Assembly: GCA_040754455.1 (NCBI GenBank)
Contig: JBFMCP010000003.1
Coordinates: 32,001-96,000, forward strand
Origin: Nitrospirota bacterium
GTDB taxonomy: Bacteria; Nitrospirota; Thermodesulfovibrionia; Thermodesulfovibrionales; Dissulfurispiraceae
Direction of reading: 5' to 3'
Length of the DNA: 64,000 nt
Position 1 is the stretch's first letter. The number at the start of each line of letters is the position of its first letter. The position numbers and the translations under genes are program-made. Under the pieces are notes generated by a model. It did no database searches, was not told the DNA's origin, and was given only the letters and a program-made list of their open reading frames with translations. Below are positions 1 to 64,000 of the stretch, in pieces.

Positions 1-728
1 GCTTTAATAAAAGTATAGGCCATGCCGCCGCCGACGATAACCTTATCGACCTTGTTTGCAAGGTTCTCGAGCACGCCGATCTTGCCCGATACCTTTGCCC
101 CGCCGAGAATCGCTACAAAGGGCCGCACCGGATTTTCGACCACGCCCTTGAGGTATTCGATCTCCTTCTTCATGAGGAAGCCAGCAGCCGAAGGAAGGAA
201 CTTCGTAATGCCCGCTGTCGAGGCATGGGCCCGGTGCGCTGCTCCGAAGGCGTCATTGACATAGATGTCGGCCAGTTTGGCGAGCGCCTTTGAAAAGGAC
301 TCATCGTTCTTTTCTTCTTCAGGGTGGAATCGAAGGTTCTCGAGGAGGAGGACATCTCCCTCCTTCATCTTTTCGACAAGGTGCTCCACCTGGGAGCCGA
401 CGCAATCAGGGGCGAAGATCACTTCCTTGTTCAAGAGACGCTGAAGTCTCTTGGCGACCGGAGCGAGGCTGAAGCGCGGTTCAACCTTGCCCTTCGGCCT
501 CCCCAGATGAGATGCCAGAATCACCTTTGCGCCTTCGTCGATAGCGTAATTGATGGTCGGAAGCGTCGAGCGTATCCTGCTGTCATCGGTAATGATCATA
601 TTATCATCAAGAGGAACGTTGAAGTCAGCCCGAATAAAGACCCTCTTCCCCTTGATCGGGACATCCTCAATGGTGAGCTTGCCGAGAATATCCTTTATGC
701 CAGCCGGCACATCCCCTCTCCTCGCCAT
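1..728 (-). CDS. pgk: phosphoglycerate kinase, 5' part; runs off the window edge
   Basis: Minus-strand translation [39 protein letters not shown]...SHLGRP...LENLRF...[13 protein letters not shown]...GGAKVSGK; lies directly downstream of gap. Alternative GTG start at 710. Confidence 0.95.
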
Positions 729-730
729 GG

Positions 731-3011
<2,281 letters not shown>

Positions 3012-3132
3012 TTCAGTAAGTTTTAGTGTTCCTGTATGCTTTAGATCTTATAACAAAGAGAGACGTAAAGTTTTTTATATTAGCATGAAACTGGTGGGAA
3101 TTCAATAAGTAATGGTAGAATAACATTGAATC

Positions 3133-4728
3133 ATGAAAAGCAACAACCTAACGCTTGGGGTAAGGTTCGGCTTTATCATAGGTATTATTCTCTTCCTGTT
3201 TTCCGCCTTCTTTTCCCTCATTCTCTATCAGTATTTGAAAACACAGGTGATCAAAGATGCTCGGGAAAAAACAGTGATCATTATGACACAGGTGAAGGCA
3301 TTGGGGGGATACGTCAAGGAAGAGCTGCGTCCAAAGATGTTCGAGCTACTCTCCAAAGCAGGGCTCGAGGAATCCTTTGTCGCCGAGGCAATGTCTTCGA
3401 CCCATGTGAACCTCCACGTCATGAAGCGCTTCAACAAGGAGCTCCCCGATTATATCTACAAGAGGGTTTCCGACACTCCGCTCAACCATGAGAATCGGGC
3501 TGACGAATTCCATCGTCAGATGCTCGATTATTTTAGGAGAAACAGGACCGACCTCTCATGGAAAGGTCTGGTGACTGCGGGAAAACAACAATCGATTATT
3601 TACGTCCTCCCTATTGTTGCAGATCGCTCGTGCCTGGCCTGCCATGGCGAGAAAGCTGCCGCGCTGAAAGCCATCGTCGATCGCTACGGGGATTCGGGCA
3701 GTTTCGGATGGAAGGAGAATACCGTCGTCGGCGTCGAGTCTGTCTCGATACCCCTTACCGTAGCGTTTGCTCATATACGGCAGACTGCCATCGATACCTT
3801 TGTCTTCGGCACATCCACGCTCGGCATACTCTTTTTCGCCCTCACCGGAATATTCAAGTTTCTTGTGACGGCGCCCCTGAATAATCTCTCAAGGTTTTTC
3901 AGAAGCATTGCCAAAGGAGAAGAGCCGCTCGGCAAAAAAATGCCTATTGACCGCCATGACGAAATAGGAGACCTCACCGAATCGTTCAATATTCTTGCGA
4001 AGCACCTCCTGGATGCCCAGGAGCGGCTGAAGCGGACAGCAGCTATTGAGAAGCAGATGATGGAGACCGAAAAGCTCGCGGCCCTCGGCCAGCTCTCGGC
4101 AGGCGTTGCACATGAGATCAACAACCCGCTGGGGGGAATACGTCTCTGCTTCAACAACCTCTTGAATACCGAGATGAGTGAGGAGGCAAGGAGGCAGCAC
4201 GTTGATACGATAACAAAGGGGTTTGACAGGATCCAGAATATCGTAAAGCAGCTCCTCAGTTTCTCCAAAAACACGCCTTTGAGTATCGCGCCTTCTTCCA
4301 TCAATACGATTATCGAGAATGTCCTGAGCCTCACCGAGTATGTAATCGCCCAAAAGGGGATCCGCCTCGTTAAAGGGCTTTCTGAAATTCCTGATCTGAT
4401 GGTCGACGCCAACAAGCTCGAACAGGTGTTTCTCAATCTTATTATTAATGCCGTTCAGGCCATGGAGAGCGGCGGTACGCTGACGATCAGGAGCTGGTAC
4501 CGTGAAACTACCTGTACCGTATCGGTAAGCGATACAGGAAAGGGAATTCCTCGTGATATAATCAGCAAGATATATGATCCCTTCTTCACCACAAAAGAGG
4601 TGGGAGAGGGGACAGGGCTCGGTCTTACGGTGAGCAAGGCGATTATCGAACAGCACAAAGGCAGCATCACGGTCGAAACATCAGGGGAAGGGACGACCTT
4701 CACTGTCACGTTACCTATCGCACCATGA
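3133..4728 (+). CDS. membrane sensor histidine kinase with periplasmic c-type heme domain (DUF3365/Tll0287-like) and HAMP domain
   Basis: Two TM helices flank a domain containing CLACH; HAMP (DEIGDLTESFN); H-box AHEINNPL; N, G1, F and G2 boxes. Confidence 0.9.
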   Translation: MKSNNLTLGVRFGFIIGIILFLFSAFFSLILYQYLKTQVIKDAREKTVIIMTQVKALGGYVKEELRPKMFELLSKAGLEESFVAEAMSSTHVNLHVMKRFNKELPDYIYKRVSDTPLNHENRADEFHRQMLDYFRRNRTDLSWKGLVTAGKQQSIIYVLPIVADRSCLACHGEKAAALKAIVDRYGDSGSFGWKENTVVGVESVSIPLTVAFAHIRQTAIDTFVFGTSTLGILFFALTGIFKFLVTAPLNNLSRFFRSIAKGEEPLGKKMPIDRHDEIGDLTESFNILAKHLLDAQERLKRTAAIEKQMMETEKLAALGQLSAGVAHEINNPLGGIRLCFNNLLNTEMSEEARRQHVDTITKGFDRIQNIVKQLLSFSKNTPLSIAPSSINTIIENVLSLTEYVIAQKGIRLVKGLSEIPDLMVDANKLEQVFLNLIINAVQAMESGGTLTIRSWYRETTCTVSVSDTGKGIPRDIISKIYDPFFTTKEVGEGTGLGLTVSKAIIEQHKGSITVETSGEGTTFTVTLPIAP

Positions 4729-6080
4729 AGAAGCATATTCTCATCATTGAAGACGATCCGATCATGCGGCTCGGCATGAGCCACTTCCTGACCGCCCAGG
4801 ATTACGAGGTATCTCTCTACACCAATGGAAATGAGGGGCTCGATGCTCTCCGAAAAAATACCTATGACCTCGTCATCACCGATCTCAAGCTGCCCGGCAG
4901 GGATGGTTTTGCGATCCTCAAAGAGGCAAAAGAGACAACCCCGAAGACAGGGGTCATCATCATTACCGGCTATGCTGAAGTAAAGGGAGCTGTACAGGCA
5001 ATGAAGGACGGCGCTTTTGACTATATTGCAAAACCCTTCACCAACGAAGAGCTCCTCATTGCAATCGAACGGTTCTTTAAGTTCCAGGGGCTCGAAGATG
5101 AAGTGCTCTATCTGAGAGAGACCCTGAAAGAGCGCGATACCTGCCAGGAGCTTATCGGCATCAGTCCTGCTATAAATGATGTAAAAAGCCGCATCGAGGC
5201 GGTGGCGGGCACGGATATCCCGGTGCTCATCCAGGGAGAGAGCGGCACCGGCAAAGAGCTCGTCGCGAATGCGATCCACCGGCTCAGCGGAAGGGGCAAT
5301 AAGCCCTTTATCAAAATAAACTGCGCTGCCATACCCGAAACGCTCTTCGAATCGGAGCTCTTCGGATACGAGAAGGGGGCCTTCACCGGGGCAACGGAAG
5401 CGAGAAAGGGAAAATTTGAATTCGCCGGCAGCGGCACCATCTTCTTTGACGAAATCGGTGATATACCGCTCTCGCTGCAATCAAAGCTCTTGAGGGTCCT
5501 GGAGGATAATGTCATCACCAGGCTCGGTGGGAACACCTCTATAAAGGTTGATGTAAGGAGCATCTACGCGACCAGCAAAAACCTGAAAGAGCGCGTTGCT
5601 GCGGGGAGTTTCAGAGATGACCTCTTCTATCGGATCAATGTAGTACCCATCATCATTCCACCGCTCAGAGAGCGGAGAGAGGATATTCAGCCCCTTATCA
5701 ATAGCTTCCTTGGGTGTTTCAGGGAAAAATTCGGCAAGAAGGGCCTGACGCTGTCACAGCCTGCTCTCGATGCCCTTCTCTCTTACCATTACCCGGGAAA
5801 TGTGCGGGAGCTGAAGCATGCTATCGAGCAGGCAGCAGTGCTCTCGAAGGATGGCCTCATCACCCTGAAGCACCTCCCTAATGAAATCTCCGGTGCAGCC
5901 GAGATAATTCCCTGCATTAAGGAAAACCTCTCGCTCGAGGAGAGCGTGAAGTGCTTTGAGCGGCAAAAAATCGTCAAAGCCCTCAATGATGCAGGAGGAA
6001 GAAAGATCGAGGCTGCCAGGCTCCTCGGCATCAGCAGAAAAGTCCTCTGGAAAAAGCTTAAAAAGTATGCATTAGAATAA
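4725..6080 (+). CDS. sigma54-dependent response regulator (NtrC/AtoC family)
   Basis: REC domain, GESGTGKE, GAFTGA, C-terminal Fis-type HTH; ATGA overlap with the kinase gene. Confidence 0.95.
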   Translation: MKKHILIIEDDPIMRLGMSHFLTAQDYEVSLYTNGNEGLDALRKNTYDLVITDLKLPGRDGFAILKEAKETTPKTGVIIITGYAEVKGAVQAMKDGAFDYIAKPFTNEELLIAIERFFKFQGLEDEVLYLRETLKERDTCQELIGISPAINDVKSRIEAVAGTDIPVLIQGESGTGKELVANAIHRLSGRGNKPFIKINCAAIPETLFESELFGYEKGAFTGATEARKGKFEFAGSGTIFFDEIGDIPLSLQSKLLRVLEDNVITRLGGNTSIKVDVRSIYATSKNLKERVAAGSFRDDLFYRINVVPIIIPPLRERREDIQPLINSFLGCFREKFGKKGLTLSQPALDALLSYHYPGNVRELKHAIEQAAVLSKDGLITLKHLPNEISGAAEIIPCIKENLSLEESVKCFERQKIVKALNDAGGRKIEAARLLGISRKVLWKKLKKYALE

Positions 6081-6128
6081 GTTCCCAAAAGGAAACACCC
6101 GCTGCACCAAATGTTCCCCTCCGGGAAC
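6081..6128. promoter_or_regulatory. two palindromic candidate enhancer (UAS) sites, GTTCCC-N4-GG(G/A)AAC
   Basis: GTTCCCaaaaGGAAAC (6081-6096) and GTTCCCctccGGGAAC (6113-6128), 32 bp apart, upstream of a -24/-12 promoter. Confidence 0.65.
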
Positions 6129-6182
6129 GTGACCTATCCTGCTTTCTTTTCAATTCTCTTAATTCCCAGCAGCTTAACAACG

Positions 6183-6198
6183 TGGTATTTTATTTGCT
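6183..6198 (+). promoter_or_regulatory. sigma54 (-24/-12) promoter of the exporter
   Basis: TGGTATtttatTTGCT: GG 6184-85, N10, GC 6196-97. Confidence 0.7.
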
Positions 6199-6345
6199 AA
6201 CAATTTTGTGTGCAATAAAAGCACCTATCAAAGATAAAAGGATAGTGTGCGACTACCTTTGAATTTAAGGAGGTGATAGCGGTACGAACATAGCAGGGCA
6301 AAGGGGGTTTTAGAACCGTTTCTTGAACAAAAAGGGGGTTTATGC

Positions 6346-8163
6346 ATGCAAGAAAAACGTATCGATGAAGACAAATTGACTGAAGCGCACTGCGACAATC
6401 CCGAAACGTGCAAGCCTGCACCAAAAAAAGGGATCAGCGAGGACTGGCTCTCCTTGATACTTGGTCTGTTTATCTTTGTCCTTTCTCTCGGGGTATTTGG
6501 CGGAGTAGATATACTCGGATGGGGAATCAGCACCAAGATATGGACGGACCCTGCAAAAGCAACCGCTCCCGTATCAAAAACCTACCAATCAGTAAAAGGC
6601 GAGATCACCAAAATCGACGGTCAGAAGCTTACCTTGAAAAAGGCTGACGGCAAGGAGGAGACGATTACCGTTAAAGAAGACACCTCCGGGCTTAAGGTCG
6701 GCGACAAGTATGAGAAGAAAGGCCTGTCCGGCATTGCCTCGCTGGTACTCACCTATCTTGTTATGATGGTCATTATGGGGATAGGCGCAAAGATGTTAGG
6801 CACCGATGTCAAGAAATTCGCGATCGGCTTCACCCTCGTATTCTGGATAGGCTATCTCTGCTGGTTCCTTGGCCACTATGCGTATATAGCTGCGACAAAG
6901 AACCAGTTGAAAAACTTCAACATTCCCTGGTCTTTGAGCCTGACCGGTGAGGCAGGATTCATTATCGCCCTTATTGCGGGACTGGTCGTAGGGAACTTCT
7001 TTCCGAAGCTCTCTGAGACATTGAAAGAGGCTTCAAGGCCCGAGCTCTATATAAAAACCGCTATCGTTATCATGGGAGCAGGGTTGGGTCTGAAGTCAGC
7101 CGAGTCGCTGAGCCTTGCAACGAACGTTATGTTCAGAGGTCTCTGCGCTATTGTTGAAGCCTACCTGATTTACTGGGCGGTCGTCTACTTCGTCGCACGC
7201 AAGTACTTCAAGTTCAGCAGGGAATGGGCGGCACCCCTCGCTTCTGGCATATCGATCTGCGGTGTCTCTGCATCAATAGCAACGGGTGGCGCCATCAGGG
7301 CACGTCCGGTGGTGCCGATCATGGTTTCATCGCTGGTCGTTATCTTCGCCGTGGTTGAGATGATCATTCTTCCCTTCATCGCCCAGACGACCCTTTGGAG
7401 CGAGCCGCTGGTAGCAGGCGCCTGGATGGGGCTTGCCGTCAAGACCGACGGCGGCGCCGTAGCGAGCGGCGCGATCACCGACGCACTCATCAGGGCAAAG
7501 GCGCTCGAAATGGAAGGAATCAACTACAAGGCCGACTGGATAACGATGACCGCCACTACCGTAAAGATGTTCATCGATATCTTCATCGGCATATGGGCAT
7601 TCATCCTCGCCATAATCTGGTGCACGAAGATCGAATGCAAGGAAGGACAGAAGGTCCAGCCCATCGAGATCTGGCACCGTTTCCCGAAATTCGTCATCGG
7701 CTATGCCCTTACGTTCTTCCTCATCCTGGCAATCTGCTGGCCGGCAGCCAATGCGATATCGCCGGTCGACAAGGAAATTAAAACAGCAAAGGATGAAATT
7801 GCGTCGATAGAGAAGCAGCTCCCCGCTACAACGGATCCCGCAGCGAAAGCGGCGTTAACCGCTAAGATGAACGCTGCCAAAGACAGAATCAAGGGGCTTG
7901 AGGCAGAGATCAAAGCGCCGAAGGCTACCATGGCTGCAGCAAAGACCGCAACGGATGAGGGCAACGTCTTCAGAGTCATGTTCTTTGTCCTCACCTTCTT
8001 CACCATCGGTATCGTCTCCAATTTCAAGAAGCTGTGGGAAGAGGGTATCGGCAAACTTGCGGCGGTGTATATACTCTGCCTCTTCGGCTTCATCATCTGG
8101 ATAGGGCTCTTCATATCATGGCTCTTCTTCCATGGCGTGAAGCCGCCGGTCATCACGGGATAG
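6346..8163 (+). CDS. putative sulfate exporter family (YeiH/PF03601-like) membrane protein with extra soluble insertions
   Basis: Many TM segments; IKTAIVIMG, SICGVSASIA, GAWMGLAVKTDGGA and FPKFVIGY motifs. Confidence 0.85.
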   Translation: MQEKRIDEDKLTEAHCDNPETCKPAPKKGISEDWLSLILGLFIFVLSLGVFGGVDILGWGISTKIWTDPAKATAPVSKTYQSVKGEITKIDGQKLTLKKADGKEETITVKEDTSGLKVGDKYEKKGLSGIASLVLTYLVMMVIMGIGAKMLGTDVKKFAIGFTLVFWIGYLCWFLGHYAYIAATKNQLKNFNIPWSLSLTGEAGFIIALIAGLVVGNFFPKLSETLKEASRPELYIKTAIVIMGAGLGLKSAESLSLATNVMFRGLCAIVEAYLIYWAVVYFVARKYFKFSREWAAPLASGISICGVSASIATGGAIRARPVVPIMVSSLVVIFAVVEMIILPFIAQTTLWSEPLVAGAWMGLAVKTDGGAVASGAITDALIRAKALEMEGINYKADWITMTATTVKMFIDIFIGIWAFILAIIWCTKIECKEGQKVQPIEIWHRFPKFVIGYALTFFLILAICWPAANAISPVDKEIKTAKDEIASIEKQLPATTDPAAKAALTAKMNAAKDRIKGLEAEIKAPKATMAAAKTATDEGNVFRVMFFVLTFFTIGIVSNFKKLWEEGIGKLAAVYILCLFGFIIWIGLFISWLFFHGVKPPVITG

Positions 8164-8187
8164 CACGACAAAAAGGAGGATATAGTC

Positions 8188-8373
8188 ATGGCTGAAATAA
8201 AAGCAACGGCAGCAGGACAACCGAAACTTTCTGAAGAGTTGAAGAAGATGGATGCCGAATACGAGCCGCTGCTTCCGGTGGAGAAAAAGCTGATCGGCTG
8301 GAGCGTCGGCCTGGGCGTCGGGCTGCTCTTTTTTCTTTACTGGGTGAGCAGCACCTTCTTCGGAGGCCACTGA
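8188..8373 (+). CDS. small single-TM membrane protein, probable partner of the exporter
   Basis: Strong AGGAGG RBS; EYEPLLPVEKKLIGWS followed by one hydrophobic helix. Confidence 0.8.
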   Translation: MAEIKATAAGQPKLSEELKKMDAEYEPLLPVEKKLIGWSVGLGVGLLFFLYWVSSTFFGGH

Positions 8374-8382
8374 CAACATTAC

Positions 8383-8413
8383 GCCTCCCGTCTCCGAGCC
8401 GGAGGCGGGAGGC
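8383..8413. terminator. GC-rich hairpin between convergent genes
   Basis: GCCTCCCGTCTCCG-agc-CGGAGGCGGGAGGC. Confidence 0.6.
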
Positions 8414-8417
8414 ATAC

Positions 8418-8681
8418 CTAAAACCTCATTTCATGGTAGAGCCGCTCTATCTCCCGCGCTCTCTCTTCCCACCGCTTCAGCGCATTGTATTCTTTAAGCC
8501 AGGCGGAGGCATCTCTTTCGCTTGTCGTTAGATTGCCGCTGCTCTGTTTTTGAATAAACTCCTCTGTGGTCATGCCATGCTTTTCTTCGAACTTCCGCAG
8601 CGTTTTGCGGATCTTCTGCACTATCTTTCTGCAGGAGTTCAGCTCCCGTGAGAGAGAAATGGCATATTCATCGGTGTGCAT
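8418..8681 (-). CDS. hypothetical helical protein
   Basis: 87-aa ORF with RBS (GAGGG), co-directional and downstream of nrdR; FEEKHGMTTEEF motif. Confidence 0.7.
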   Translation of the reverse strand: MHTDEYAISLSRELNSCRKIVQKIRKTLRKFEEKHGMTTEEFIQKQSSGNLTTSERDASAWLKEYNALKRWEERAREIERLYHEMRF

Positions 8682-8700
8682 TCCCTCGTCACCCCATAAT

Positions 8701-9171
8701 TTACTTCTTCTTCAATTCCTTCATATCGAAGAGGGCCTTTACCTCTTCCATGAGGTCGTTGATATCCTTGAACTGCCGGTAGACCGAGGCAAAGCGTACA
8801 TAGGCGACCTTGTCGAGCTCTTTGAGGGCCGCCATGATCTCCTCTCCCACCCAGGAGCTGTTGATCTCCTTGACTCCCATGCTCATCAGCTTTTTCTGAA
8901 TAGAGTTCTCTACCTCTTCGAGTTTAGAAATGGGGATCGGCCGCTTTTCGCAGGCCTTCTTGAGGCCGGTGAGTATTTTGTGGCTGTCGAAGAACTCCCG
9001 GCTCCCGTCTTTCTTGATGACCATGGGGAGGGGGTCTTCGACCCGTTCATAGGAGGTGAACCGCTGCGCACATTTGAGACACTCCCGGCGGCGGCGAATG
9101 ACGTCGCCCTCTTTGCTCGTCCTGGAATCGATGACCTTGTCCTCAATGCTGCCGCAGAAAGGGCATTTCAT
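8701..9171 (-). CDS. nrdR: transcriptional repressor NrdR
   Basis: MKCPFC...IRRRREC..C..RFTSYE zinc ribbon, ATP cone, VAYVRFASVY. Confidence 0.97.
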   Translation of the reverse strand: MKCPFCGSIEDKVIDSRTSKEGDVIRRRRECLKCAQRFTSYERVEDPLPMVIKKDGSREFFDSHKILTGLKKACEKRPIPISKLEEVENSIQKKLMSMGVKEINSSWVGEEIMAALKELDKVAYVRFASVYRQFKDINDLMEEVKALFDMKELKKK

Positions 9172-9173
9172 GG

Positions 9174-10412
9174 TCAGTAGATGGGATGCTTATCGCAGAG
9201 CTGCTTTACCCGTTTGTTCATATCGGTGATGACCGAAGGGGCGTCGATGTTCTTGATGACCGTTGCAATAATGTCCGCTATTTCATCCATCTCCGCTTCA
9301 CCCATGCCCCGTGTCGTCACACACGGAGTCCCGAGCCGTATGCCGCTTGTGATAGTCGGCGGCTTGGTATCATGGGGAATCGCATTCTTGTTCGCCGTAA
9401 TACCTGCCCTGTCCAGGGCTTCTTCCGCATCCTTCCCTGTCACATTCATGTTGGTCAGATCGACCAGCATCAGGTGGTTATCGGTGCCGCCGGAGATGAT
9501 GGTGAAGCCGCGCTCGATCAGGCCCTCAGCAAGCCTCTTTGCATTGCTCACAATCCTTTTCTGATACTCCTTGAACTCCGGGCTCAATGCCTCTTTGAAC
9601 GCCACCGCCTTCGCTGCAATGACGTGGACAAGAGGGCCTCCCTGAATGCCGGGGAAGATCGCCTTATCGACCGCCTTTGCAAAGTCCGCTTTGCACATGA
9701 TCATGCCGCCCCTCGGTCCCCTCAGGGTCTTATGCGTCGTTGTTGTAACAAAATCGGCGTATGCAACCGGCGAGGGATGCTGGCCTGCGGCAATTAATCC
9801 TGCGATATGCGCGATATCCGCGAGCAAATAGGCTCCCACCTCTTTGGCGATATCGGAAAATGCCTTGAAATCGATCGTGCGTGAATAGGCGCTTGCACCG
9901 ACAACGATCATTTTCGGCCGGTACTGACGCGCCGCAGCTTTTACTTCGTCCATATCCAGATAGCCGGTCGCTCTATTGACCCCATACGATACACAATTAT
10001 AGAGCATGCCGGTGAAATTGACCGATGCGCCGTGCGAGAGGTGGCCGCCGTGGGCCAGGCTCATCCCGAGAATAGTGTCGCCCGGTTTCAGGCAGGAGAA
10101 ATAGGCCGCCATGTTCGCCTGGCTGCCGGAATGAGGCTGAACGTTGACATGGTCCGCGCCGAAGAGCTCCTTTGCCCTCTCGATAGCACGCTGTTCGACG
10201 ACGTCGGCATACTCGCAGCCGCCGTAGTAGCGCCTGCCGGGATATCCCTCAGCGTACTTGTTCGTCAGCACCGACCCCTGGGCCTCAAGGACTGCGTTGC
10301 TCACGTAGTTCTCCGAAGCGATGAGGAGTATCTTGTTCTGCTCCCGCACTTTTTCATTCTGGATCGCCTCGTAGACTTCAGGGTCAGCCGACTTGAGATG
10401 CTCGAAATTCAT
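9174..10412 (-). CDS. glyA: serine hydroxymethyltransferase
   Basis: [37 protein letters not shown]. Confidence 0.98.
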
Positions 10413-10450
10413 TACCGTGTACCTGCTGCGGTTCCCGAGACCAGTGCCGG

Positions 10451-10921
10451 TCAGTCTTTCCGGGAACCTCCTTTCATAAGCATTTTATCTTCGATAAGAT
10501 GGATTTTTTTCAGCCTGTTGTCATGCCGCCCGCCCTCGAACGGCGTGGTCAGCCAGGTCCTCACGATCTCTTTGGCGAGGTCCTTGCCGATGATCCTGCC
10601 ACCGAGGACAAGTATGTTGGCGTCATTATGGAGTCTGCTCATCTTTGCTGAGAAGAGCTCATTGCAGAGTGCTGCACGCACATTGGCGAACTTGTTGGCA
10701 ACAATGGACATGCCGATTCCCGTGCCGCAGATCAGAATTCCCCGCTCCACAGTACCGGAAGAGACCGCCTCGGAAACTTTTTCGCCGAAATCCGGATAAT
10801 CAACTGATTGCGGCGTATCGGTGCCGTAATCGGTGCACTCATGACCAAGCCCTTTCAGAACCGAGATGATCTCCAGCTTCAGTTCGAGTCCGGCATGGTC
10901 CGAACCTATAGCAATACGCAT
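10451..10921 (-). CDS. rpiB: ribose-5-phosphate isomerase B
   Basis: [30 protein letters not shown]. Confidence 0.96.
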
Positions 10922-11065
10922 GTATCCTCCTCTTGAAAAGAGCCTGCAGCCGGCGCCGGAAGGGCACGCAAAGGGGCTTGCTCCTGTGTCTAACTATTAT
11001 ACGTGATACAACTCTGGAGAGAAATATCTTATCTAAGGGGGGAAAGGTAAGTCAAGAAAGGCACG

Positions 11066-11371
11066 TCAGCCCTTGAGATAGCGGAACAGCGCACGCACAT
11101 CCTCTTCCGATAGATGACTGTAGCTTGGCATCTCGGTTCGAGGGTTATGTTCCTCAGGATTTCGTATCTGATTCCTTATCCACGGATAGTCTCTCCGGCG
11201 GGTGACATTGGTAAGATCAGGCCCGGTGCCGCCGCCCTTCCCTTTGAAAAGATGGCAGTGAATGCATCCTTCCTCGACAAAGAGTTTTTCTCCGCGAGAA
11301 GACGAACAGGCAGTGAGCGCCATTACGATTATTGCGATGGCCGCAATCGGCAAATGGGTGCATCGGTGCAT
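11066..11371 (-). CDS. monoheme cytochrome c lipoprotein
   Basis: Lipobox LTAC, CIHCH, GPDL, distal Met in EMPSY. Start placed at the second Met (uncertain). Confidence 0.8.
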   Translation of the reverse strand: MHRCTHLPIAAIAIIVMALTACSSSRGEKLFVEEGCIHCHLFKGKGGGTGPDLTNVTRRRDYPWIRNQIRNPEEHNPRTEMPSYSHLSEEDVRALFRYLKG

Positions 11372-11433
11372 CGGTGAGTTGGAGAAACATCCTCTGGGGA
11401 TTATGTTATACAATGTTTCTTAGTCCGACTCAC

Positions 11434-12342
11434 CTATTCACCAAGCAAAAATTCCAGCAGCGCCTTTTCAGTATGCATCCTGTTTTCGGCCTGATCAAAG
11501 ACTGCACTGCACGGCCCGTCGAGAACTTCATCCGTTATTTCCTGACCTCTGTAGGCAGGGAGGCAATGGAGCACAAGGGCATCTTTCTTAGCACACTGCA
11601 GCAGCTGTTGGTTGATCTGATATCCCTTGAACTTCGCCTTCTTCTTTTCCGCCTCTGCCTCCTGGCCCATGCTCACCCATACATCCGTGTAAATCACATC
11701 AGCCCTGCCCGCCGCCTCTTTCGGATCCCTGAGCACAACGATTTCACCTTCAGCATTCCGTTGTGCGTTCTCTATGATCTCGGGATCAGGCTCATAGCCT
11801 TCAGGACTCGCAACGATAACATCGATGCCGGTAAGGGCCGCGGCTTCTATCAGCGAGTTGGCCACGTTGTTCCCATCGCCTATATAGGCAAGCCGTATGC
11901 CTTTGAGCGCTCCCTTTCTCTCCAGAATAGTCATGAGGTCGGCAAGGGCCTGGCAGGGATGGTGCCGGTCGGAGAGCCCGTTTACCACAGGGACGGTGGC
12001 GTGCGCTGCAAACTCCTCTATGGAGGCATGGGTATTTGTCCTCAGTACGATGCCGTTCAAATAGCGCGAGAGCACCCGGGCGGTATCGGCAATCGACTCT
12101 CCTCTGCCGAGCTGTAGCTCCTTCGGGTTGAGATAGATCGATTGCGCGCCGAGCTGGTAAATAGCGACCTCGAAGGAGACGCGCGTTCTCGTCGAGGGTT
12201 TTTCGAAAAAGAGCCCGATGCTCTTACCGATCAGCGGACATTTATTCCTATCGATCCCTGCTTTGAATGCAAGCGAACGCTTGAGCAGGACATCGATTTC
12301 ATCCTTCGCGAGATCACTGACGGTGAGGAAGTCGCGCTTCAT
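11434..12342 (-). CDS. argF: ornithine carbamoyltransferase
   Basis: STRTRVSF, HPCQALAD, YTDVWVSMG, HCLP. Confidence 0.97.
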   Translation of the reverse strand: MKRDFLTVSDLAKDEIDVLLKRSLAFKAGIDRNKCPLIGKSIGLFFEKPSTRTRVSFEVAIYQLGAQSIYLNPKELQLGRGESIADTARVLSRYLNGIVLRTNTHASIEEFAAHATVPVVNGLSDRHHPCQALADLMTILERKGALKGIRLAYIGDGNNVANSLIEAAALTGIDVIVASPEGYEPDPEIIENAQRNAEGEIVVLRDPKEAAGRADVIYTDVWVSMGQEAEAEKKKAKFKGYQINQQLLQCAKKDALVLHCLPAYRGQEITDEVLDGPCSAVFDQAENRMHTEKALLEFLLGE

Positions 12343-13550
12343 AGTGCTATCCCCAGCACCTCATCGAGAACGCCCACCACGTAATCGATGTCCTTCTCAT
12401 CAACGGTGAGCGGCGGCAGAAACCTGAGGACATTGCCGCCTCCGGTGCAGTTGATCAGCACTCCCCGGTCGATACATGCTTTGACGATAGGCATCCCATC
12501 CCTCGTAAGCTCCATGGCAACCAGCAGGCCCTTTCCTCTGACGTCAGTGATCTGTTGGTGATACTCTTTCAACTGCTGCAGCCGCTCAACAAAATAGTTT
12601 CCCATACGGTTGCAGTGGTCGAGAATAAAACCGTCGTCCAGTATCGTCTCGATCGTTGCCACGGCTGCAGCACAGACAAGGGGATTGCCGCCGAAGGTTG
12701 AGGCGTGATTGCCCGGTTTGAACGCTGAAGCCACTCTCTCTGTTGCCAGCATGGCGCCTATTGGCGCTCCGCCGCCGAGCCCCTTTGCCAGCGTCATGAT
12801 ATCGGGAGATATTCCGTAATGCTCGTACGCAAAGAGCTTTCCTGTCCTGCCGATGCCGGTCTGCACTTCATCGAGAATCAGGAGCAGGTCATACCGATCG
12901 CACAGCTCCCTTACCCTTTTCAGGTAATCCTCTGAAGGGAGCTTCACTCCTCCCTCTCCCTGAATCGGTTCGAGCATGATCGCACAGGTCTTCGGCGTTA
13001 TTGCCGCCTCAAGGGCAGTGCTATCATCAAACGGAACATACTTGAATCCGGGGACCAGCGGCTCAAAGCCCCGGTGGAATTTCTCCTGACCTGTTGCCGT
13101 TATTGTCGCGAGAGTCCGTCCGTGAAAAGAATTCAAGGTAGTAATGATTTCATAACGATAGTGTTCGCCGTGCTGACCGTGATGCTCCTTTGCGTACTTC
13201 CGCGCGAGCTTTATGGCAGCCTCGTTCGCTTCAGCACCTGAGTTGCAGAAGAACACTTTATCGGCAAACGAGTGAGTGACAAGAAGCTTTGCGAGCTTTA
13301 CCTGGGGCTCTATATGAAAAAAGTTCGAAACATGAAGCAGCCGCTGCGCCTGTTTCTGCAGCGCGATCACCACCTTGGGATGGCAATGGCCGAGCACATT
13401 GACCGCGATGCCGCCGACAAAATCGATGTATTCCTTGCCATCGGCGCCCCACACCCGTGTCCCCCGGCCCTTTCTGAGCACGACGGGGAACCGGTTATAG
13501 GTATGCATTATGTAGCGCTCTGAATCTTCTATGATTTTTTTCTGCTCCAT
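12339..13550 (-). CDS. argD: acetylornithine aminotransferase
   Basis: NSGAEANE, SFHGRT, EPIQGEGG, DEVQTG, LAKGLGGG, STFGGNP; start ATG 13550. Confidence 0.95.
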   Translation of the reverse strand: MEQKKIIEDSERYIMHTYNRFPVVLRKGRGTRVWGADGKEYIDFVGGIAVNVLGHCHPKVVIALQKQAQRLLHVSNFFHIEPQVKLAKLLVTHSFADKVFFCNSGAEANEAAIKLARKYAKEHHGQHGEHYRYEIITTLNSFHGRTLATITATGQEKFHRGFEPLVPGFKYVPFDDSTALEAAITPKTCAIMLEPIQGEGGVKLPSEDYLKRVRELCDRYDLLLILDEVQTGIGRTGKLFAYEHYGISPDIMTLAKGLGGGAPIGAMLATERVASAFKPGNHASTFGGNPLVCAAAVATIETILDDGFILDHCNRMGNYFVERLQQLKEYHQQITDVRGKGLLVAMELTRDGMPIVKACIDRGVLINCTGGGNVLRFLPPLTVDEKDIDYVVGVLDEVLGIAL

Positions 13551-13629
13551 GGAACATGATAACACACCGCAAAAATACAGGGCAACTTAATAACCCTCGG
13601 AAAATTCATTTGTGTTATAATTTTAAATT

Positions 13630-14409
13630 ATGAAAATAGCTGTTACCGGGAAGGGCGGCGTCGGCAAGACCACACTCTCTGCAGTATTGAGCCACCTCTT
13701 TGCAGCAGAGGGCAAAAAGGTGATTGCTGTTGACGCAGACCCTGACGCGAACCTTGCTCAAGCGCTTGGTATCGCATTGTCCGATATCGAACATATACGG
13801 CCCATTGCCGAGATGGACGAGCTCATCGAGGAGCGGACCGGCGCAACGCCCGGCGCGCCGGGCGGCATGTTCAAGCTCAATCCGAGAGTCGACGACATAC
13901 CGCAAGAGGTCGGATTCAGAATCGGCGGCATTACGCTCCTGATCATGGGCAAATCAAAAGCCGCAGCCTCCGGCTGCTACTGCCCCGAGCATGTCTTCCT
14001 GCGGCGACTGCTCAAACATCTGATCGCCGAGCGGGATGAGGTGATTGTTGTCGACATGGAGGCCGGGATTGAGCACCTCACGAGAGGCACTGCAGAGGCA
14101 GTCGATGCTTTCATTGTGGTCGTGGAGCCAGGACAACGGAGCGTCCAGACCGCCAACACTGTACGTGAAATGGCAAAAGGGCTCGGCGTCAAGAAAGTCT
14201 TTGTGGTCGCCAATAAGGTGAGAGATGATAATGACGTTGCCTTTCTGAAAGAGCATATCAAAGACCTGGAAATCCTGGGTGCCATGAAATTCAACCAGGC
14301 CGTCATGGATGCCGATGTACAGGGCATCTCCCCTTTTGAAACCCCCGCTATTGTCGAAGACGTCAAAGCGATAAAACAGAAGCTTGAGAGCGCCTTAGGA
14401 ACTGATTAG
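13630..14409 (+). CDS. cooC: CO dehydrogenase/ACS nickel-insertion ATPase CooC/AcsF
   Basis: GKGGVGKT, DADPDANL, GCYCPE, DMEAGIEHL. Confidence 0.92.
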   Translation: MKIAVTGKGGVGKTTLSAVLSHLFAAEGKKVIAVDADPDANLAQALGIALSDIEHIRPIAEMDELIEERTGATPGAPGGMFKLNPRVDDIPQEVGFRIGGITLLIMGKSKAAASGCYCPEHVFLRRLLKHLIAERDEVIVVDMEAGIEHLTRGTAEAVDAFIVVVEPGQRSVQTANTVREMAKGLGVKKVFVVANKVRDDNDVAFLKEHIKDLEILGAMKFNQAVMDADVQGISPFETPAIVEDVKAIKQKLESALGTD

Positions 14410-14417
14410 GGATTACT

Positions 14418-15011
14418 GTGGCACCGCTTGTCAGTGATAAGGCCCGGCTGAGAAGAGAAGTGCTCTCCCGCCGTGACGTCATTACTACTGACATTAAACG
14501 CATCAAGGATGCAGCGATCAAAAAGCAGCTCTTTGCTCTCCTTGAATTTAACAACGCCCGCTCTGTCCTTTTCTATGCCTCTTTCAAAAGCGAAGTAGAC
14601 ACCCTCGCGCTGCTGCCGGAGAGTCTTGCACACGGGAAGCGCGTTGCGCTCCCGAAAGTGGATCGGGCAAGCGGCACCCTTATACTTTTTGAAATAAAAA
14701 CAATGGAAGAGCTTGTCCCCGGTTATCTAGGGATACCTGAACCGAACCTGCCCGAAGCGAGAATCATTGACATAACCGATATCGATCTGGTAATCGTACC
14801 CGGTGTTGCCTTTGACGGGCAGGGCAACAGACTGGGATACGGCAAAGGTTTTTATGATAAACTACTATCTCATACTCAGGTTCGTACTGTCGCCTTGGCC
14901 TATGAAGAGCAGGTACTGAATCGCATCCCTGCAGAAGCCCACGACAGAACGATGGACATCATCATTACTGATAAAAGGATTTTATATATCAATGGACGCG
15001 AAAAAGATTAA
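14418..15011 (+). CDS. 5-formyltetrahydrofolate cyclo-ligase
   Basis: [24 protein letters not shown]. Confidence 0.93.
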
Positions 15012-15549
15012 AGAAGGCGTCAGACTCATTCTCGAAGGCATCGGCGAGGATGCCGACAGGCCCGGCATCAAGGATACGCCGGAGCGGGTAGCAAAGATGT
15101 TTGCCGAGATATTCTCAGGGCTCAAAGATCCCGAGGAAGACCTGCTCAAACCAATCGCCGGCGAGAGCCATGACGAGATGGTACTGCTGAAGGACATCCC
15201 CTTCTATTCGGTCTGCGAGCACCACCTGCTGCCGTTCATCGGCAGGGCGCATATCGCCTATATTCCATCAGGAAATATCGTCGGCCTCAGCGAATTGGCC
15301 AAAGCACTTGAGCACCTCGCCAAGAGGCCCCAGGTCCAGGAGCGGCTGACAGCACAGCTTGCCGACATGATTATGGATAAAATAAAGCCAAAGGGATGTA
15401 TGGTGGTCATCGATGCAGATCACCTCTGTATGAGCATGAGAGGCATAAAGAAGCCGGGATCGAGAACAACGACATCGGCAGTGCGGGGTATTTTCAGATC
15501 AAAGCAGAGCACCAGGGAGGAAATGCTGTCGCTGATAAAAGGTGCTTAA
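14992..15549 (+). CDS. folE: GTP cyclohydrolase I
   Basis: [30 protein letters not shown]. Confidence 0.96.
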
Positions 15550-15598
15550 CGTAAGATTCATCTATGTCTTCAAATAAAAAACGTACAAGGAGGTCAGG

Positions 15599-16507
15599 AT
15601 GGCAGCAAAAATTATTAACGGCACGGAAGTGGCCGCCCAGATCAGGGAGGAGCTCAAGAAGGAAGTCGCCGCTCTGAAAGAAAAGACAGGGGTCGTTCCC
15701 GGACTGGTCACGATCCTCGTGGGCAAAAACCCCGCATCGGTCAGCTATGTCACTGCAAAACAAAAAACAGCACACGAGCTTGGTTTCTATTCCATCCAGG
15801 ACGACCAGCCTGAAACCATTTCAGAAGAAGACCTGCTCAAGCTCATCGATAAGTACAACAAAGACCCGAAGATTCACGGTATCCTTGTTCAGCTTCCGCT
15901 TCCCAAGCACATTAACGAGAAAAAGGTCCTTAATGCAATTGACCCCGACAAGGATGTCGATTCGTTCCATCCGGTCAATGTCGGCCGTCTGATGATCGGC
16001 GGTGAGGAAGCAAGATTCCTGCCCTGCACACCAGCCGGTATACAGGAATTGATTGTACGCTCCGGCTATGAGACCTCCGGCGCCGAGGTCGTTGTCGTCG
16101 GTCGGTCGAACATCGTCGGCAAACCCATTGCCAACATCATGCTCCAGAAGGGCAAAGGAGCAAACTCCACGGTTACTGTCGTGCATACGGGGACGAAGAA
16201 TCTCGAGGCCCACTGCAAGCGCGCTGATATCCTTATCGTTGCCGCCGGCGTACCCGGTCTGGTGAAGCCCGAATGGATTAAGCCCGGGGCCTGTGTCATC
16301 GATGTCGGCGTCAACCGCGTCGGCGAAAAGAAGAGCGAGAAGACCGGCAAAATGGTGCCGATCCTCAAAGGCGATGTTGATTTTGATAAGGCCAAAGAGA
16401 TAGCGGGCGCCATAACCCCTGTGCCCGGCGGTGTCGGTCCCATGACCATCACCATGCTCATGAAGAACACCGTCACCTCGGCAAAAATGCACGCAGGCGT
16501 CAAGTAA
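15599..16507 (+). CDS. folD: methylene-THF dehydrogenase/cyclohydrolase
   Basis: LVQLPLP, KDVD, PCTP, GRSNIVGKP, TPVPGGVGPMT. Confidence 0.97.
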   Translation: MAAKIINGTEVAAQIREELKKEVAALKEKTGVVPGLVTILVGKNPASVSYVTAKQKTAHELGFYSIQDDQPETISEEDLLKLIDKYNKDPKIHGILVQLPLPKHINEKKVLNAIDPDKDVDSFHPVNVGRLMIGGEEARFLPCTPAGIQELIVRSGYETSGAEVVVVGRSNIVGKPIANIMLQKGKGANSTVTVVHTGTKNLEAHCKRADILIVAAGVPGLVKPEWIKPGACVIDVGVNRVGEKKSEKTGKMVPILKGDVDFDKAKEIAGAITPVPGGVGPMTITMLMKNTVTSAKMHAGVK

Positions 16508-16720
16508 CCGTCTGAAATAGCCAAGGATATCTACCCGGAGCGGACGTGCTTTCCAACGGCGCTCCGGGGCTCATTGCCGGCACAGTAGGAAGCCCCTTTT
16601 TTATTGTAAAAACAAAAAGGGGCATGGTAATATAAATTTTGATTATACGTTTATTAAAGACCTCCTGGCAGTCCTGTAATATATAGGAATTCCAGCATGA
16701 AGTCTCTCAAGGAGTAGGCT

Positions 16721-17326
16721 ATGTCGACAACTGCGTTGAAGTACGAACCTGCACGAACCCAATCACTTCTGCAGGAGATCATGGAGCGCTCCGGCCAGAA
16801 CCTGCGTGCTTGCTATCAGTGCCGCCGTTGCGCAGCAGGTTGTCCGGTAGGGGATGAAACAAAGGGTGTTACTCCCGACCGGCTGATCCGGATGATCGTG
16901 CTCGGCGATGAGGAAGGGGTCCTCAACAATCTCCTCACCTGGAAATGCGTTTCCTGCTACACCTGCGGCACACGCTGCCCGAACAATATCCAGACCGCTC
17001 GCATCAATGAAACTCTGAAGCACATCGCCAAAGAAAAGCACAGTCAGCCGCTGCTCCCCAAGGTGGCCTCATTCCACGATGCCTTTATGAAATCGGCCTC
17101 GCACTTCGGCCGCTTCAACGAAGTGGAGTTCATGGGCCTGTATCAACTGCAAAATGCAAAGCAGGGCGGGCTGAAAGGGATTATTGAGGAAGTGAAGAGC
17201 GCCTCCCGATTGGGGATAGCAATGATGAACAAGAAGAGAATGCACTTCAGTCTGGCAAAGGTCAAGAAGCTCTCCGAGGTGAAGAGCCTGTATAAAAAGT
17301 CAAAGGAAAAGGGTGCGGGCCACTAA
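16721..17326 (+). CDS. hdrC: heterodisulfide reductase subunit C-like, 2x[4Fe-4S]
   Basis: CYQCRRCAAGCP and CVSCYTCGTRCP. Confidence 0.9.
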   Translation: MSTTALKYEPARTQSLLQEIMERSGQNLRACYQCRRCAAGCPVGDETKGVTPDRLIRMIVLGDEEGVLNNLLTWKCVSCYTCGTRCPNNIQTARINETLKHIAKEKHSQPLLPKVASFHDAFMKSASHFGRFNEVEFMGLYQLQNAKQGGLKGIIEEVKSASRLGIAMMNKKRMHFSLAKVKKLSEVKSLYKKSKEKGAGH

Positions 17327-17358
17327 TGGTTTGCAACTCCAATAAATAGGGGTTTTTT

Positions 17359-18237
17359 ATGGTAGAAATAGCGTACTATCCCGGTTGTACCTTACATGCT
17401 TCCTCGGAGCTCTACGATGTGCAGTGCAAGGCGGTGCTCGGGAAGCTGGGGATTGAGCTCAAAGAGCTCGAGGACTGGAACTGCTGCGGCGCCACCTCGG
17501 CAGCCAAGACGGATGAGTTCCTCTCCATCGCCCTCCCCGCCCGCAATTTGGGCATCGCCGATGCCAGCGGGTATTCGGAAATGGTCATTCCCTGCTCCTC
17601 CTGCTACAGCAGGACCCTTGTATCGCAGAAGAGATTGCTCGAAGATCCTGAGTTGAAAAATACTATAAATGCCGAGCTCAGCCTGAAAGTCCAGGGGAAG
17701 ACAAAAATCCGGAGCATTCTTGAGATCCTTATTCCCAAAGCAGCATCCGGTGAACTTACTGAGAAAGCAGCGAAAAAACTCGAAGGATTGCAGCCTGCCT
17801 GCTACTACGGCTGTCTTCTGACCCGTTTCCCTGTTGATCTGGACGTCCCCGACAATGTCGAGAACCCGCAGGGAATGGAGGTCATCTGCAAGGCGATCGG
17901 AGCAAAGCCGCTCGACTGGAGCTTCAAGACCGATTGCTGCGGCGCTGCCGCCTCGGTCAATGATACCGACACCTCACTCTTTCTGATGTCCAGAATTATG
18001 AAGGATGCTATCGCACGCGGCGCCAACTGTTTTGTCACTACCTGCCCGATGTGCCAGTTCAACCTGGATGCCTATCAGGACCAGGTGAGAGCAAAATACG
18101 GCATCTCGCAGCAGCTGCCTGTCTACTTCATTACCGAGCTGATCGGTGTTGCCATGGGCATCAGCCCCCAAGCACTCCAGATCGACAGGCACTTTGTTGA
18201 TGCAATGGGACTGTTAAAGGAGTTGAAACTGCTATGA
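17359..18237 (+). CDS. hdrB: heterodisulfide reductase subunit B-like (two CCG domains)
   Basis: YYPGC/NCCGA/PCSSC and YYGC/DCCGA/TCPMC. Confidence 0.92.
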   Translation: MVEIAYYPGCTLHASSELYDVQCKAVLGKLGIELKELEDWNCCGATSAAKTDEFLSIALPARNLGIADASGYSEMVIPCSSCYSRTLVSQKRLLEDPELKNTINAELSLKVQGKTKIRSILEILIPKAASGELTEKAAKKLEGLQPACYYGCLLTRFPVDLDVPDNVENPQGMEVICKAIGAKPLDWSFKTDCCGAAASVNDTDTSLFLMSRIMKDAIARGANCFVTTCPMCQFNLDAYQDQVRAKYGISQQLPVYFITELIGVAMGISPQALQIDRHFVDAMGLLKELKLL

Positions 18238-21200
18238 GTACGAAACCTTCATCCAATAAACGCGGTTCTGTTTTGATTGTCGGCGGCGGTATCGGTTCGA
18301 TGCAGGCCGCCCTTGACCTCGCTGACAGCGGATTCAAGGTGCATCTGGTCCAGAAAGACCCTTCAATCGGCGGAACGATGGTTATGCTGGACAAGACCTT
18401 CCCTACCGGCGATTGCGCAATGTGTATGATCTCGCCCAAGATGGTCGAGGTAGGCAGGCATCTGAACATTGAAATCCACACCCTTGCCGAGGTGACCTCT
18501 GTCGAAGGAGAACCCGGCAACTACAAAGCAAAGATTAAGCTCGCTCCCCGCTATGTCGATCCCGACAAGTGTACGGGATGCGGTGACTGCGAGGCAAAAT
18601 GTCCCAAAAAGGTGACGAGCGAATTCGAGCAGGGTCTTGCAAAGCGCAAGGCCATCTACTCGCTTTTCGCCCAGGCAGTGCCGAATACAAGGGCGATCGA
18701 CGCAACCCAGTGTCTTTTCCTCACGAAAGGCACGTGCAAAAGCTGCCAGAAGGTCTGTAAGGCAGGCGCGATCAATTACGAGGATAAGGGTAAAGAGATC
18801 GAGGTCAATGTCGGCGCGGTCATCCTCGCACCCGGCCTAGACCGCTACAATGCAACGGTGAGAGGCGAGCTCGGTCTCGGGCGCTGGCCCAATGTAGTCT
18901 CATCCATCCAATTCGAGCGCATTCTCTCCGCTTCCGGTCCCTACAAGGGAGAAGTAAAACGTCCCTCTGACGAAAAGCATCCGCACAAGGTCGCCTGGAT
19001 ACAGTGTGTAGGCTCCAGAGATTCCCATAATGCCAATCCCTGGTGTTCCTCAGTCTGCTGCATGTACGCAACCAAGCAGGCCATTATCGCAAAAGAACAT
19101 GACAAGCGCATCGAGCCCACCATCTTCTACATGGAGATGAGGGCCTTTGGAAAAGATTTCGACAAGTATGTGGAGAGGGCAAAGAAAGAATACGGCGTAC
19201 GGTATCAGCGCGCCATGATCTCCGCGGTCCGGGAAGAGCCCGGGACCGGCAACCTGATCATGCGTTACGCTGCGGAAGACGGAACACTGATCGATGAGAC
19301 CTTCGATATGGTGGTCCTCTCCGTTGGTCTCGAGCCGCACAAGAATGCCGACGAGTTCGCCAAGACCTTCGGCATCGAGACCAATGCCTACAAGTTTGCA
19401 AAGACATCCCCGCTCCTTCCTGTGCGGACCAGCAAAGAGGGCATCTTTGTCACCGGCACCTACCAGGGACCGAAAGATATCCCTGAGACGGTAATGCAGG
19501 GAAGCGCGGTCGCCGGAGAAGCCATGGCCCTCCTCGGCGAGGTACGCGGCACCGAGACGATGAAAAAAGAGCTGCCGCCTGAAAGAGATGTCGCCAACGA
19601 AGAGCCGAGGATCGGCGTCTTCGTCTGTCATTGCGGCATCAATATCGCTTCCACCGTCGACATCGAGAAGGTGGTCGAAGAGGCGAAGCGACTTCCCGGC
19701 GTTGTGTATGCAACCAACACCATTTATGCCTGTGCGCAGGATAACCAGGAAGTCATCAAACAGACGATCAGAGACCAGAAACTGAACAGAGTCGTTGTCG
19801 CCTCGTGTACGCCGAGGACCCATGAGCCGCTCTTCCAGGAGACCATCCGTGATGCCGGACTGAACAAGTATCTCTTCGATCTGGCCGACATCCGTGAGCA
19901 ATGCTCCTGGTGCCACATGGGCAAGAAGGACGAAGCGACAAAGAAGGCGAAACAGATCGTCAAGATGTCGGTCGCCAAATCGCGGCTCCAGAAGCCGATC
20001 CAGACCGACACGGTCGGCGTCACCCCTGCCTGCATGATCATCGGCGGCGGTGTGGCAGGCATGACCTCTGCTCTTGCACTGGCCGATCAGGGCTTCGATG
20101 TCCACCTTGTCGAGAAAGAGAACGAGCTGGGCGGACTGGTCAGGAATCTTCACCGAACTCTTGAGGGAAGCGATGTCCAGGGATTCCTGAAGCAGAGGAT
20201 CGAGGCGGTAAAGAGCCACCCGCGCATCAAGGTGTATACCGGCGCTGAGGTGAAAAAGACCGAGGGCTTTGTCGGCAACTTCAAGACTTCGCTTACCGAT
20301 GGCTCCTCGTTCGATCACGGCACCATCATCCTGGCCACCGGCGGTGTCGAGTATGAGCCTACCGAATATCTCTATAAAGAAAGTGATAGAGTTATCACTC
20401 AGCGTGAGCTGGAGAAGAAGATCGCTGCCGGTGAGGCAGCAACGACCAGCGAATCCTTTGTCATGATCCAATGTGTGGGTTCCCGTGAAGAGCCGAACCA
20501 GTACTGCTCCCGCATCTGCTGCCAGGATGCGGTCAAGAACGCCATCGCCATCAAGGAAAAGAACCCGGATGCGCAGGTGGTCATTCTCTACAGGGATATT
20601 CGCACCTACGGACTGCGTGAAGATTATTATAAGAAGGCACGCGAACTAGGCGTGCTCTTTGTCCGCTATGACGTGGACAGGAAACCGGTGGTCGAAAAAG
20701 CAGGCGACCGGCTGCAGATCAAGACCTGGGACTACATGCTGAATAAAGAGCTGGTGCTCGATGCGGATTGGGCAGTACTTTCTACCGGCCTCAGACCGCA
20801 CCCGACGACCGATCAGGTCGGCGAGATGTACAAAGTCACCCGCAACCCCGACGGCTACTTCCTTGAGGCCCATGTGAAACTTCGCCCGGTGGACTTTCCG
20901 AGCGAGGGCATCTTCGTCGCCGGTCTCGCCCATGCGCCCAAGAACCTGGATGAGACGATCACCCAGGCGCTGGCTGCCGCAGGCCGCGCAGGCGTGGTCC
21001 TGTCCCATGAGCGGCTGGCGGTTTCGGGAATCATCGCAAAACACCGGAGAGAGCTCTGCATGTCCTGTCTCAGCTGCTTCAGGGTATGTCCCTTCGACTC
21101 GCCCTATATTGCTGAGGACGGCAAGGTATCTCATAACGAAGTCAAGTGCATGGGATGCGGCATCTGTGCAGGCATCTGCCCTGCAAAGGCGTTCCAGGTG

Positions 21201-21284
21201 AACAACTTCCGGGATGACATGATCCTGGCGATGATCGATGCGGCAGCCGAGTGTGAACCGGCTGCGGCTTCGGAGAGCAAATAA
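18234..21284 (+). CDS. hdrA: large HdrA-like FAD/Fe-S protein with two FAD modules
   Basis: GGGIG and GGGVAG Rossmann motifs, DKTFPTGDC, two QCVGSR..CS.(V/I)CC motifs, RIGVFVCHCG, internal and C-terminal ferredoxin motifs. Confidence 0.92.
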   Translation: MSTKPSSNKRGSVLIVGGGIGSMQAALDLADSGFKVHLVQKDPSIGGTMVMLDKTFPTGDCAMCMISPKMVEVGRHLNIEIHTLAEVTSVEGEPGNYKAKIKLAPRYVDPDKCTGCGDCEAKCPKKVTSEFEQGLAKRKAIYSLFAQAVPNTRAIDATQCLFLTKGTCKSCQKVCKAGAINYEDKGKEIEVNVGAVILAPGLDRYNATVRGELGLGRWPNVVSSIQFERILSASGPYKGEVKRPSDEKHPHKVAWIQCVGSRDSHNANPWCSSVCCMYATKQAIIAKEHDKRIEPTIFYMEMRAFGKDFDKYVERAKKEYGVRYQRAMISAVREEPGTGNLIMRYAAEDGTLIDETFDMVVLSVGLEPHKNADEFAKTFGIETNAYKFAKTSPLLPVRTSKEGIFVTGTYQGPKDIPETVMQGSAVAGEAMALLGEVRGTETMKKELPPERDVANEEPRIGVFVCHCGINIASTVDIEKVVEEAKRLPGVVYATNTIYACAQDNQEVIKQTIRDQKLNRVVVASCTPRTHEPLFQETIRDAGLNKYLFDLADIREQCSWCHMGKKDEATKKAKQIVKMSVAKSRLQKPIQTDTVGVTPACMIIGGGVAGMTSALALADQGFDVHLVEKENELGGLVRNLHRTLEGSDVQGFLKQRIEAVKSHPRIKVYTGAEVKKTEGFVGNFKTSLTDGSSFDHGTIILATGGVEYEPTEYLYKESDRVITQRELEKKIAAGEAATTSESFVMIQCVGSREEPNQYCSRICCQDAVKNAIAIKEKNPDAQVVILYRDIRTYGLREDYYKKARELGVLFVRYDVDRKPVVEKAGDRLQIKTWDYMLNKELVLDADWAVLSTGLRPHPTTDQVGEMYKVTRNPDGYFLEAHVKLRPVDFPSEGIFVAGLAHAPKNLDETITQALAAAGRAGVVLSHERLAVSGIIAKHRRELCMSCLSCFRVCPFDSPYIAEDGKVSHNEVKCMGCGICAGICPAKAFQVNNFRDDMILAMIDAAAECEPAAASESK

Positions 21285-21338
21285 TAAAATGGTGTTGAAT
21301 GCTGACGGCATTCAGCCTTGATAGAGGAGGATTGAGTA

Positions 21339-21857
21339 ATGAGTAACGTCGCGGAGTCAACGGAACAGGCTGCGGTCTCTTCCATCGAGAAGCCGCACGA
21401 GACGCCGCAGGGATGGGAGCCGAATGTGCTTGCATTCGCCTGTCACTACTGCGCGTTCGCTGCAGCGGATCTGGCCGGGGTCATGAGGCTCTCCTATCCG
21501 TCGAATGTGAAGGTCGTCCGGCTCCCATGCACCGGCAAGCTGGACCATGCCTATGTCCTGCGGGCCTTTGAAAAGGGCGTGGACGGCGTGTTCGTGGCCG
21601 GCTGACTTAAGGGGCAATGTCATTACCTGGAAGGTAATTCATTCGCAGCAAGAAGAATCAAATACATAAAAAATCTACTGGCCAAAGTGGGCATCGATCC
21701 TGCTCGTCTCGAGATGTACAACCTCTCCGCGGCAATGGGACCGAGGTGGGCGGAAATCTGTACGGAGTTTACCGAGAAGATTCGCAAGCTCGGCCCCTCG
21801 CCGGTGAGAGCTGCATTGTGCGGGTACAACGGATCGAAAAGGAGTGAACGGAAATGA
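21339..21857 (+). CDS. mvhD: MvhD-like [2Fe-2S] subunit, probable selenoprotein (TGA 21603-21605 read as Sec); 172 aa
   Basis: FACHYC, LPCTGK, then VFVAG-TGA-LKGQCHYLEGN...GIDPARLEMYNLSAAMGPRWAEICTEFTEKIRKLGPSP in the same frame up to TGA 21855-57, which overlaps the metV ATG. Confidence 0.9.
21614..21646 (+). promoter_or_regulatory. bacterial SECIS-like hairpin
   Basis: ATTACCT-GGA-AGGTAAT (21622-21638), a perfect 7-bp stem with G-starting loop about 24 nt after the TGA; the lower AATG/CATT pairing extends it. Confidence 0.7.
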
Positions 21858-22546
21858 TAGTCGGCACACAGAAGCCTTTTGAAGAAATCTGGGAAATGGT
21901 CAGGGGCACGAAAAGAGTCATGATCCTGGGCTGTAACACCTGCGTAGCGATCTGCCACGCCGGAGGCAGCAAAGAGGCGGAGATCATCGCCTCGATGCTC
22001 AGGATAAAGGCAACCCAGGAAGGCGTTGCCATGGAGGTCAACCACAATGGTATCGAACGGCAGTGCGAGCCCGAGTTCTTCGAGCCGGTCATGGAACAGC
22101 TCAGGTCCCACGATCTCGTGGTCTCCACCGCCTGCGGTGTGGGAGTGAACTTTCTTTCCGAGAGGATCGGCAATGTGCCGGTATATCCCGGCGTCAACAC
22201 CTCGTTCTACGGAGCAGTACCGCAGGCAGGTGTTTTCAAGGAGCTGTGTGCCGGCTGCGGCAACTGCATCCTCCACCTCACCGGCGGGATATGCCCGATC
22301 GCACGCTGCTCGAAATCGCTCATGAACGGGCCCTGCGGCGGCACCAATAACGGCAAATGCGAGATCAGCCAGGAAGTGGATTGCGGCTGGTATCTGATCG
22401 TCGAGAGGATGAAAAAGCTCGGCACGCTGGAGAAGCTGTACGAGGTGCAGCCTCCGAGGAACTGGTCCACGGGGCTCTACGGCGGGCCGCGCCGGGTGGT
22501 GTTGCAGCACATCCAGGATCTCGAAGATCAGGAAGAAAAGAAATAG
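21854..22546 (+). CDS. metV: methylene-THF reductase accessory Fe-S/Zn subunit MetV
   Basis: GCNTCVAIC, RQCE, ACGVG, CAGCGNC..GGICPIARCSKSLMNGPCGG..GKCE..CGW. Confidence 0.9.
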   Translation: MIVGTQKPFEEIWEMVRGTKRVMILGCNTCVAICHAGGSKEAEIIASMLRIKATQEGVAMEVNHNGIERQCEPEFFEPVMEQLRSHDLVVSTACGVGVNFLSERIGNVPVYPGVNTSFYGAVPQAGVFKELCAGCGNCILHLTGGICPIARCSKSLMNGPCGGTNNGKCEISQEVDCGWYLIVERMKKLGTLEKLYEVQPPRNWSTGLYGGPRRVVLQHIQDLEDQEEKK

Positions 22547-22565
22547 GGCGGGAGGAAAATAGACA

Positions 22566-23543
22566 ATGAAAAGCGGAAGCAACCTTGAAAGAGTCATTGC
22601 AAGCGGAAAACCTGCGGTAACGGCCGAGCTGGGCCCGCCCATGAGCGCCGACCCGCACGAAGTCATAAAAAAAGCTCGGCTGCTCAAAGGCACCTGTGAT
22701 GCGGCAAACATCACCGATTGCCAGACCGCAGTGGTGCGTATATCGAGCATCGCTGCAGCAGTCATTGCACTGAGAGAGGGTCTCGAGCCGGTCATGCAGA
22801 TGACCTGCCGTGATCGCAACCGGATCGCCATGCAGGCCGACCTGCTCGGCGCAGCAGCTCTGGGCTTGAAAAACTGCCTGTGCATCGCCGGTGACCACCA
22901 GTCCTTCAGCGCAGCAGGAAGACTGAAAGGCCATCCGGGCGCCAAGAACGTCTATGATGTGGATTCCATACAGCTCGTCGGCATTTTAAAGAAGATGCGC
23001 GATGAAGGCCTGCAGGAAGGCGGCGACAAGATCGAGGTGCCTCCCAAGTTCTTCATCGGCGCGGCCTTCACCCCCGGCGGCGAGCCCCTGGACTTCCGCC
23101 CCTACCGTCTGAAAAAGAAGGTGGATGCGGGCGCGGACTTTATCCAGACACAGGGTATCTATGACGTAGAGCAGTTCAAGAAACAGATGGAGATCGTAAG
23201 AAATCTCGGACTCCATGAGCGGACAGCGATCCTCGGCGGCATTATCGTTCCCAAGAGCGCAATGATGCTCAAGTACATGGATTCCTCTGTTGCGGGCGTC
23301 AGCGTTCCTAAGCCTCTGATTGAGCGAATGCTCAAGGCCAAGGAGTCTGCCGGTGACGATAAAAAGAAACAGAAAGAGGCGCAGGAAGCCGAGGGTATCA
23401 AGATCGCCGTCGAGCTGATCCAGCAGGTCCTCGAAATCCCCGGCATCAAAGGCGTACACATCCAGGCAATCGAGTGGGAAAGCGCCATGGAGGGCATCGT
23501 CAAGGCCGCTGGCCTCTGGCCGCGGCCCACTTTTAACGATTAA
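22566..23543 (+). CDS. metF: methylenetetrahydrofolate reductase
   Basis: TAELGPP, ANITD, QMTCRDRNRIAMQ, AGDH, KKVDAGADFIQTQ. Confidence 0.95.
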   Translation: MKSGSNLERVIASGKPAVTAELGPPMSADPHEVIKKARLLKGTCDAANITDCQTAVVRISSIAAAVIALREGLEPVMQMTCRDRNRIAMQADLLGAAALGLKNCLCIAGDHQSFSAAGRLKGHPGAKNVYDVDSIQLVGILKKMRDEGLQEGGDKIEVPPKFFIGAAFTPGGEPLDFRPYRLKKKVDAGADFIQTQGIYDVEQFKKQMEIVRNLGLHERTAILGGIIVPKSAMMLKYMDSSVAGVSVPKPLIERMLKAKESAGDDKKKQKEAQEAEGIKIAVELIQQVLEIPGIKGVHIQAIEWESAMEGIVKAAGLWPRPTFND

Positions 23544-23562
23544 TCCCACAGATACTTCAACG

Positions 23563-23596
23563 AGGGCGCTGTCTCGCGGCAGCGCCCTTTTTATTT
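23563..23596 (+). terminator. rho-independent terminator after metF
   Basis: AGGGCGCTGTC-tcgc-GGCAGCGCCCT followed by a T-run. Confidence 0.85.
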
Positions 23597-23753
23597 GCCC
23601 GGTAATTTATAAGGCAAACTGCTTAATATATAAAGTAATATACAAGGCTATTTAAGTTCCCCCCGAAAATCGCCGATAAAATGACCGAAGCAGTGATGTG
23701 CGTCACATCAAGGGCTGATGACCTTCGTTTAAGCTTAGCTCACAGGAACAATT

Positions 23754-24965
23754 ATGGCGACAACGTTTAAATGGTCGGGAAAAACATTGCAGGGTGTAGT
23801 AAAGAGCGGTGAAATGGCTGCCAGCAGCAGGGACGAACTCATCTCTTTGCTGAGAAGACAGGGCATCATCCCGACGGTGATAAATGAGAAGAAAGGCGGA
23901 AAAGCAGCCGGAGGGAAAAAGAAAAAGATCACCGATAAAGACCTGGTCGTCTTCACCCGCCAGTTCGCCACGATGTTTACTGCAGGTATCCCTATTGTGC
24001 AAGGTCTGGATATCCTCTCAAAACAGACAGAAAACAGGTCGCTCGGGATTGTTATTGCCGAGATAAAAAATGATGTCGAGACCGGAACCACCCTTGCCGA
24101 TGCGCTGAAAAAACATAAAAAGATCTTCGATGATCTTTATATACACCTGGTAGCTGCCGGTGAAGCGGGCGGTGTGCTCGACAACGTGCTTCTCAGGCTG
24201 GCAGGATATATCGAGAAGGCGATGAAGCTGAAGAAGAAAGTCAAAGGCGCCATGATTTATCCAAGCATCGTTATTTCGGTCGCCGTGCTTGTGATCTCAA
24301 TTATTATGGTTTTTGTTATTCCGATATTTGCAAAAATATTTACTGAAATGGGTGCCAAATTGCCCGCACCGACACAAAGCGTCATATGGCTGAGCAGCTT
24401 TCTTGGCGGCATCGGAGGCGTCATTATACTCCTTGGAATCATTGCGACAATTTTCGGCATCAGACAATACCGTCGGACAGAGGCCGGCAGGAAAAAAACA
24501 GACCGAATCTTTCTTAAGATGCCTATCATAGGCGACCTTTTGAGGAAGGTTGCTGTAGCACGGTTTACACGAACACTGGGAACCCTCCTCAGCAGCGGCG
24601 TGCCCATACTCGATGGTCTCGACATCTGCGCTAAATCTTCAGGGAATAAGGTCGTCGAAGAGGTCGTCTTTGGAGTCAAGAAGGAGGTAGCTTCAGGGAA
24701 AACTGTTGCAGAGCCTCTTTCTAAATCACCCGTCTTCCCTCCCATGGTCTGTCAGATGATCAACGTAGGTGAATCCACCGGTGCACTCGATGCGATGCTT
24801 GTTAAAATAGCTGATTTTTATGATGATGAAGTGGACAACGCCGTAGCCAACCTTACGACCATGCTTGAGCCCATGCTGATGGTATTTTTGGGAACCACTA
24901 TCGGTTATATCGTCATCGCCCTGTATCTGCCTATCTTCAAGATGGGAGAAGTCATAGGGAAGTAA
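23754..24965 (+). CDS. pilC: type IV pilus platform protein PilC
   Basis: FTRQFATM, AGEAGGVLD, KVKGAMIYP, GESTGALD, ALYLPIF. Confidence 0.95.
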   Translation: MATTFKWSGKTLQGVVKSGEMAASSRDELISLLRRQGIIPTVINEKKGGKAAGGKKKKITDKDLVVFTRQFATMFTAGIPIVQGLDILSKQTENRSLGIVIAEIKNDVETGTTLADALKKHKKIFDDLYIHLVAAGEAGGVLDNVLLRLAGYIEKAMKLKKKVKGAMIYPSIVISVAVLVISIIMVFVIPIFAKIFTEMGAKLPAPTQSVIWLSSFLGGIGGVIILLGIIATIFGIRQYRRTEAGRKKTDRIFLKMPIIGDLLRKVAVARFTRTLGTLLSSGVPILDGLDICAKSSGNKVVEEVVFGVKKEVASGKTVAEPLSKSPVFPPMVCQMINVGESTGALDAMLVKIADFYDDEVDNAVANLTTMLEPMLMVFLGTTIGYIVIALYLPIFKMGEVIGK

Positions 24966-24981
24966 GAATACGTCGTAGTTC

Positions 24982-26325
24982 TTACTTCTCACCTTTATAC
25001 TTTGAGAGCCTATATCTGAACTCCCTGAATGATAGCCCTAAAAGCTCTGCCGCCTTTGTCTTTACACCATTTGCCTTTTCAAGCGCCTTATTAAGAAAGT
25101 CTTTTTCCATAGTACAAAGGTATTCGTTCAGGTTTATTCCCTCATCAGGGAAATCAGTCGAAAAGTGATTCTGTGGTACTGACGGAGGACAGGAAGTACA
25201 CTTAAGCAGTCCATTTTCGGAAAGGATGATCTCCCGCTCTATAATGTTTTTCAGTTCCCTTACATTGCCTCGCAGATCGTGATGCATTATGTAGTCGATA
25301 AAGGCCGGGTCAATCTTCGTTATCTCTTTCTGAAATTTCTTGGAGAGCACCTTTACAAAGTGATCGATGAGCAAAGGGATATCTTCCTTTCTCTCTCTCA
25401 AAGAGGGGAGCCGTATCTCGAAGGTCGAGAGCCGGTAGTACAGGTCCTCTCTGAACTCTCCTTTTGCGGATGACTCATTAAGGGACTTGTTCGTTGCTGC
25501 AACAATCCTTACATCCACATCAATTTCACTGCTGCTGCCGAGGGGGCGTATCCTTTTGTCTTCGAGGAATCGCAACAGTTTTGCCTGGAGTGAAAGCGGC
25601 ATTTCGCCGATTTCATCGAGAAAAAGCGTACCGCTGTTCGCTTCTTCAATAAGGCCCCTTTTGGAGGTATACGCACCGGTAAAGGAACCTTTCGCATACC
25701 CGAACAGCTCACTCTCAAGAAGCTCTGCCGGAAGGCTTGCGCAATTTATTGCGACAAAAGGTTTGTCTGTCCGAACCCCTCTATTATGAATTGCTTTGGC
25801 CACAAGCTCCTTGCCCGTTCCGCTCTCGCCAATTAATAAAACATTGGTGTCGAAGGGCGCTATCTTCTCGATCATGTTAAAGACTCTTTTCATAGCCTCT
25901 GATTTGCCGATAATGCTCTGGTAGGCATCGGCATATTGCTGCAGCTCTCTGACTCTCTTCTGGAGAAGGATCTTCTCTTTGATGTTCTTCAGTACAACTC
26001 TTATTTCATCAAGATTAAAGGGTTTGGTGACGTAATCATATGCTCCGAGCTTCATTGCCGAGATGGCAGTTTCAGTAGAGGCAAAGGCGGTAACAATAAG
26101 TACAATGGTTTCGGGATGCTGTTCTTTTATGACTTTAAGCAGATCTATGCCAGAGCCGTCTCCGAGACGAAGATCTACGATGGCGATGTCAAAGTAGTGC
26201 TGACTGATCAGGCTATTTGCCTCACCGATACCCGAGGCTTCATTAACAACAAGGCCGCTTTCGGAAAGGAGGTGCTGCAATACCTTCCGTATATTCTGTT
26301 CATCATCGACAATGAGCGCACGCAT
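24982..26325 (-). CDS. pilR: sigma54 response regulator PilR
   Basis: REC domain, GESGTGKE, GSFTGA, HTH ending LSFREFRYRLSK; pilus locus context. Confidence 0.88.
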   Translation of the reverse strand: MRALIVDDEQNIRKVLQHLLSESGLVVNEASGIGEANSLISQHYFDIAIVDLRLGDGSGIDLLKVIKEQHPETIVLIVTAFASTETAISAMKLGAYDYVTKPFNLDEIRVVLKNIKEKILLQKRVRELQQYADAYQSIIGKSEAMKRVFNMIEKIAPFDTNVLLIGESGTGKELVAKAIHNRGVRTDKPFVAINCASLPAELLESELFGYAKGSFTGAYTSKRGLIEEANSGTLFLDEIGEMPLSLQAKLLRFLEDKRIRPLGSSSEIDVDVRIVAATNKSLNESSAKGEFREDLYYRLSTFEIRLPSLRERKEDIPLLIDHFVKVLSKKFQKEITKIDPAFIDYIMHHDLRGNVRELKNIIEREIILSENGLLKCTSCPPSVPQNHFSTDFPDEGINLNEYLCTMEKDFLNKALEKANGVKTKAAELLGLSFREFRYRLSKYKGEK

Positions 26326-26341
26326 GAGTATCCCTCCTTAT

Positions 26342-27511
26342 TTACTCCATGGGAAACATAATCGAGAACTTTGCTCCGCCGAGCGCGGACTTATCGACCA
26401 TGATAGTGCCGCCAAAGCTGGTGATCATCCTGTAGGCGATCGCAAGTCCCAGACCCGTGCCGGTCGCTTTTGTAGTAACAAAAGGCTCGAATATCTTGTC
26501 CCTCATATCTTCCTCTACGCCTGCCCCATCATCCTCGATATCGATAGCAACCCTCCTCTCACCCCCCCTTGCCGAAGGGGGGAGAGGGGGATTACTCCGT
26601 AGTGTCACTTTTATCTCGGATTTTGCAGCCTCAATGGAGTTCTTTATAACATTCCTTACGGCAACCTCCATGAATGTCCTGTTCGCAGTGATTGCCGCAT
26701 TTTCCTGTATATCAAAGATGATTTTTTTCCCACAGTCCGGAAGGTCGGCTGCATACTTTATAACCTCTGATAAATTCACGCTCTCCTTTGGAGCATCGGA
26801 GGGCCGCGAAAAGAGGAGAAAATCATTCACCAGAGTATTGAGCCGACTCGTCTCTGTGCAGAGCATTTCAACGAAGTCAGCCGCACTTTTGCCCTCCTTC
26901 AGGAATTGGGCGGCTGCTGTTATAGAGGCAAGGGGATTTCTTAACTCATGTGCCAGATCGGCGCTCACACGATAGAGTCGCTCATACCCCTGCATCTTGA
27001 TCCGCTCCTCTTCAAGCCGCTTGATGTACCGCTCCTGGTTCTCCATTCTCGTCTTCAGATAGTCACCGGCAAGCGCAATAAGGGAGAAAGCAAGGAAGTG
27101 CAGCAATATATTTAAAATGCTTTCTCTTTCCAGAATCATATTGCCGATATAGTACGTCGCAGCATAGAGAACGGTTGCACTGAGAGGAAAGAGCACCGTC
27201 TTTTTTGTCTCTATCAGCACCGAGCCGAAGAAAATAGGGAAAAGATAGAGGAGTGTCAGATAGGAATAGATCCCGAAGCTTAAGTACACCATTGCTGAAA
27301 TGAAAACAATGTCCAGGAGAAAGTCAAAATAATTTGCTTTTTCCGACCTGATCATAAGCCTCATGAGAACAATAGCGCAATAAATAATCAGTACATTTCG
27401 CAAGCTTGGATTTGCATAGGGAAGGCCTGCAATTTGAAAGGCAATGAGCAGGGTCAGCGCAAAGATAAATCGTCCGATCTTGTAGTAATTGAAATAAGAT
27501 GCCGAGTACAT
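26342..27511 (-). CDS. pilS: membrane sensor kinase PilS-like
   Basis: About 6 TM N-terminus, AHELRNPLASI, DDGAG, GTGLGL; divergent from pilA. Confidence 0.82.
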   Translation of the reverse strand: MYSASYFNYYKIGRFIFALTLLIAFQIAGLPYANPSLRNVLIIYCAIVLMRLMIRSEKANYFDFLLDIVFISAMVYLSFGIYSYLTLLYLFPIFFGSVLIETKKTVLFPLSATVLYAATYYIGNMILERESILNILLHFLAFSLIALAGDYLKTRMENQERYIKRLEEERIKMQGYERLYRVSADLAHELRNPLASITAAAQFLKEGKSAADFVEMLCTETSRLNTLVNDFLLFSRPSDAPKESVNLSEVIKYAADLPDCGKKIIFDIQENAAITANRTFMEVAVRNVIKNSIEAAKSEIKVTLRSNPPLPPSARGGERRVAIDIEDDGAGVEEDMRDKIFEPFVTTKATGTGLGLAIAYRMITSFGGTIMVDKSALGGAKFSIMFPME

Positions 27512-27520
27512 TTGGCCATT

Positions 27521-27549
27521 AGTCTAAGTTTATTGACAATTTTTGTCAA
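27521..27549 (-). promoter_or_regulatory. sigma70 promoter of pilSR
   Basis: Minus strand TTGACA-N17-TAGACT, 9 nt before the pilS ATG. Confidence 0.7.
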
Positions 27550-27555
27550 TAAACT
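27527..27555. promoter_or_regulatory. perfect 13-bp inverted repeat, candidate PilR enhancer
   Basis: AGTTTATTGACAA-ttt-TTGTCAATAAACT; weaker copy TGCCCATAATTGTCA just downstream. Confidence 0.65.
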
Positions 27556-27643
27556 GGTGCCCATAATTGTCAAACAGCACATCTTAGGCAGAACCTGAAA
27601 AAATATTTAGTTAAATTACAGAAACTTACTTAACCAAACATTC

Positions 27644-27659
27644 TGGCACAGAACATGCT
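27644..27659 (+). promoter_or_regulatory. sigma54 promoter of pilA
   Basis: TGGCACagaacATGCT (GG-N10-GC). Confidence 0.8.
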
Positions 27660-27757
27660 TTTAAAGAAGTGCTTGTGAACGCCGATAAAAAGTGGTGCTT
27701 CATGAGCGTATCGATCACCCGCCCTTGGCGGATACAGTGGGAAAAAGGAGGAATAAT

Positions 27758-28180
27758 ATGTTTAAGACTATTCACAAAATGCAGAGGGGAGACGAAAGAG
27801 GTTTCACGCTCGTCGAACTGCTCATCGTCATCGCAATCATTGCAATCCTCGCAGCGATCGCAATCCCGCAGTTTGCACAGTATCGGCAGAGAGGGATACG
27901 TGCAAGCATGGTATCTGATGCAAGAAACTGCGCTACAAACCTTGAGGCTTACTTCTCCGATAACCAAACCTATGCCGGTGCCGTAGTTGCAACTCAGTGT
28001 CCAGGCGTTAGTGGTAATAATGTTATTGCCCTGCCTACACTTACCGCAACTACTTATGCTATTACTGTTACCAATGCCGCTGCTGGTGCATTTAGCCCTG
28101 TCACATTAACAAATGATGCTAATGGAGATGGCACTGCTGGTGATGCAGGCTGTACTTGGGCTAATGGTCAAGCATGCTAA
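27758..28180 (+). CDS. pilA: type IVa major pilin
   Basis: AGGAGG RBS; prepilin site G|FTLVELLIVIAIIAILAAIAIPQF; followed by a terminator. Confidence 0.93.
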   Translation: MFKTIHKMQRGDERGFTLVELLIVIAIIAILAAIAIPQFAQYRQRGIRASMVSDARNCATNLEAYFSDNQTYAGAVVATQCPGVSGNNVIALPTLTATTYAITVTNAAAGAFSPVTLTNDANGDGTAGDAGCTWANGQAC

Positions 28181-28199
28181 TCGCAGTAAAATAGTTTAT

Positions 28200-28229
28200 A
28201 AAAAGGGGCGCAACATGCGCCCCTTTTTT
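28200..28229 (+). terminator. rho-independent terminator after pilA
   Basis: AAAAAGGGGCGCA-aca-TGCGCCCCTTTTTT. Confidence 0.9.
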
Positions 28230-28288
28230 AATAGTAACAATTCAAAATACTACAATCCATTGCAGTACTGTGCAACAGATTTCATATT

Positions 28289-28308
28289 TTGTGTAATAGA
28301 TTACACAA
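28289..28308. promoter_or_regulatory. perfect palindrome, candidate enhancer for the minor-pilin operon
   Basis: TTGTGTAAT-ag-ATTACACAA. Confidence 0.55.
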
Positions 28309-28368
28309 TGTGTCATCATGAATTGAAAGACACCCTTGAAAGTTCGTCCCAAAAAAAACATCCCCTGT

Positions 28369-28384
28369 TGGCATCTTACTTGCT
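28369..28384 (+). promoter_or_regulatory. sigma54 promoter of the minor-pilin operon
   Basis: TGGCATcttacTTGCT (GG 28370-71, GC 28382-83). Confidence 0.75.
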
Positions 28385-28409
28385 ATTTCCTTAGGTAATG
28401 AAAAGGTCT

Positions 28410-28913
28410 ATGAAACAAGAGAGACAAGATGGCTTTTCACTCGTTGAAGTCCTTATAACTATCGCAATTATCACCATTGTGCTAACAATCGCAATTCCTT
28501 CCTTCCAGGGGTATGCTATCAATAGAAATTTGAAGGCTGCAGCACGGAGTATCGAAAGCGACATTTTCGAGCTCAAAGAACGGGCGATAGCTGAAAACAG
28601 ACAATATAGAATGACCTTCACTGTCGGCACCGGCACCTATACCATTGATCAATGCACGGTGACAGGGTCTAGCTGTCCGGCCTGGCAGGCGCCTGTAGGC
28701 ATTCAGCAGAATAAAACACTCGCTTCTTTTGACAATAGTATAAACATTACCAGCGCAGCTTTTGCCGGCGGGGGCCCCACCGTCCTATTTCAAACAAGGG
28801 GGACCGTTAACGGGACTGGAGGAAGCGTTACTATTACCAACAGTCGTGGATCAAGCGCGGTGATAGCGGTCAATATTACAGGGAGGGCAAGTGTCAGGTT
28901 CGATCTGCAATAA
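28410..28913 (+). CDS. fimU: FimT/FimU (GspH-like) minor pilin
   Basis: G|FSLVEVLI prepilin motif; F..RG motif near the C-terminus; start 28410 preferred (28398 possible). Confidence 0.8.
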   Translation: MKQERQDGFSLVEVLITIAIITIVLTIAIPSFQGYAINRNLKAAARSIESDIFELKERAIAENRQYRMTFTVGTGTYTIDQCTVTGSSCPAWQAPVGIQQNKTLASFDNSINITSAAFAGGGPTVLFQTRGTVNGTGGSVTITNSRGSSAVIAVNITGRASVRFDLQ

Positions 28914-29346
28914 AAAAGGCCTCAGCATGATCGAGGTGCTCATTGCGCTGTTCCTCACCATGATCGGCGTGATGGCGCTCATCAGCATGCAGCCGCAGGG
29001 CTGGCTTCTTGCCGGAAAGTCCGATTATTTAGGCAGGGCATCCGAGCTCTTAATCAAGGAGCTCCAGAGAAATGAAACACTCATAATGAATCCTTGCAAT
29101 GCGGTTGCGGCAGGGACAACGAATCAGATCAGGTTTGCCAGCGGTCAGGCTGCTGCACAGCCTGGAGACGCGCAATTTAATGTGCAGACAACTATTGCTC
29201 CTTCGGCAATTACGGCGAACGCCTGGAATGTAACGGTAACCGTCACGTGGACCGGCAACCCCGTCGGCATCACTGAAAGCCTTGTAGTGACACGGCAGGA
29301 TGCCTATTGCCAGGGGTGCTCGATGGGCACTCCCTATTGTCCATAA
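28891..29346 (+). CDS. pilV: PilV-like minor pilin
   Basis: G|LSMIEVLIALF; position in operon. Confidence 0.75.
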   Translation: MSGSICNKKGLSMIEVLIALFLTMIGVMALISMQPQGWLLAGKSDYLGRASELLIKELQRNETLIMNPCNAVAAGTTNQIRFASGQAAAQPGDAQFNVQTTIAPSAITANAWNVTVTVTWTGNPVGITESLVVTRQDAYCQGCSMGTPYCP

Positions 29347-29358
29347 AAAGGACCTGTT

Positions 29359-30099
29359 ATGAAACGATTTGTTGATTCAAGAAAAGCTCTCTATCAAACA
29401 GGATTCACTCTCGTCGAGGTGCTGTTCGCCATTACCATCGGAGTGCTCCTGCTCGGAGCGATCTTTGTTGCTGTGCAATCAGGACAGCGGTCGTCTGTGG
29501 CGATCGAGAGCAAGGTAGCCACGCAGCAGGATGCAAGGGCTGCGCTCGCCATAATGGAAATGGAAATCGGCATGGCATCGTATAACGCCACTTTTGCTCC
29601 GGCTTCTATGTGGCTCAATCCTGCTGATTGCGCTGCTGCCGGCGTTGCTGCTAATAAAGGAATACAAGTTGCAACTGTAAACACGCTGACAGTAGAAATG
29701 GATACCAACGAGAACGGGAGCCTCGCTCCCGGCATTCCAGGGAATCAGAATGAAATAATCAGCTATGTGTACGACATACCAAATCAACGTCTTACCCGCT
29801 CGACGAATTGCGGAGGCGCACAAGAATTCCTTGGCTGCCTGGACGCAGACGGCAACGGACGCTGTGACAGCAACGAGTCTCTGAGGGCAACAAGGATCAT
29901 CAATAATACGCTCGGCATTCCAGTTTTCCAGTACTTTGATGCAACTGGCGCTACGACAGCAAACATTCCTGCCATAAGACGAATCGATATTACCCTTGCC
30001 GTACAGACAGACGAAATAGATCCCAACACAGGACAAAGAAGAACGATGATCTACTCAACCAGTGTTATCCCAAAGAACCATGCGATTTTCCAGAATTGA
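29359..30099 (+). CDS. pilW: PilW-like minor pilin
   Basis: G|FTLVEVL; C-terminal FQYFD...IRRIDITL...PKN. Confidence 0.78.
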   Translation: MKRFVDSRKALYQTGFTLVEVLFAITIGVLLLGAIFVAVQSGQRSSVAIESKVATQQDARAALAIMEMEIGMASYNATFAPASMWLNPADCAAAGVAANKGIQVATVNTLTVEMDTNENGSLAPGIPGNQNEIISYVYDIPNQRLTRSTNCGGAQEFLGCLDADGNGRCDSNESLRATRIINNTLGIPVFQYFDATGATTANIPAIRRIDITLAVQTDEIDPNTGQRRTMIYSTSVIPKNHAIFQN

Positions 30100-30109
30100 G
30101 GAGCCGCCT

Positions 30110-30607
30110 ATGAGGATTATCAAAAATAGAGAGGGCTTTGCCATGATTGCAGCACTCCTTGCCATTCTCATTCTCACGGCAGTAGGCGTGCTGGTCTTTA
30201 CGGTGACCACAAGGGACATAAGAATAAGCGCCAGAGTCACCGGAGAAAAGAAGGCCTTTTCCGCAACCGAAGCAGGGGTCCATCTGCTCATACAACAAAC
30301 GAATATCTTACAGGGCAATATCGCAGGCTATACGGTAAGTCCGGCCCAGCCCGTTAACACACTAAATGACCCTGACACCCGCTACTCCATTACCAATGCG
30401 AATCCGCCCTCTGGTGTGCCGGCGGCAGCAGCATACCCCGGCTATTCATTAAGCAGCGCGGGAGGCTCGCAATCGTGGGGGATGACGATTTTTAACAAAC
30501 GCGTCACAGGGATCAATACGCGATACAACAGCAACGTCGATGTTGATGTAGGGATCGGCTACGGGCCTGTTGAAATAAGCACTTCCCAGCCTGCAGCAGG
30601 TGGATAG
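30110..30607 (+). CDS. pilX: PilX-like minor pilin
   Basis: G|FAMIAALL with no Glu5, AFSATEAG; GAGGAG RBS. Confidence 0.78.
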   Translation: MRIIKNREGFAMIAALLAILILTAVGVLVFTVTTRDIRISARVTGEKKAFSATEAGVHLLIQQTNILQGNIAGYTVSPAQPVNTLNDPDTRYSITNANPPSGVPAAAAYPGYSLSSAGGSQSWGMTIFNKRVTGINTRYNSNVDVDVGIGYGPVEISTSQPAAGG

Positions 30608-30633
30608 CAGGCCTGCCATAAGGAGGTAGTATC

Positions 30634-33621
30634 ATGGAATGCTCAAAAAAAATTATTGTTTTTGTAGTAGTGCTCTTTCTAACCGGCATCTCCTATGCTG
30701 CAGATGAGAGCATCCTTTTTACTTCAATCGCTCCTGATGCATTGATCCTTCTCGATCTGTCGGGCAGCATGAACTGGAACCCTGCTGGAGGAAGCAGGAT
30801 ATATGGAGCAAGCTCTTCATGTGTGGCTGATACGACACACTGTTCCGGAGCCAACTGCAGCGGAGGCTTCTGCAACAGCTCTCAGGCATCCTGCAGTGTC
30901 GATTGCAGCCGTCTTGCTATTGCAAAGCGGGCCCTCTTTGATGTCTTCGATGATAATGACAACAATGTCATCAACAGCTCAGGCAGCAATACCGATGACC
31001 TGAGTCTCAATATGAGAACGGGCTATATGCGTTTTTTCGGCTGCCAAACGAGCAGCGATGAACGTAACGGCACGTATAGCTATTCAGCCGGCTGCAACAC
31101 CTTGATAAAAGGGATCGGCACAAAATACAGCAGTATTTTCTGCGGCAGCAGCAATAGCTGCTCAAGCAGCAGCTCCGGCTCCAGCGGCATTGTTGGTGAA
31201 GACGCAAGCGGCGGGACACCGCTCGCCGCAGCCCTCCATGAGGCTAAACTCTACCTCGACTATCATAAAAGTACGGATACGGCAGCCGCATGCCGGGAGA
31301 AATTCGTCATACTTATCACCGACGGCGCTGACACCTATCATTGCAGCGGGACAGGTCAGGAGGATCAAGCTGACCAGTATAAAAGGAGAAAGGCGACCGT
31401 TGCAAAGGCCAAGGCCCTGGCCGATGCCGGATACAAGGTCTTTGTGGTGGGGTTCGGAGCAGCAATGCCGGACAGTCTCGAGAGGACCCTGAACTGGGCC
31501 GCCTACTACGGCAAGACAGACAACCCGCTCGTTGTCAATTCAGGTACTACCAACGCCATCACCTCCTCTGTCGATCCCTGCAATGAAGGATCAGAAAACG
31601 ACCCTGCAAATGCTGCCCTTTCAGGATACGCCTTTCTCGCGAGCAATGCCGACGAACTCGCCACAGCACTCAAACAGGCAGTAAATATCATACGAGAGGC
31701 GACGTATGCATTTTCGCTCACCTCGGTATCGTCCGCACGTATCCAGAGCGAGAATAATCTTTACGAAGCTTCCTTTATTCCCGTCGATGAAGACCCCTTC
31801 TGGCAGGGCCACCTGAAAAAATATAATATCAATCCGGACGGCTCGCTGGGCACTGTCGCGTGGGATGCAGGTGATGTCTTGGCCAACACTTCAGCGGCAA
31901 GCAGAAACATAAAAACCTATAAGTCAGGTGCGGTTGTTGCCTTTACGACAGCGAATATTACGCCGGCAGACCTTTCGCCGAATCCCTCCGCCCCGATCAG
32001 TGCAACGAGAAGGGATGAAATTGTCGGCTACATAAGGGGAGAATCAGCTTATAATGAAGACAACTGGAAGCTCGGTGATATATGGCATTCCAATCCGATT
32101 GTAATAACCTCGCCCTCACCCTATTTCCAGGACAGGATCGACAGTAATAACGCTTTTGAATCATACCGGAACAGTCACCAGAGGACGTCGGGCAGCGGCA
32201 GGGTTGTGGTGGTAGGTGCCAATGACGGGCAGCTCCATGTCTTTGAGACAGCAGGAGGAGTAGAAACCTTTAGCTTTATACCTCCGAACCTTTTGCCGCG
32301 GTTAGGCAATATCGCTCACCGCGACCATCCCCCCTCGATGCTTCACCAATACTATGTCGATGGTCCCGTGTCTGCTGCAGATGTCTGGCTGGGAGCAGGA
32401 AGCGGTACCAGCAAGAGCGCATCCGACTGGAGGACCCTGGTCGTCTTCGGTGAGGGCAGGGGAGGCACGACAACGCTCTGGAGCTCTTCGAGCTCCTGCG
32501 ATTCGGGATTCAGTCCGGTATATTCCGCAACCTACAGTTATTACTGCGGCTACTACGCCCTGGACTTTACCGACACCTCCAACCCGGTCTATAAATGGCG
32601 CGTCAATCCATCATCCACGGAAGCGCCGTATCTTGCCGATGCATGGAGCAAAATGCCGATGGGCAGGGTGAAAATCAATGGTGATGAGCGGTGGGTCGGT
32701 TTCATAGGAGGGGGAGGCTTCGAATACGAATGCACTGGCTCGGTGCCGGACCCCGGGACAAAAGGCAAAGGGTTCTTCGTTATCGATCTAAAAACAGGAG
32801 ATGTCCTCTGGAGTTATACCAAATTGAATAATAATGAGATGGATAAAAGCATTCCCGCAACGCCGGCTATTGCCGATACGGACAACGATGGGTTTATCGA
32901 TACCGCCTATGTAGGGGATTTGGGCGGGAGCATGTGGCGGTTCAAGTTTTGCGAGAGAAACACCAACCCTTGCAATACCTCCAACTGGAGCGGCGGCCTT
33001 CTGTTCAGAGCGACTTCAGGAGTCATCAGGCCCATTTATACGAGCGCCTCTGTTGCAAAGGATACGGATGCCAATTTATGGGTCTACTGGGGGACCGGCG
33101 ACAAGCAGTGTCCTACTGAGGCCAATGCACAGGAGAAGTTCTATGCATTGAAAGACAACCGCACATCCACTTACAACATTAATGATCTTGAGAATATCAC
33201 CACCGGCGTTTTCACTGCTCAGAAGCCCGGCTGGTATATCAACCTTTCGGGCTCCGGGGAAAAGATCCTCGGCGATCCGCTCGTATTCGGCGGGGTCGTT
33301 TATTTCACCACGTATACGCCGACGCAGAGCAACAACAATCCTTGCAGCCAGTCAGGCTCAGGCAGCCTCTATGGCGTTAAATATACTACCGGCAGTGGCG
33401 CTCTCGATGGGAACTCAAGAAACATGCAATTGGGCGCAGGGATCCCTTCCGCGCCGCTCATTTCACTAAAGCCGGGTGACGGCACTCCTGCAGCAGACCT
33501 CTATGTCACCGTGAGCGGCGGCGCAGGAACTAATGCTTCTACGCAAAGAGTTCCTTTCAATCCTCCTTTCGTCATCAACAAAACAAATATGCTTTACTGG
33601 AAAGATAGGAGAGTCCAATAG
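30634..33621 (+). CDS. pilY1: PilY1-like pilus tip adhesin with vWA domain
   Basis: Signal peptide, DLSGS/TPL/ITDG MIDAS, LGDIWHSNP, GANDGQLH, YYVDG, DTDNDG Ca loop, WGTGD. Confidence 0.9.
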   Translation: MECSKKIIVFVVVLFLTGISYAADESILFTSIAPDALILLDLSGSMNWNPAGGSRIYGASSSCVADTTHCSGANCSGGFCNSSQASCSVDCSRLAIAKRALFDVFDDNDNNVINSSGSNTDDLSLNMRTGYMRFFGCQTSSDERNGTYSYSAGCNTLIKGIGTKYSSIFCGSSNSCSSSSSGSSGIVGEDASGGTPLAAALHEAKLYLDYHKSTDTAAACREKFVILITDGADTYHCSGTGQEDQADQYKRRKATVAKAKALADAGYKVFVVGFGAAMPDSLERTLNWAAYYGKTDNPLVVNSGTTNAITSSVDPCNEGSENDPANAALSGYAFLASNADELATALKQAVNIIREATYAFSLTSVSSARIQSENNLYEASFIPVDEDPFWQGHLKKYNINPDGSLGTVAWDAGDVLANTSAASRNIKTYKSGAVVAFTTANITPADLSPNPSAPISATRRDEIVGYIRGESAYNEDNWKLGDIWHSNPIVITSPSPYFQDRIDSNNAFESYRNSHQRTSGSGRVVVVGANDGQLHVFETAGGVETFSFIPPNLLPRLGNIAHRDHPPSMLHQYYVDGPVSAADVWLGAGSGTSKSASDWRTLVVFGEGRGGTTTLWSSSSSCDSGFSPVYSATYSYYCGYYALDFTDTSNPVYKWRVNPSSTEAPYLADAWSKMPMGRVKINGDERWVGFIGGGGFEYECTGSVPDPGTKGKGFFVIDLKTGDVLWSYTKLNNNEMDKSIPATPAIADTDNDGFIDTAYVGDLGGSMWRFKFCERNTNPCNTSNWSGGLLFRATSGVIRPIYTSASVAKDTDANLWVYWGTGDKQCPTEANAQEKFYALKDNRTSTYNINDLENITTGVFTAQKPGWYINLSGSGEKILGDPLVFGGVVYFTTYTPTQSNNNPCSQSGSGSLYGVKYTTGSGALDGNSRNMQLGAGIPSAPLISLKPGDGTPAADLYVTVSGGAGTNASTQRVPFNPPFVINKTNMLYWKDRRVQ

Positions 33622-33646
33622 CAGCGCCCAGCAAAGAAAAGAAAGT

Positions 33647-33684
33647 GAGAGATCGTCCTTTCCCGAGGCGATCTCTCTTCTATT
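33647..33684 (+). terminator. hairpin after pilY1
   Basis: GAGAGATCG...CGATCTCTC followed by TTCTATT. Confidence 0.6.
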
Positions 33685-34067
33685 GCGCCCTGGTGCTTGG
33701 TTCATTACTTTTTATTTTCCATGGCATCTCAGGAAAGCATGCGACACCACCAAGCAGAGAGCTTGCAGCCCGTCCGCTTACTCCACTCTAGCTGATCAAC
33801 CATCCATCATCGCCGCCTCAGAAGGTGGAGCATAACACTGCCACTATTTCTCTATCAAGCATCCTTTAGCTCCGTTTGCTCATGGAGTGAATCGTCCCTC
33901 TCATCCCCTGCTAAACCATGGTTTTTTTCAAATTCACTTGTGGTATACTAACCGTCAATATCCGCAGGAATACACCCTATATATACAGGTTGTAAGGTGT
34001 GAAGCGGCGCCGGACGGGCTTTTGCGCGATAATTGAGATTTTTTGAAGGAGGCTTCGAGGAGACGGT

Positions 34068-36326
34068 ATGAGGACAACACGCATCGTTTCATGTATTATT
34101 TTAGTAGTAGTAGCCGCCCTGCTGTTCGGGATTGCCCATTCCGAGGAACTCCCCATTGTCACCGCCCTTGAAGTAAAAGGCTTAAAGCGCATCGAAGAGG
34201 GGGCGCTCAAGCCCAAAATTTCCCAGAAGATCGGCGAGCCGCTCTCCAACGAGAGGGTCTCGGAAGACATAAAGGCAATATACCGTATGGGGTATTTTGA
34301 CGACGTGAGAGTCGACATCGATCCTTTCGAAGGAGGGCTTAAGGTCACCTATGTCGTCAAGGAGAAGCCGACGATTGTCAAAGTCGACTTTCAGGGGAAC
34401 AAGAAGCTCGAAACCGACAAGCTTAAGGAAAAGGCTACTCTCATCCCCGGAACCATTGCGGATGTAACGCTTATCAACGATAACGCCGCGAAGTTAAGGG
34501 CCTTTTATGAAGACGAAGGCTACTATCTCGCCAGGATTGTGCCTGTCGTCAGAAGGCTGGACGAAGGTGAGGTCGCCGTTACCTACCAGATCGACGAGGG
34601 CGAAAAGGTAAAGATCAAGAATATCCAGATCGAAGGCAACAAAGCGATCTCCGCAAAAAAAATAAAGAAAGCCATGAAGACGAAGGAACGAGGACTGCTC
34701 TCCTTTATCTTCGGCACCGGCTACTATAAAAAGGATGAAATGAGGGCCGACGTCGAGCGGATAAAAGACGTCTACTACAATGAGGGCTATATAAAAGTCG
34801 CCGTCGGAACCCCCAGGGTCCAGCTGACCCAGGACAAGAAGGGGATGAACATCACCATTCCCCTCTCCGAAGGTGATCAGTTCAAAGTATCCTCTATCGA
34901 GATTACCGGGAACAAGGTGTTTAAGGAAGAGGAACTGAAAAAGCTGCTCAAGGTCTCCCCTAATAAGGTATTCAGCAAAGAGGTCTTTACCAAGGATATC
35001 GCGGCCCTGACGGACAAATATGCCAATAACGGCTATGCCCTGGTCACGATTGTCCCTGATCTTGTCCCCGATGAGCAGAAAAAAGAGACCAAGGTGGTGT
35101 ACCAGATCAGCGAGGGCGACAAGTACAGGATCGGCCGTATCGAAATCTCGGGAAACACCAAGACGAGGGATAAGGTCATCCGGAGAGAGATACGGCTCGA
35201 TGAAGGTGATACTTTTGATGCCTCAAAACTGAAACGGAGCTATGAAAGGATCAACAACCTTCAGTTCTTCGAAAACGTGGATATCGCACCGAAGCCGAAG
35301 CCTGAGGAAAAACTGGTTGACCTCGATGTAACAGTGAAAGAGAAGCCGACCGGCTTCCTGAGCGTCGGTGGAGGGTACAGCTCGGTAGATCAATTTGTTG
35401 CAATGGTAGATGTGACTCAGGGCAATCTGTTCGGCAAGGGGCAGTATATAAAGCTGCGCGGAGAGCTCGGCGGCAAGAGCAGCTTCTATGAGCTCTCCTT
35501 CCGGGACCCCTGGTTCCTCGACAAACCCCTTTCTTTTGGCGCAAGCATCTACAAGACCGAAAGAGAATACGCCAACTTTGACAGAAAAGCGACCGGATTC
35601 GAGCTCTCTTTGGGAAAGAGCTTCTGGGAGTACTGGAGCGGCTCCGTGGCCTATAACTTCGAGAGGGCAACGGTCTTCAACATCGATGAAAACGCCTCTC
35701 AAACAATAAAAGAGCAGGAGGGGACGCGCACCACCAGCAGCGTCAGTTTTGCCCTGGCAAAAGACACGCGGGATAACTACCTCGATCCTTTACGCGGGTC
35801 GCGGAATGCGGGATACCTGACCTTCGCAGGACTGGGGGGCACCAACGCCTTCATTAAAATGCTCTATGATTCGAGCTGGTATTTCCCCATGTTTGATGTG
35901 ACCACCATCCACCTGCGCGGCAGGCTCGGCTATTCGACCGGACTGTTCGGCAAAAGTCTACCGCTCTACGAGCGGTACTATGTCGGCGGCATCTATACCG
36001 TGCGAGGCCTCGGCTACGGAGAGGCTGGACCGAAAGACAAAAACAATGATGAACCCATCGGCGGCGAGAAGCAGCTGATCTTCAATGCCGAGTACATCTT
36101 CCCTATTGTTTCGGAATACAAATTCAAAGGCCTCGTCTTTTTCGATGCAGGCCGGGCATATGACAGGGGCGAGACCTTCGGCACCGATTTGCGGTATACC
36201 ACAGGTCTCGGTATCCGGTGGATATCGCCGATGGGTCCGATACGGATCGAGTGGGGCTATAATCTGAGCAAGAAAGAGGGCGAGTCGGGAAGTAAAGTTG
36301 AGTTTACCTTTGGATCATTCTTTTAA
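34068..36326 (+). CDS. bamA: outer membrane assembly factor BamA
   Basis: POTRA repeats, GNTKTRDKVIRRE, VRG motif, WISPMGP, C-terminal Phe. Confidence 0.96.
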   Translation: MRTTRIVSCIILVVVAALLFGIAHSEELPIVTALEVKGLKRIEEGALKPKISQKIGEPLSNERVSEDIKAIYRMGYFDDVRVDIDPFEGGLKVTYVVKEKPTIVKVDFQGNKKLETDKLKEKATLIPGTIADVTLINDNAAKLRAFYEDEGYYLARIVPVVRRLDEGEVAVTYQIDEGEKVKIKNIQIEGNKAISAKKIKKAMKTKERGLLSFIFGTGYYKKDEMRADVERIKDVYYNEGYIKVAVGTPRVQLTQDKKGMNITIPLSEGDQFKVSSIEITGNKVFKEEELKKLLKVSPNKVFSKEVFTKDIAALTDKYANNGYALVTIVPDLVPDEQKKETKVVYQISEGDKYRIGRIEISGNTKTRDKVIRREIRLDEGDTFDASKLKRSYERINNLQFFENVDIAPKPKPEEKLVDLDVTVKEKPTGFLSVGGGYSSVDQFVAMVDVTQGNLFGKGQYIKLRGELGGKSSFYELSFRDPWFLDKPLSFGASIYKTEREYANFDRKATGFELSLGKSFWEYWSGSVAYNFERATVFNIDENASQTIKEQEGTRTTSSVSFALAKDTRDNYLDPLRGSRNAGYLTFAGLGGTNAFIKMLYDSSWYFPMFDVTTIHLRGRLGYSTGLFGKSLPLYERYYVGGIYTVRGLGYGEAGPKDKNNDEPIGGEKQLIFNAEYIFPIVSEYKFKGLVFFDAGRAYDRGETFGTDLRYTTGLGIRWISPMGPIRIEWGYNLSKKEGESGSKVEFTFGSFF

Positions 36327-36438
36327 AAACCCGTGTGTGTGAAAGATAACAGTAGCGGGTCCTCAGCGGTATCCCTTATAATACAGTGATGGGCATTTAC
36401 TGCGCATTGTACGCTACGCATTATCAAGGAGGAGAGAA

Positions 36439-36984
36439 ATGAAGAAGACCATTGCACTTATCGTTGCGGGGCTTTGCCTTATGCTCGCCGGCGTGGTTTC
36501 CCCGCTGCAGGCTGAAACAAAAATAGGATTCGTCGACATCGACAAGGCCGCCAACGATTCCGAAGAGGGGAAAAAGGCGGTCGCCAGCCTGAAAGACTAT
36601 ATGACCGGCAAGCAATCCCAGATCAATGAAAAAGGCAAGGCCATCGAGAAGATGAAGGCCGACCTCGAAAAGCAGGGCTCGGTGATATCGGCTGAAGCAC
36701 GAAAATCGAAGATCGAAGAGATCGAACGGGCCGAACGGGACTTCCAGAGAATGCTCACCGACGTCAATCAGGAGCTCGAGAAAAAGCGCAGGGAGTTGAC
36801 CGAATCGGTGTACAAGGAGATCATCAGAGTTATCGAACAGATAGGACAGGAGGGCAAGTATTCGGTCATATTGCCCAACCAGTCGCTCCTCTATGGCGAC
36901 AAGACCCTCGACATTACCAATGAAGTCATTCAGAAATACAATGAAATGAAGGCAGCCAAGGCTGCTACCCCCAAGAAAAAGTAA
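36439..36984 (+). CDS. skp: OmpH/Skp chaperone
   Basis: KIGFVD, coiled coil, DIT..VI; between bamA and lpxD. Confidence 0.9.
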   Translation: MKKTIALIVAGLCLMLAGVVSPLQAETKIGFVDIDKAANDSEEGKKAVASLKDYMTGKQSQINEKGKAIEKMKADLEKQGSVISAEARKSKIEEIERAERDFQRMLTDVNQELEKKRRELTESVYKEIIRVIEQIGQEGKYSVILPNQSLLYGDKTLDITNEVIQKYNEMKAAKAATPKKK

Positions 36985-37026
36985 TTTCCTGTAGGTAGCT
37001 CCGGCAGAGAGGAATAAGCGCTACAC

Positions 37027-38049
37027 ATGAAGTTGCAGGCACTTGCAGAACTCCTTGGTGGTGAACTTCGCGGTAACGGTAACACCGAGATATGGGGCGT
37101 CTCCGGCGCATCGGATGCGAAAGAGGGAGACATAACCTTTCTTGCGGGTATGAAGTGGCTCAAGGAGGTAAAAGGCAGCAGCGCCTCTGCAGTCCTCGTT
37201 AAGGAGTTTGTTGATGAGATCGCAAAGCCACAGCTGAAAACAGGCAACCCACAGTATGCCTTTGCCAAACTGCTCTCCCATTTCTATGTCAGACCCCATC
37301 CCTGCAAAGGGATAAGCAGCAGGGCTTTTATCTCTGAAAAAGCGTCGATCGGACAGGATGTAACGATCTATGATTTCGCTTACATTGCGGACGGCGTGCG
37401 CATCGGGGCGAAGAGCGTTGTTTATCCCGGGGTCTTTATCGGCGAGGACAGCACGGTCGGAGAGGGATGTACGATTCATCCGAACACAACGATCCGCGAG
37501 AGGGTTACCATTGGGAGCAATGTAGTTATCCATTCAGGCGCCGTCATCGGTGCCGACGGCTTCGGCTACGTCTTCGAGGGCGGCGTGCACCACAAGATAC
37601 CCCAGGTCGGAACAGTCGTCATCGAAGATGATGTGGAAATCGGCGCCGGCGTCACCATCGACAGGGCGACCACCGGTACTACCCGTATCGGTAGGGGTAC
37701 GAAAATAGACAACCTCGTCCAGGTCGGGCACAACGTCCAAGTCGGCAGGAATGTTATATTAGTAGCTCAGATCGGCATCGGCGGAAGCTCGCATATCGGT
37801 GACCACACCATCATCGGTGGGCAGGCGGGCATCGCAGACCATACTACTATTGCACCCGGCACCATGATCGGTGCGCAATCAGGAGTGCTCGGTGAGGTAC
37901 AACGCGGCATCTATTCCGGGTCTCCGATAATGCCCCACAGGGACTGGCTCAAGGCGAGCGCAGTGTTTGCCCGATTGCCGGAGCTGAAGAAAAAGATAGA
38001 GGAGCTCGAAAAGAGCATTCGCACCATACAATCTCCGGAGGAACAATGA
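37027..38049 (+). CDS. lpxD: UDP-3-O-acylglucosamine N-acyltransferase
   Basis: Hexapeptide repeats, [23 protein letters not shown]. Confidence 0.96.
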
Positions 38050-38477
38050 TCGATATCAAAGAAATACAATCCATACTGCCGCACCGCTATCCCTTTCTGC
38101 TCGTCGATAAGGTCATCGAATTGGAGCCGGGCGTAAAGGCAGTAGGGATCAAGAACGTTACTATCAACGAGCCGTTTTTTCAGGGCCATTTCCCAGGCAA
38201 TCCCGTCATGCCGGGGGTGCTTATTATTGAAGCGCTGGCACAGGTTGCGGGAATCCTGGCATTCAAATCGGGCACACAGGGAAAGGCCGTGTATTTCATG
38301 AGCATCGACAAGGTAAAGTTCAGGAAGATTGTTGCTCCGGGTGACCAGTTAAGCCTTGTGGTCCAGGTGCTCCACAAACGGGGGAATGTCTGGAAATTCT
38401 CAGGCAATGCCTTTGCCGAAAGTAAATTGATGGCCGAGGCTGAATTCACCGCCATGGTCTCCAATAAAGACCTTTAG
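38046..38477 (+). CDS. fabZ: 3-hydroxyacyl-ACP dehydratase
   Basis: [29 protein letters not shown]. Confidence 0.97.
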
Positions 38478-38485
38478 GAGGAGCA

Positions 38486-39265
38486 ATGCCAAAAGATATC
38501 CACAAATCGGCAATCGTCAGCTCCAAAGCAGAAATCGCGGACAATGTTGTCATAGGACCCTACTGCACCATCGGAGAGGGTGTCGTTATAAAAGAAGGGA
38601 CCAAGCTCATCTCCAATGTCGTTGTCGAAGGGAACTCCGAGATCGGTGAGGAGTGCACGGTCTATCCCTTTGCGACCATCGGGCTTCCGCCACAGGATCT
38701 GAAATACAAGAATGAGAAGACCGGCGTGAAGATCGGGAAGAAGAACATCATCAGGGAATACGCCTCGATCCACAGGGCTTCCGTCGGCGGAAGCGGACTT
38801 ACCGAGATCGGGAATTCGAATTTTCTTATGGCTTATGTCCATGTTGCCCATGACTGCAAAATCGGCAATTCCAATATTATGGCAAATGCCGCAACCCTTG
38901 CCGGACATGTAAAAATCCAGGACTTTACCGTAATCGGCGGTCTGGTGGCAATTCATCAATATACCCGTATCGGCTCCTATGCCATGGTGGGCGGCTTCAG
39001 CGGCATAGGGCAGGACATCCCGCCGTATACCATGGCATCGGGCGCCCGGGCCAAGCTCTACGGGCTCAACTCCATCGGGCTCAAGCGACACGGCTTTTCC
39101 GATGAGACGATCAATGTCCTGAAAAAAGCGTACAAGATCCTTTTCAGGGAAAAGAGGACGCTCAAAGAGGCCCTGAAGAAGATCAAGACAGACTTTCCCG
39201 ATACGAAAGAGATCAAACACCTCATTGAATTCATCGAGGAAAATACCAGAGGAATATGCAGGTAA
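38486..39265 (+). CDS. lpxA: UDP-GlcNAc acyltransferase
   Basis: PQDLKY, HVAHDC, LAGHV, GLKRHGF. Confidence 0.96.
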   Translation: MPKDIHKSAIVSSKAEIADNVVIGPYCTIGEGVVIKEGTKLISNVVVEGNSEIGEECTVYPFATIGLPPQDLKYKNEKTGVKIGKKNIIREYASIHRASVGGSGLTEIGNSNFLMAYVHVAHDCKIGNSNIMANAATLAGHVKIQDFTVIGGLVAIHQYTRIGSYAMVGGFSGIGQDIPPYTMASGARAKLYGLNSIGLKRHGFSDETINVLKKAYKILFREKRTLKEALKKIKTDFPDTKEIKHLIEFIEENTRGICR

Positions 39266-39268
39266 CAT

Positions 39269-39347
39269 CAAAGAGCAAAGAGCAAAGAGCAAAATTATGG
39301 GATAAAAAACTCCTTAATTTTTCATTTTGCATTTTTCATTTTGCATT
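39269..39347. repeat. inverted heptamer-array element between lpxA and lpxI
   Basis: (CAAAGAG)x3 CAAAATT ... AATTTTT CATTTTG CATTTTT CATTTTG CATT, abutting the lpxI ATG. Confidence 0.8.
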
Positions 39348-40163
39348 ATGAAAATAATAGGTATCATTGCCGGCACCGGCGAACTCCCCATAATCATCGC
39401 CAAAGATGCGAAGAAGCGCGGCTACAGGGTTATCACCATAGCACTCGAGAACCTCGCTACGCCCGACATCGAAGAATGTTCGGACGAATTCCAGTGGATC
39501 AATGTGGGCAAGCTGGGAGAGCTGATCGACACCCTGAAGCGTTTCCAGGTGAAAGAGGCGATCATGGCAGGCAAAGTACCCAAATCTTTGCTCTATAAGT
39601 CAAAGATAACCCCTGACCTCAGGGCCATGAAGCTGCTCTTTACCCTCAAGGACAAAAGTGATGATGCCATCCTCAATGCCCTCACCAACGAGCTCGCAAA
39701 AGAGGGAATCGCGGTTGTCGACACAGCGAGTCTGAGCCCCAACCTGCTCACTCCTGAGGGTGTATTGACGGACGATGCCCCTTCCAAAGAGGAATGGAAA
39801 GATATCGAGTTCGGCTGGAAGATCGCAAAGGAGGTCGGCAGACTGGATATAGGACAGACCGTCGTCGTAAAGGGACAGGCGGTGATGGCGGTCGAGGCGA
39901 TCGAAGGGACGGATGAGGCGATTCTGCGGGGAGGCAAATGGGCGGGAGACGGCGCTGTCGTCGTCAAGGTGAGCAAGCCCCAGCAGGACATGCGGCTCGA
40001 TGTCCCGGTGATCGGGCTGACAACCCTCGATTCCATGATCAAGGTCGCCGCCCGCGTCCTGGCAGTCGAAGCCCACAGGAGCATCATCGTGAACAGAGAG
40101 CAACTGGTCAAGGAGGCCGAAGAGGCCGGCATATCAATCGTAGGGTTTACAGGAAAGCGATAG
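39348..40163 (+). CDS. lpxI: UDP-2,3-diacylglucosamine pyrophosphatase LpxI
   Basis: IIAGTGELP, MAGKV, DIGQTVV, EAIEGTD, KPQQDMRLDVP. Confidence 0.93.
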   Translation: MKIIGIIAGTGELPIIIAKDAKKRGYRVITIALENLATPDIEECSDEFQWINVGKLGELIDTLKRFQVKEAIMAGKVPKSLLYKSKITPDLRAMKLLFTLKDKSDDAILNALTNELAKEGIAVVDTASLSPNLLTPEGVLTDDAPSKEEWKDIEFGWKIAKEVGRLDIGQTVVVKGQAVMAVEAIEGTDEAILRGGKWAGDGAVVVKVSKPQQDMRLDVPVIGLTTLDSMIKVAARVLAVEAHRSIIVNREQLVKEAEEAGISIVGFTGKR

Positions 40164-40164
40164 C

Positions 40165-41172
40165 ATGGCGTACATTCCATTCATTAAAGATGGCATACGC
40201 ACTGTCCACAAAAACTGGCAGCTGATTTTCGTTCACCTGGTATCGCTGATCCTCAGTTGTATAAGCTTCTTTATCATCGTCGGCATCCCGATCGCCATCG
40301 CCTTTATCATGTTCGGCCTCGATCTTACCGAGATATTGCGGCTGAAAGACATCGTCAGCGCCTTTAAGGGATCCGCCGAGCTGCTGAACAAATACTTCGG
40401 AATGGCGCTGGTCGTCCTGCTCAGCCTCTTTATCTATCTTACCTGCATCCTCGTCCTCTGGATATTTACGCTCGGCGGGACGATCGGCATTCTCTCGAAG
40501 TCGATCACCAATCAGATCGAGCGCTTCAGCCTCTCCGCCTTTTTTGCCGAGGGCAAGGCCTTCTTTGTTCCTGCCTTTGCCTTTTCGAGCATCATCGGTA
40601 TCATTTTCATAGTGCTCGCTTTTATTCTTGGCCTTATGGGGGGAGGGGCATCGGCTATTATAGAAACGGCAAAAGGGTATGAGGCAACGCTCGGGCTCTT
40701 CCTCGGAATCTTTTTCTCCCTTGCAATCCTCTCGATCGGGTTCCTTCTGATTCTCGTTACGCTTTCAGCAACGGTGTATGGAGCGGCGCACCTGGTATTC
40801 ACCCGGTCGCGGGCATGGGATGCGCTCAAGGAGAGTGTACGCTATCTCTATGCGCATCCTTCCTCTCTCTGCTTCTATGGGGGCCTTCTCCTCAGCTACA
40901 TGCTGATCGGGTTTGTGGTGATCGTCATAGGCTCGCCGCTTGCGCTGATCCCGCTGATCGGCCCCATTCTCTCGATGCCTTACCAGCTTGTTTCATACAT
41001 TATCCAGGGGTATGTCAGCCTGATCATGCTCGCTTCGGCATTTCAGTATTACTACAAGACCCGGCTCTCCCCGACGCCCCCTCAGTCCATTGCCGGTCCT
41101 GATACTTCTCCAGCAGAAGCCCCTGAGCAAGGGCCTGCTCCTGAGGAGACAGAGGAACATCAGCAAGGGTAA
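40165..41172 (+). CDS. hypothetical multi-pass membrane protein
   Basis: 335-aa hydrophobic ORF starting 1 nt after the lpxI stop. Confidence 0.8.
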   Translation: MAYIPFIKDGIRTVHKNWQLIFVHLVSLILSCISFFIIVGIPIAIAFIMFGLDLTEILRLKDIVSAFKGSAELLNKYFGMALVVLLSLFIYLTCILVLWIFTLGGTIGILSKSITNQIERFSLSAFFAEGKAFFVPAFAFSSIIGIIFIVLAFILGLMGGGASAIIETAKGYEATLGLFLGIFFSLAILSIGFLLILVTLSATVYGAAHLVFTRSRAWDALKESVRYLYAHPSSLCFYGGLLLSYMLIGFVVIVIGSPLALIPLIGPILSMPYQLVSYIIQGYVSLIMLASAFQYYYKTRLSPTPPQSIAGPDTSPAEAPEQGPAPEETEEHQQG

Positions 41173-41896
41173 TACCAAAGGAGCGTTCGAAAGACCGCCT
41201 CAGGCATGCCTTGAATTCTTCCTGATTAAAACCGGGAATTAATTCTTTGAGACCCACCATAGCGGACGGCCGTGACGCGTAATGCGTGACACGTGATGCG
41301 CTTTCGGAATTTACTTTGCTCCTTACTTTGAATACTGCTTCAAGCTGCTCACAATCTATTGAATAGGGAATCGATCCCTGCTGGAGGAAGCCGTCCTGCC
41401 ACCGTTTCTGTGCCGAGCCGATGAGTTTTTTCCCTTTCACGCTGATCTCGCCGAATGAGGTTGACTGGAAGCAGAGCGGACTGCGTGTCGGATTCCTCCC
41501 CGGTTCCCGCTCCCTCTTTACTTCCACTTCAAGGCCGAGCATTGAAAGAGCTGATGAAAACGCCTTGCTGATCTCGCGATAGGTATCGAGCAGCCCTCTC
41601 GAGAAGGGATACTCGTTTTTCGCCGAAAAGCTATAGGTGAGCTCATCGCCATGGAGAATCCCCCTGCCGCCGGTAGGCCTTCTCACAATCGGAATTCGGC
41701 AGAGGGTGCAATAGGGCACATTGATATCAGTAATCTTTTGAAAGGAGCCGAGGCTTACCGAGGGACGGCACCAGCCGTACAATCTCAAGGTAGGAGGAGC
41801 TTCACCTTTCCGTACCGACAGGGCGATAGCCTCATCGAGCGCCATATTGCAGGCTGCATCACAAGGACCGGAATCGATAAAACGCCAGGTGATCAT
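41024..41896 (-). CDS. lipoate-protein ligase/octanoyltransferase (LplA/LipM family)
   Basis: NMALDEA, LRLYGW, RRPTGGRGILH, KLIGSAQ, QQGSI. Confidence 0.9.
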   Translation of the reverse strand: MITWRFIDSGPCDAACNMALDEAIALSVRKGEAPPTLRLYGWCRPSVSLGSFQKITDINVPYCTLCRIPIVRRPTGGRGILHGDELTYSFSAKNEYPFSRGLLDTYREISKAFSSALSMLGLEVEVKREREPGRNPTRSPLCFQSTSFGEISVKGKKLIGSAQKRWQDGFLQQGSIPYSIDCEQLEAVFKVRSKVNSESASRVTHYASRPSAMVGLKELIPGFNQEEFKACLRRSFERSFGITLADVPLSPQEQALAQGLLLEKYQDRQWTEGASGRAGSCSNTEMPKRA

Positions 41897-41902
41897 ACTG
41901 TT

Positions 41903-41986
41903 GAAATCCGAAATCCTAAATTCGAAATTCTATGGTCATCTGCATTTTCGGTGCGTTTAGGCTTTAGTGCTTGGAATTTCGGGTTT
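41903..41986. repeat. AAATCC-type inverted heptamer element, copy 1
   Basis: GAAATCC GAAATCC TAAATTC GAAATTC ... TTTAGGCTTTAGTGCTTGGAATTTCGGGTTT. Confidence 0.75.
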
Positions 41987-41991
41987 GCCTT

Positions 41992-43179
41992 TTACTCAAA
42001 GTCGGCGTACATCTCACCGAATTTTATGCCGCCGATGACCTTCTGCTGATACTTATCACTAAGGAGCCTTCTGCCCTCTTCAAGCTCATTCGATTTAATG
42101 CCGTTCTCCCGTGCAAGGTAGGTCTCGAGAAATGCCGCAAGGTCATCCGTTGCTTTTACGATCTCACCGTCTCTCGGATTGAATTCATCCCGGTTAAAGT
42201 CTCTGCTTATCTCATCGGAGGTCTTCACAATTCTCTGCCCTTTCATCGTGATGAGGCCTGAAAACTCGTCCTCGGTAAACATCCTCATTTCCGCATGCCA
42301 TTCCTTCGGCAGTAATGCATAGACCTCCCGCTCCATCTGGTCCTTTTCGTACTCCTTGATCAGGACTTCAAGTCCCTCAACCGACCGCTTGACCGGCGAG
42401 ATAATATCACGGGTCAGGACTTCGGGGAGGTCGTGAAAGAGACCGGTAAAATAGTTATTGATGCTCCGCCTGCTGCAGGCATTGAGCTCAAGGGAAAAGA
42501 GATAGGAGAGCACCGCCACAATAAGCATATGCCCGAGCACTGAGGTCCTCGGCACCCGGTGGATATGGCTCCACCGCAGCTGGAAGCGCAGCTGCCCGCA
42601 GAGGTCGACGAAATTCCTGAGCTTTGAATAGAGCGCAAGCTGCTCTATTCCCTTCAGGCCGTAGTGCTTTTCCTGCTGGTTCTGGAGATTCTTTTTTATC
42701 TCCGGGATCTCGTACCCATCGGGATTCGCCCGTTCAATAATATCGAATTCCCATTTCGTGGCATAGAAGTGGGCCGCTCTGAGGATCTGTCTATTTATCG
42801 TATCTTCCCTATCGGAAAAATACTCTCTAAAGCGCCTTGAAAAATCCTCGCCCAGAGAGGAGATAGAAGGGGCCAGACGCTTATAGACCCAGTCGTTCAA
42901 TTGTTTGTACTTATCCCTGTCCTCTTTGATTTTATAGAAGATCTGGGGCTTGAGGTCAGTGATGATGAGCCGCTGGAGAAACTCGAAAATGCCGCCTTCA
43001 ATAACCTCTATCCAGTTGAACCCGGGCTGGTCTTCCTCAAACTTTCCGATGACATAGGCGATGATCATCTTATGGGCCTGCTTGTCCAGCTCCCGCAACT
43101 CAACGGGACGAATCTTGTCGTTCCACCGCTGCATATTGGCAGCATCGAAGATTTTTAAGAGCAACGCCTTTCTGATCAT
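41992..43179 (-). CDS. tandem HD-domain protein (YfbR/5'-deoxynucleotidase-like)
   Basis: MQRWND..ELDKQAHK (degenerate first domain) and LRFQLRW..SVLGH..FHDLPE.LTRDIISPVK (second domain). Confidence 0.85.
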   Translation of the reverse strand: MIRKALLLKIFDAANMQRWNDKIRPVELRELDKQAHKMIIAYVIGKFEEDQPGFNWIEVIEGGIFEFLQRLIITDLKPQIFYKIKEDRDKYKQLNDWVYKRLAPSISSLGEDFSRRFREYFSDREDTINRQILRAAHFYATKWEFDIIERANPDGYEIPEIKKNLQNQQEKHYGLKGIEQLALYSKLRNFVDLCGQLRFQLRWSHIHRVPRTSVLGHMLIVAVLSYLFSLELNACSRRSINNYFTGLFHDLPEVLTRDIISPVKRSVEGLEVLIKEYEKDQMEREVYALLPKEWHAEMRMFTEDEFSGLITMKGQRIVKTSDEISRDFNRDEFNPRDGEIVKATDDLAAFLETYLARENGIKSNELEEGRRLLSDKYQQKVIGGIKFGEMYADFE

Positions 43180-43191
43180 AACAGTAATGAT

Positions 43192-43278
43192 AAACGCCAA
43201 ATCATGAGCACGAAACTCTAAACAAAATTTTGTATTTTGAACATTCGAATTTGTTTAGAATTTCGGATTTAGGATTTT
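43192..43278. repeat. AAATCC-type inverted heptamer element, copy 2
   Basis: TGAGCACGAAACTCTAAACAAA ... TTTGTTTAGAATTTCGGATTTAGGATTT; supplies the cooT stop codon. Confidence 0.8.
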
Positions 43279-43463
43279 TTCCCCTCCAGGATGATTCTGT
43301 GTCGTAAAAGCGATATTTCTTTGATTTGACCTTCAAAGGTCTTCTGTTCACCGAACAGATTCTTGAGGTAAATTTTGTTGCCTTCCGGCACCATTACATC
43401 AACATTCTCCAGATAGAGATCCTCTTTGCCGTCTTTCAGAATATAGGCATTTGCTTCACACAT
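43269..43463 (-). CDS. cooT: CooT family nickel-binding protein
   Basis: MCEANAY (Cys2), LENVD, NLFGEQK, C-terminal H.I.L; 64 aa. Confidence 0.8.
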   Translation of the reverse strand: MCEANAYILKDGKEDLYLENVDVMVPEGNKIYLKNLFGEQKTFEGQIKEISLLRHRIILEGKKS

Positions 43464-43872
43464 CCGAAACCTCCTTGATACGTTCTACTAATTTCTCAAT
43501 GAGATGGGGCAGGGGCTCCCTGGTGGTCCCCAGCACCTCCACATCCTCCTGGATTAAAGGGATAAGGAATTTTTTTGCCGATGACGAGGCAATGGCCTCA
43601 GCCATCCTGGGCGTAAGCTCCCCCAGCATGCCGTTGGCCAGGACAATGCTTAAGGGACCGGTGATAATGTCAACCCTGCCGGTGTTCCACTGTATCGCGT
43701 TTTCGCCGGTCGCACCCTTGTTCGCCCGTGCCTTCATCATCGCTGTCGTTGCAGTAGAGTTGGTTCCGAGGGCAATGATTTCGACCCTGTCCCCCAGCTC
43801 CTCCCTGAGTCTCTTTATAATGAGACTGCCGATTCCGCCCCCCTGCCCGTCTATCACGGCAATTTTTCTCAT
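43456..43872 (-). CDS. DUF3842 family protein
   Basis: VIDGQGGGIG, ALGTNSTATTAMMKA, GATGENA, GELTP. Confidence 0.88.
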   Translation of the reverse strand: MRKIAVIDGQGGGIGSLIIKRLREELGDRVEIIALGTNSTATTAMMKARANKGATGENAIQWNTGRVDIITGPLSIVLANGMLGELTPRMAEAIASSSAKKFLIPLIQEDVEVLGTTREPLPHLIEKLVERIKEVSDV

Positions 43873-43923
43873 AAATTTAAGTATACCTTAAACCTATCAA
43901 CCTGCGGAAGTAGGGGCAGAAGA

Positions 43924-44061
43924 TAGCCATCAGCGCTCAACTGTCGGGTTTCCGACTCTCTGTTGGAGTGACGGAAACAAGCTCAAAACATGGCAGTGCG
44001 GAAGGAAGGGATTTTATTTGATACTTTTTTTGCTGATTGCTGGGGGCTGATGGCTGACCGC
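43924..44061. repeat. TCAGC/GCTGA-type inverted heptamer element
   Basis: TAGCCAT CAGCGCT CAACTGT ... GCTGATT GCTGGGG GCTGATG GCTGACC GC. Confidence 0.65.
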
Positions 44062-44097
44062 CGGCTCCTGTCCGTTGTCCCCGTGGTATAATTGCAG

Positions 44098-45318
44098 ATG
44101 CTCGATATTTTGAAAGTCTCTCTGGTTTTTGCTTCTATCCTCCTGCTCCTCAGATTGAAATTAAACGTCGGCTACGTGCTTATTATCTCTTCGAGCCTCC
44201 TCGCGGCCCTCTATCTCATGCCATTGCCCACTATAGCAGCCACGATCAAAGCAGCCCTCATCGATCCGGTGACCATAAAGCTGTTCCTTGCCCTGACCCT
44301 GATAAAGGTGCTGGAGGTGATTTTAAGAGAGCAGAAGGTTTTGGCACGGATGATGGAGACCTCCCGTACGCTTCTGAAGAAGAAGAGAGCGGTCATCATT
44401 TCAATGCCGCTGCTGATCGGCCTTCTCCCTTCCATGGGAGGCGCTTATTTTTCTGCCCCGATGGTCGATGAATCCTCGAAGGGCCTCCGCATGACTCCTG
44501 AGGAAAAGGGGTTCGTCAACTACTGGTTCCGGCATCCATGGGAATACGTGCTTCCCCTCTACCCCGGAATACTCCTCGCCTCAGCCCTGAGTGGAATAGA
44601 ACTGAGAAGGTTAATTGCGGCAAATGCTGCCTATGCCCTCATGATTTTTATCACCGGCTTCATATTCAGCATGAGAAAGATAGATGGAAAATTTGAAAGG
44701 AGGGAGAAAGTAAAACACTTCACCGGTTCGCCTATTCACCGATTCACCCATTCACCACTCTTGAGCTTCCTGCCCGTCACGCTCATTTTGGTCATGGTGA
44801 TGATCTTCCATATCGAGCTTTACTACGCCCTGGGGGCAACGATCGTCCTTTTATTTGCCTACTACAAACTTCCACCTAAGGAAATGTTCAGGATACTCAG
44901 GGAGGGATTCACGACCGACGTGATCATCCTGATCTTCGGCGCCATGCTTTTCAAGTTCACCATGGAGAATTCAGGAGCAGTGGGGCACCTGAGCCGGTAT
45001 TTTACAGAAACAGGAATACCGCTGCTGCCTGTTCTCTTCGTGCTCCCCTTTATCAGCGGACTCCTCACCGGCCTCACCGTCGGCTTCGTAGGCGGCACCT
45101 TCCCCCTCATCCTCAGCCTCGCCGGAGGCGCCCACCTCAATCAGATCACCTTTGCTTTTGCCTCGGGCTTTGCGGGAGTGCTTCTTTCGCCGGTGCACCT
45201 CTGCCTCGTCCTCACCAGAGAGTACTTCAAGGCAGATATGTGGGGCATCTACAAAAAAACAATCCCCGCCACAGTGATTATCATGGCGGGGGCGTTGGTG
45301 GAATACTTTATTTTATAG
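44098..45318 (+). CDS. DUF401 family membrane protein
   Basis: IGLLPSMGGAYFSAPMV, NYWFRHPWEYVLPLYPG, LSPVHLCLVLT.EYF. Confidence 0.88.
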   Translation: MLDILKVSLVFASILLLLRLKLNVGYVLIISSSLLAALYLMPLPTIAATIKAALIDPVTIKLFLALTLIKVLEVILREQKVLARMMETSRTLLKKKRAVIISMPLLIGLLPSMGGAYFSAPMVDESSKGLRMTPEEKGFVNYWFRHPWEYVLPLYPGILLASALSGIELRRLIAANAAYALMIFITGFIFSMRKIDGKFERREKVKHFTGSPIHRFTHSPLLSFLPVTLILVMVMIFHIELYYALGATIVLLFAYYKLPPKEMFRILREGFTTDVIILIFGAMLFKFTMENSGAVGHLSRYFTETGIPLLPVLFVLPFISGLLTGLTVGFVGGTFPLILSLAGGAHLNQITFAFASGFAGVLLSPVHLCLVLTREYFKADMWGIYKKTIPATVIIMAGALVEYFIL

Positions 45319-45361
45319 TTCCTACTTACAATGCTGATTTTTTTTATTAAAAGTTATAACT

Positions 45362-46636
<1,275 letters not shown>

Positions 46637-46704
46637 TCATTTCATTTTTTTGCGAAAATCCCGAAAAAAACTAAGAATTACTTACTGATATAATAGACCG
46701 GCAT

Positions 46705-48246
46705 ATGATTAATTTCAAGATAACGAACGTCGGCGACGGTTTCCTTACCGTCGGCAAAGCCGATGGTCAGTCCGTACTGCTCAAGCCCGGTGAAACCGTG
46801 CGGGCGGAGGTCCTTGAGATACTGCCTGATGGAGGAGTGATTCTGAAGGTCAAGGGGAACCTGCTGACTGCGCGGACCGAAGTCCCCTTTGAGAAAGGCG
46901 CAACCGCTTTCTTCCGAGTAGCAGATACACAACAACCCGGAAAAGAGCTTAAACTGCAATTCGCAGGGTATGCAGAAATCTCTCCCCAAGACGCCCCCGC
47001 CAGGAGCTTCATGAATACCCCTGAGGGGCAGGCATTAACCAGTCTCATCCATGAATTGTCCTCTGCAATCGCAAAGGATATCGAAAAAGCCCTTACGGGC
47101 GGTACCGGGAGGCAGGGCGCAGAAAATATCTCCGGAAGGCCGCTCTCGAGCAACCTCTCTCCCGACACACTGGAGCGCCTTATCAAAGCACTGCCTGCCG
47201 ACATGACCGTATTGCCCAAAGAGGTAAAATTGCAACTCCAGGAGCTCTTGACCGCAAGTCTTAAAACAACAGGACAGAGTATCCAGACGAGGCTCGATAC
47301 GCTCTTGCATCAGTTGCCCGAGGCGATCAAAAACTCACCCCTCATTACGGTCTTGAAAAATGAGCTGCTCGTCAATATGGAAAAGCTCCTCCCTGCGCCT
47401 TTGAAGACCGCCCTGCTGAATACCGGTGTCGCCTTCGAGGCAAAACTGAAGACAGTCGTGGCAACGCTGCAGCACCGGCAGACAGAAGAGGGCTTCGATC
47501 CAGCAGTAGTCCCCTCCCCGGACACCACCTTCGAGAAGGAGCTGACCTCAGCCCTCATAAAGGAGATCGTGAAACAGGCCAAGGAGTCCGCAGGCGAACT
47601 CCGCCCCGCACTGCCGTCCGACAGTACGGAGAAAGCACCTGCACCAAAGGGCGCCCTGTCTTCCGAATTCTCACCCCTCAAGAACGATCTGAAGGCTGCA
47701 CTCCTTGAATTAAAATATGCGCTGAACGACAAAGAGCTTATCGAAGCCCTCTCTTCAAAAGAAACCGCCCCGGCAAAGGATGCGAAGCAGGAACCCCACC
47801 TGCTGAAAACTGCTCAGGTAACCATAGAAGGACTTCTTAAAGATATCGAGACCTTTCAGGCGCTCTCAAGGACGACTGATTCCTTCTATACCTTTCTCCC
47901 GCTGAACTGGAAAGAGCTGCGGGACGGCGAGATCGCCTTCAAAGGGGGGAAACGTGATACCGGAGACACTGCGACCTTCTCCTGCAGGATTAATCTTGAT
48001 CTCGAGCAGTACGGCACGCTTTCAGTGCTGGTGCTCATGCAGAACAGGGAGTTCTTCGTATCCTTCAAAGCCGATCAGCCGCAGTTGCAGGAGACCCTCT
48101 CTGCCCATCTCGATAGCCTGAAAACGTCATTCAGAGAGAAAGGATTAACGCTCAAGGCGGCAAACATGCTGGACAGGAACGATACCTCTCTGGAACATCT
48201 CGAGAAGCTCGAGTCCTTTGAGCGCATCGTAAGCATCAAGGCATAG
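46705..48246 (+). CDS. FliK-like (flagellar hook-length control) protein
   Basis: C-terminal FTFLPL..CRINLDL..YG.L.V domain; adjacent to a FlhB C-terminal-like gene. Confidence 0.6.
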   Translation: MINFKITNVGDGFLTVGKADGQSVLLKPGETVRAEVLEILPDGGVILKVKGNLLTARTEVPFEKGATAFFRVADTQQPGKELKLQFAGYAEISPQDAPARSFMNTPEGQALTSLIHELSSAIAKDIEKALTGGTGRQGAENISGRPLSSNLSPDTLERLIKALPADMTVLPKEVKLQLQELLTASLKTTGQSIQTRLDTLLHQLPEAIKNSPLITVLKNELLVNMEKLLPAPLKTALLNTGVAFEAKLKTVVATLQHRQTEEGFDPAVVPSPDTTFEKELTSALIKEIVKQAKESAGELRPALPSDSTEKAPAPKGALSSEFSPLKNDLKAALLELKYALNDKELIEALSSKETAPAKDAKQEPHLLKTAQVTIEGLLKDIETFQALSRTTDSFYTFLPLNWKELRDGEIAFKGGKRDTGDTATFSCRINLDLEQYGTLSVLVLMQNREFFVSFKADQPQLQETLSAHLDSLKTSFREKGLTLKAANMLDRNDTSLEHLEKLESFERIVSIKA

Positions 48247-48249
48247 GCC

Positions 48250-48519
48250 ATGTCTGATAAACGTAAGAAAGCGGCAGCACTGCGGTATACCCCTCAAAAG
48301 GATGCGGCGCCGAAGGTGGTGGCCAAAGGCAGCGGCGCCATAGCGGAAAAGATACTGCAGATAGCGAAGGAGCACAATATTCCGCTCAAGGATGATCCCC
48401 AGCTCGTGGAAGTGCTCTCAGCCCTCGACCTCTACCAGGAGATCCCTCCCGAACTCTACCGGGCCGTTGCCGAGATCCTCGCCTTTATCTACAAAACGAC
48501 AAAGAAGGCTCCAAAGTAA
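48250..48519 (+). CDS. FlhB/EscU C-terminal-like export switch protein
   Basis: AAALRY...[14 protein letters not shown]...[18 protein letters not shown]. Confidence 0.9.
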
Positions 48520-48642
48520 AATTCGGAACCCTGAGCACGAGATCCTAAACAAATACAAACATCCAAATCCAAAATGACCTCATGTATTTGACTTTTGATT
48601 TTTGAATTCGTTTAGAATTTAGATATTGGGATTTCGAGCTTT
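48517..48642. repeat. AAATCC-type inverted heptamer element, copy 3
   Basis: TGAGCACGAGATCCTAAACAAA ... TTCGTTTAGAATTTAGATATTGGGATTTCG; begins at the stop codon of the upstream gene. Confidence 0.8.
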
Positions 48643-48665
48643 AACCTTCGCACAAGGTCGGCATA

Positions 48666-49307
48666 GTGAATACAAAGAGAGTTCTTCATCGTATATACGA
48701 TAGGCTTTACACCCACTTCGGTCCCCAGCACTGGTGGCCGGGCGACACTCCTTTTGAAATTGCCGTCGGAGCAATCCTCACCCAGAACACGAACTGGTCG
48801 AATGTGGAAAAGGCGATCGGGAACCTGAAGGAAGCACGGGTCCTGTCTGCAAAAGCGCTGTATAACCTTCCGTCGGAAAGGCTCGCTTCCCTGATACGCC
48901 CTGCGGGATACTTTAATATCAAGGCAAAGCGGCTGAAGTCTTTCCTGCACTTCCTCAACAAATATTACCGGGGCAGCATGAAACGCATGGGAAGGAAAGA
49001 TTTGATCACGTTGCGGCAGGAACTTCTGAATGTTAACGGGATCGGACCTGAAACCGCGGACTCCATACTCCTCTACGCTCTCGACAAACCGATTTTTGTC
49101 ATTGATGCCTATACCAGGCGTGTACTCTCGCGTCACAAGGTGATGGACCATGCTGCCTCCTATGATGAATACCAGCAGTTGTTCCATAACACCTTCGCTA
49201 CGGATGTGCAGCTCTTCAATGAGTACCATGCGCTCTTTGTCATGGCGGGGAAAAACTACTGTAAACCAGCGCCCAGGTGCGGGGAGTGCCCCCTGCAGCA
49301 CCTCTAA
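48666..49307 (+). CDS. endonuclease III-related HhH-GPD glycosylase
   Basis: GAILTQNTNW, GIGPETAD, VIDAYTRR, C..PRCGECPL. Confidence 0.92.
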   Translation: MNTKRVLHRIYDRLYTHFGPQHWWPGDTPFEIAVGAILTQNTNWSNVEKAIGNLKEARVLSAKALYNLPSERLASLIRPAGYFNIKAKRLKSFLHFLNKYYRGSMKRMGRKDLITLRQELLNVNGIGPETADSILLYALDKPIFVIDAYTRRVLSRHKVMDHAASYDEYQQLFHNTFATDVQLFNEYHALFVMAGKNYCKPAPRCGECPLQHL

Positions 49308-49396
49308 CAGCGTATGATTATCCTCTTTTATATGGTATTATCCTATTCATTGATCCTCCACGTGCCCCGATATTCCGGAGATATGCTGAAATCACG

Positions 49397-50314
49397 ATGT
49401 CGACAGCGCGACGCATATTCTTCATTATTATTATAATTTCACTATCGATCCCGTTCCGGCAGAGCACTCTGCATGCCGCAGACCACGTCCGCGCACAGGA
49501 AAAGGCACTCCACAAAAAGTATCATGAAATCGAAAAAAGGCTTTCAAAGAATCAATTCGGCATCCCCCTCCATATAGAATCTTATGAGGAAAGCAACGCT
49601 CTCCGCGTCGATATCTACGGCATTTTTGGATATCCTTACGATTATATGAGGAGCACCCTCCAATCTCCAGAAAACTGGTGCGATATCGCCCTGCTCCATC
49701 TCAACGTCAAAGCCTGCACTCATCACACCCTGAACGGCGACACGCTCCTGACTTTTTACAGCGGTCGCAAATTCTATCAGCGTCTTGAAGAAACGTATCA
49801 ACTGAGCTACCGCTATCACCTCTTTGCGGCTCATCCCGAATATCTCAATATCGCCCTTGCTGCAGATGAAGGCCCCCTGCATACCAAAGATCACCGCCTC
49901 AGACTCGAGGCCGTACCGCTCGAAAAAGAAAGCACCTTTGTACATTTCAGCTATGCCTATAGCTATAACTTCCTTGGAGAGATCACCATAAAAGGCTATT
50001 TCGCCACTATCGGCCGTGACAAGGTCGGGTTCAGCATCATCGACACTGACAGTCAGGGCAATCCGGTATATATCGGCGGGGTGCGGGGCGCCATCGAACG
50101 CAATGCCGTCCGTTACTATCTGGCGATTCAGGCGTACCTCGATACCGTGCATCTCCCGGAAGAACAGCGCTTCGAGCGGCGTCTCAGCCGGTGGTACGAT
50201 CTGACGGACCGCTACCGCTTGCAGCTTTTCGAAGTGGAAAAGGAAGAGTATATCAAAAACAAGAAACGTGAGTACCAGAATCAGATAATGCTTCAGAAGA
50301 AGCTGCTCCCTTAA
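49397..50314 (+). CDS. hypothetical exported protein
   Basis: N-terminal hydrophobic signal followed by a 300-aa ORF; family not recognised. Confidence 0.7.
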   Translation: MSTARRIFFIIIIISLSIPFRQSTLHAADHVRAQEKALHKKYHEIEKRLSKNQFGIPLHIESYEESNALRVDIYGIFGYPYDYMRSTLQSPENWCDIALLHLNVKACTHHTLNGDTLLTFYSGRKFYQRLEETYQLSYRYHLFAAHPEYLNIALAADEGPLHTKDHRLRLEAVPLEKESTFVHFSYAYSYNFLGEITIKGYFATIGRDKVGFSIIDTDSQGNPVYIGGVRGAIERNAVRYYLAIQAYLDTVHLPEEQRFERRLSRWYDLTDRYRLQLFEVEKEEYIKNKKREYQNQIMLQKKLLP

Positions 50315-50403
50315 TTTCGTTGCACTACCCACGGGCCGTAGATTGAGCCCCTTTTTTCTGTTACCATACTATTAGGAGCTAGAACTCTCATCGGAGCCGG
50401 CAA

Positions 50404-51456
50404 ATGGATGGTGAAATCAATAGTTCGATCCGGAATACCTTGAGGCTTATCAACGGTTATGGAGTTGAAATCGGTGAAGAGCGTCGTGAGGTAAAGCCTT
50501 CTGAAACAGCCGACGTCGAGCTTCTCGATGCCTATTCACGGGCAGTCATCAAAGTGGTGGACACCGTTGGTCCGGCAGTCGTCGGCATCGCCATCGGCAA
50601 GGACTCGGCACACTATGGCCCCGAGCAGGTCGGTGCAGGGTCAGGGGTCATCATAGCTCCTGACGGCTATATCCTCACGAATGACCATGTCGTGCACAAC
50701 GCAGATGTCGTCCTGGCGGTTCTTGCCGACGGCACACGCCTTGCCACTTCCCTCGTCGGCACCGACCCAGCAACCGATCTCGCGGTGCTCCGCGCCAACA
50801 GCGCTTCCACCCTGCCCTATGCTCCCTTTGGTGATTCCGCACAGCTGCATGCCGGGCAGCTCGTTATCGCCATAGGGAATCCCTTCGGCTTTCAGTCCAC
50901 TGTCTCTACCGGTGTGGTGAGCGCCCTCGGCAGGGCCCTGCGGAGTCAGGAAGGCCGGCTTATCGAAAACATCATCCAGCACACGGCGCCGCTCAATCCC
51001 GGGAATTCCGGCGGCCCGCTCGTCGATTCCCGCGGGAGGATTATCGGCATCAACACCGCCATTATCATGATGGCGCAGGGGATCGGCTTTTCGATTCCTT
51101 CGAATACCGCCAAGTGGGTCGTATCGCAAATCCTCACCTACGGCCGGGTACGCCGCGGCTATCTGGGCATCGCAGGCAGACAGCGGATGCTCGATCCCCG
51201 TCTGGCGCGTTTCCACAATGTCGCCAACGAGCTTGCCGTCGAGGTCATCTCTGTCGATCCCTACGGCCCGGCAGGACAGGCAGGAATGCTGCAGGGCGAC
51301 CTGATTGTCGCAGTCAACAAACATAGGGTGTCCGGCATCGACGATATTCACCGCTACCTCTCCGAATGGCCTATCGGACAGCCTATTGTCCTCACCATCA
51401 TCAGGGGCAGAGAACGCATAGAGCTTGACGTTGTCCCTATTGAAGCAGCCTCGTAA
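50404..51456 (+). CDS. S1C (HtrA/DegS-like) serine protease with one PDZ domain
   Basis: LTNDHVV, TDLAVL, NPGNSGGPL triad; GYLGI PDZ; no evident signal peptide. Confidence 0.92.
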   Translation: MDGEINSSIRNTLRLINGYGVEIGEERREVKPSETADVELLDAYSRAVIKVVDTVGPAVVGIAIGKDSAHYGPEQVGAGSGVIIAPDGYILTNDHVVHNADVVLAVLADGTRLATSLVGTDPATDLAVLRANSASTLPYAPFGDSAQLHAGQLVIAIGNPFGFQSTVSTGVVSALGRALRSQEGRLIENIIQHTAPLNPGNSGGPLVDSRGRIIGINTAIIMMAQGIGFSIPSNTAKWVVSQILTYGRVRRGYLGIAGRQRMLDPRLARFHNVANELAVEVISVDPYGPAGQAGMLQGDLIVAVNKHRVSGIDDIHRYLSEWPIGQPIVLTIIRGRERIELDVVPIEAAS

Positions 51457-51703
51457 CTCTTCAAAGACCCCTGGTCACCAAACACGTTATCAGTATGCCG
51501 TGTAAGCCTTTTGATCGAACGACCTCCCCATCGGGAGTTGCTTGTCTTGACGGTCGCTGAGACACTTCATTCATACCATATAGAGTATACCAACCCTACC
51601 GGGAAGGCCATATTTAGTTTTGCCACCCGGATTAAAGAGATTCTGCCCAGCGACGATATTTAAAGTACTTTAAAAAACAAAAAGTTATATTTACACCAAC
51701 GCA

Positions 51704-52762
51704 ATGGGAACGCATACCTCTATAATACACCGGCTGCAATCGATGCTCGACCAGGAAAAAGGCAGGCACGCTGCCCGCGCGGTGTCAGTTGCGATCCGGA
51801 TCGAAACGGTTTCGATCGCAAGTGTATTGTCCCGCGAGGACTACAAAGAGAAACCGCCCTTTGACCTGCACGCCCGCTTTCTCGTTTACAACATTTCCAA
51901 AACCTTTACAGCCGCTGCCGTGCTCAGGCTTGCGGCAGCCGAACGATTGCATCTCGATGATCCTTTGTCCCGCCGGCTGCCGGATATCCCGAACGCCTCA
52001 CGCATCACCATTCGCCATTGCCTGCAGCATACGAGCGGTCTGCCGGACTACGGCGCACTGCCGGAATATCACGCTGCAGTCCGCAGAGGAGACAGGCCAT
52101 GGTCGTTTGAGGAATTTATGGAACGGACCAATGCCGGTGAGCTGCTCTTTGCTCCCGGCCAGGGCTGGAGCTATTCCACTATCGGCTACATGGTGCTGCG
52201 CCGGCTCCTTGAGACAGCATGCGGTACGAGCTTTGCTAACCTTCTCCGGTCAGAAATCTTCGAACCGCTCAATCTGAAGAGCACATCGGTGCCTGCACGC
52301 CGTGCCGATCTGCAGGATATTACCTTCGGCCCCAGCGTTTACCTCGGCGGCAATGCGGCCCCGTTAGCGGTGTCCGAAATCTACGACCCGGCATGGCTCC
52401 CCGCAGGCGTCATCGCCTCGACAGCAGCTGAAACCGCTCAATTCTATGATGCCCTCCTTGCGGGCAAACTCTTTCCCCGCGAATTTCTTAATCAGATGTG
52501 TGCAGCAGTCCGTGCTGCTGATGCTCCGGGCCACCCCTCGTTTTATAATCCCGGCTACGGTCTCGGATTGATGATAACAGATTCACCCTGCGGCATGATC
52601 TACGGCCATACTGGTTCAGGTCCCGGCTGCTCTGCCGCTGCGTTTCATTTCAAGAAGAATGGAACATCGATCACGGTCACCATCCTCTCCGATGGCGAGA
52701 ATGTCTTCCAAACAGAGCACATGGCGATACTCGCCTGTACCATGCTCGCTGAGTCGGACTAA
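51704..52762 (+). CDS. beta-lactamase/serine hydrolase fold protein with substituted catalytic motifs
   Basis: KTFTAAAVL, LQHTSGLPDY, FAPGQGWSY, YGLGL, GHTG; but NxxK in place of SxxK and YxT in place of YxN. Confidence 0.8.
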   Translation: MGTHTSIIHRLQSMLDQEKGRHAARAVSVAIRIETVSIASVLSREDYKEKPPFDLHARFLVYNISKTFTAAAVLRLAAAERLHLDDPLSRRLPDIPNASRITIRHCLQHTSGLPDYGALPEYHAAVRRGDRPWSFEEFMERTNAGELLFAPGQGWSYSTIGYMVLRRLLETACGTSFANLLRSEIFEPLNLKSTSVPARRADLQDITFGPSVYLGGNAAPLAVSEIYDPAWLPAGVIASTAAETAQFYDALLAGKLFPREFLNQMCAAVRAADAPGHPSFYNPGYGLGLMITDSPCGMIYGHTGSGPGCSAAAFHFKKNGTSITVTILSDGENVFQTEHMAILACTMLAESD

Positions 52763-52789
52763 GCAGGACCTGCGCACCGTTCGCTTCTA

Positions 52790-52893
52790 CTGAGCAGCAG
52801 TAAGGCAAGGAGATCAATGATAAGCGTCTGCATCCTGTTGATACCGTCCAACATATCGGCAATGATCTCATCTGCATCAGAAGGTAGCCTGAA
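52790..52893 (-). pseudogene. fragment of a histidine kinase DHp helix 2
   Basis: LPSDADEIIADMLDGINRMQTLIIDLLA resembles the pattern LD.DADEFI..AVDGANRMQ.LI.DLLAYSR. Confidence 0.5.
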
Positions 52894-53051
52894 CAACAAC
52901 AGGGTCTATTCACTTTGTACTTAGGTTTTTCGTTTATCTGAAGAGGGCATTCAAAGAAAAAAATTCAAAATCGACTTGAAACATGCATACGCCATTATCG
53001 CCATACAAGATCATTTATCAATTATGCATGACAACAACTCCGCCTTCCTCA

Positions 53052-53219
53052 AAACAGTTCGAAATCGAACTGAAAGATCTCGCTCATCAGACAGTTCATG
53101 ATTGCAAGACCGGCGCCGGAGATCTCGTCGACCACCTCATCGGCCGAACCAATCAGAGCGAGGGGTGTGACACAACCTATGCTTTCGATCGCGCCTTAAA
53201 AAATAGTTCTCTTTTTTTT
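53052..53219 (+). pseudogene. C-terminal half of a PIN/VapC toxin
   Basis: KQFEIELKDLAHQTVHDCKTGAGDLVDHLIGRTNQSEGCDTTYAFDRALKNSSLF matches the VapC pattern GDFAD.LIG....AGC..T.TFD; no N-terminal LDTN. Confidence 0.6.
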
Positions 53220-53563
53220 CATTGCTTTAATACAGGCATGAAGATCAGAAAACGACTGGTCAGCTTCTGTGATATGGACGTAATGATTTGCCGTTGGAAA
53301 AGGGACGCAAAAGTTGCGCTGCGGCAGACAGTAAATCCCAGTGATAAAAATTGGTGGCAGTGCAGGGAGACGTATGTACCACTTTGTGCCTACTCCAGCT
53401 CACGGTAACACTTTGATTCTTATACCACTGACTCTCGTTCCAACTGTGAGTACGGCCAAATTTGTGATACAAACTGTGTCACAGTTTTTTTCAGTTTAAC
53501 CGGTTACACCGCCACCGTGTTAAGAGGCCGCTGCGACCTGTTTGACAACCTGCTTACCGCAGA

Positions 53564-53592
53564 TTGAAAATTATAACGTTATGAGTTATACT
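53564..53592 (+). promoter_or_regulatory. higBA sigma70 promoter with overlapping operator palindrome
   Basis: TTGAAA-N17-TATACT; TATAAC-N7-GTTATA (53572-53590); ATG 7 nt after the -10. Confidence 0.75.
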
Positions 53593-53599
53593 GTAACTG

Positions 53600-53881
53600 A
53601 TGATAGCGACCTTCGGAGACAAGGAAACGGAGCATCTTTATGTTACCGGTAAAAGCAGAAGGTTTCCTACTGCGGTATGTAAAGCAGGGCTACGGAAGCT
53701 CGATTATCTTAACTCGGCAACGCGCTTGGAAGATCTGAGGGTTCCACCAGGCAATTGTCTGGAAGCATTGAAAGGCAGCTATAAGGGATTTTACAGCATC
53801 AGAATCAACGACCAGTTCAGGATCGTCTTTCGGTTTGAGAATGCTGATGCTTACGATGTAAAAATCGAGGATTCTCATTAA
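53600..53881 (+). CDS. higB: HigB (RelE-like) toxin
   Basis: MIATFGDKETE..., DLRVPPGN.LE.LKG, YSIRINDQFRIVFRF. Confidence 0.92.
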   Translation: MIATFGDKETEHLYVTGKSRRFPTAVCKAGLRKLDYLNSATRLEDLRVPPGNCLEALKGSYKGFYSIRINDQFRIVFRFENADAYDVKIEDSH

Positions 53882-53894
53882 ACGCGAGGGCATT

Positions 53895-54212
53895 ATGATT
53901 GAAATCAAGAGAGAGCCGACGCATCCGGGGGAAATTCTTCAGGAGGAGTTCATCGCCCCTCTCGGGCTGACCCAGGCAGGACTTGCGGAAAAACTTAAGA
54001 CTACCTTCAGGACAGTCAACGAGATCGTTAACAAAAAGCGAAGCGTGAGCCCTGAAATGGCATTGAAGCTTGCAAAGCTCTTTGGAACATCACCGGAACT
54101 ATGGCTCAATCTTCAGAGCCAATATGACCTCTGGAAAGCAAAAGAAAAAGAGAAAGCCATTCTAGCCTCTATAAAGCCGCTAAAGCAGAGCGTTGCGACG
54201 TGCCGAAATTAA
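53895..54212 (+). CDS. higA: HigA antitoxin (HTH-XRE)
   Basis: PTHPGEILQEEF, MALKLAKLFGTSPELWLNLQ..YDLW. Confidence 0.93.
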   Translation: MIEIKREPTHPGEILQEEFIAPLGLTQAGLAEKLKTTFRTVNEIVNKKRSVSPEMALKLAKLFGTSPELWLNLQSQYDLWKAKEKEKAILASIKPLKQSVATCRN

Positions 54213-54334
54213 AGTCACTTCCTGTTGTCATGATGTCCGGAAAGCCAGGAGTTCGCCTCTTACGGGCAACTAAGCGGTTGGGAGCCCTTTATTTCCTTGT
54301 GAAACCATTCAGCACAGACGAGTTTCTTACTTAA
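54200..54334 (+). pseudogene. C-terminal half of a response-regulator receiver domain
   Basis: PKLKSLPVVMMSG...KRLGALYFLVKPFSTDEFL (beta4 to alpha5 with KPF); 5' half missing. Confidence 0.65.
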
Positions 54335-54584
54335 TGAATGACCTTGAAGTGAGCGAATTTATGATCAGGCCTCAATTTGGCGTACCAGGTAGATTCCATG
54401 AGGGACTGACGGCGGTTGGTTGGAGGGATAACAGAACATCCTCGCCTGCAATTCATCCCAAAGAAATGCGAGCATTATCCTTTAGAGGAAGTCGAAGAGC
54501 CTAGGTACAGAAGGCTTTAGCTATCTCAAAAGGAAGCATAAGCTGTGCGAAGCGGCCAACTTATGGGTGGAGTGACACAAAAAT

Positions 54585-54661
54585 TGGTGGCGGTGCAGGG
54601 AATCGAACCCCGGACACTGCGAATATGAGTCGCATGCTCTAACCAGCTGAGCTACACCGCC
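54585..54661 (-). tRNA. tRNA-Met (CAT), elongator type
   Basis: GGCGGTGTAGCTCAGCTGGTTAGAGCATGCGACTCATATTCGCAGTGTCCGGGGTTCGATTCCCTGCACCGCCACCA; cloverleaf, paired 1:72, encoded CCA. Ile2 identity not fully excluded. Confidence 0.93.
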
Positions 54662-54745
54662 TCGATAGCCGTTCTGAACTTATTATTATAGCAGACCGGC
54701 AAAAACGATAGCAATAATGGCAAGGAGCCAGACAGAAGACAGATA

Positions 54746-55510
54746 TCAGTAATGGCCGCTGATGAGCACGGCCTTCACCGAGCCGACGGCGACCTTGGTC
54801 TTGAGCATAACGGGAATGCGCCGCTTGTCGTCGGTAAGCCAGATAAGGATATCGCCTCGTCGGGAAAAAGTGCCTTCCGATTTGATGAGCGGCTTTATGA
54901 GAATAGTGTTGACCGCTCCTGCCGGCGTTTCGACGACCTCCTTCCTCAGGACCTGAATCTCTGTCTTATAGATCTTTTTACTGTCCACCACGTCAATGTA
55001 GACCGGCTTGCCCACCTCGAGGGGGAGCGTCCTTATATAATAAAAGCTCGAGAGCGGGTCCAGCACCTGGCCTTTCAGTGAGTACTGCCTTTTCTCCTTG
55101 TCGAGGTGGTTTATATAGGTCACTTTCTTTGCCGACTGGTCGATGATAAGCTCCTTGTCCCTGCGGTACCTCCCTTCTCTCAGTCTGATCCTGTAATTGT
55201 AGGGGACTCCTACAAAATGCTTGAATATCCCTGCAGAAGGCCCCTGCGTGAGCGTACTTACCACGAGATCATCCACTTTGTAAAAGAGAGAGACCCAGCC
55301 CGCGGAGCTTGCCTTTGATATGAATTGAAGAGCGGTGCCGCTGTTTTTTATTTCCAGAACAGCTTCTCCGGCCTTGATGCCTCCCCAGGTAAGGTCATAG
55401 CGCAGCACTTCGGGCACGGTAAGGGCATGGGAGGCGGAAACGGTGAGAACAAATGCTGCAACGGTGGCAATGCCGATGGCTTTACCGATTATCGAATGGT
55501 ATTTGCTCAT
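54746..55510 (-). CDS. DUF3108 family exported protein
   Basis: E.L.Y.L.W.GI.AG.A, DPLSSFYY.R, E.VETPAG, IWLTDDKRRIPV. Confidence 0.82.
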   Translation of the reverse strand: MSKYHSIIGKAIGIATVAAFVLTVSASHALTVPEVLRYDLTWGGIKAGEAVLEIKNSGTALQFISKASSAGWVSLFYKVDDLVVSTLTQGPSAGIFKHFVGVPYNYRIRLREGRYRRDKELIIDQSAKKVTYINHLDKEKRQYSLKGQVLDPLSSFYYIRTLPLEVGKPVYIDVVDSKKIYKTEIQVLRKEVVETPAGAVNTILIKPLIKSEGTFSRRGDILIWLTDDKRRIPVMLKTKVAVGSVKAVLISGHY

Positions 55511-55573
55511 TATAGTGCATAAAAGAGAGGGCTTTTTCTCGTCGACCGCTCTTTCATTATGTTATATTAATCT

Positions 55574-56296
55574 ATGTTGGTAATTCCAGCCATAGACCTG
55601 AAGGGCGGCCTGTGTGTCAGGCTCCTCCAGGGGAGGAAGGAAGACGCTACCGTCTATTCCGATGACCCCGCCGCAACCGCCCGGAAGTGGGAATCCTACG
55701 GAGCAAAGCTCCTGCACGTGGTCGACCTCGACGGCGCCTTTACCGGAGATCAGAAGAATCTCGAGAGCATCCAGAGGATCAGAGGGGCTGTGTCAATGGG
55801 AATTGAAGTGGGCGGCGGCATACGGGATATGCAGCGGATCGATACGCTTATCGGGCTCGGCATCGATAGAGTAATCCTCGGCACCGTCGCCGTCGAGAAT
55901 CCCGAGCTGGTGCAGATGGCCTGCACAAAATATCCCGGGAGGGTGCTGGTCGGCATTGATGCGAAGAACGGCCTCGTCGCAGTAAAGGGATGGGTTGAGG
56001 TTACCCAGGTCTCGGCAAAGGAACTTGCCCTCAGGATGCAGGGATATGGCGCCGCAGGAATCATTTACACCGATATTGCAAAAGACGGCATGATGACCGG
56101 GCCGAATATCGAGGGCACCCGCGAGATGGTTGAGACCCTCCGCATTCCTGTTATCGCGTCAGGCGGAATTTCATCCCTCGATGATATTAAAAAACTGTTG
56201 CAAATACAGGGGCTGTGGGGCGCGATTACCGGCAAGGCGCTCTACTCGGGCTCACTCGACTTAGGCGAAGCAATAAAGCTCACGACAGGCGGTTAG
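55574..56296 (+). CDS. hisA: ProFAR isomerase
   Basis: [39 protein letters not shown]. Confidence 0.96.
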
Positions 56297-56300
56297 TAGT

Positions 56301-57158
56301 ATGTTGGCGAAAAGAATTATTCCCTGCCTCGATGTGCGGGACGGCCGTGTGGTGAAGGGCGTCAATTTCGTGAATATCAGGGATGCGGGAGATCCGGTCG
56401 AGAATGCCATCTACTATGACGAGCAGGGCGCTGACGAGCTGGTGTTCCTCGATATCACCGCTTCCCATGAAAAGAGAAAGATCATCCTCGATGTTGTGGA
56501 GAAGACGGCAACCGACGTCTTCATGCCCTTGACCGTAGGCGGCGGTATTAAAGGCCTCGATGATATCAGGGATCTGCTCAATGCCGGATGCGACAAGGTC
56601 TCTATCAATACCACGGCGGTGAACGATCCTGAATTCATCAGAAGAGGGGCCGAACGTTTCGGCAGCCAGTGTATCGTGGTTGCCATCGATGCAAAACGAG
56701 TCCATGATTCGCGATTCGAAATCGACCGGTCGCGAGAAGTGCCCCCGTGGCTTAAAGATGCTCGGAATGCGCTCAAGGAGCGGCTGCTGATCACCGATCC
56801 ATCCCGAAAATCCTGGGAGGTTTATACGCATGGCGGCAGGAAACCAAAGGGAATCAACGCGGTACAGTGGGCGCGGTACATGGAAGAGCTGGGAGCCGGC
56901 GAAATTCTCCTTACGAGCATGGACAGGGACGGCACAAAGGACGGCTACGATCTGGAGCTTACCAGGGCGATCTCCGAAGCGGTCTCGATCCCGGTGATCG
57001 CCTCCGGGGGTGTCGGTAATCTCGAGCACCTCTATGAAGGCATTGTTGAAGGAAAGGCGGATGCAGCTCTGGCTGCCTCGATCTTCCACTACCGGGAATA
57101 TACCATCAGAGAGGCGAAGGAGTATCTCAGGTCAAAGGGCGTACCGGTCAGGCTTTAG
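56301..57158 (+). CDS. hisF: imidazole glycerol phosphate synthase subunit with a ~30-aa insertion
   Basis: [36 protein letters not shown]. Confidence 0.96.
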
Positions 57159-57541
57159 AGCTTCAATACTGCCTTTATCTTGCTGCTCAGCAGATCAATC
57201 GTGAGCGGCTTTATGACGTAATCAGTGACTCCCAGCTCCTTGGCCTCGAGAATCGCTTCCCTCTCTCTCTTTGCCGTCACCATTATGAAAGGCATTGCGC
57301 TTATGGCAGAGGAGTGGTGATTTCTCATCCAGCGCAGCAGCTCGTTGCCCTTGATATCGGGCATCTCCCAGTCGCAGAGGATAAGATCAGGGGGAGCAAT
57401 CTCCATCTTCTTTTGAGCATCCGCACCGTTGTTCGCAACATCTACCTCGATATCTGGAAAAATCTTTCTAATAAAGCTTACAATCATATCTCTCATAAAG
57501 AGCATGTCTTCAACAACGAGAACTCTATACTTCTTTTTCAT
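57155..57541 (-). CDS. single-domain response regulator
   Basis: VVED, CDWEMP, MVTA, IKP. Confidence 0.92.
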
Positions 57542-57579
57542 CCCTCTCCTCCCGGTCCATGTCGCACTTCATTATGAGA

Positions 57580-60177
57580 TCACTGTTTCAGAATCGATTG
57601 TATCCCCTGCTCAACTTCTTTGAGAGCGACTGAAAATGATTCATAAAGCACCTTGGCGTTATCCCACTCCCCTGCTTTGGCTGCCTGCTCAATCTGCATG
57701 CTTATGTGCGCTGCTCTGTCGGCAGCTATGTTGGCGCTCGCCCCTTTGATCGAATGGGCCCGTGCTGCCGCTGTCACGCTGTCACGCCGCTCAAGGGCAT
57801 CCTCCATTTCTTTGCACAGGGGAAGGACTGAAGATAAATAGAGCTGCAGGAGTCGCTGTATAAGCTCCCTGTCGCTCCCGAACATCTCGTACAGCTGATC
57901 GGTATTAATGGGTCGCCCTGCAGGGCTGCCGGGGATCTGTTCATTTTTTGCGGCACACGGCTTTTTCTCATGCTGTCCTGCTGCAGCAGTCCTCTGTTTG
58001 GTCCAGCGACTAATGACTTCTCTCAAGCGATCAGGGTGGACCGGTTTGCTGATGTAGTCATCCATCCCGGCAGCAAGGCATCGCTCACGGTCGCCTTGCA
58101 GGGCATGAGCCGTCATTGCGATGACGGGAACACGGCGGCCTCCGACGCCTTCAGCTGCTCGAATCGCTTTCGTAGCCTCAAACCCGTCCATCTCGGGCAT
58201 CTGACAATCCATAAGGACGATGTCATAGGACTTTTTCTGTAATTCATCGAGCGCCTCCTTTCCGTTGGCTGCAATGACGACCGTACAGCCGAGGGTCTCC
58301 AGTATGTGGCGCGCCACTTCCTGATTGACGAGATTGTCTTCGGCAACAAGCACCCTGAGAGGAGCGACAGTTGTCCCCCGCAGTTCTCCCTGGAGCATAT
58401 GCCCTTCTGCCTGTCCGTCGTTCTCCACCACATCGGTAGTGGCGAGCGCCTGATAAAGCTGCCGCAGGCGGAGCGGCTTATAGAGATAGCTCGCAATAGT
58501 GCCGCTCTGGCGCAGCTGTTTACAGCGGTCAAAAGAGCTCGACGAGGCCAACAGTATCACCTTAACAGGGGAGAGAAGAGGGTCTGATGTGATAAGGTCG
58601 ACCAGCTCGAAGCCGCTCATATCCTGCATTTGTGCATCAATGATCGCATAATCGTACCGCTTGCCGCTCTGTCCGGCTTTTCGCAGCAGCTCCAATCCCT
58701 GACGTCCGCTCTCTGCACTCTCGGCTATAGCCCCCTGCGAGGTCACCGCAGTGCGCAGCAGGGCACACAGCGCTGCATTGTCGTCGACAATCAGCAGACG
58801 CTTCCCTTTTGGCAGAGAGGGAAAGGCCGGCGGTTCCTTCGGCTGTTTTTCGAGACGGACGGTAAACCAGACGGTAGTTCCCTTGCCGGGCTCACTCTCC
58901 ATGCCGATCTTCCCCCCGAACATCTCGACAAGCTGCTTTGAAATGGTGAGACCCAATCCCGTTCCTCCGTATTTCCGCGTCGTTGAACCGTCTGCCTGGG
59001 TAAAGGGCTGGAACAGCTTGCTGCATTTCTCCGGGGCAATACCGATGCCCGTGTCAGCAATCTCACACCGCAGAAGAACGGACCGTTCGGTTTCTTCAGC
59101 ACGGCTTACCACAATCGTAACCTCTCCCCGCTCGGTAAACTTGATCGCATTGCTCACAAGATTGGTGATGATCTGCTGCAGGCGCACGGGGTCGCCGCAC
59201 AGCGCTGTCGGAACATCGGGCGGAATGTAGTACAGCAGATCGAGGTTCTTCTTGCTCACCAGTTCGGTAAAAATATCGGCGATATTCTCCATAATCACAT
59301 GCAGGTCGAAATCAATATGCTCAAGCTTGAGCTTGCCTGCCTCGATCTTCGAAAAATCGAGTATGTCGTTGATGATCTCGAGGAGTACCTCGCCGGAAGT
59401 GCGAATCGTCATCGCGAAGTTCTGCTGAATATCGGAAAGCTCCGTGTTCATCAGCAAATGGGTCATGCCGATAATGCCGTTCAACGGTGTTCGTATCTCA
59501 TGGCTCATATTGGCAAGAAATTGGGACTTTGCTTCATTCGCAACCTCTGCTTGCTCTCTCGCCTTTTGAAGCTCCTGCGTCCGCTTCTGGACCTCCCGCT
59601 CGAGGTCCAGATTTTGATTCCGCAGAAGTCCGTACAGCTCCGAGCTCTCGATCAGATAGGCGACATTGCGGAGCGTTATGGAGAGGATGTACAGGGAGGG
59701 ATCATTGACCCGGAATTCACTATCTTTCACAATGCCGCAGAACATTCCCCTGATCCTCAATTTTGTCGAGATCACATGAAGCACCAGCGAGCAGCCGGGG
59801 CGTTGTGAGGGGACAATGACCGGACGGTTCTGGTTCAGCGCCCAGGCAAAGGTCCCGTCCTTGATTTTAGCGTCCACCTCTTCCTGAACAGACGCCTTTT
59901 CCGATGCAGGAATGCAGTCCGCCATAGCAAAATCGGAGCTCGTCTCGTCGAGGGTAAAAAAGGCAATGGTCTGGAAGGGAAGGACCCTCAGCAACTGTTC
60001 GTGCGCTGCCTTGATAATAGAGGGGATATCGCTGTCCTGCGCAATGCCCGACTGAAAATCACCGCTCGAGGTGATCATCTCGAGGGCATCGAGCAGGCGG
60101 CGGTTCACTGCTTCAAGGTGATCGCAGCGGGTCCGGAGGACCTCCATATGGCTCATATCATTCGGGATATCGCTCAT
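57580..60177 (-). CDS. hybrid histidine kinase (GAF-like, HisKA, HATPase, 2xREC, HPt)
   Basis: [39 protein letters not shown] overlap with the HDOD gene places the start at 60177. Confidence 0.93.
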
Positions 60178-61031
60178 TGTTGCGGCTCTGTATGGATGAG
60201 TTGGATTGCGGCGACAAACTGCCTCTCCGCCTGATCGATCGTAGGGGCCAACTGGCTCGGAGAGAGGGCAAGCTTCTCCCATGCTTTTGCATCGAGCGGC
60301 GGCATGCTTGCCTCTCCGCTGCTCCCCAGTTGAAGGGCGTGCGCAATAATATCAGCAACATGCACCGCTGCCGCTTCTGCAGGGAAATGTTTTGCACGTG
60401 ATGGTGCATGGTGCGTAGCGACCATTTCGATCAGACTGAGCGGCAGTTTCCATTCTTTCAACAAGTGCTCTCCCACATCAGCATGATCAAATCCTATGAC
60501 CTCACGCTCTGCCTTGTAAAGAATCTCTTTGCGCTCCTTGCAGCGAACCAGCGCCTCCCGTGCGGCATCGGGGAGCTTGGTATAAATGACCAGTCGCCCG
60601 ATATCATGCAGGATGCCGGCCACAAAGAAGCGCTCCACATTCGCTTCGCGCCGGTAAATGGCCAGTATGCGGGCGATGACGCCGGAGGCAATGCTGTGGT
60701 ACCAGAACGCTTCCATGGTGATGAGGTCTTTGGGTATGCCCTTGAACATGTTCATGACCGATGTTGCCAGGACAAGGTCGAGGATCTGCTGGGTCCCGAT
60801 GACGGTTACCGCTTTGGTAATGGTCTCTATTTTCGAGGGGAAGGCGTAAAACGGGCTGTTTGCCAATCTGAGCAGGCGCGCTGTCAGACCCTGGTCCTCG
60901 CCGATGATCTTTCCAATATCCATAACGGAACTGTATGGATTGTTCACCACCTCGTTCAATCTCAAGGCAACCATCGGCAGCGACGAGACCTGAACATCCC
61001 CTTTTACAAGATCAGCGGGCTTCGCTGTCAT
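60174..61031 (-). CDS. HDOD domain protein
   Basis: [40 protein letters not shown]. Confidence 0.93.
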
Positions 61032-61375
61032 TGGCCTCCCTTTCCGGCGAGGCGGCGGATTTTCCTCAGCGTACAGAAACGGAACAGCTCTTTGATGGCG
61101 GGGTGATGGCGATCATTATGGCGGAAGAGATCATTGAGCTCGACATCTATATTTCGGAGGACCTGAGGGTCGACATTTTCAGTAGGATCCGGGACGACTT
61201 GCTCTTCGGTGATGCCGTGAATATCGACCTCGGTAATCCCCCACGTCCTGAAAATATGGAGATGCCTCTCTGTAATTTCGATGCCTGCGTTCAACAGGAG
61301 CCGGCCGTTGCGATCCTTGACATCGCTGTTGAGCTTCATCCCGGGCTTCACATAATCGATACCGATAGTCGCCAT
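61028..61375 (-). CDS. small hypothetical protein, translationally coupled to the HDOD gene
   Basis: VKPGM.L..DV.D.NGRLLL.AG.EIT..H...F.TWGI motif, resembling N-terminal domains of HD-GYP/HDOD proteins. Confidence 0.8.
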   Translation of the reverse strand: MATIGIDYVKPGMKLNSDVKDRNGRLLLNAGIEITERHLHIFRTWGITEVDIHGITEEQVVPDPTENVDPQVLRNIDVELNDLFRHNDRHHPAIKELFRFCTLRKIRRLAGKGGQ

Positions 61376-61508
61376 TTTTAATATCGTTGGATTTCAACAC
61401 GCCTCTTCCACAAAGTTGCCCTGTCATACAGAGGGAGTGGAAGTTTTTTACTTTTTATCGGATTTTTTCGGAAAAACTATAGAGCGGGTAAGAACTACAC
61501 GTGCGCAC

Positions 61509-62519
61509 TTATCTGGAGGGCACGATCATGGTATGGCTGCAATCCAGGGCCATAGCAGGATGCACAGTGATGGTGAAGGTCGCTCCGTCTTTAGCAACAG
61601 AGACATCGACCGAATCCAGCGTTTTTGCATCGGAATAGCGGGCGCACAACGTGGCAGCACGTGTCAACGCCTCATCCGACACTTCTCCATAGATGAGCGT
61701 CAGCGGGCTCCCGTGCCCCTCGACCCACAGGAGATAGTCACCGCTTCCGGCGAGTGACTCAATCGCCCTATTTTCGATATCGTTCCTGCCTACTACCGCC
61801 TTGCACCTCTCCGAGAGTCTGAAGTGGCGTCCGACACGCAGGAGCTGTATCTCCCGGAGAGGAGGAGAGGGAGTGTGCTGCAGCAGTTCTCTCAATCTAA
61901 GGGAGTAGATCGGGTCCGTCAAAAGGCAGCCTCCGGCAGGGGGGGGATAATCGGTCAGGCCGAACTCCCGTGCCAGGGCAATCTGGGGCTTCCTCGATCG
62001 GCCATGAAAATTGCAAAGCTGCTCTCTATCCACAAGCCCCTGTTGTTCGGGAATGGTCGGTTTGAGCAGTTTGGCGCTGAGCGGTCTCAGGATGTAGCCT
62101 TCGAGCCCCGCTTCCTTATCGATCCTGGGGAAGGTATCTTTCCTCTGGCTCATGGGCCGCTGCCCCAGCACCTCGCCGGTGATAATGAAATCTGCACTGC
62201 GCATACGCATGAGCTCTTTTGCCTCTCTCAGCATCAGTATCCTGCAATCCATGCAGGGGTTCATGTTCTTGCCGTGGCCGAACTTCGGATGCTTTACGAT
62301 CTCGATGAATTTGTCGGCGAGATGGCAGAGCTTCACCTCGAACCCGAACTGCGCTGCGGCGGCAAAAGGATTTTTCGAGCAGGATGACCGGTCGGACGTA
62401 TCGCAGCCGAAATGGGTCAGAAAGGTGACGGCCGTCACCTCGATCCCCTGCCGCATGGCAACGAGGATAGCGAGGGTGCTGTCGAGGCCGCCTGAATATA
62501 ATGCAATCGCTTGAGCCAT
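61509..62519 (-). CDS. ThiI/MnmA-like PP-loop tRNA thiolation family protein with C-terminal DUF814-like domain
   Basis: SGGLDS, NPCMDCR, TGEVLGQRPMSQ, PAGGCLLT, GRHFR. Confidence 0.85.
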   Translation of the reverse strand: MAQAIALYSGGLDSTLAILVAMRQGIEVTAVTFLTHFGCDTSDRSSCSKNPFAAAAQFGFEVKLCHLADKFIEIVKHPKFGHGKNMNPCMDCRILMLREAKELMRMRSADFIITGEVLGQRPMSQRKDTFPRIDKEAGLEGYILRPLSAKLLKPTIPEQQGLVDREQLCNFHGRSRKPQIALAREFGLTDYPPPAGGCLLTDPIYSLRLRELLQHTPSPPLREIQLLRVGRHFRLSERCKAVVGRNDIENRAIESLAGSGDYLLWVEGHGSPLTLIYGEVSDEALTRAATLCARYSDAKTLDSVDVSVAKDGATFTITVHPAMALDCSHTMIVPSR

Positions 62520-62532
62520 ATTATTTATACTA

Positions 62533-62662
62533 CCAAATTCCAAATTCAACATCTCAAACTATAAACACATTCAGGAATAAAGATGTTTTGCATTTTTAAG
62601 CATTCGAGCTTGTTTGGATTTTAGAATTTTGTGTTTGTTTGAGATTTGAGATTTGGAATTTA
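62533..62662. repeat. AAATCC-type inverted heptamer element, copy 4
   Basis: CAAATTC CAAATTC AACATCT CAAACTA ... TTTGTTTGAGATTTGAGATTTGGAATTT; ends at the hldE stop codon. Confidence 0.75.
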
Positions 62663-63649
62663 CGTGCGTTTGCTTTCTGTAAGTGATCGTAACAGCAAAT
62701 CGGGAGTTGCGACGGCCGTCCCCACCTCACCGACGACAATGCCGGCTGCATGGTTCGCCATGATCGCCGCATTCTTGTGCGATGCCCCGGCGGTATGGGC
62801 AAGGGTGAATGTTGCAATAACCGTGTCGCCCGCTCCGGTGACATCGAAGACCTTCTTTGCGACCGTCGGGATATGCGTTATCATGACCTCCTTCGCCCTG
62901 CCCCGCTCGAAAAGACTCATGCCTTCTTCACCGCGGGTGATGAGCACCGATTTGCACGAGAGCCTGCTCAGCAGTGTCTTTCCTGCCTTTATCAGGCTCT
63001 CCTCACTCTTGATCTCGATGCCCGATCCCTGGGATGCCTCCATGAGGTTCGGCGTAATAAGCGAGACCTTTTTATACAAATGGAAATGCCCCACCTTGGG
63101 GTCAACGGCAATAAAGGTAGTATTCTGGCGGGCCGCGTTGACAAGCACTCGAATCAGCTCAGCTGAGACGACCCCCTTTTTATAATCAGACACGATAACC
63201 GCGTCATGCTCCTTTATCGCCTTCTTAACGAACTCGAGGAGCTGCGTAAGGCTTTTCCCCTCGAGCTTCCTCTTATCCTCCCTATCAAATCTCACGACCT
63301 GCTGATGGTGGGCAATGACCCGCGCCTTTACTGTTGTGGGACGTTTGTCCTCGATCACGCCGTCGATGGCAACCCGCTTCTCTTCCAGCAATTCCTTCAG
63401 AATCCTTCCCGCAGTATCTTTGCCGACAATCCCTGCAATCGATGCCGTTCCGCCCAGGGCAATAACATTATTGGCTACATTTGTGGCGCCGCCCAGGAGG
63501 AAGGTCTCGTTCACCACATCGACGACCGGCACAGGCGCCTCGGGAGAAATTCTGCTGACCTTGCCGAAGATATACCGGTCGAGGATCAGATCGCCGATGA
63601 TGAGTATCTTTTTATTCCTGAAGGAATTGATAATGCCAGCAAAGCCCAT
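62660..63649 (-). CDS. rfaE1: D-glycero-beta-D-manno-heptose-7-phosphate kinase (RfaE1/HldE kinase domain)
   Basis: RISPEAPVPVV, SDYKKG, ITPN..EA, TRGEEGM, DVTGAGDTV. Confidence 0.95.
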   Translation of the reverse strand: MGFAGIINSFRNKKILIIGDLILDRYIFGKVSRISPEAPVPVVDVVNETFLLGGATNVANNVIALGGTASIAGIVGKDTAGRILKELLEEKRVAIDGVIEDKRPTTVKARVIAHHQQVVRFDREDKRKLEGKSLTQLLEFVKKAIKEHDAVIVSDYKKGVVSAELIRVLVNAARQNTTFIAVDPKVGHFHLYKKVSLITPNLMEASQGSGIEIKSEESLIKAGKTLLSRLSCKSVLITRGEEGMSLFERGRAKEVMITHIPTVAKKVFDVTGAGDTVIATFTLAHTAGASHKNAAIMANHAAGIVVGEVGTAVATPDLLLRSLTESKRT

Positions 63650-63751
63650 CTAACAAAATAACTTATAGCGCGAACCGGTTGCAAGTAGGGAGGCTGCAAG
63701 GTGTCGTAAATTTGACTTTTGCCGGCGGGATTGTATAATCTTTATAGAATT

Positions 63752-64000
63752 ATGGAGTATTCAGCGTTTCAGTTAATTCTTCAAGCAGGATATGTTGTCA
63801 AGGCAGTCTTAGCGATCCTCTTCCTCTTTTCCGTCGTATCGTGGGCGATCATTTTTCACAAATGGCGCCACTTTGCGAAGGCGGACCAGGAGACCCATGA
63901 TTTTCTGAGGGCCTACGAGGCGACGCAGCATCCAAAAGATCTCTTTGCACCGGCAAAAAAATATCTGGTCAGTCCGCTTGCAAGCCTCTTCAAATCAGTT
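63752..64000 (+). CDS. tolQ: TolQ/ExbB family proton-channel protein, 5' part
   Basis: MEYSAFQLILQAGYVVKAVLAILFLFSVVSWAIIFHKW; upstream TTGACT-N16-TATAAT. Confidence 0.8.
   Translation, partial: MEYSAFQLILQAGYVVKAVLAILFLFSVVSWAIIFHKWRHFAKADQETHDFLRAYEATQHPKDLFAPAKKYLVSPLASLFKSV

Follow-up and report, generated by a model that had tools for sequence, protein, structure and literature searches.

A UGA-interrupted mvhD gene with a SECIS-type hairpin in its coding sequence, read as a selenoprotein gene of an hdr-metVF cluster in a Nitrospirota bacterium

We assign a probability of roughly 0.92 to the reading that positions 21339-21857 of a 64,000-nucleotide stretch of Nitrospirota DNA (the whole of the DNA analysed, hereafter the window) form one gene, mvhD, which encodes a 172-residue MvhD-type [2Fe-2S] electron-transfer protein and in which codon 89, a UGA, is decoded as selenocysteine (Sec). 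The core of this reading, a selenoprotein MvhD with UGA at a cysteine of the cluster region and a SECIS hairpin lying within the coding sequence, is strongly supported, because the UGA is retained in 80 of 80 related loci, the frame downstream of it is conserved, the hairpin is either frozen or compensated at the nucleotide level, and its geometry fits the published model of bacterial SECIS (bSECIS) elements. The features of the locus and of the gene cluster around it are collected in Table 1.

Table 1. Positions of the mvhD gene, its decoding signals and the neighbouring cluster genes in the window
Feature	Position	Strand	Remarks
5-formyl-THF cyclo-ligase	14418		C1 cluster
GTP cyclohydrolase I	14992		C1 cluster
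folD	15599		C1 cluster
hdrC-like 4Fe-4S dicluster subunit	16721..17326	+	Pfam Fer4 families; NCBIfam HdrC models matched below cut-offs
hdrB-like CCG-domain subunit	17359..18237	+	Pfam CCG, two stretches; NCBIfam CoB_CoM_SS_B, E 9e-46, below cut-off
hdrA-like flavoprotein, 1016 aa	18234..21284	+	Pfam Pyr_redox_2, Fer4; NCBIfam HdrA2, E 1.9e-295, three stretches, below cut-off
Shine-Dalgarno-like GAGGAGG	21324..21330	+	8 nt 5' of mvhD ATG; direct sequence reading
mvhD-like gene	21339..21857	+	172 codons plus stop; in-frame UGA is codon 89
UGA, candidate Sec codon, residue 89	21603..21605	+	Replaces Cys of the G-C-x4-C-H-Y motif
Candidate SECIS core hairpin	21622..21638	+	7-bp stem of ATTACCT (21622-21628) with AGGTAAT (21632-21638); loop GGA (21629-21631); codons for H-Y-L-E-G-N
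AGGAG	21840..21844	+	9 nt 5' of metV ATG; direct sequence reading
metV	21854..22546	+	Pfam DUF5981 'Methylene-tetrahydrofolate reductase C terminal', E 2.9e-36; start codon overlapping the mvhD stop (ATGA)
metF, methylenetetrahydrofolate reductase	22566..23543	+	Pfam MTHFR, E 6.2e-36

In the list of open reading frames, the gene appears as an 88-codon ORF (21339-21605) that runs from ATG 21339 to TGA 21603-21605. Past this TGA the frame stays open for 83 further codons, up to a second TGA at 21855-21857 that overlaps the metV start codon at 21854 in the form ATGA. Translation with TGA as U yields a 172-aa product, residues 30-152 of which match the Pfam family FlpD (PF02662) over positions 1-123 of the 123-position profile (E 3.3e-48), scoring 163.2 bits against a curated cut-off of 22.3; MvhD and VhuD chains in the PDB match the same product with E values from 3.5e-42 to 3.8e-32. 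The frame and the complete FlpD domain confirm an earlier claim, made in the initial annotation of this DNA, that 83 more MvhD-like codons lead up to the overlap with metV. Against the NCBIfam model for VhuD (NF045873) the product reaches 148.2 bits, under the 215-bit cut-off, and it is therefore a VhuD homologue rather than VhuD proper. For annotation this means that mvhD should be called as one selenoprotein gene of 172 codons and not as an 88-aa fragment; standard gene callers either truncate it or render its TGA as Trp.

The UGA lies at a position of particular constraint. In an alignment of 18 full-length homologues, picked from the 120 listed of 5651 matches, five cysteines are invariant (C35, C38, C64, C89 and C94), and the mvhD UGA aligns with Cys89 of the G-C-x4-C-H-Y/F motif, a residue that is Cys in all 18 picked sequences. 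The proposal that the 88-aa ORF ends at TGA 21603 just where MvhD has the cysteine of its GC-x4-CHY motif is thus upheld by the cysteine-containing homologues. The conserved cysteine pattern of these proteins (C-x-x-C, P-C-T-G and G-C-x4-C) is found in the window protein with C35, C38, C64 and C94 in place and UGA at 89. Cysteine also occupies position 89 in the solved MvhD chains 7bkb_F and 5odc_D, and in Ilyobacter DNA the codon is TGT.

Genomic relatives were gathered by scanning species-representative genomes with two peptide patterns drawn from elsewhere in the protein; 579 relatives were confirmed in this way and the best 80 were kept. These 80 share 64-82% identity with the window protein; 20 are recorded as Nitrospirota and 46 as Thermodesulfobacteriota, the remainder falling in other groups or carrying no group name, and MAGs of Nitrospirales and Thermodesulfovibrionales stand nearest. 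At the codon aligned to position 89, each of the best 80 of the 579 relatives carries TGA, and Cys-codon forms are absent among them. Among the 120 database homologues listed of 5651, position 89 is printed as C in 117 and as W in 2 (P0015 and P0025) and is deleted in 1, and none of the 121 stored homologue sequences contains U or X or is identical to a fetched locus.

The second line of evidence is the hairpin. A perfect ATTACCT-GGA-AGGTAAT hairpin had been noted about 24 nt downstream of the UGA; it is indeed present, with its stem starting 16 nt and its loop 23 nt from the UGA, and it is kept in 81 of 81 sequences, that is, in the window and in the best 80 of the 579 relatives. This comparison used 75-nt stretches beginning 9 nt 5' of the UGA and ending 63 nt 3' of it; all 81 align gap-free, and RNAalifold predicts from them a single helix consisting of the same 7 pairs. 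Standard pairs fill 99.3% of the 567 pair cells, a figure that drops to 25.7-70.9% if the 3' side is shifted by 1-3 columns; the closing pair is U-G in 5 of the 81 sequences and lost in 3, and every loop begins with GG. A conserved lower SECIS helix was considered and rejected, as RNAalifold retains the 7-bp helix alone.

Because the hairpin is written into codons for a conserved peptide motif, that motif accounts for part of its nucleotide conservation, but not for the state of the synonymous sites. Within the hairpin, His95 is encoded by CAT and Leu97 by CTG in 81 of 81 sequences, and Asn100 by AAT in 80 of 81, while outside the hairpin in the same 81 genes these codons serve 57%, 35% and 51% of the respective residues. 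Position 96 is TAC in all 21 sequences with Tyr and TTC in all 60 with Phe (50% and 38% outside), and Gly99 uses only GGT or GGA, which outside the hairpin make up 16% and 21% of glycine codons. The flanking codons for Gly88, Leu90, Gly92, Cys94 and Asn102 show mixed usage across the 81 sequences. At pair 32:42 of the alignment the two bases are exchanged together, A-U (Tyr TAC with Gly GGT) in 21 sequences and U-A (Phe TTC with Gly GGA) in 60, with no mixed case. Since a single change on the protein tree, separating Nitrospirota from the rest, suffices to explain this distribution, the compensated swap counts as one evolutionary event and not as 21; the freezing of synonymous sites is the stronger argument for the hairpin. 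A distant Ilyobacter homologue, the sole Cys-type DNA compared and drawn from a plasmid collection, uses GGG and AAC where the hairpin codons would be, and no helix can form there, a contrast that, coming from one sequence, is weak as a Cys-type control. For RNA biology, the locus offers a clean case of a SECIS element written into the codons of a conserved peptide, in which the dual constraint is visible as frozen synonymous sites.

The published bSECIS consensus, as given in the legend to Fig. 2 of the 2026 review on prokaryotic selenoproteomes (PMC13188914), asks for an apical loop of 3-9 nt, an upper stem of 4-16 bp, at least one G in the first two loop positions, a UGA-to-loop spacing of 16-37 nt and a minimum free energy (MFE) of -7.5 kcal/mol or lower. 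The window hairpin has a loop of 3 nt (GGA), a stem of 7 bp, GG at the first two loop positions and a spacing of 23 nt, and the segment from the UGA to +45, hairpin included, has an MFE of -10.1 kcal/mol, so that the suggested likeness to bacterial SECIS elements with a G at the start of the loop extends to every published value. The 17-nt hairpin alone contributes -4.5 kcal/mol. Over the 81 sequences, -7.5 kcal/mol is reached with the hairpin enforced in 63 and missed in 18, and the unconstrained MFE fold contains the hairpin in 70 and lacks it in 11. Folding energy in the 76-nt region is no better than that of shuffled sequence (z 0.16), and 103 of 200 shuffles match or exceed its stability. 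A perfect stem of at least 7 bp with a 3-9 nt loop and a G in its first two positions, placed 16-37 nt downstream, follows 19 of the 2369 TGAs found on both strands of the window; the coincidence of such a hairpin with a TGA is thus uncommon by chance but not decisive, and the decisive evidence is comparative. Searches against Rfam gave no match over 21500-21760 at E values up to 10, and across the whole window at gathering thresholds they returned tRNA-Met only. Set beside bacterial SECIS elements of the E. coli fdhF type and the bSECISearch consensus, the structure is alike in being a stem-loop inside the coding sequence just 3' of the UGA, in its loop-start G and in a spacing within 16-37 nt, and it differs in its very small 3-nt GGA loop, its A/U-rich 7-bp stem, the absence of a conserved lower helix and the absence of an Rfam model match.

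A full-length product would also result if near-cognate decoding or suppression put Trp, Cys or Gly at the UGA, the hairpin doing no more than slow the ribosome. This explanation could appeal to the two database proteins that show W at position 89 and to the GGA loop, which is unlike the loop of the E. coli fdhF SECIS, and Sec insertion into the mvhD product is itself presumed here from sequence. The W entries are nonetheless best explained by TGA=Trp translation tables: P0025 is 92% identical to a locus that carries TGA (L055), and the Trp in both proteins is therefore probably the product of a gene caller using such a table. The genetic code of the window is not reassigned, because TGA ends 13 of its 55 listed genes (and 11 of the 44 of these with a Pfam match). 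At an invariant cysteine site, moreover, Cys and Sec are the only chemically sensible residues. The same position is Sec in VhuD, in a family listed as experimentally verified in PMC13188914, and one of the organisms with the TGA-bearing gene, Desulfosediminicola flagellatus, is credited with 43 known selenoprotein genes in the main text of PMC12013277. Taken together, we regard decoding as an amino acid other than Sec as very improbable.

A genuine stop at codon 89 would instead leave a split or decaying gene, made up of an 88-aa N-terminal fragment and a remnant that is either untranslated or separately started. Calling with translation table 11 gives just such a pair of ORFs, of 88 aa and 56 aa, the second beginning with GTG (21687-21857), and no Sec machinery accompanies the gene locally: selA, selB, selD and tRNA-Sec were not found within the 64-kb window, and tRNA-Sec was not found in loci L001-L040, 40 of the 80 related loci. 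Against a stop, all 80 loci (the best 80 of 579, from at least two phyla) share the TGA at this codon, and the sequence after it is free of frame shifts and of additional stops. Over 79 loci of the best 80 of 579, identity averages 71% (minimum 60%) for residues 90-152 and 86% for residues 30-88, and on this ground the part of mvhD 3' of the UGA is under purifying selection. The 88-aa fragment would, in addition, retain just three of the five invariant cysteines. The chance that the TGA acts as a true stop is accordingly slight in the extreme. A TGC or TGT, one base away from TGA, that was miscalled in sequencing or assembly is negligible as an explanation, for the TGA recurs at this codon in 80 independent assemblies (the best 80 of 579) and a SECIS-type hairpin accompanies it in all 80; conservation of both the TGA and the downstream sequence across these loci excludes assembly error and pseudogene alike.

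Read as a selenoprotein gene, mvhD of the window adds an unexceptional member to a selenoprotein family that is well known, and catalogues already list that family, this position of Sec and the orthologous group of the gene. The label 'hidden selenoprotein' in the initial annotation consequently holds in one sense only, that standard gene callers miss the gene; the family, the position and one orthologue were on record. MvhD/FrhD/VhuD (PF02662) appears among the experimentally verified prokaryotic selenoprotein families in Table 1 of PMC13188914. Zhang and Gladyshev (2007; PMC1976440) describe FrhD as the most abundant selenoprotein family in deltaproteobacterial symbionts and report two Sec residues in archaeal FrhD and one of the two in bacterial forms. 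In two further papers, the Desulfobacterium autotrophicum genome is given four Sec-containing mvhD genes, and Desulfococcus multivorans one, together with selA, selB and selD. Many bacterial members with G-U-x4-C are printed in file 1 of the deep-Sep supplement (2025; PMC12013277), where the entry 'delta subunit 3' equals, on by-eye comparison, the translation of our locus from D. flagellatus IMCC35005 (L049). In the solved Methanococcus maripaludis VhuD (chain 9sfi_K), X stands at the two residues that align with C38 and C89. The family listing, the X aligned to C89 and the L049 protein printed with U together substantiate the earlier statement that MvhD/VhuD selenoproteins exist. The portions consulted of PMC11385720, PMC12456013, PMC5947623, PMC7117923, PMC6019823 and PMC13326102 contain nothing on Sec in MvhD, and in a search of the MvhD/metV selenocysteine literature that was not exhaustive and covered its sources in part, we found no statement of a Sec-containing MvhD as a subunit of an hdr-metVF reductase, or of one in Nitrospirota.

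The window protein shares with FrhD, MvhD and VhuD (PF02662, COG1908) the same domain from end to end, in a family that associates with HdrA. Its Sec, in G-U-x4-C, corresponds to the second Sec of Methanococcus VhuD, which is X in 9sfi_K and U in the representative of deep-Sep file 3. It differs from Methanococcus VhuD in having one Sec rather than two, from archaeal VhuD in having its SECIS within the coding sequence where sources on the archaeal genes place it in the 3' UTR, and from VhuD generally in its downstream partners, which are MetV and MetF and not a [NiFe] hydrogenase. The D. flagellatus protein is 70% identical to that of the window, and its locus has the same TGA codon, the hairpin and the gene order hdrA-mvhD-metV-metF; it comes from another phylum, its hairpin is of the Phe TTC / Gly GGA form, and its metV starts 335 nt from the UGA as compared with 251 nt in the window.

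The genes around mvhD form a complete HdrABC-MvhD-MetVF set, arranged as hdrC-hdrB-hdrA-mvhD-metV-metF over positions 16721-23543. The Moorella thermoacetica HdrCBA-MvhD-MetVF complex (Mock et al. 2014, as cited in PMC5736913 and PMC6085437) consists of the same six genes in the same order; the window cluster differs from the Moorella reductase in its HdrA of 1016 aa, with HdrA2 matched in three stretches. Counting same-strand matches with more than 50% coverage among the best 80 of the 579 relatives, 71 have hdrA upstream of mvhD, while 77 have metV and 76 have metF downstream of it, and the misses are mostly short loci or contig ends at which the gene is cut off or partly matched. The distance of +251 nt from UGA to metV start is shared by the window and its nearest relatives (L001-L005 and L008-L009), and the ATGA overlap of mvhD and metV is real and common to these relatives. 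In the initial annotation it was proposed that low selenium could be polar on metV by way of such an overlap; translation of metV need not, however, be coupled to that of mvhD, because metV has an AGGAG of its own 9 nt before its ATG.

Under the established mechanism of bacterial Sec decoding, as set out in PMC13188914, the mRNA hairpin AUUACCU-GGA-AGGUAAU, 16 nt after the UGA, would act as a bacterial SECIS. It would bind SelB carrying GTP and Sec-tRNA(Sec) and bring them to the ribosome as the UGA enters the A site, and UGA89 would then be decoded as Sec by the SelB complex. From homology, the product would serve as a [2Fe-2S] adaptor between HdrA and a partner module; the literature describes [2Fe-2S] cluster binding for MvhD, VhuD and BamF.

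Which residues hold the cluster can be approached by elimination, the parts of the MvhD-type literature searched having yielded no naming of the ligating cysteines. In BamF-like long forms printed in the deep-Sep supplement, U stands at residue 19 in the motif C-x-x-U, a position that maps to C38 of the window protein. If C38 is the fifth, non-ligand cysteine, the four ligands would be C35, C64, Sec89 and C94, and on this reasoning we think it fairly probable, though well short of assured, that Sec89 is, as the initial annotation proposed, a ligand of the [2Fe-2S] cluster. BamF, of the class II benzoyl-CoA reductase of Geobacter metallireducens, is alike in being a Sec-containing MvhD-type [2Fe-2S] adaptor beside an HdrA-type flavoprotein. 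Its Sec19 is at another site, which is described as that of a Cys near the cluster and not a ligand, and which the long forms with U19 allow to be mapped to the second Cys of the N-terminal C-x-x-C; BamF is also more than 100 aa longer.

A dependence of the mvhD product on selenium would be plausible, because a product ending at residue 88 would be short of two of the five cysteine positions and unable to hold the cluster. Occurrence of the Sec form in hdr-metVF clusters of two phyla, at 80 of 80 loci (the best 80 of 579), suggests a selenium need of the methylene-THF reductase, a need that we did not find stated in the portion of the MvhD/metV selenocysteine literature covered. A tentative extension, to which we give somewhat less than even odds, is that in Nitrospirota and Thermodesulfobacteriota with hdrCBA-mvhD-metVF the methylene-THF reductase step of the Wood-Ljungdahl pathway may be obligately selenium-dependent, with a selenolate directly ligating the MvhD [2Fe-2S] cluster and tuning electron transfer to the bifurcating flavin. 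If this is true, C1 flux in the two groups would be controlled by the supply of selenium.

Several further features of the window and of the related loci were recorded. Six intergenic TGA read-through candidates were considered as other selenoprotein genes of the window and set aside, with no Pfam match at E values up to 0.01. A stretch of about 1.2 kb immediately 5' of the tRNA-Met gene (53409-54584) holds no ORF with a Pfam match, and a TGA read-through candidate within it, at 53693-54208 on the minus strand, has none either. The hdrA gene of the window has Cys, not Sec, at its C-A-M-C site. In the related clusters, the only other Sec candidate is the hdrA of a Thermodesulfobacteriota MAG (L078), with TGA (3061-3063) at the second Cys of D-C-A-M-C, a position that we take to be the known HdrA Sec site; further in-frame stops in neighbour genes of these loci were rejected as candidates, being mostly true gene ends, and the L078 TGA alone among them sits at a Cys. 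In a close Nitrospirota relative (L003), metV contains an in-frame TAG (7032-7034, aligned to Gln173) and hdrA contains adjacent TAG and TGA codons (3535-3540); errors of assembly, or decay, in this MAG are the likely cause.

The hdrA-like gene of the window (18234-21284, plus strand) contains two NAD_binding_8 / FAD_oxidored stretches, one in its first half and one at about residue 600. These, with the three HdrA2 stretches, suggest that an HdrA-type module has been duplicated, recalling the double HdrA fusion described for BamE. The folate and Hdr genes are flanked by a serine hydroxymethyltransferase gene (9174-10412, minus strand) and a gene for a CooC/MinD-type P-loop ATPase (13630-14409, plus strand), and these flanks fit a C1 island of the Wood-Ljungdahl type. 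Directly 3' of metF lies a type IV pilus block (23754-33621) that includes a PilC-like T2SSF protein, two prepilin-type N-methylation proteins and a 995-aa protein with a PilY1 domain, along with minus-strand genes for a PilS-like kinase and a sigma-54 response regulator; a T2SSF gene follows metF in several Nitrospirota relatives as well.
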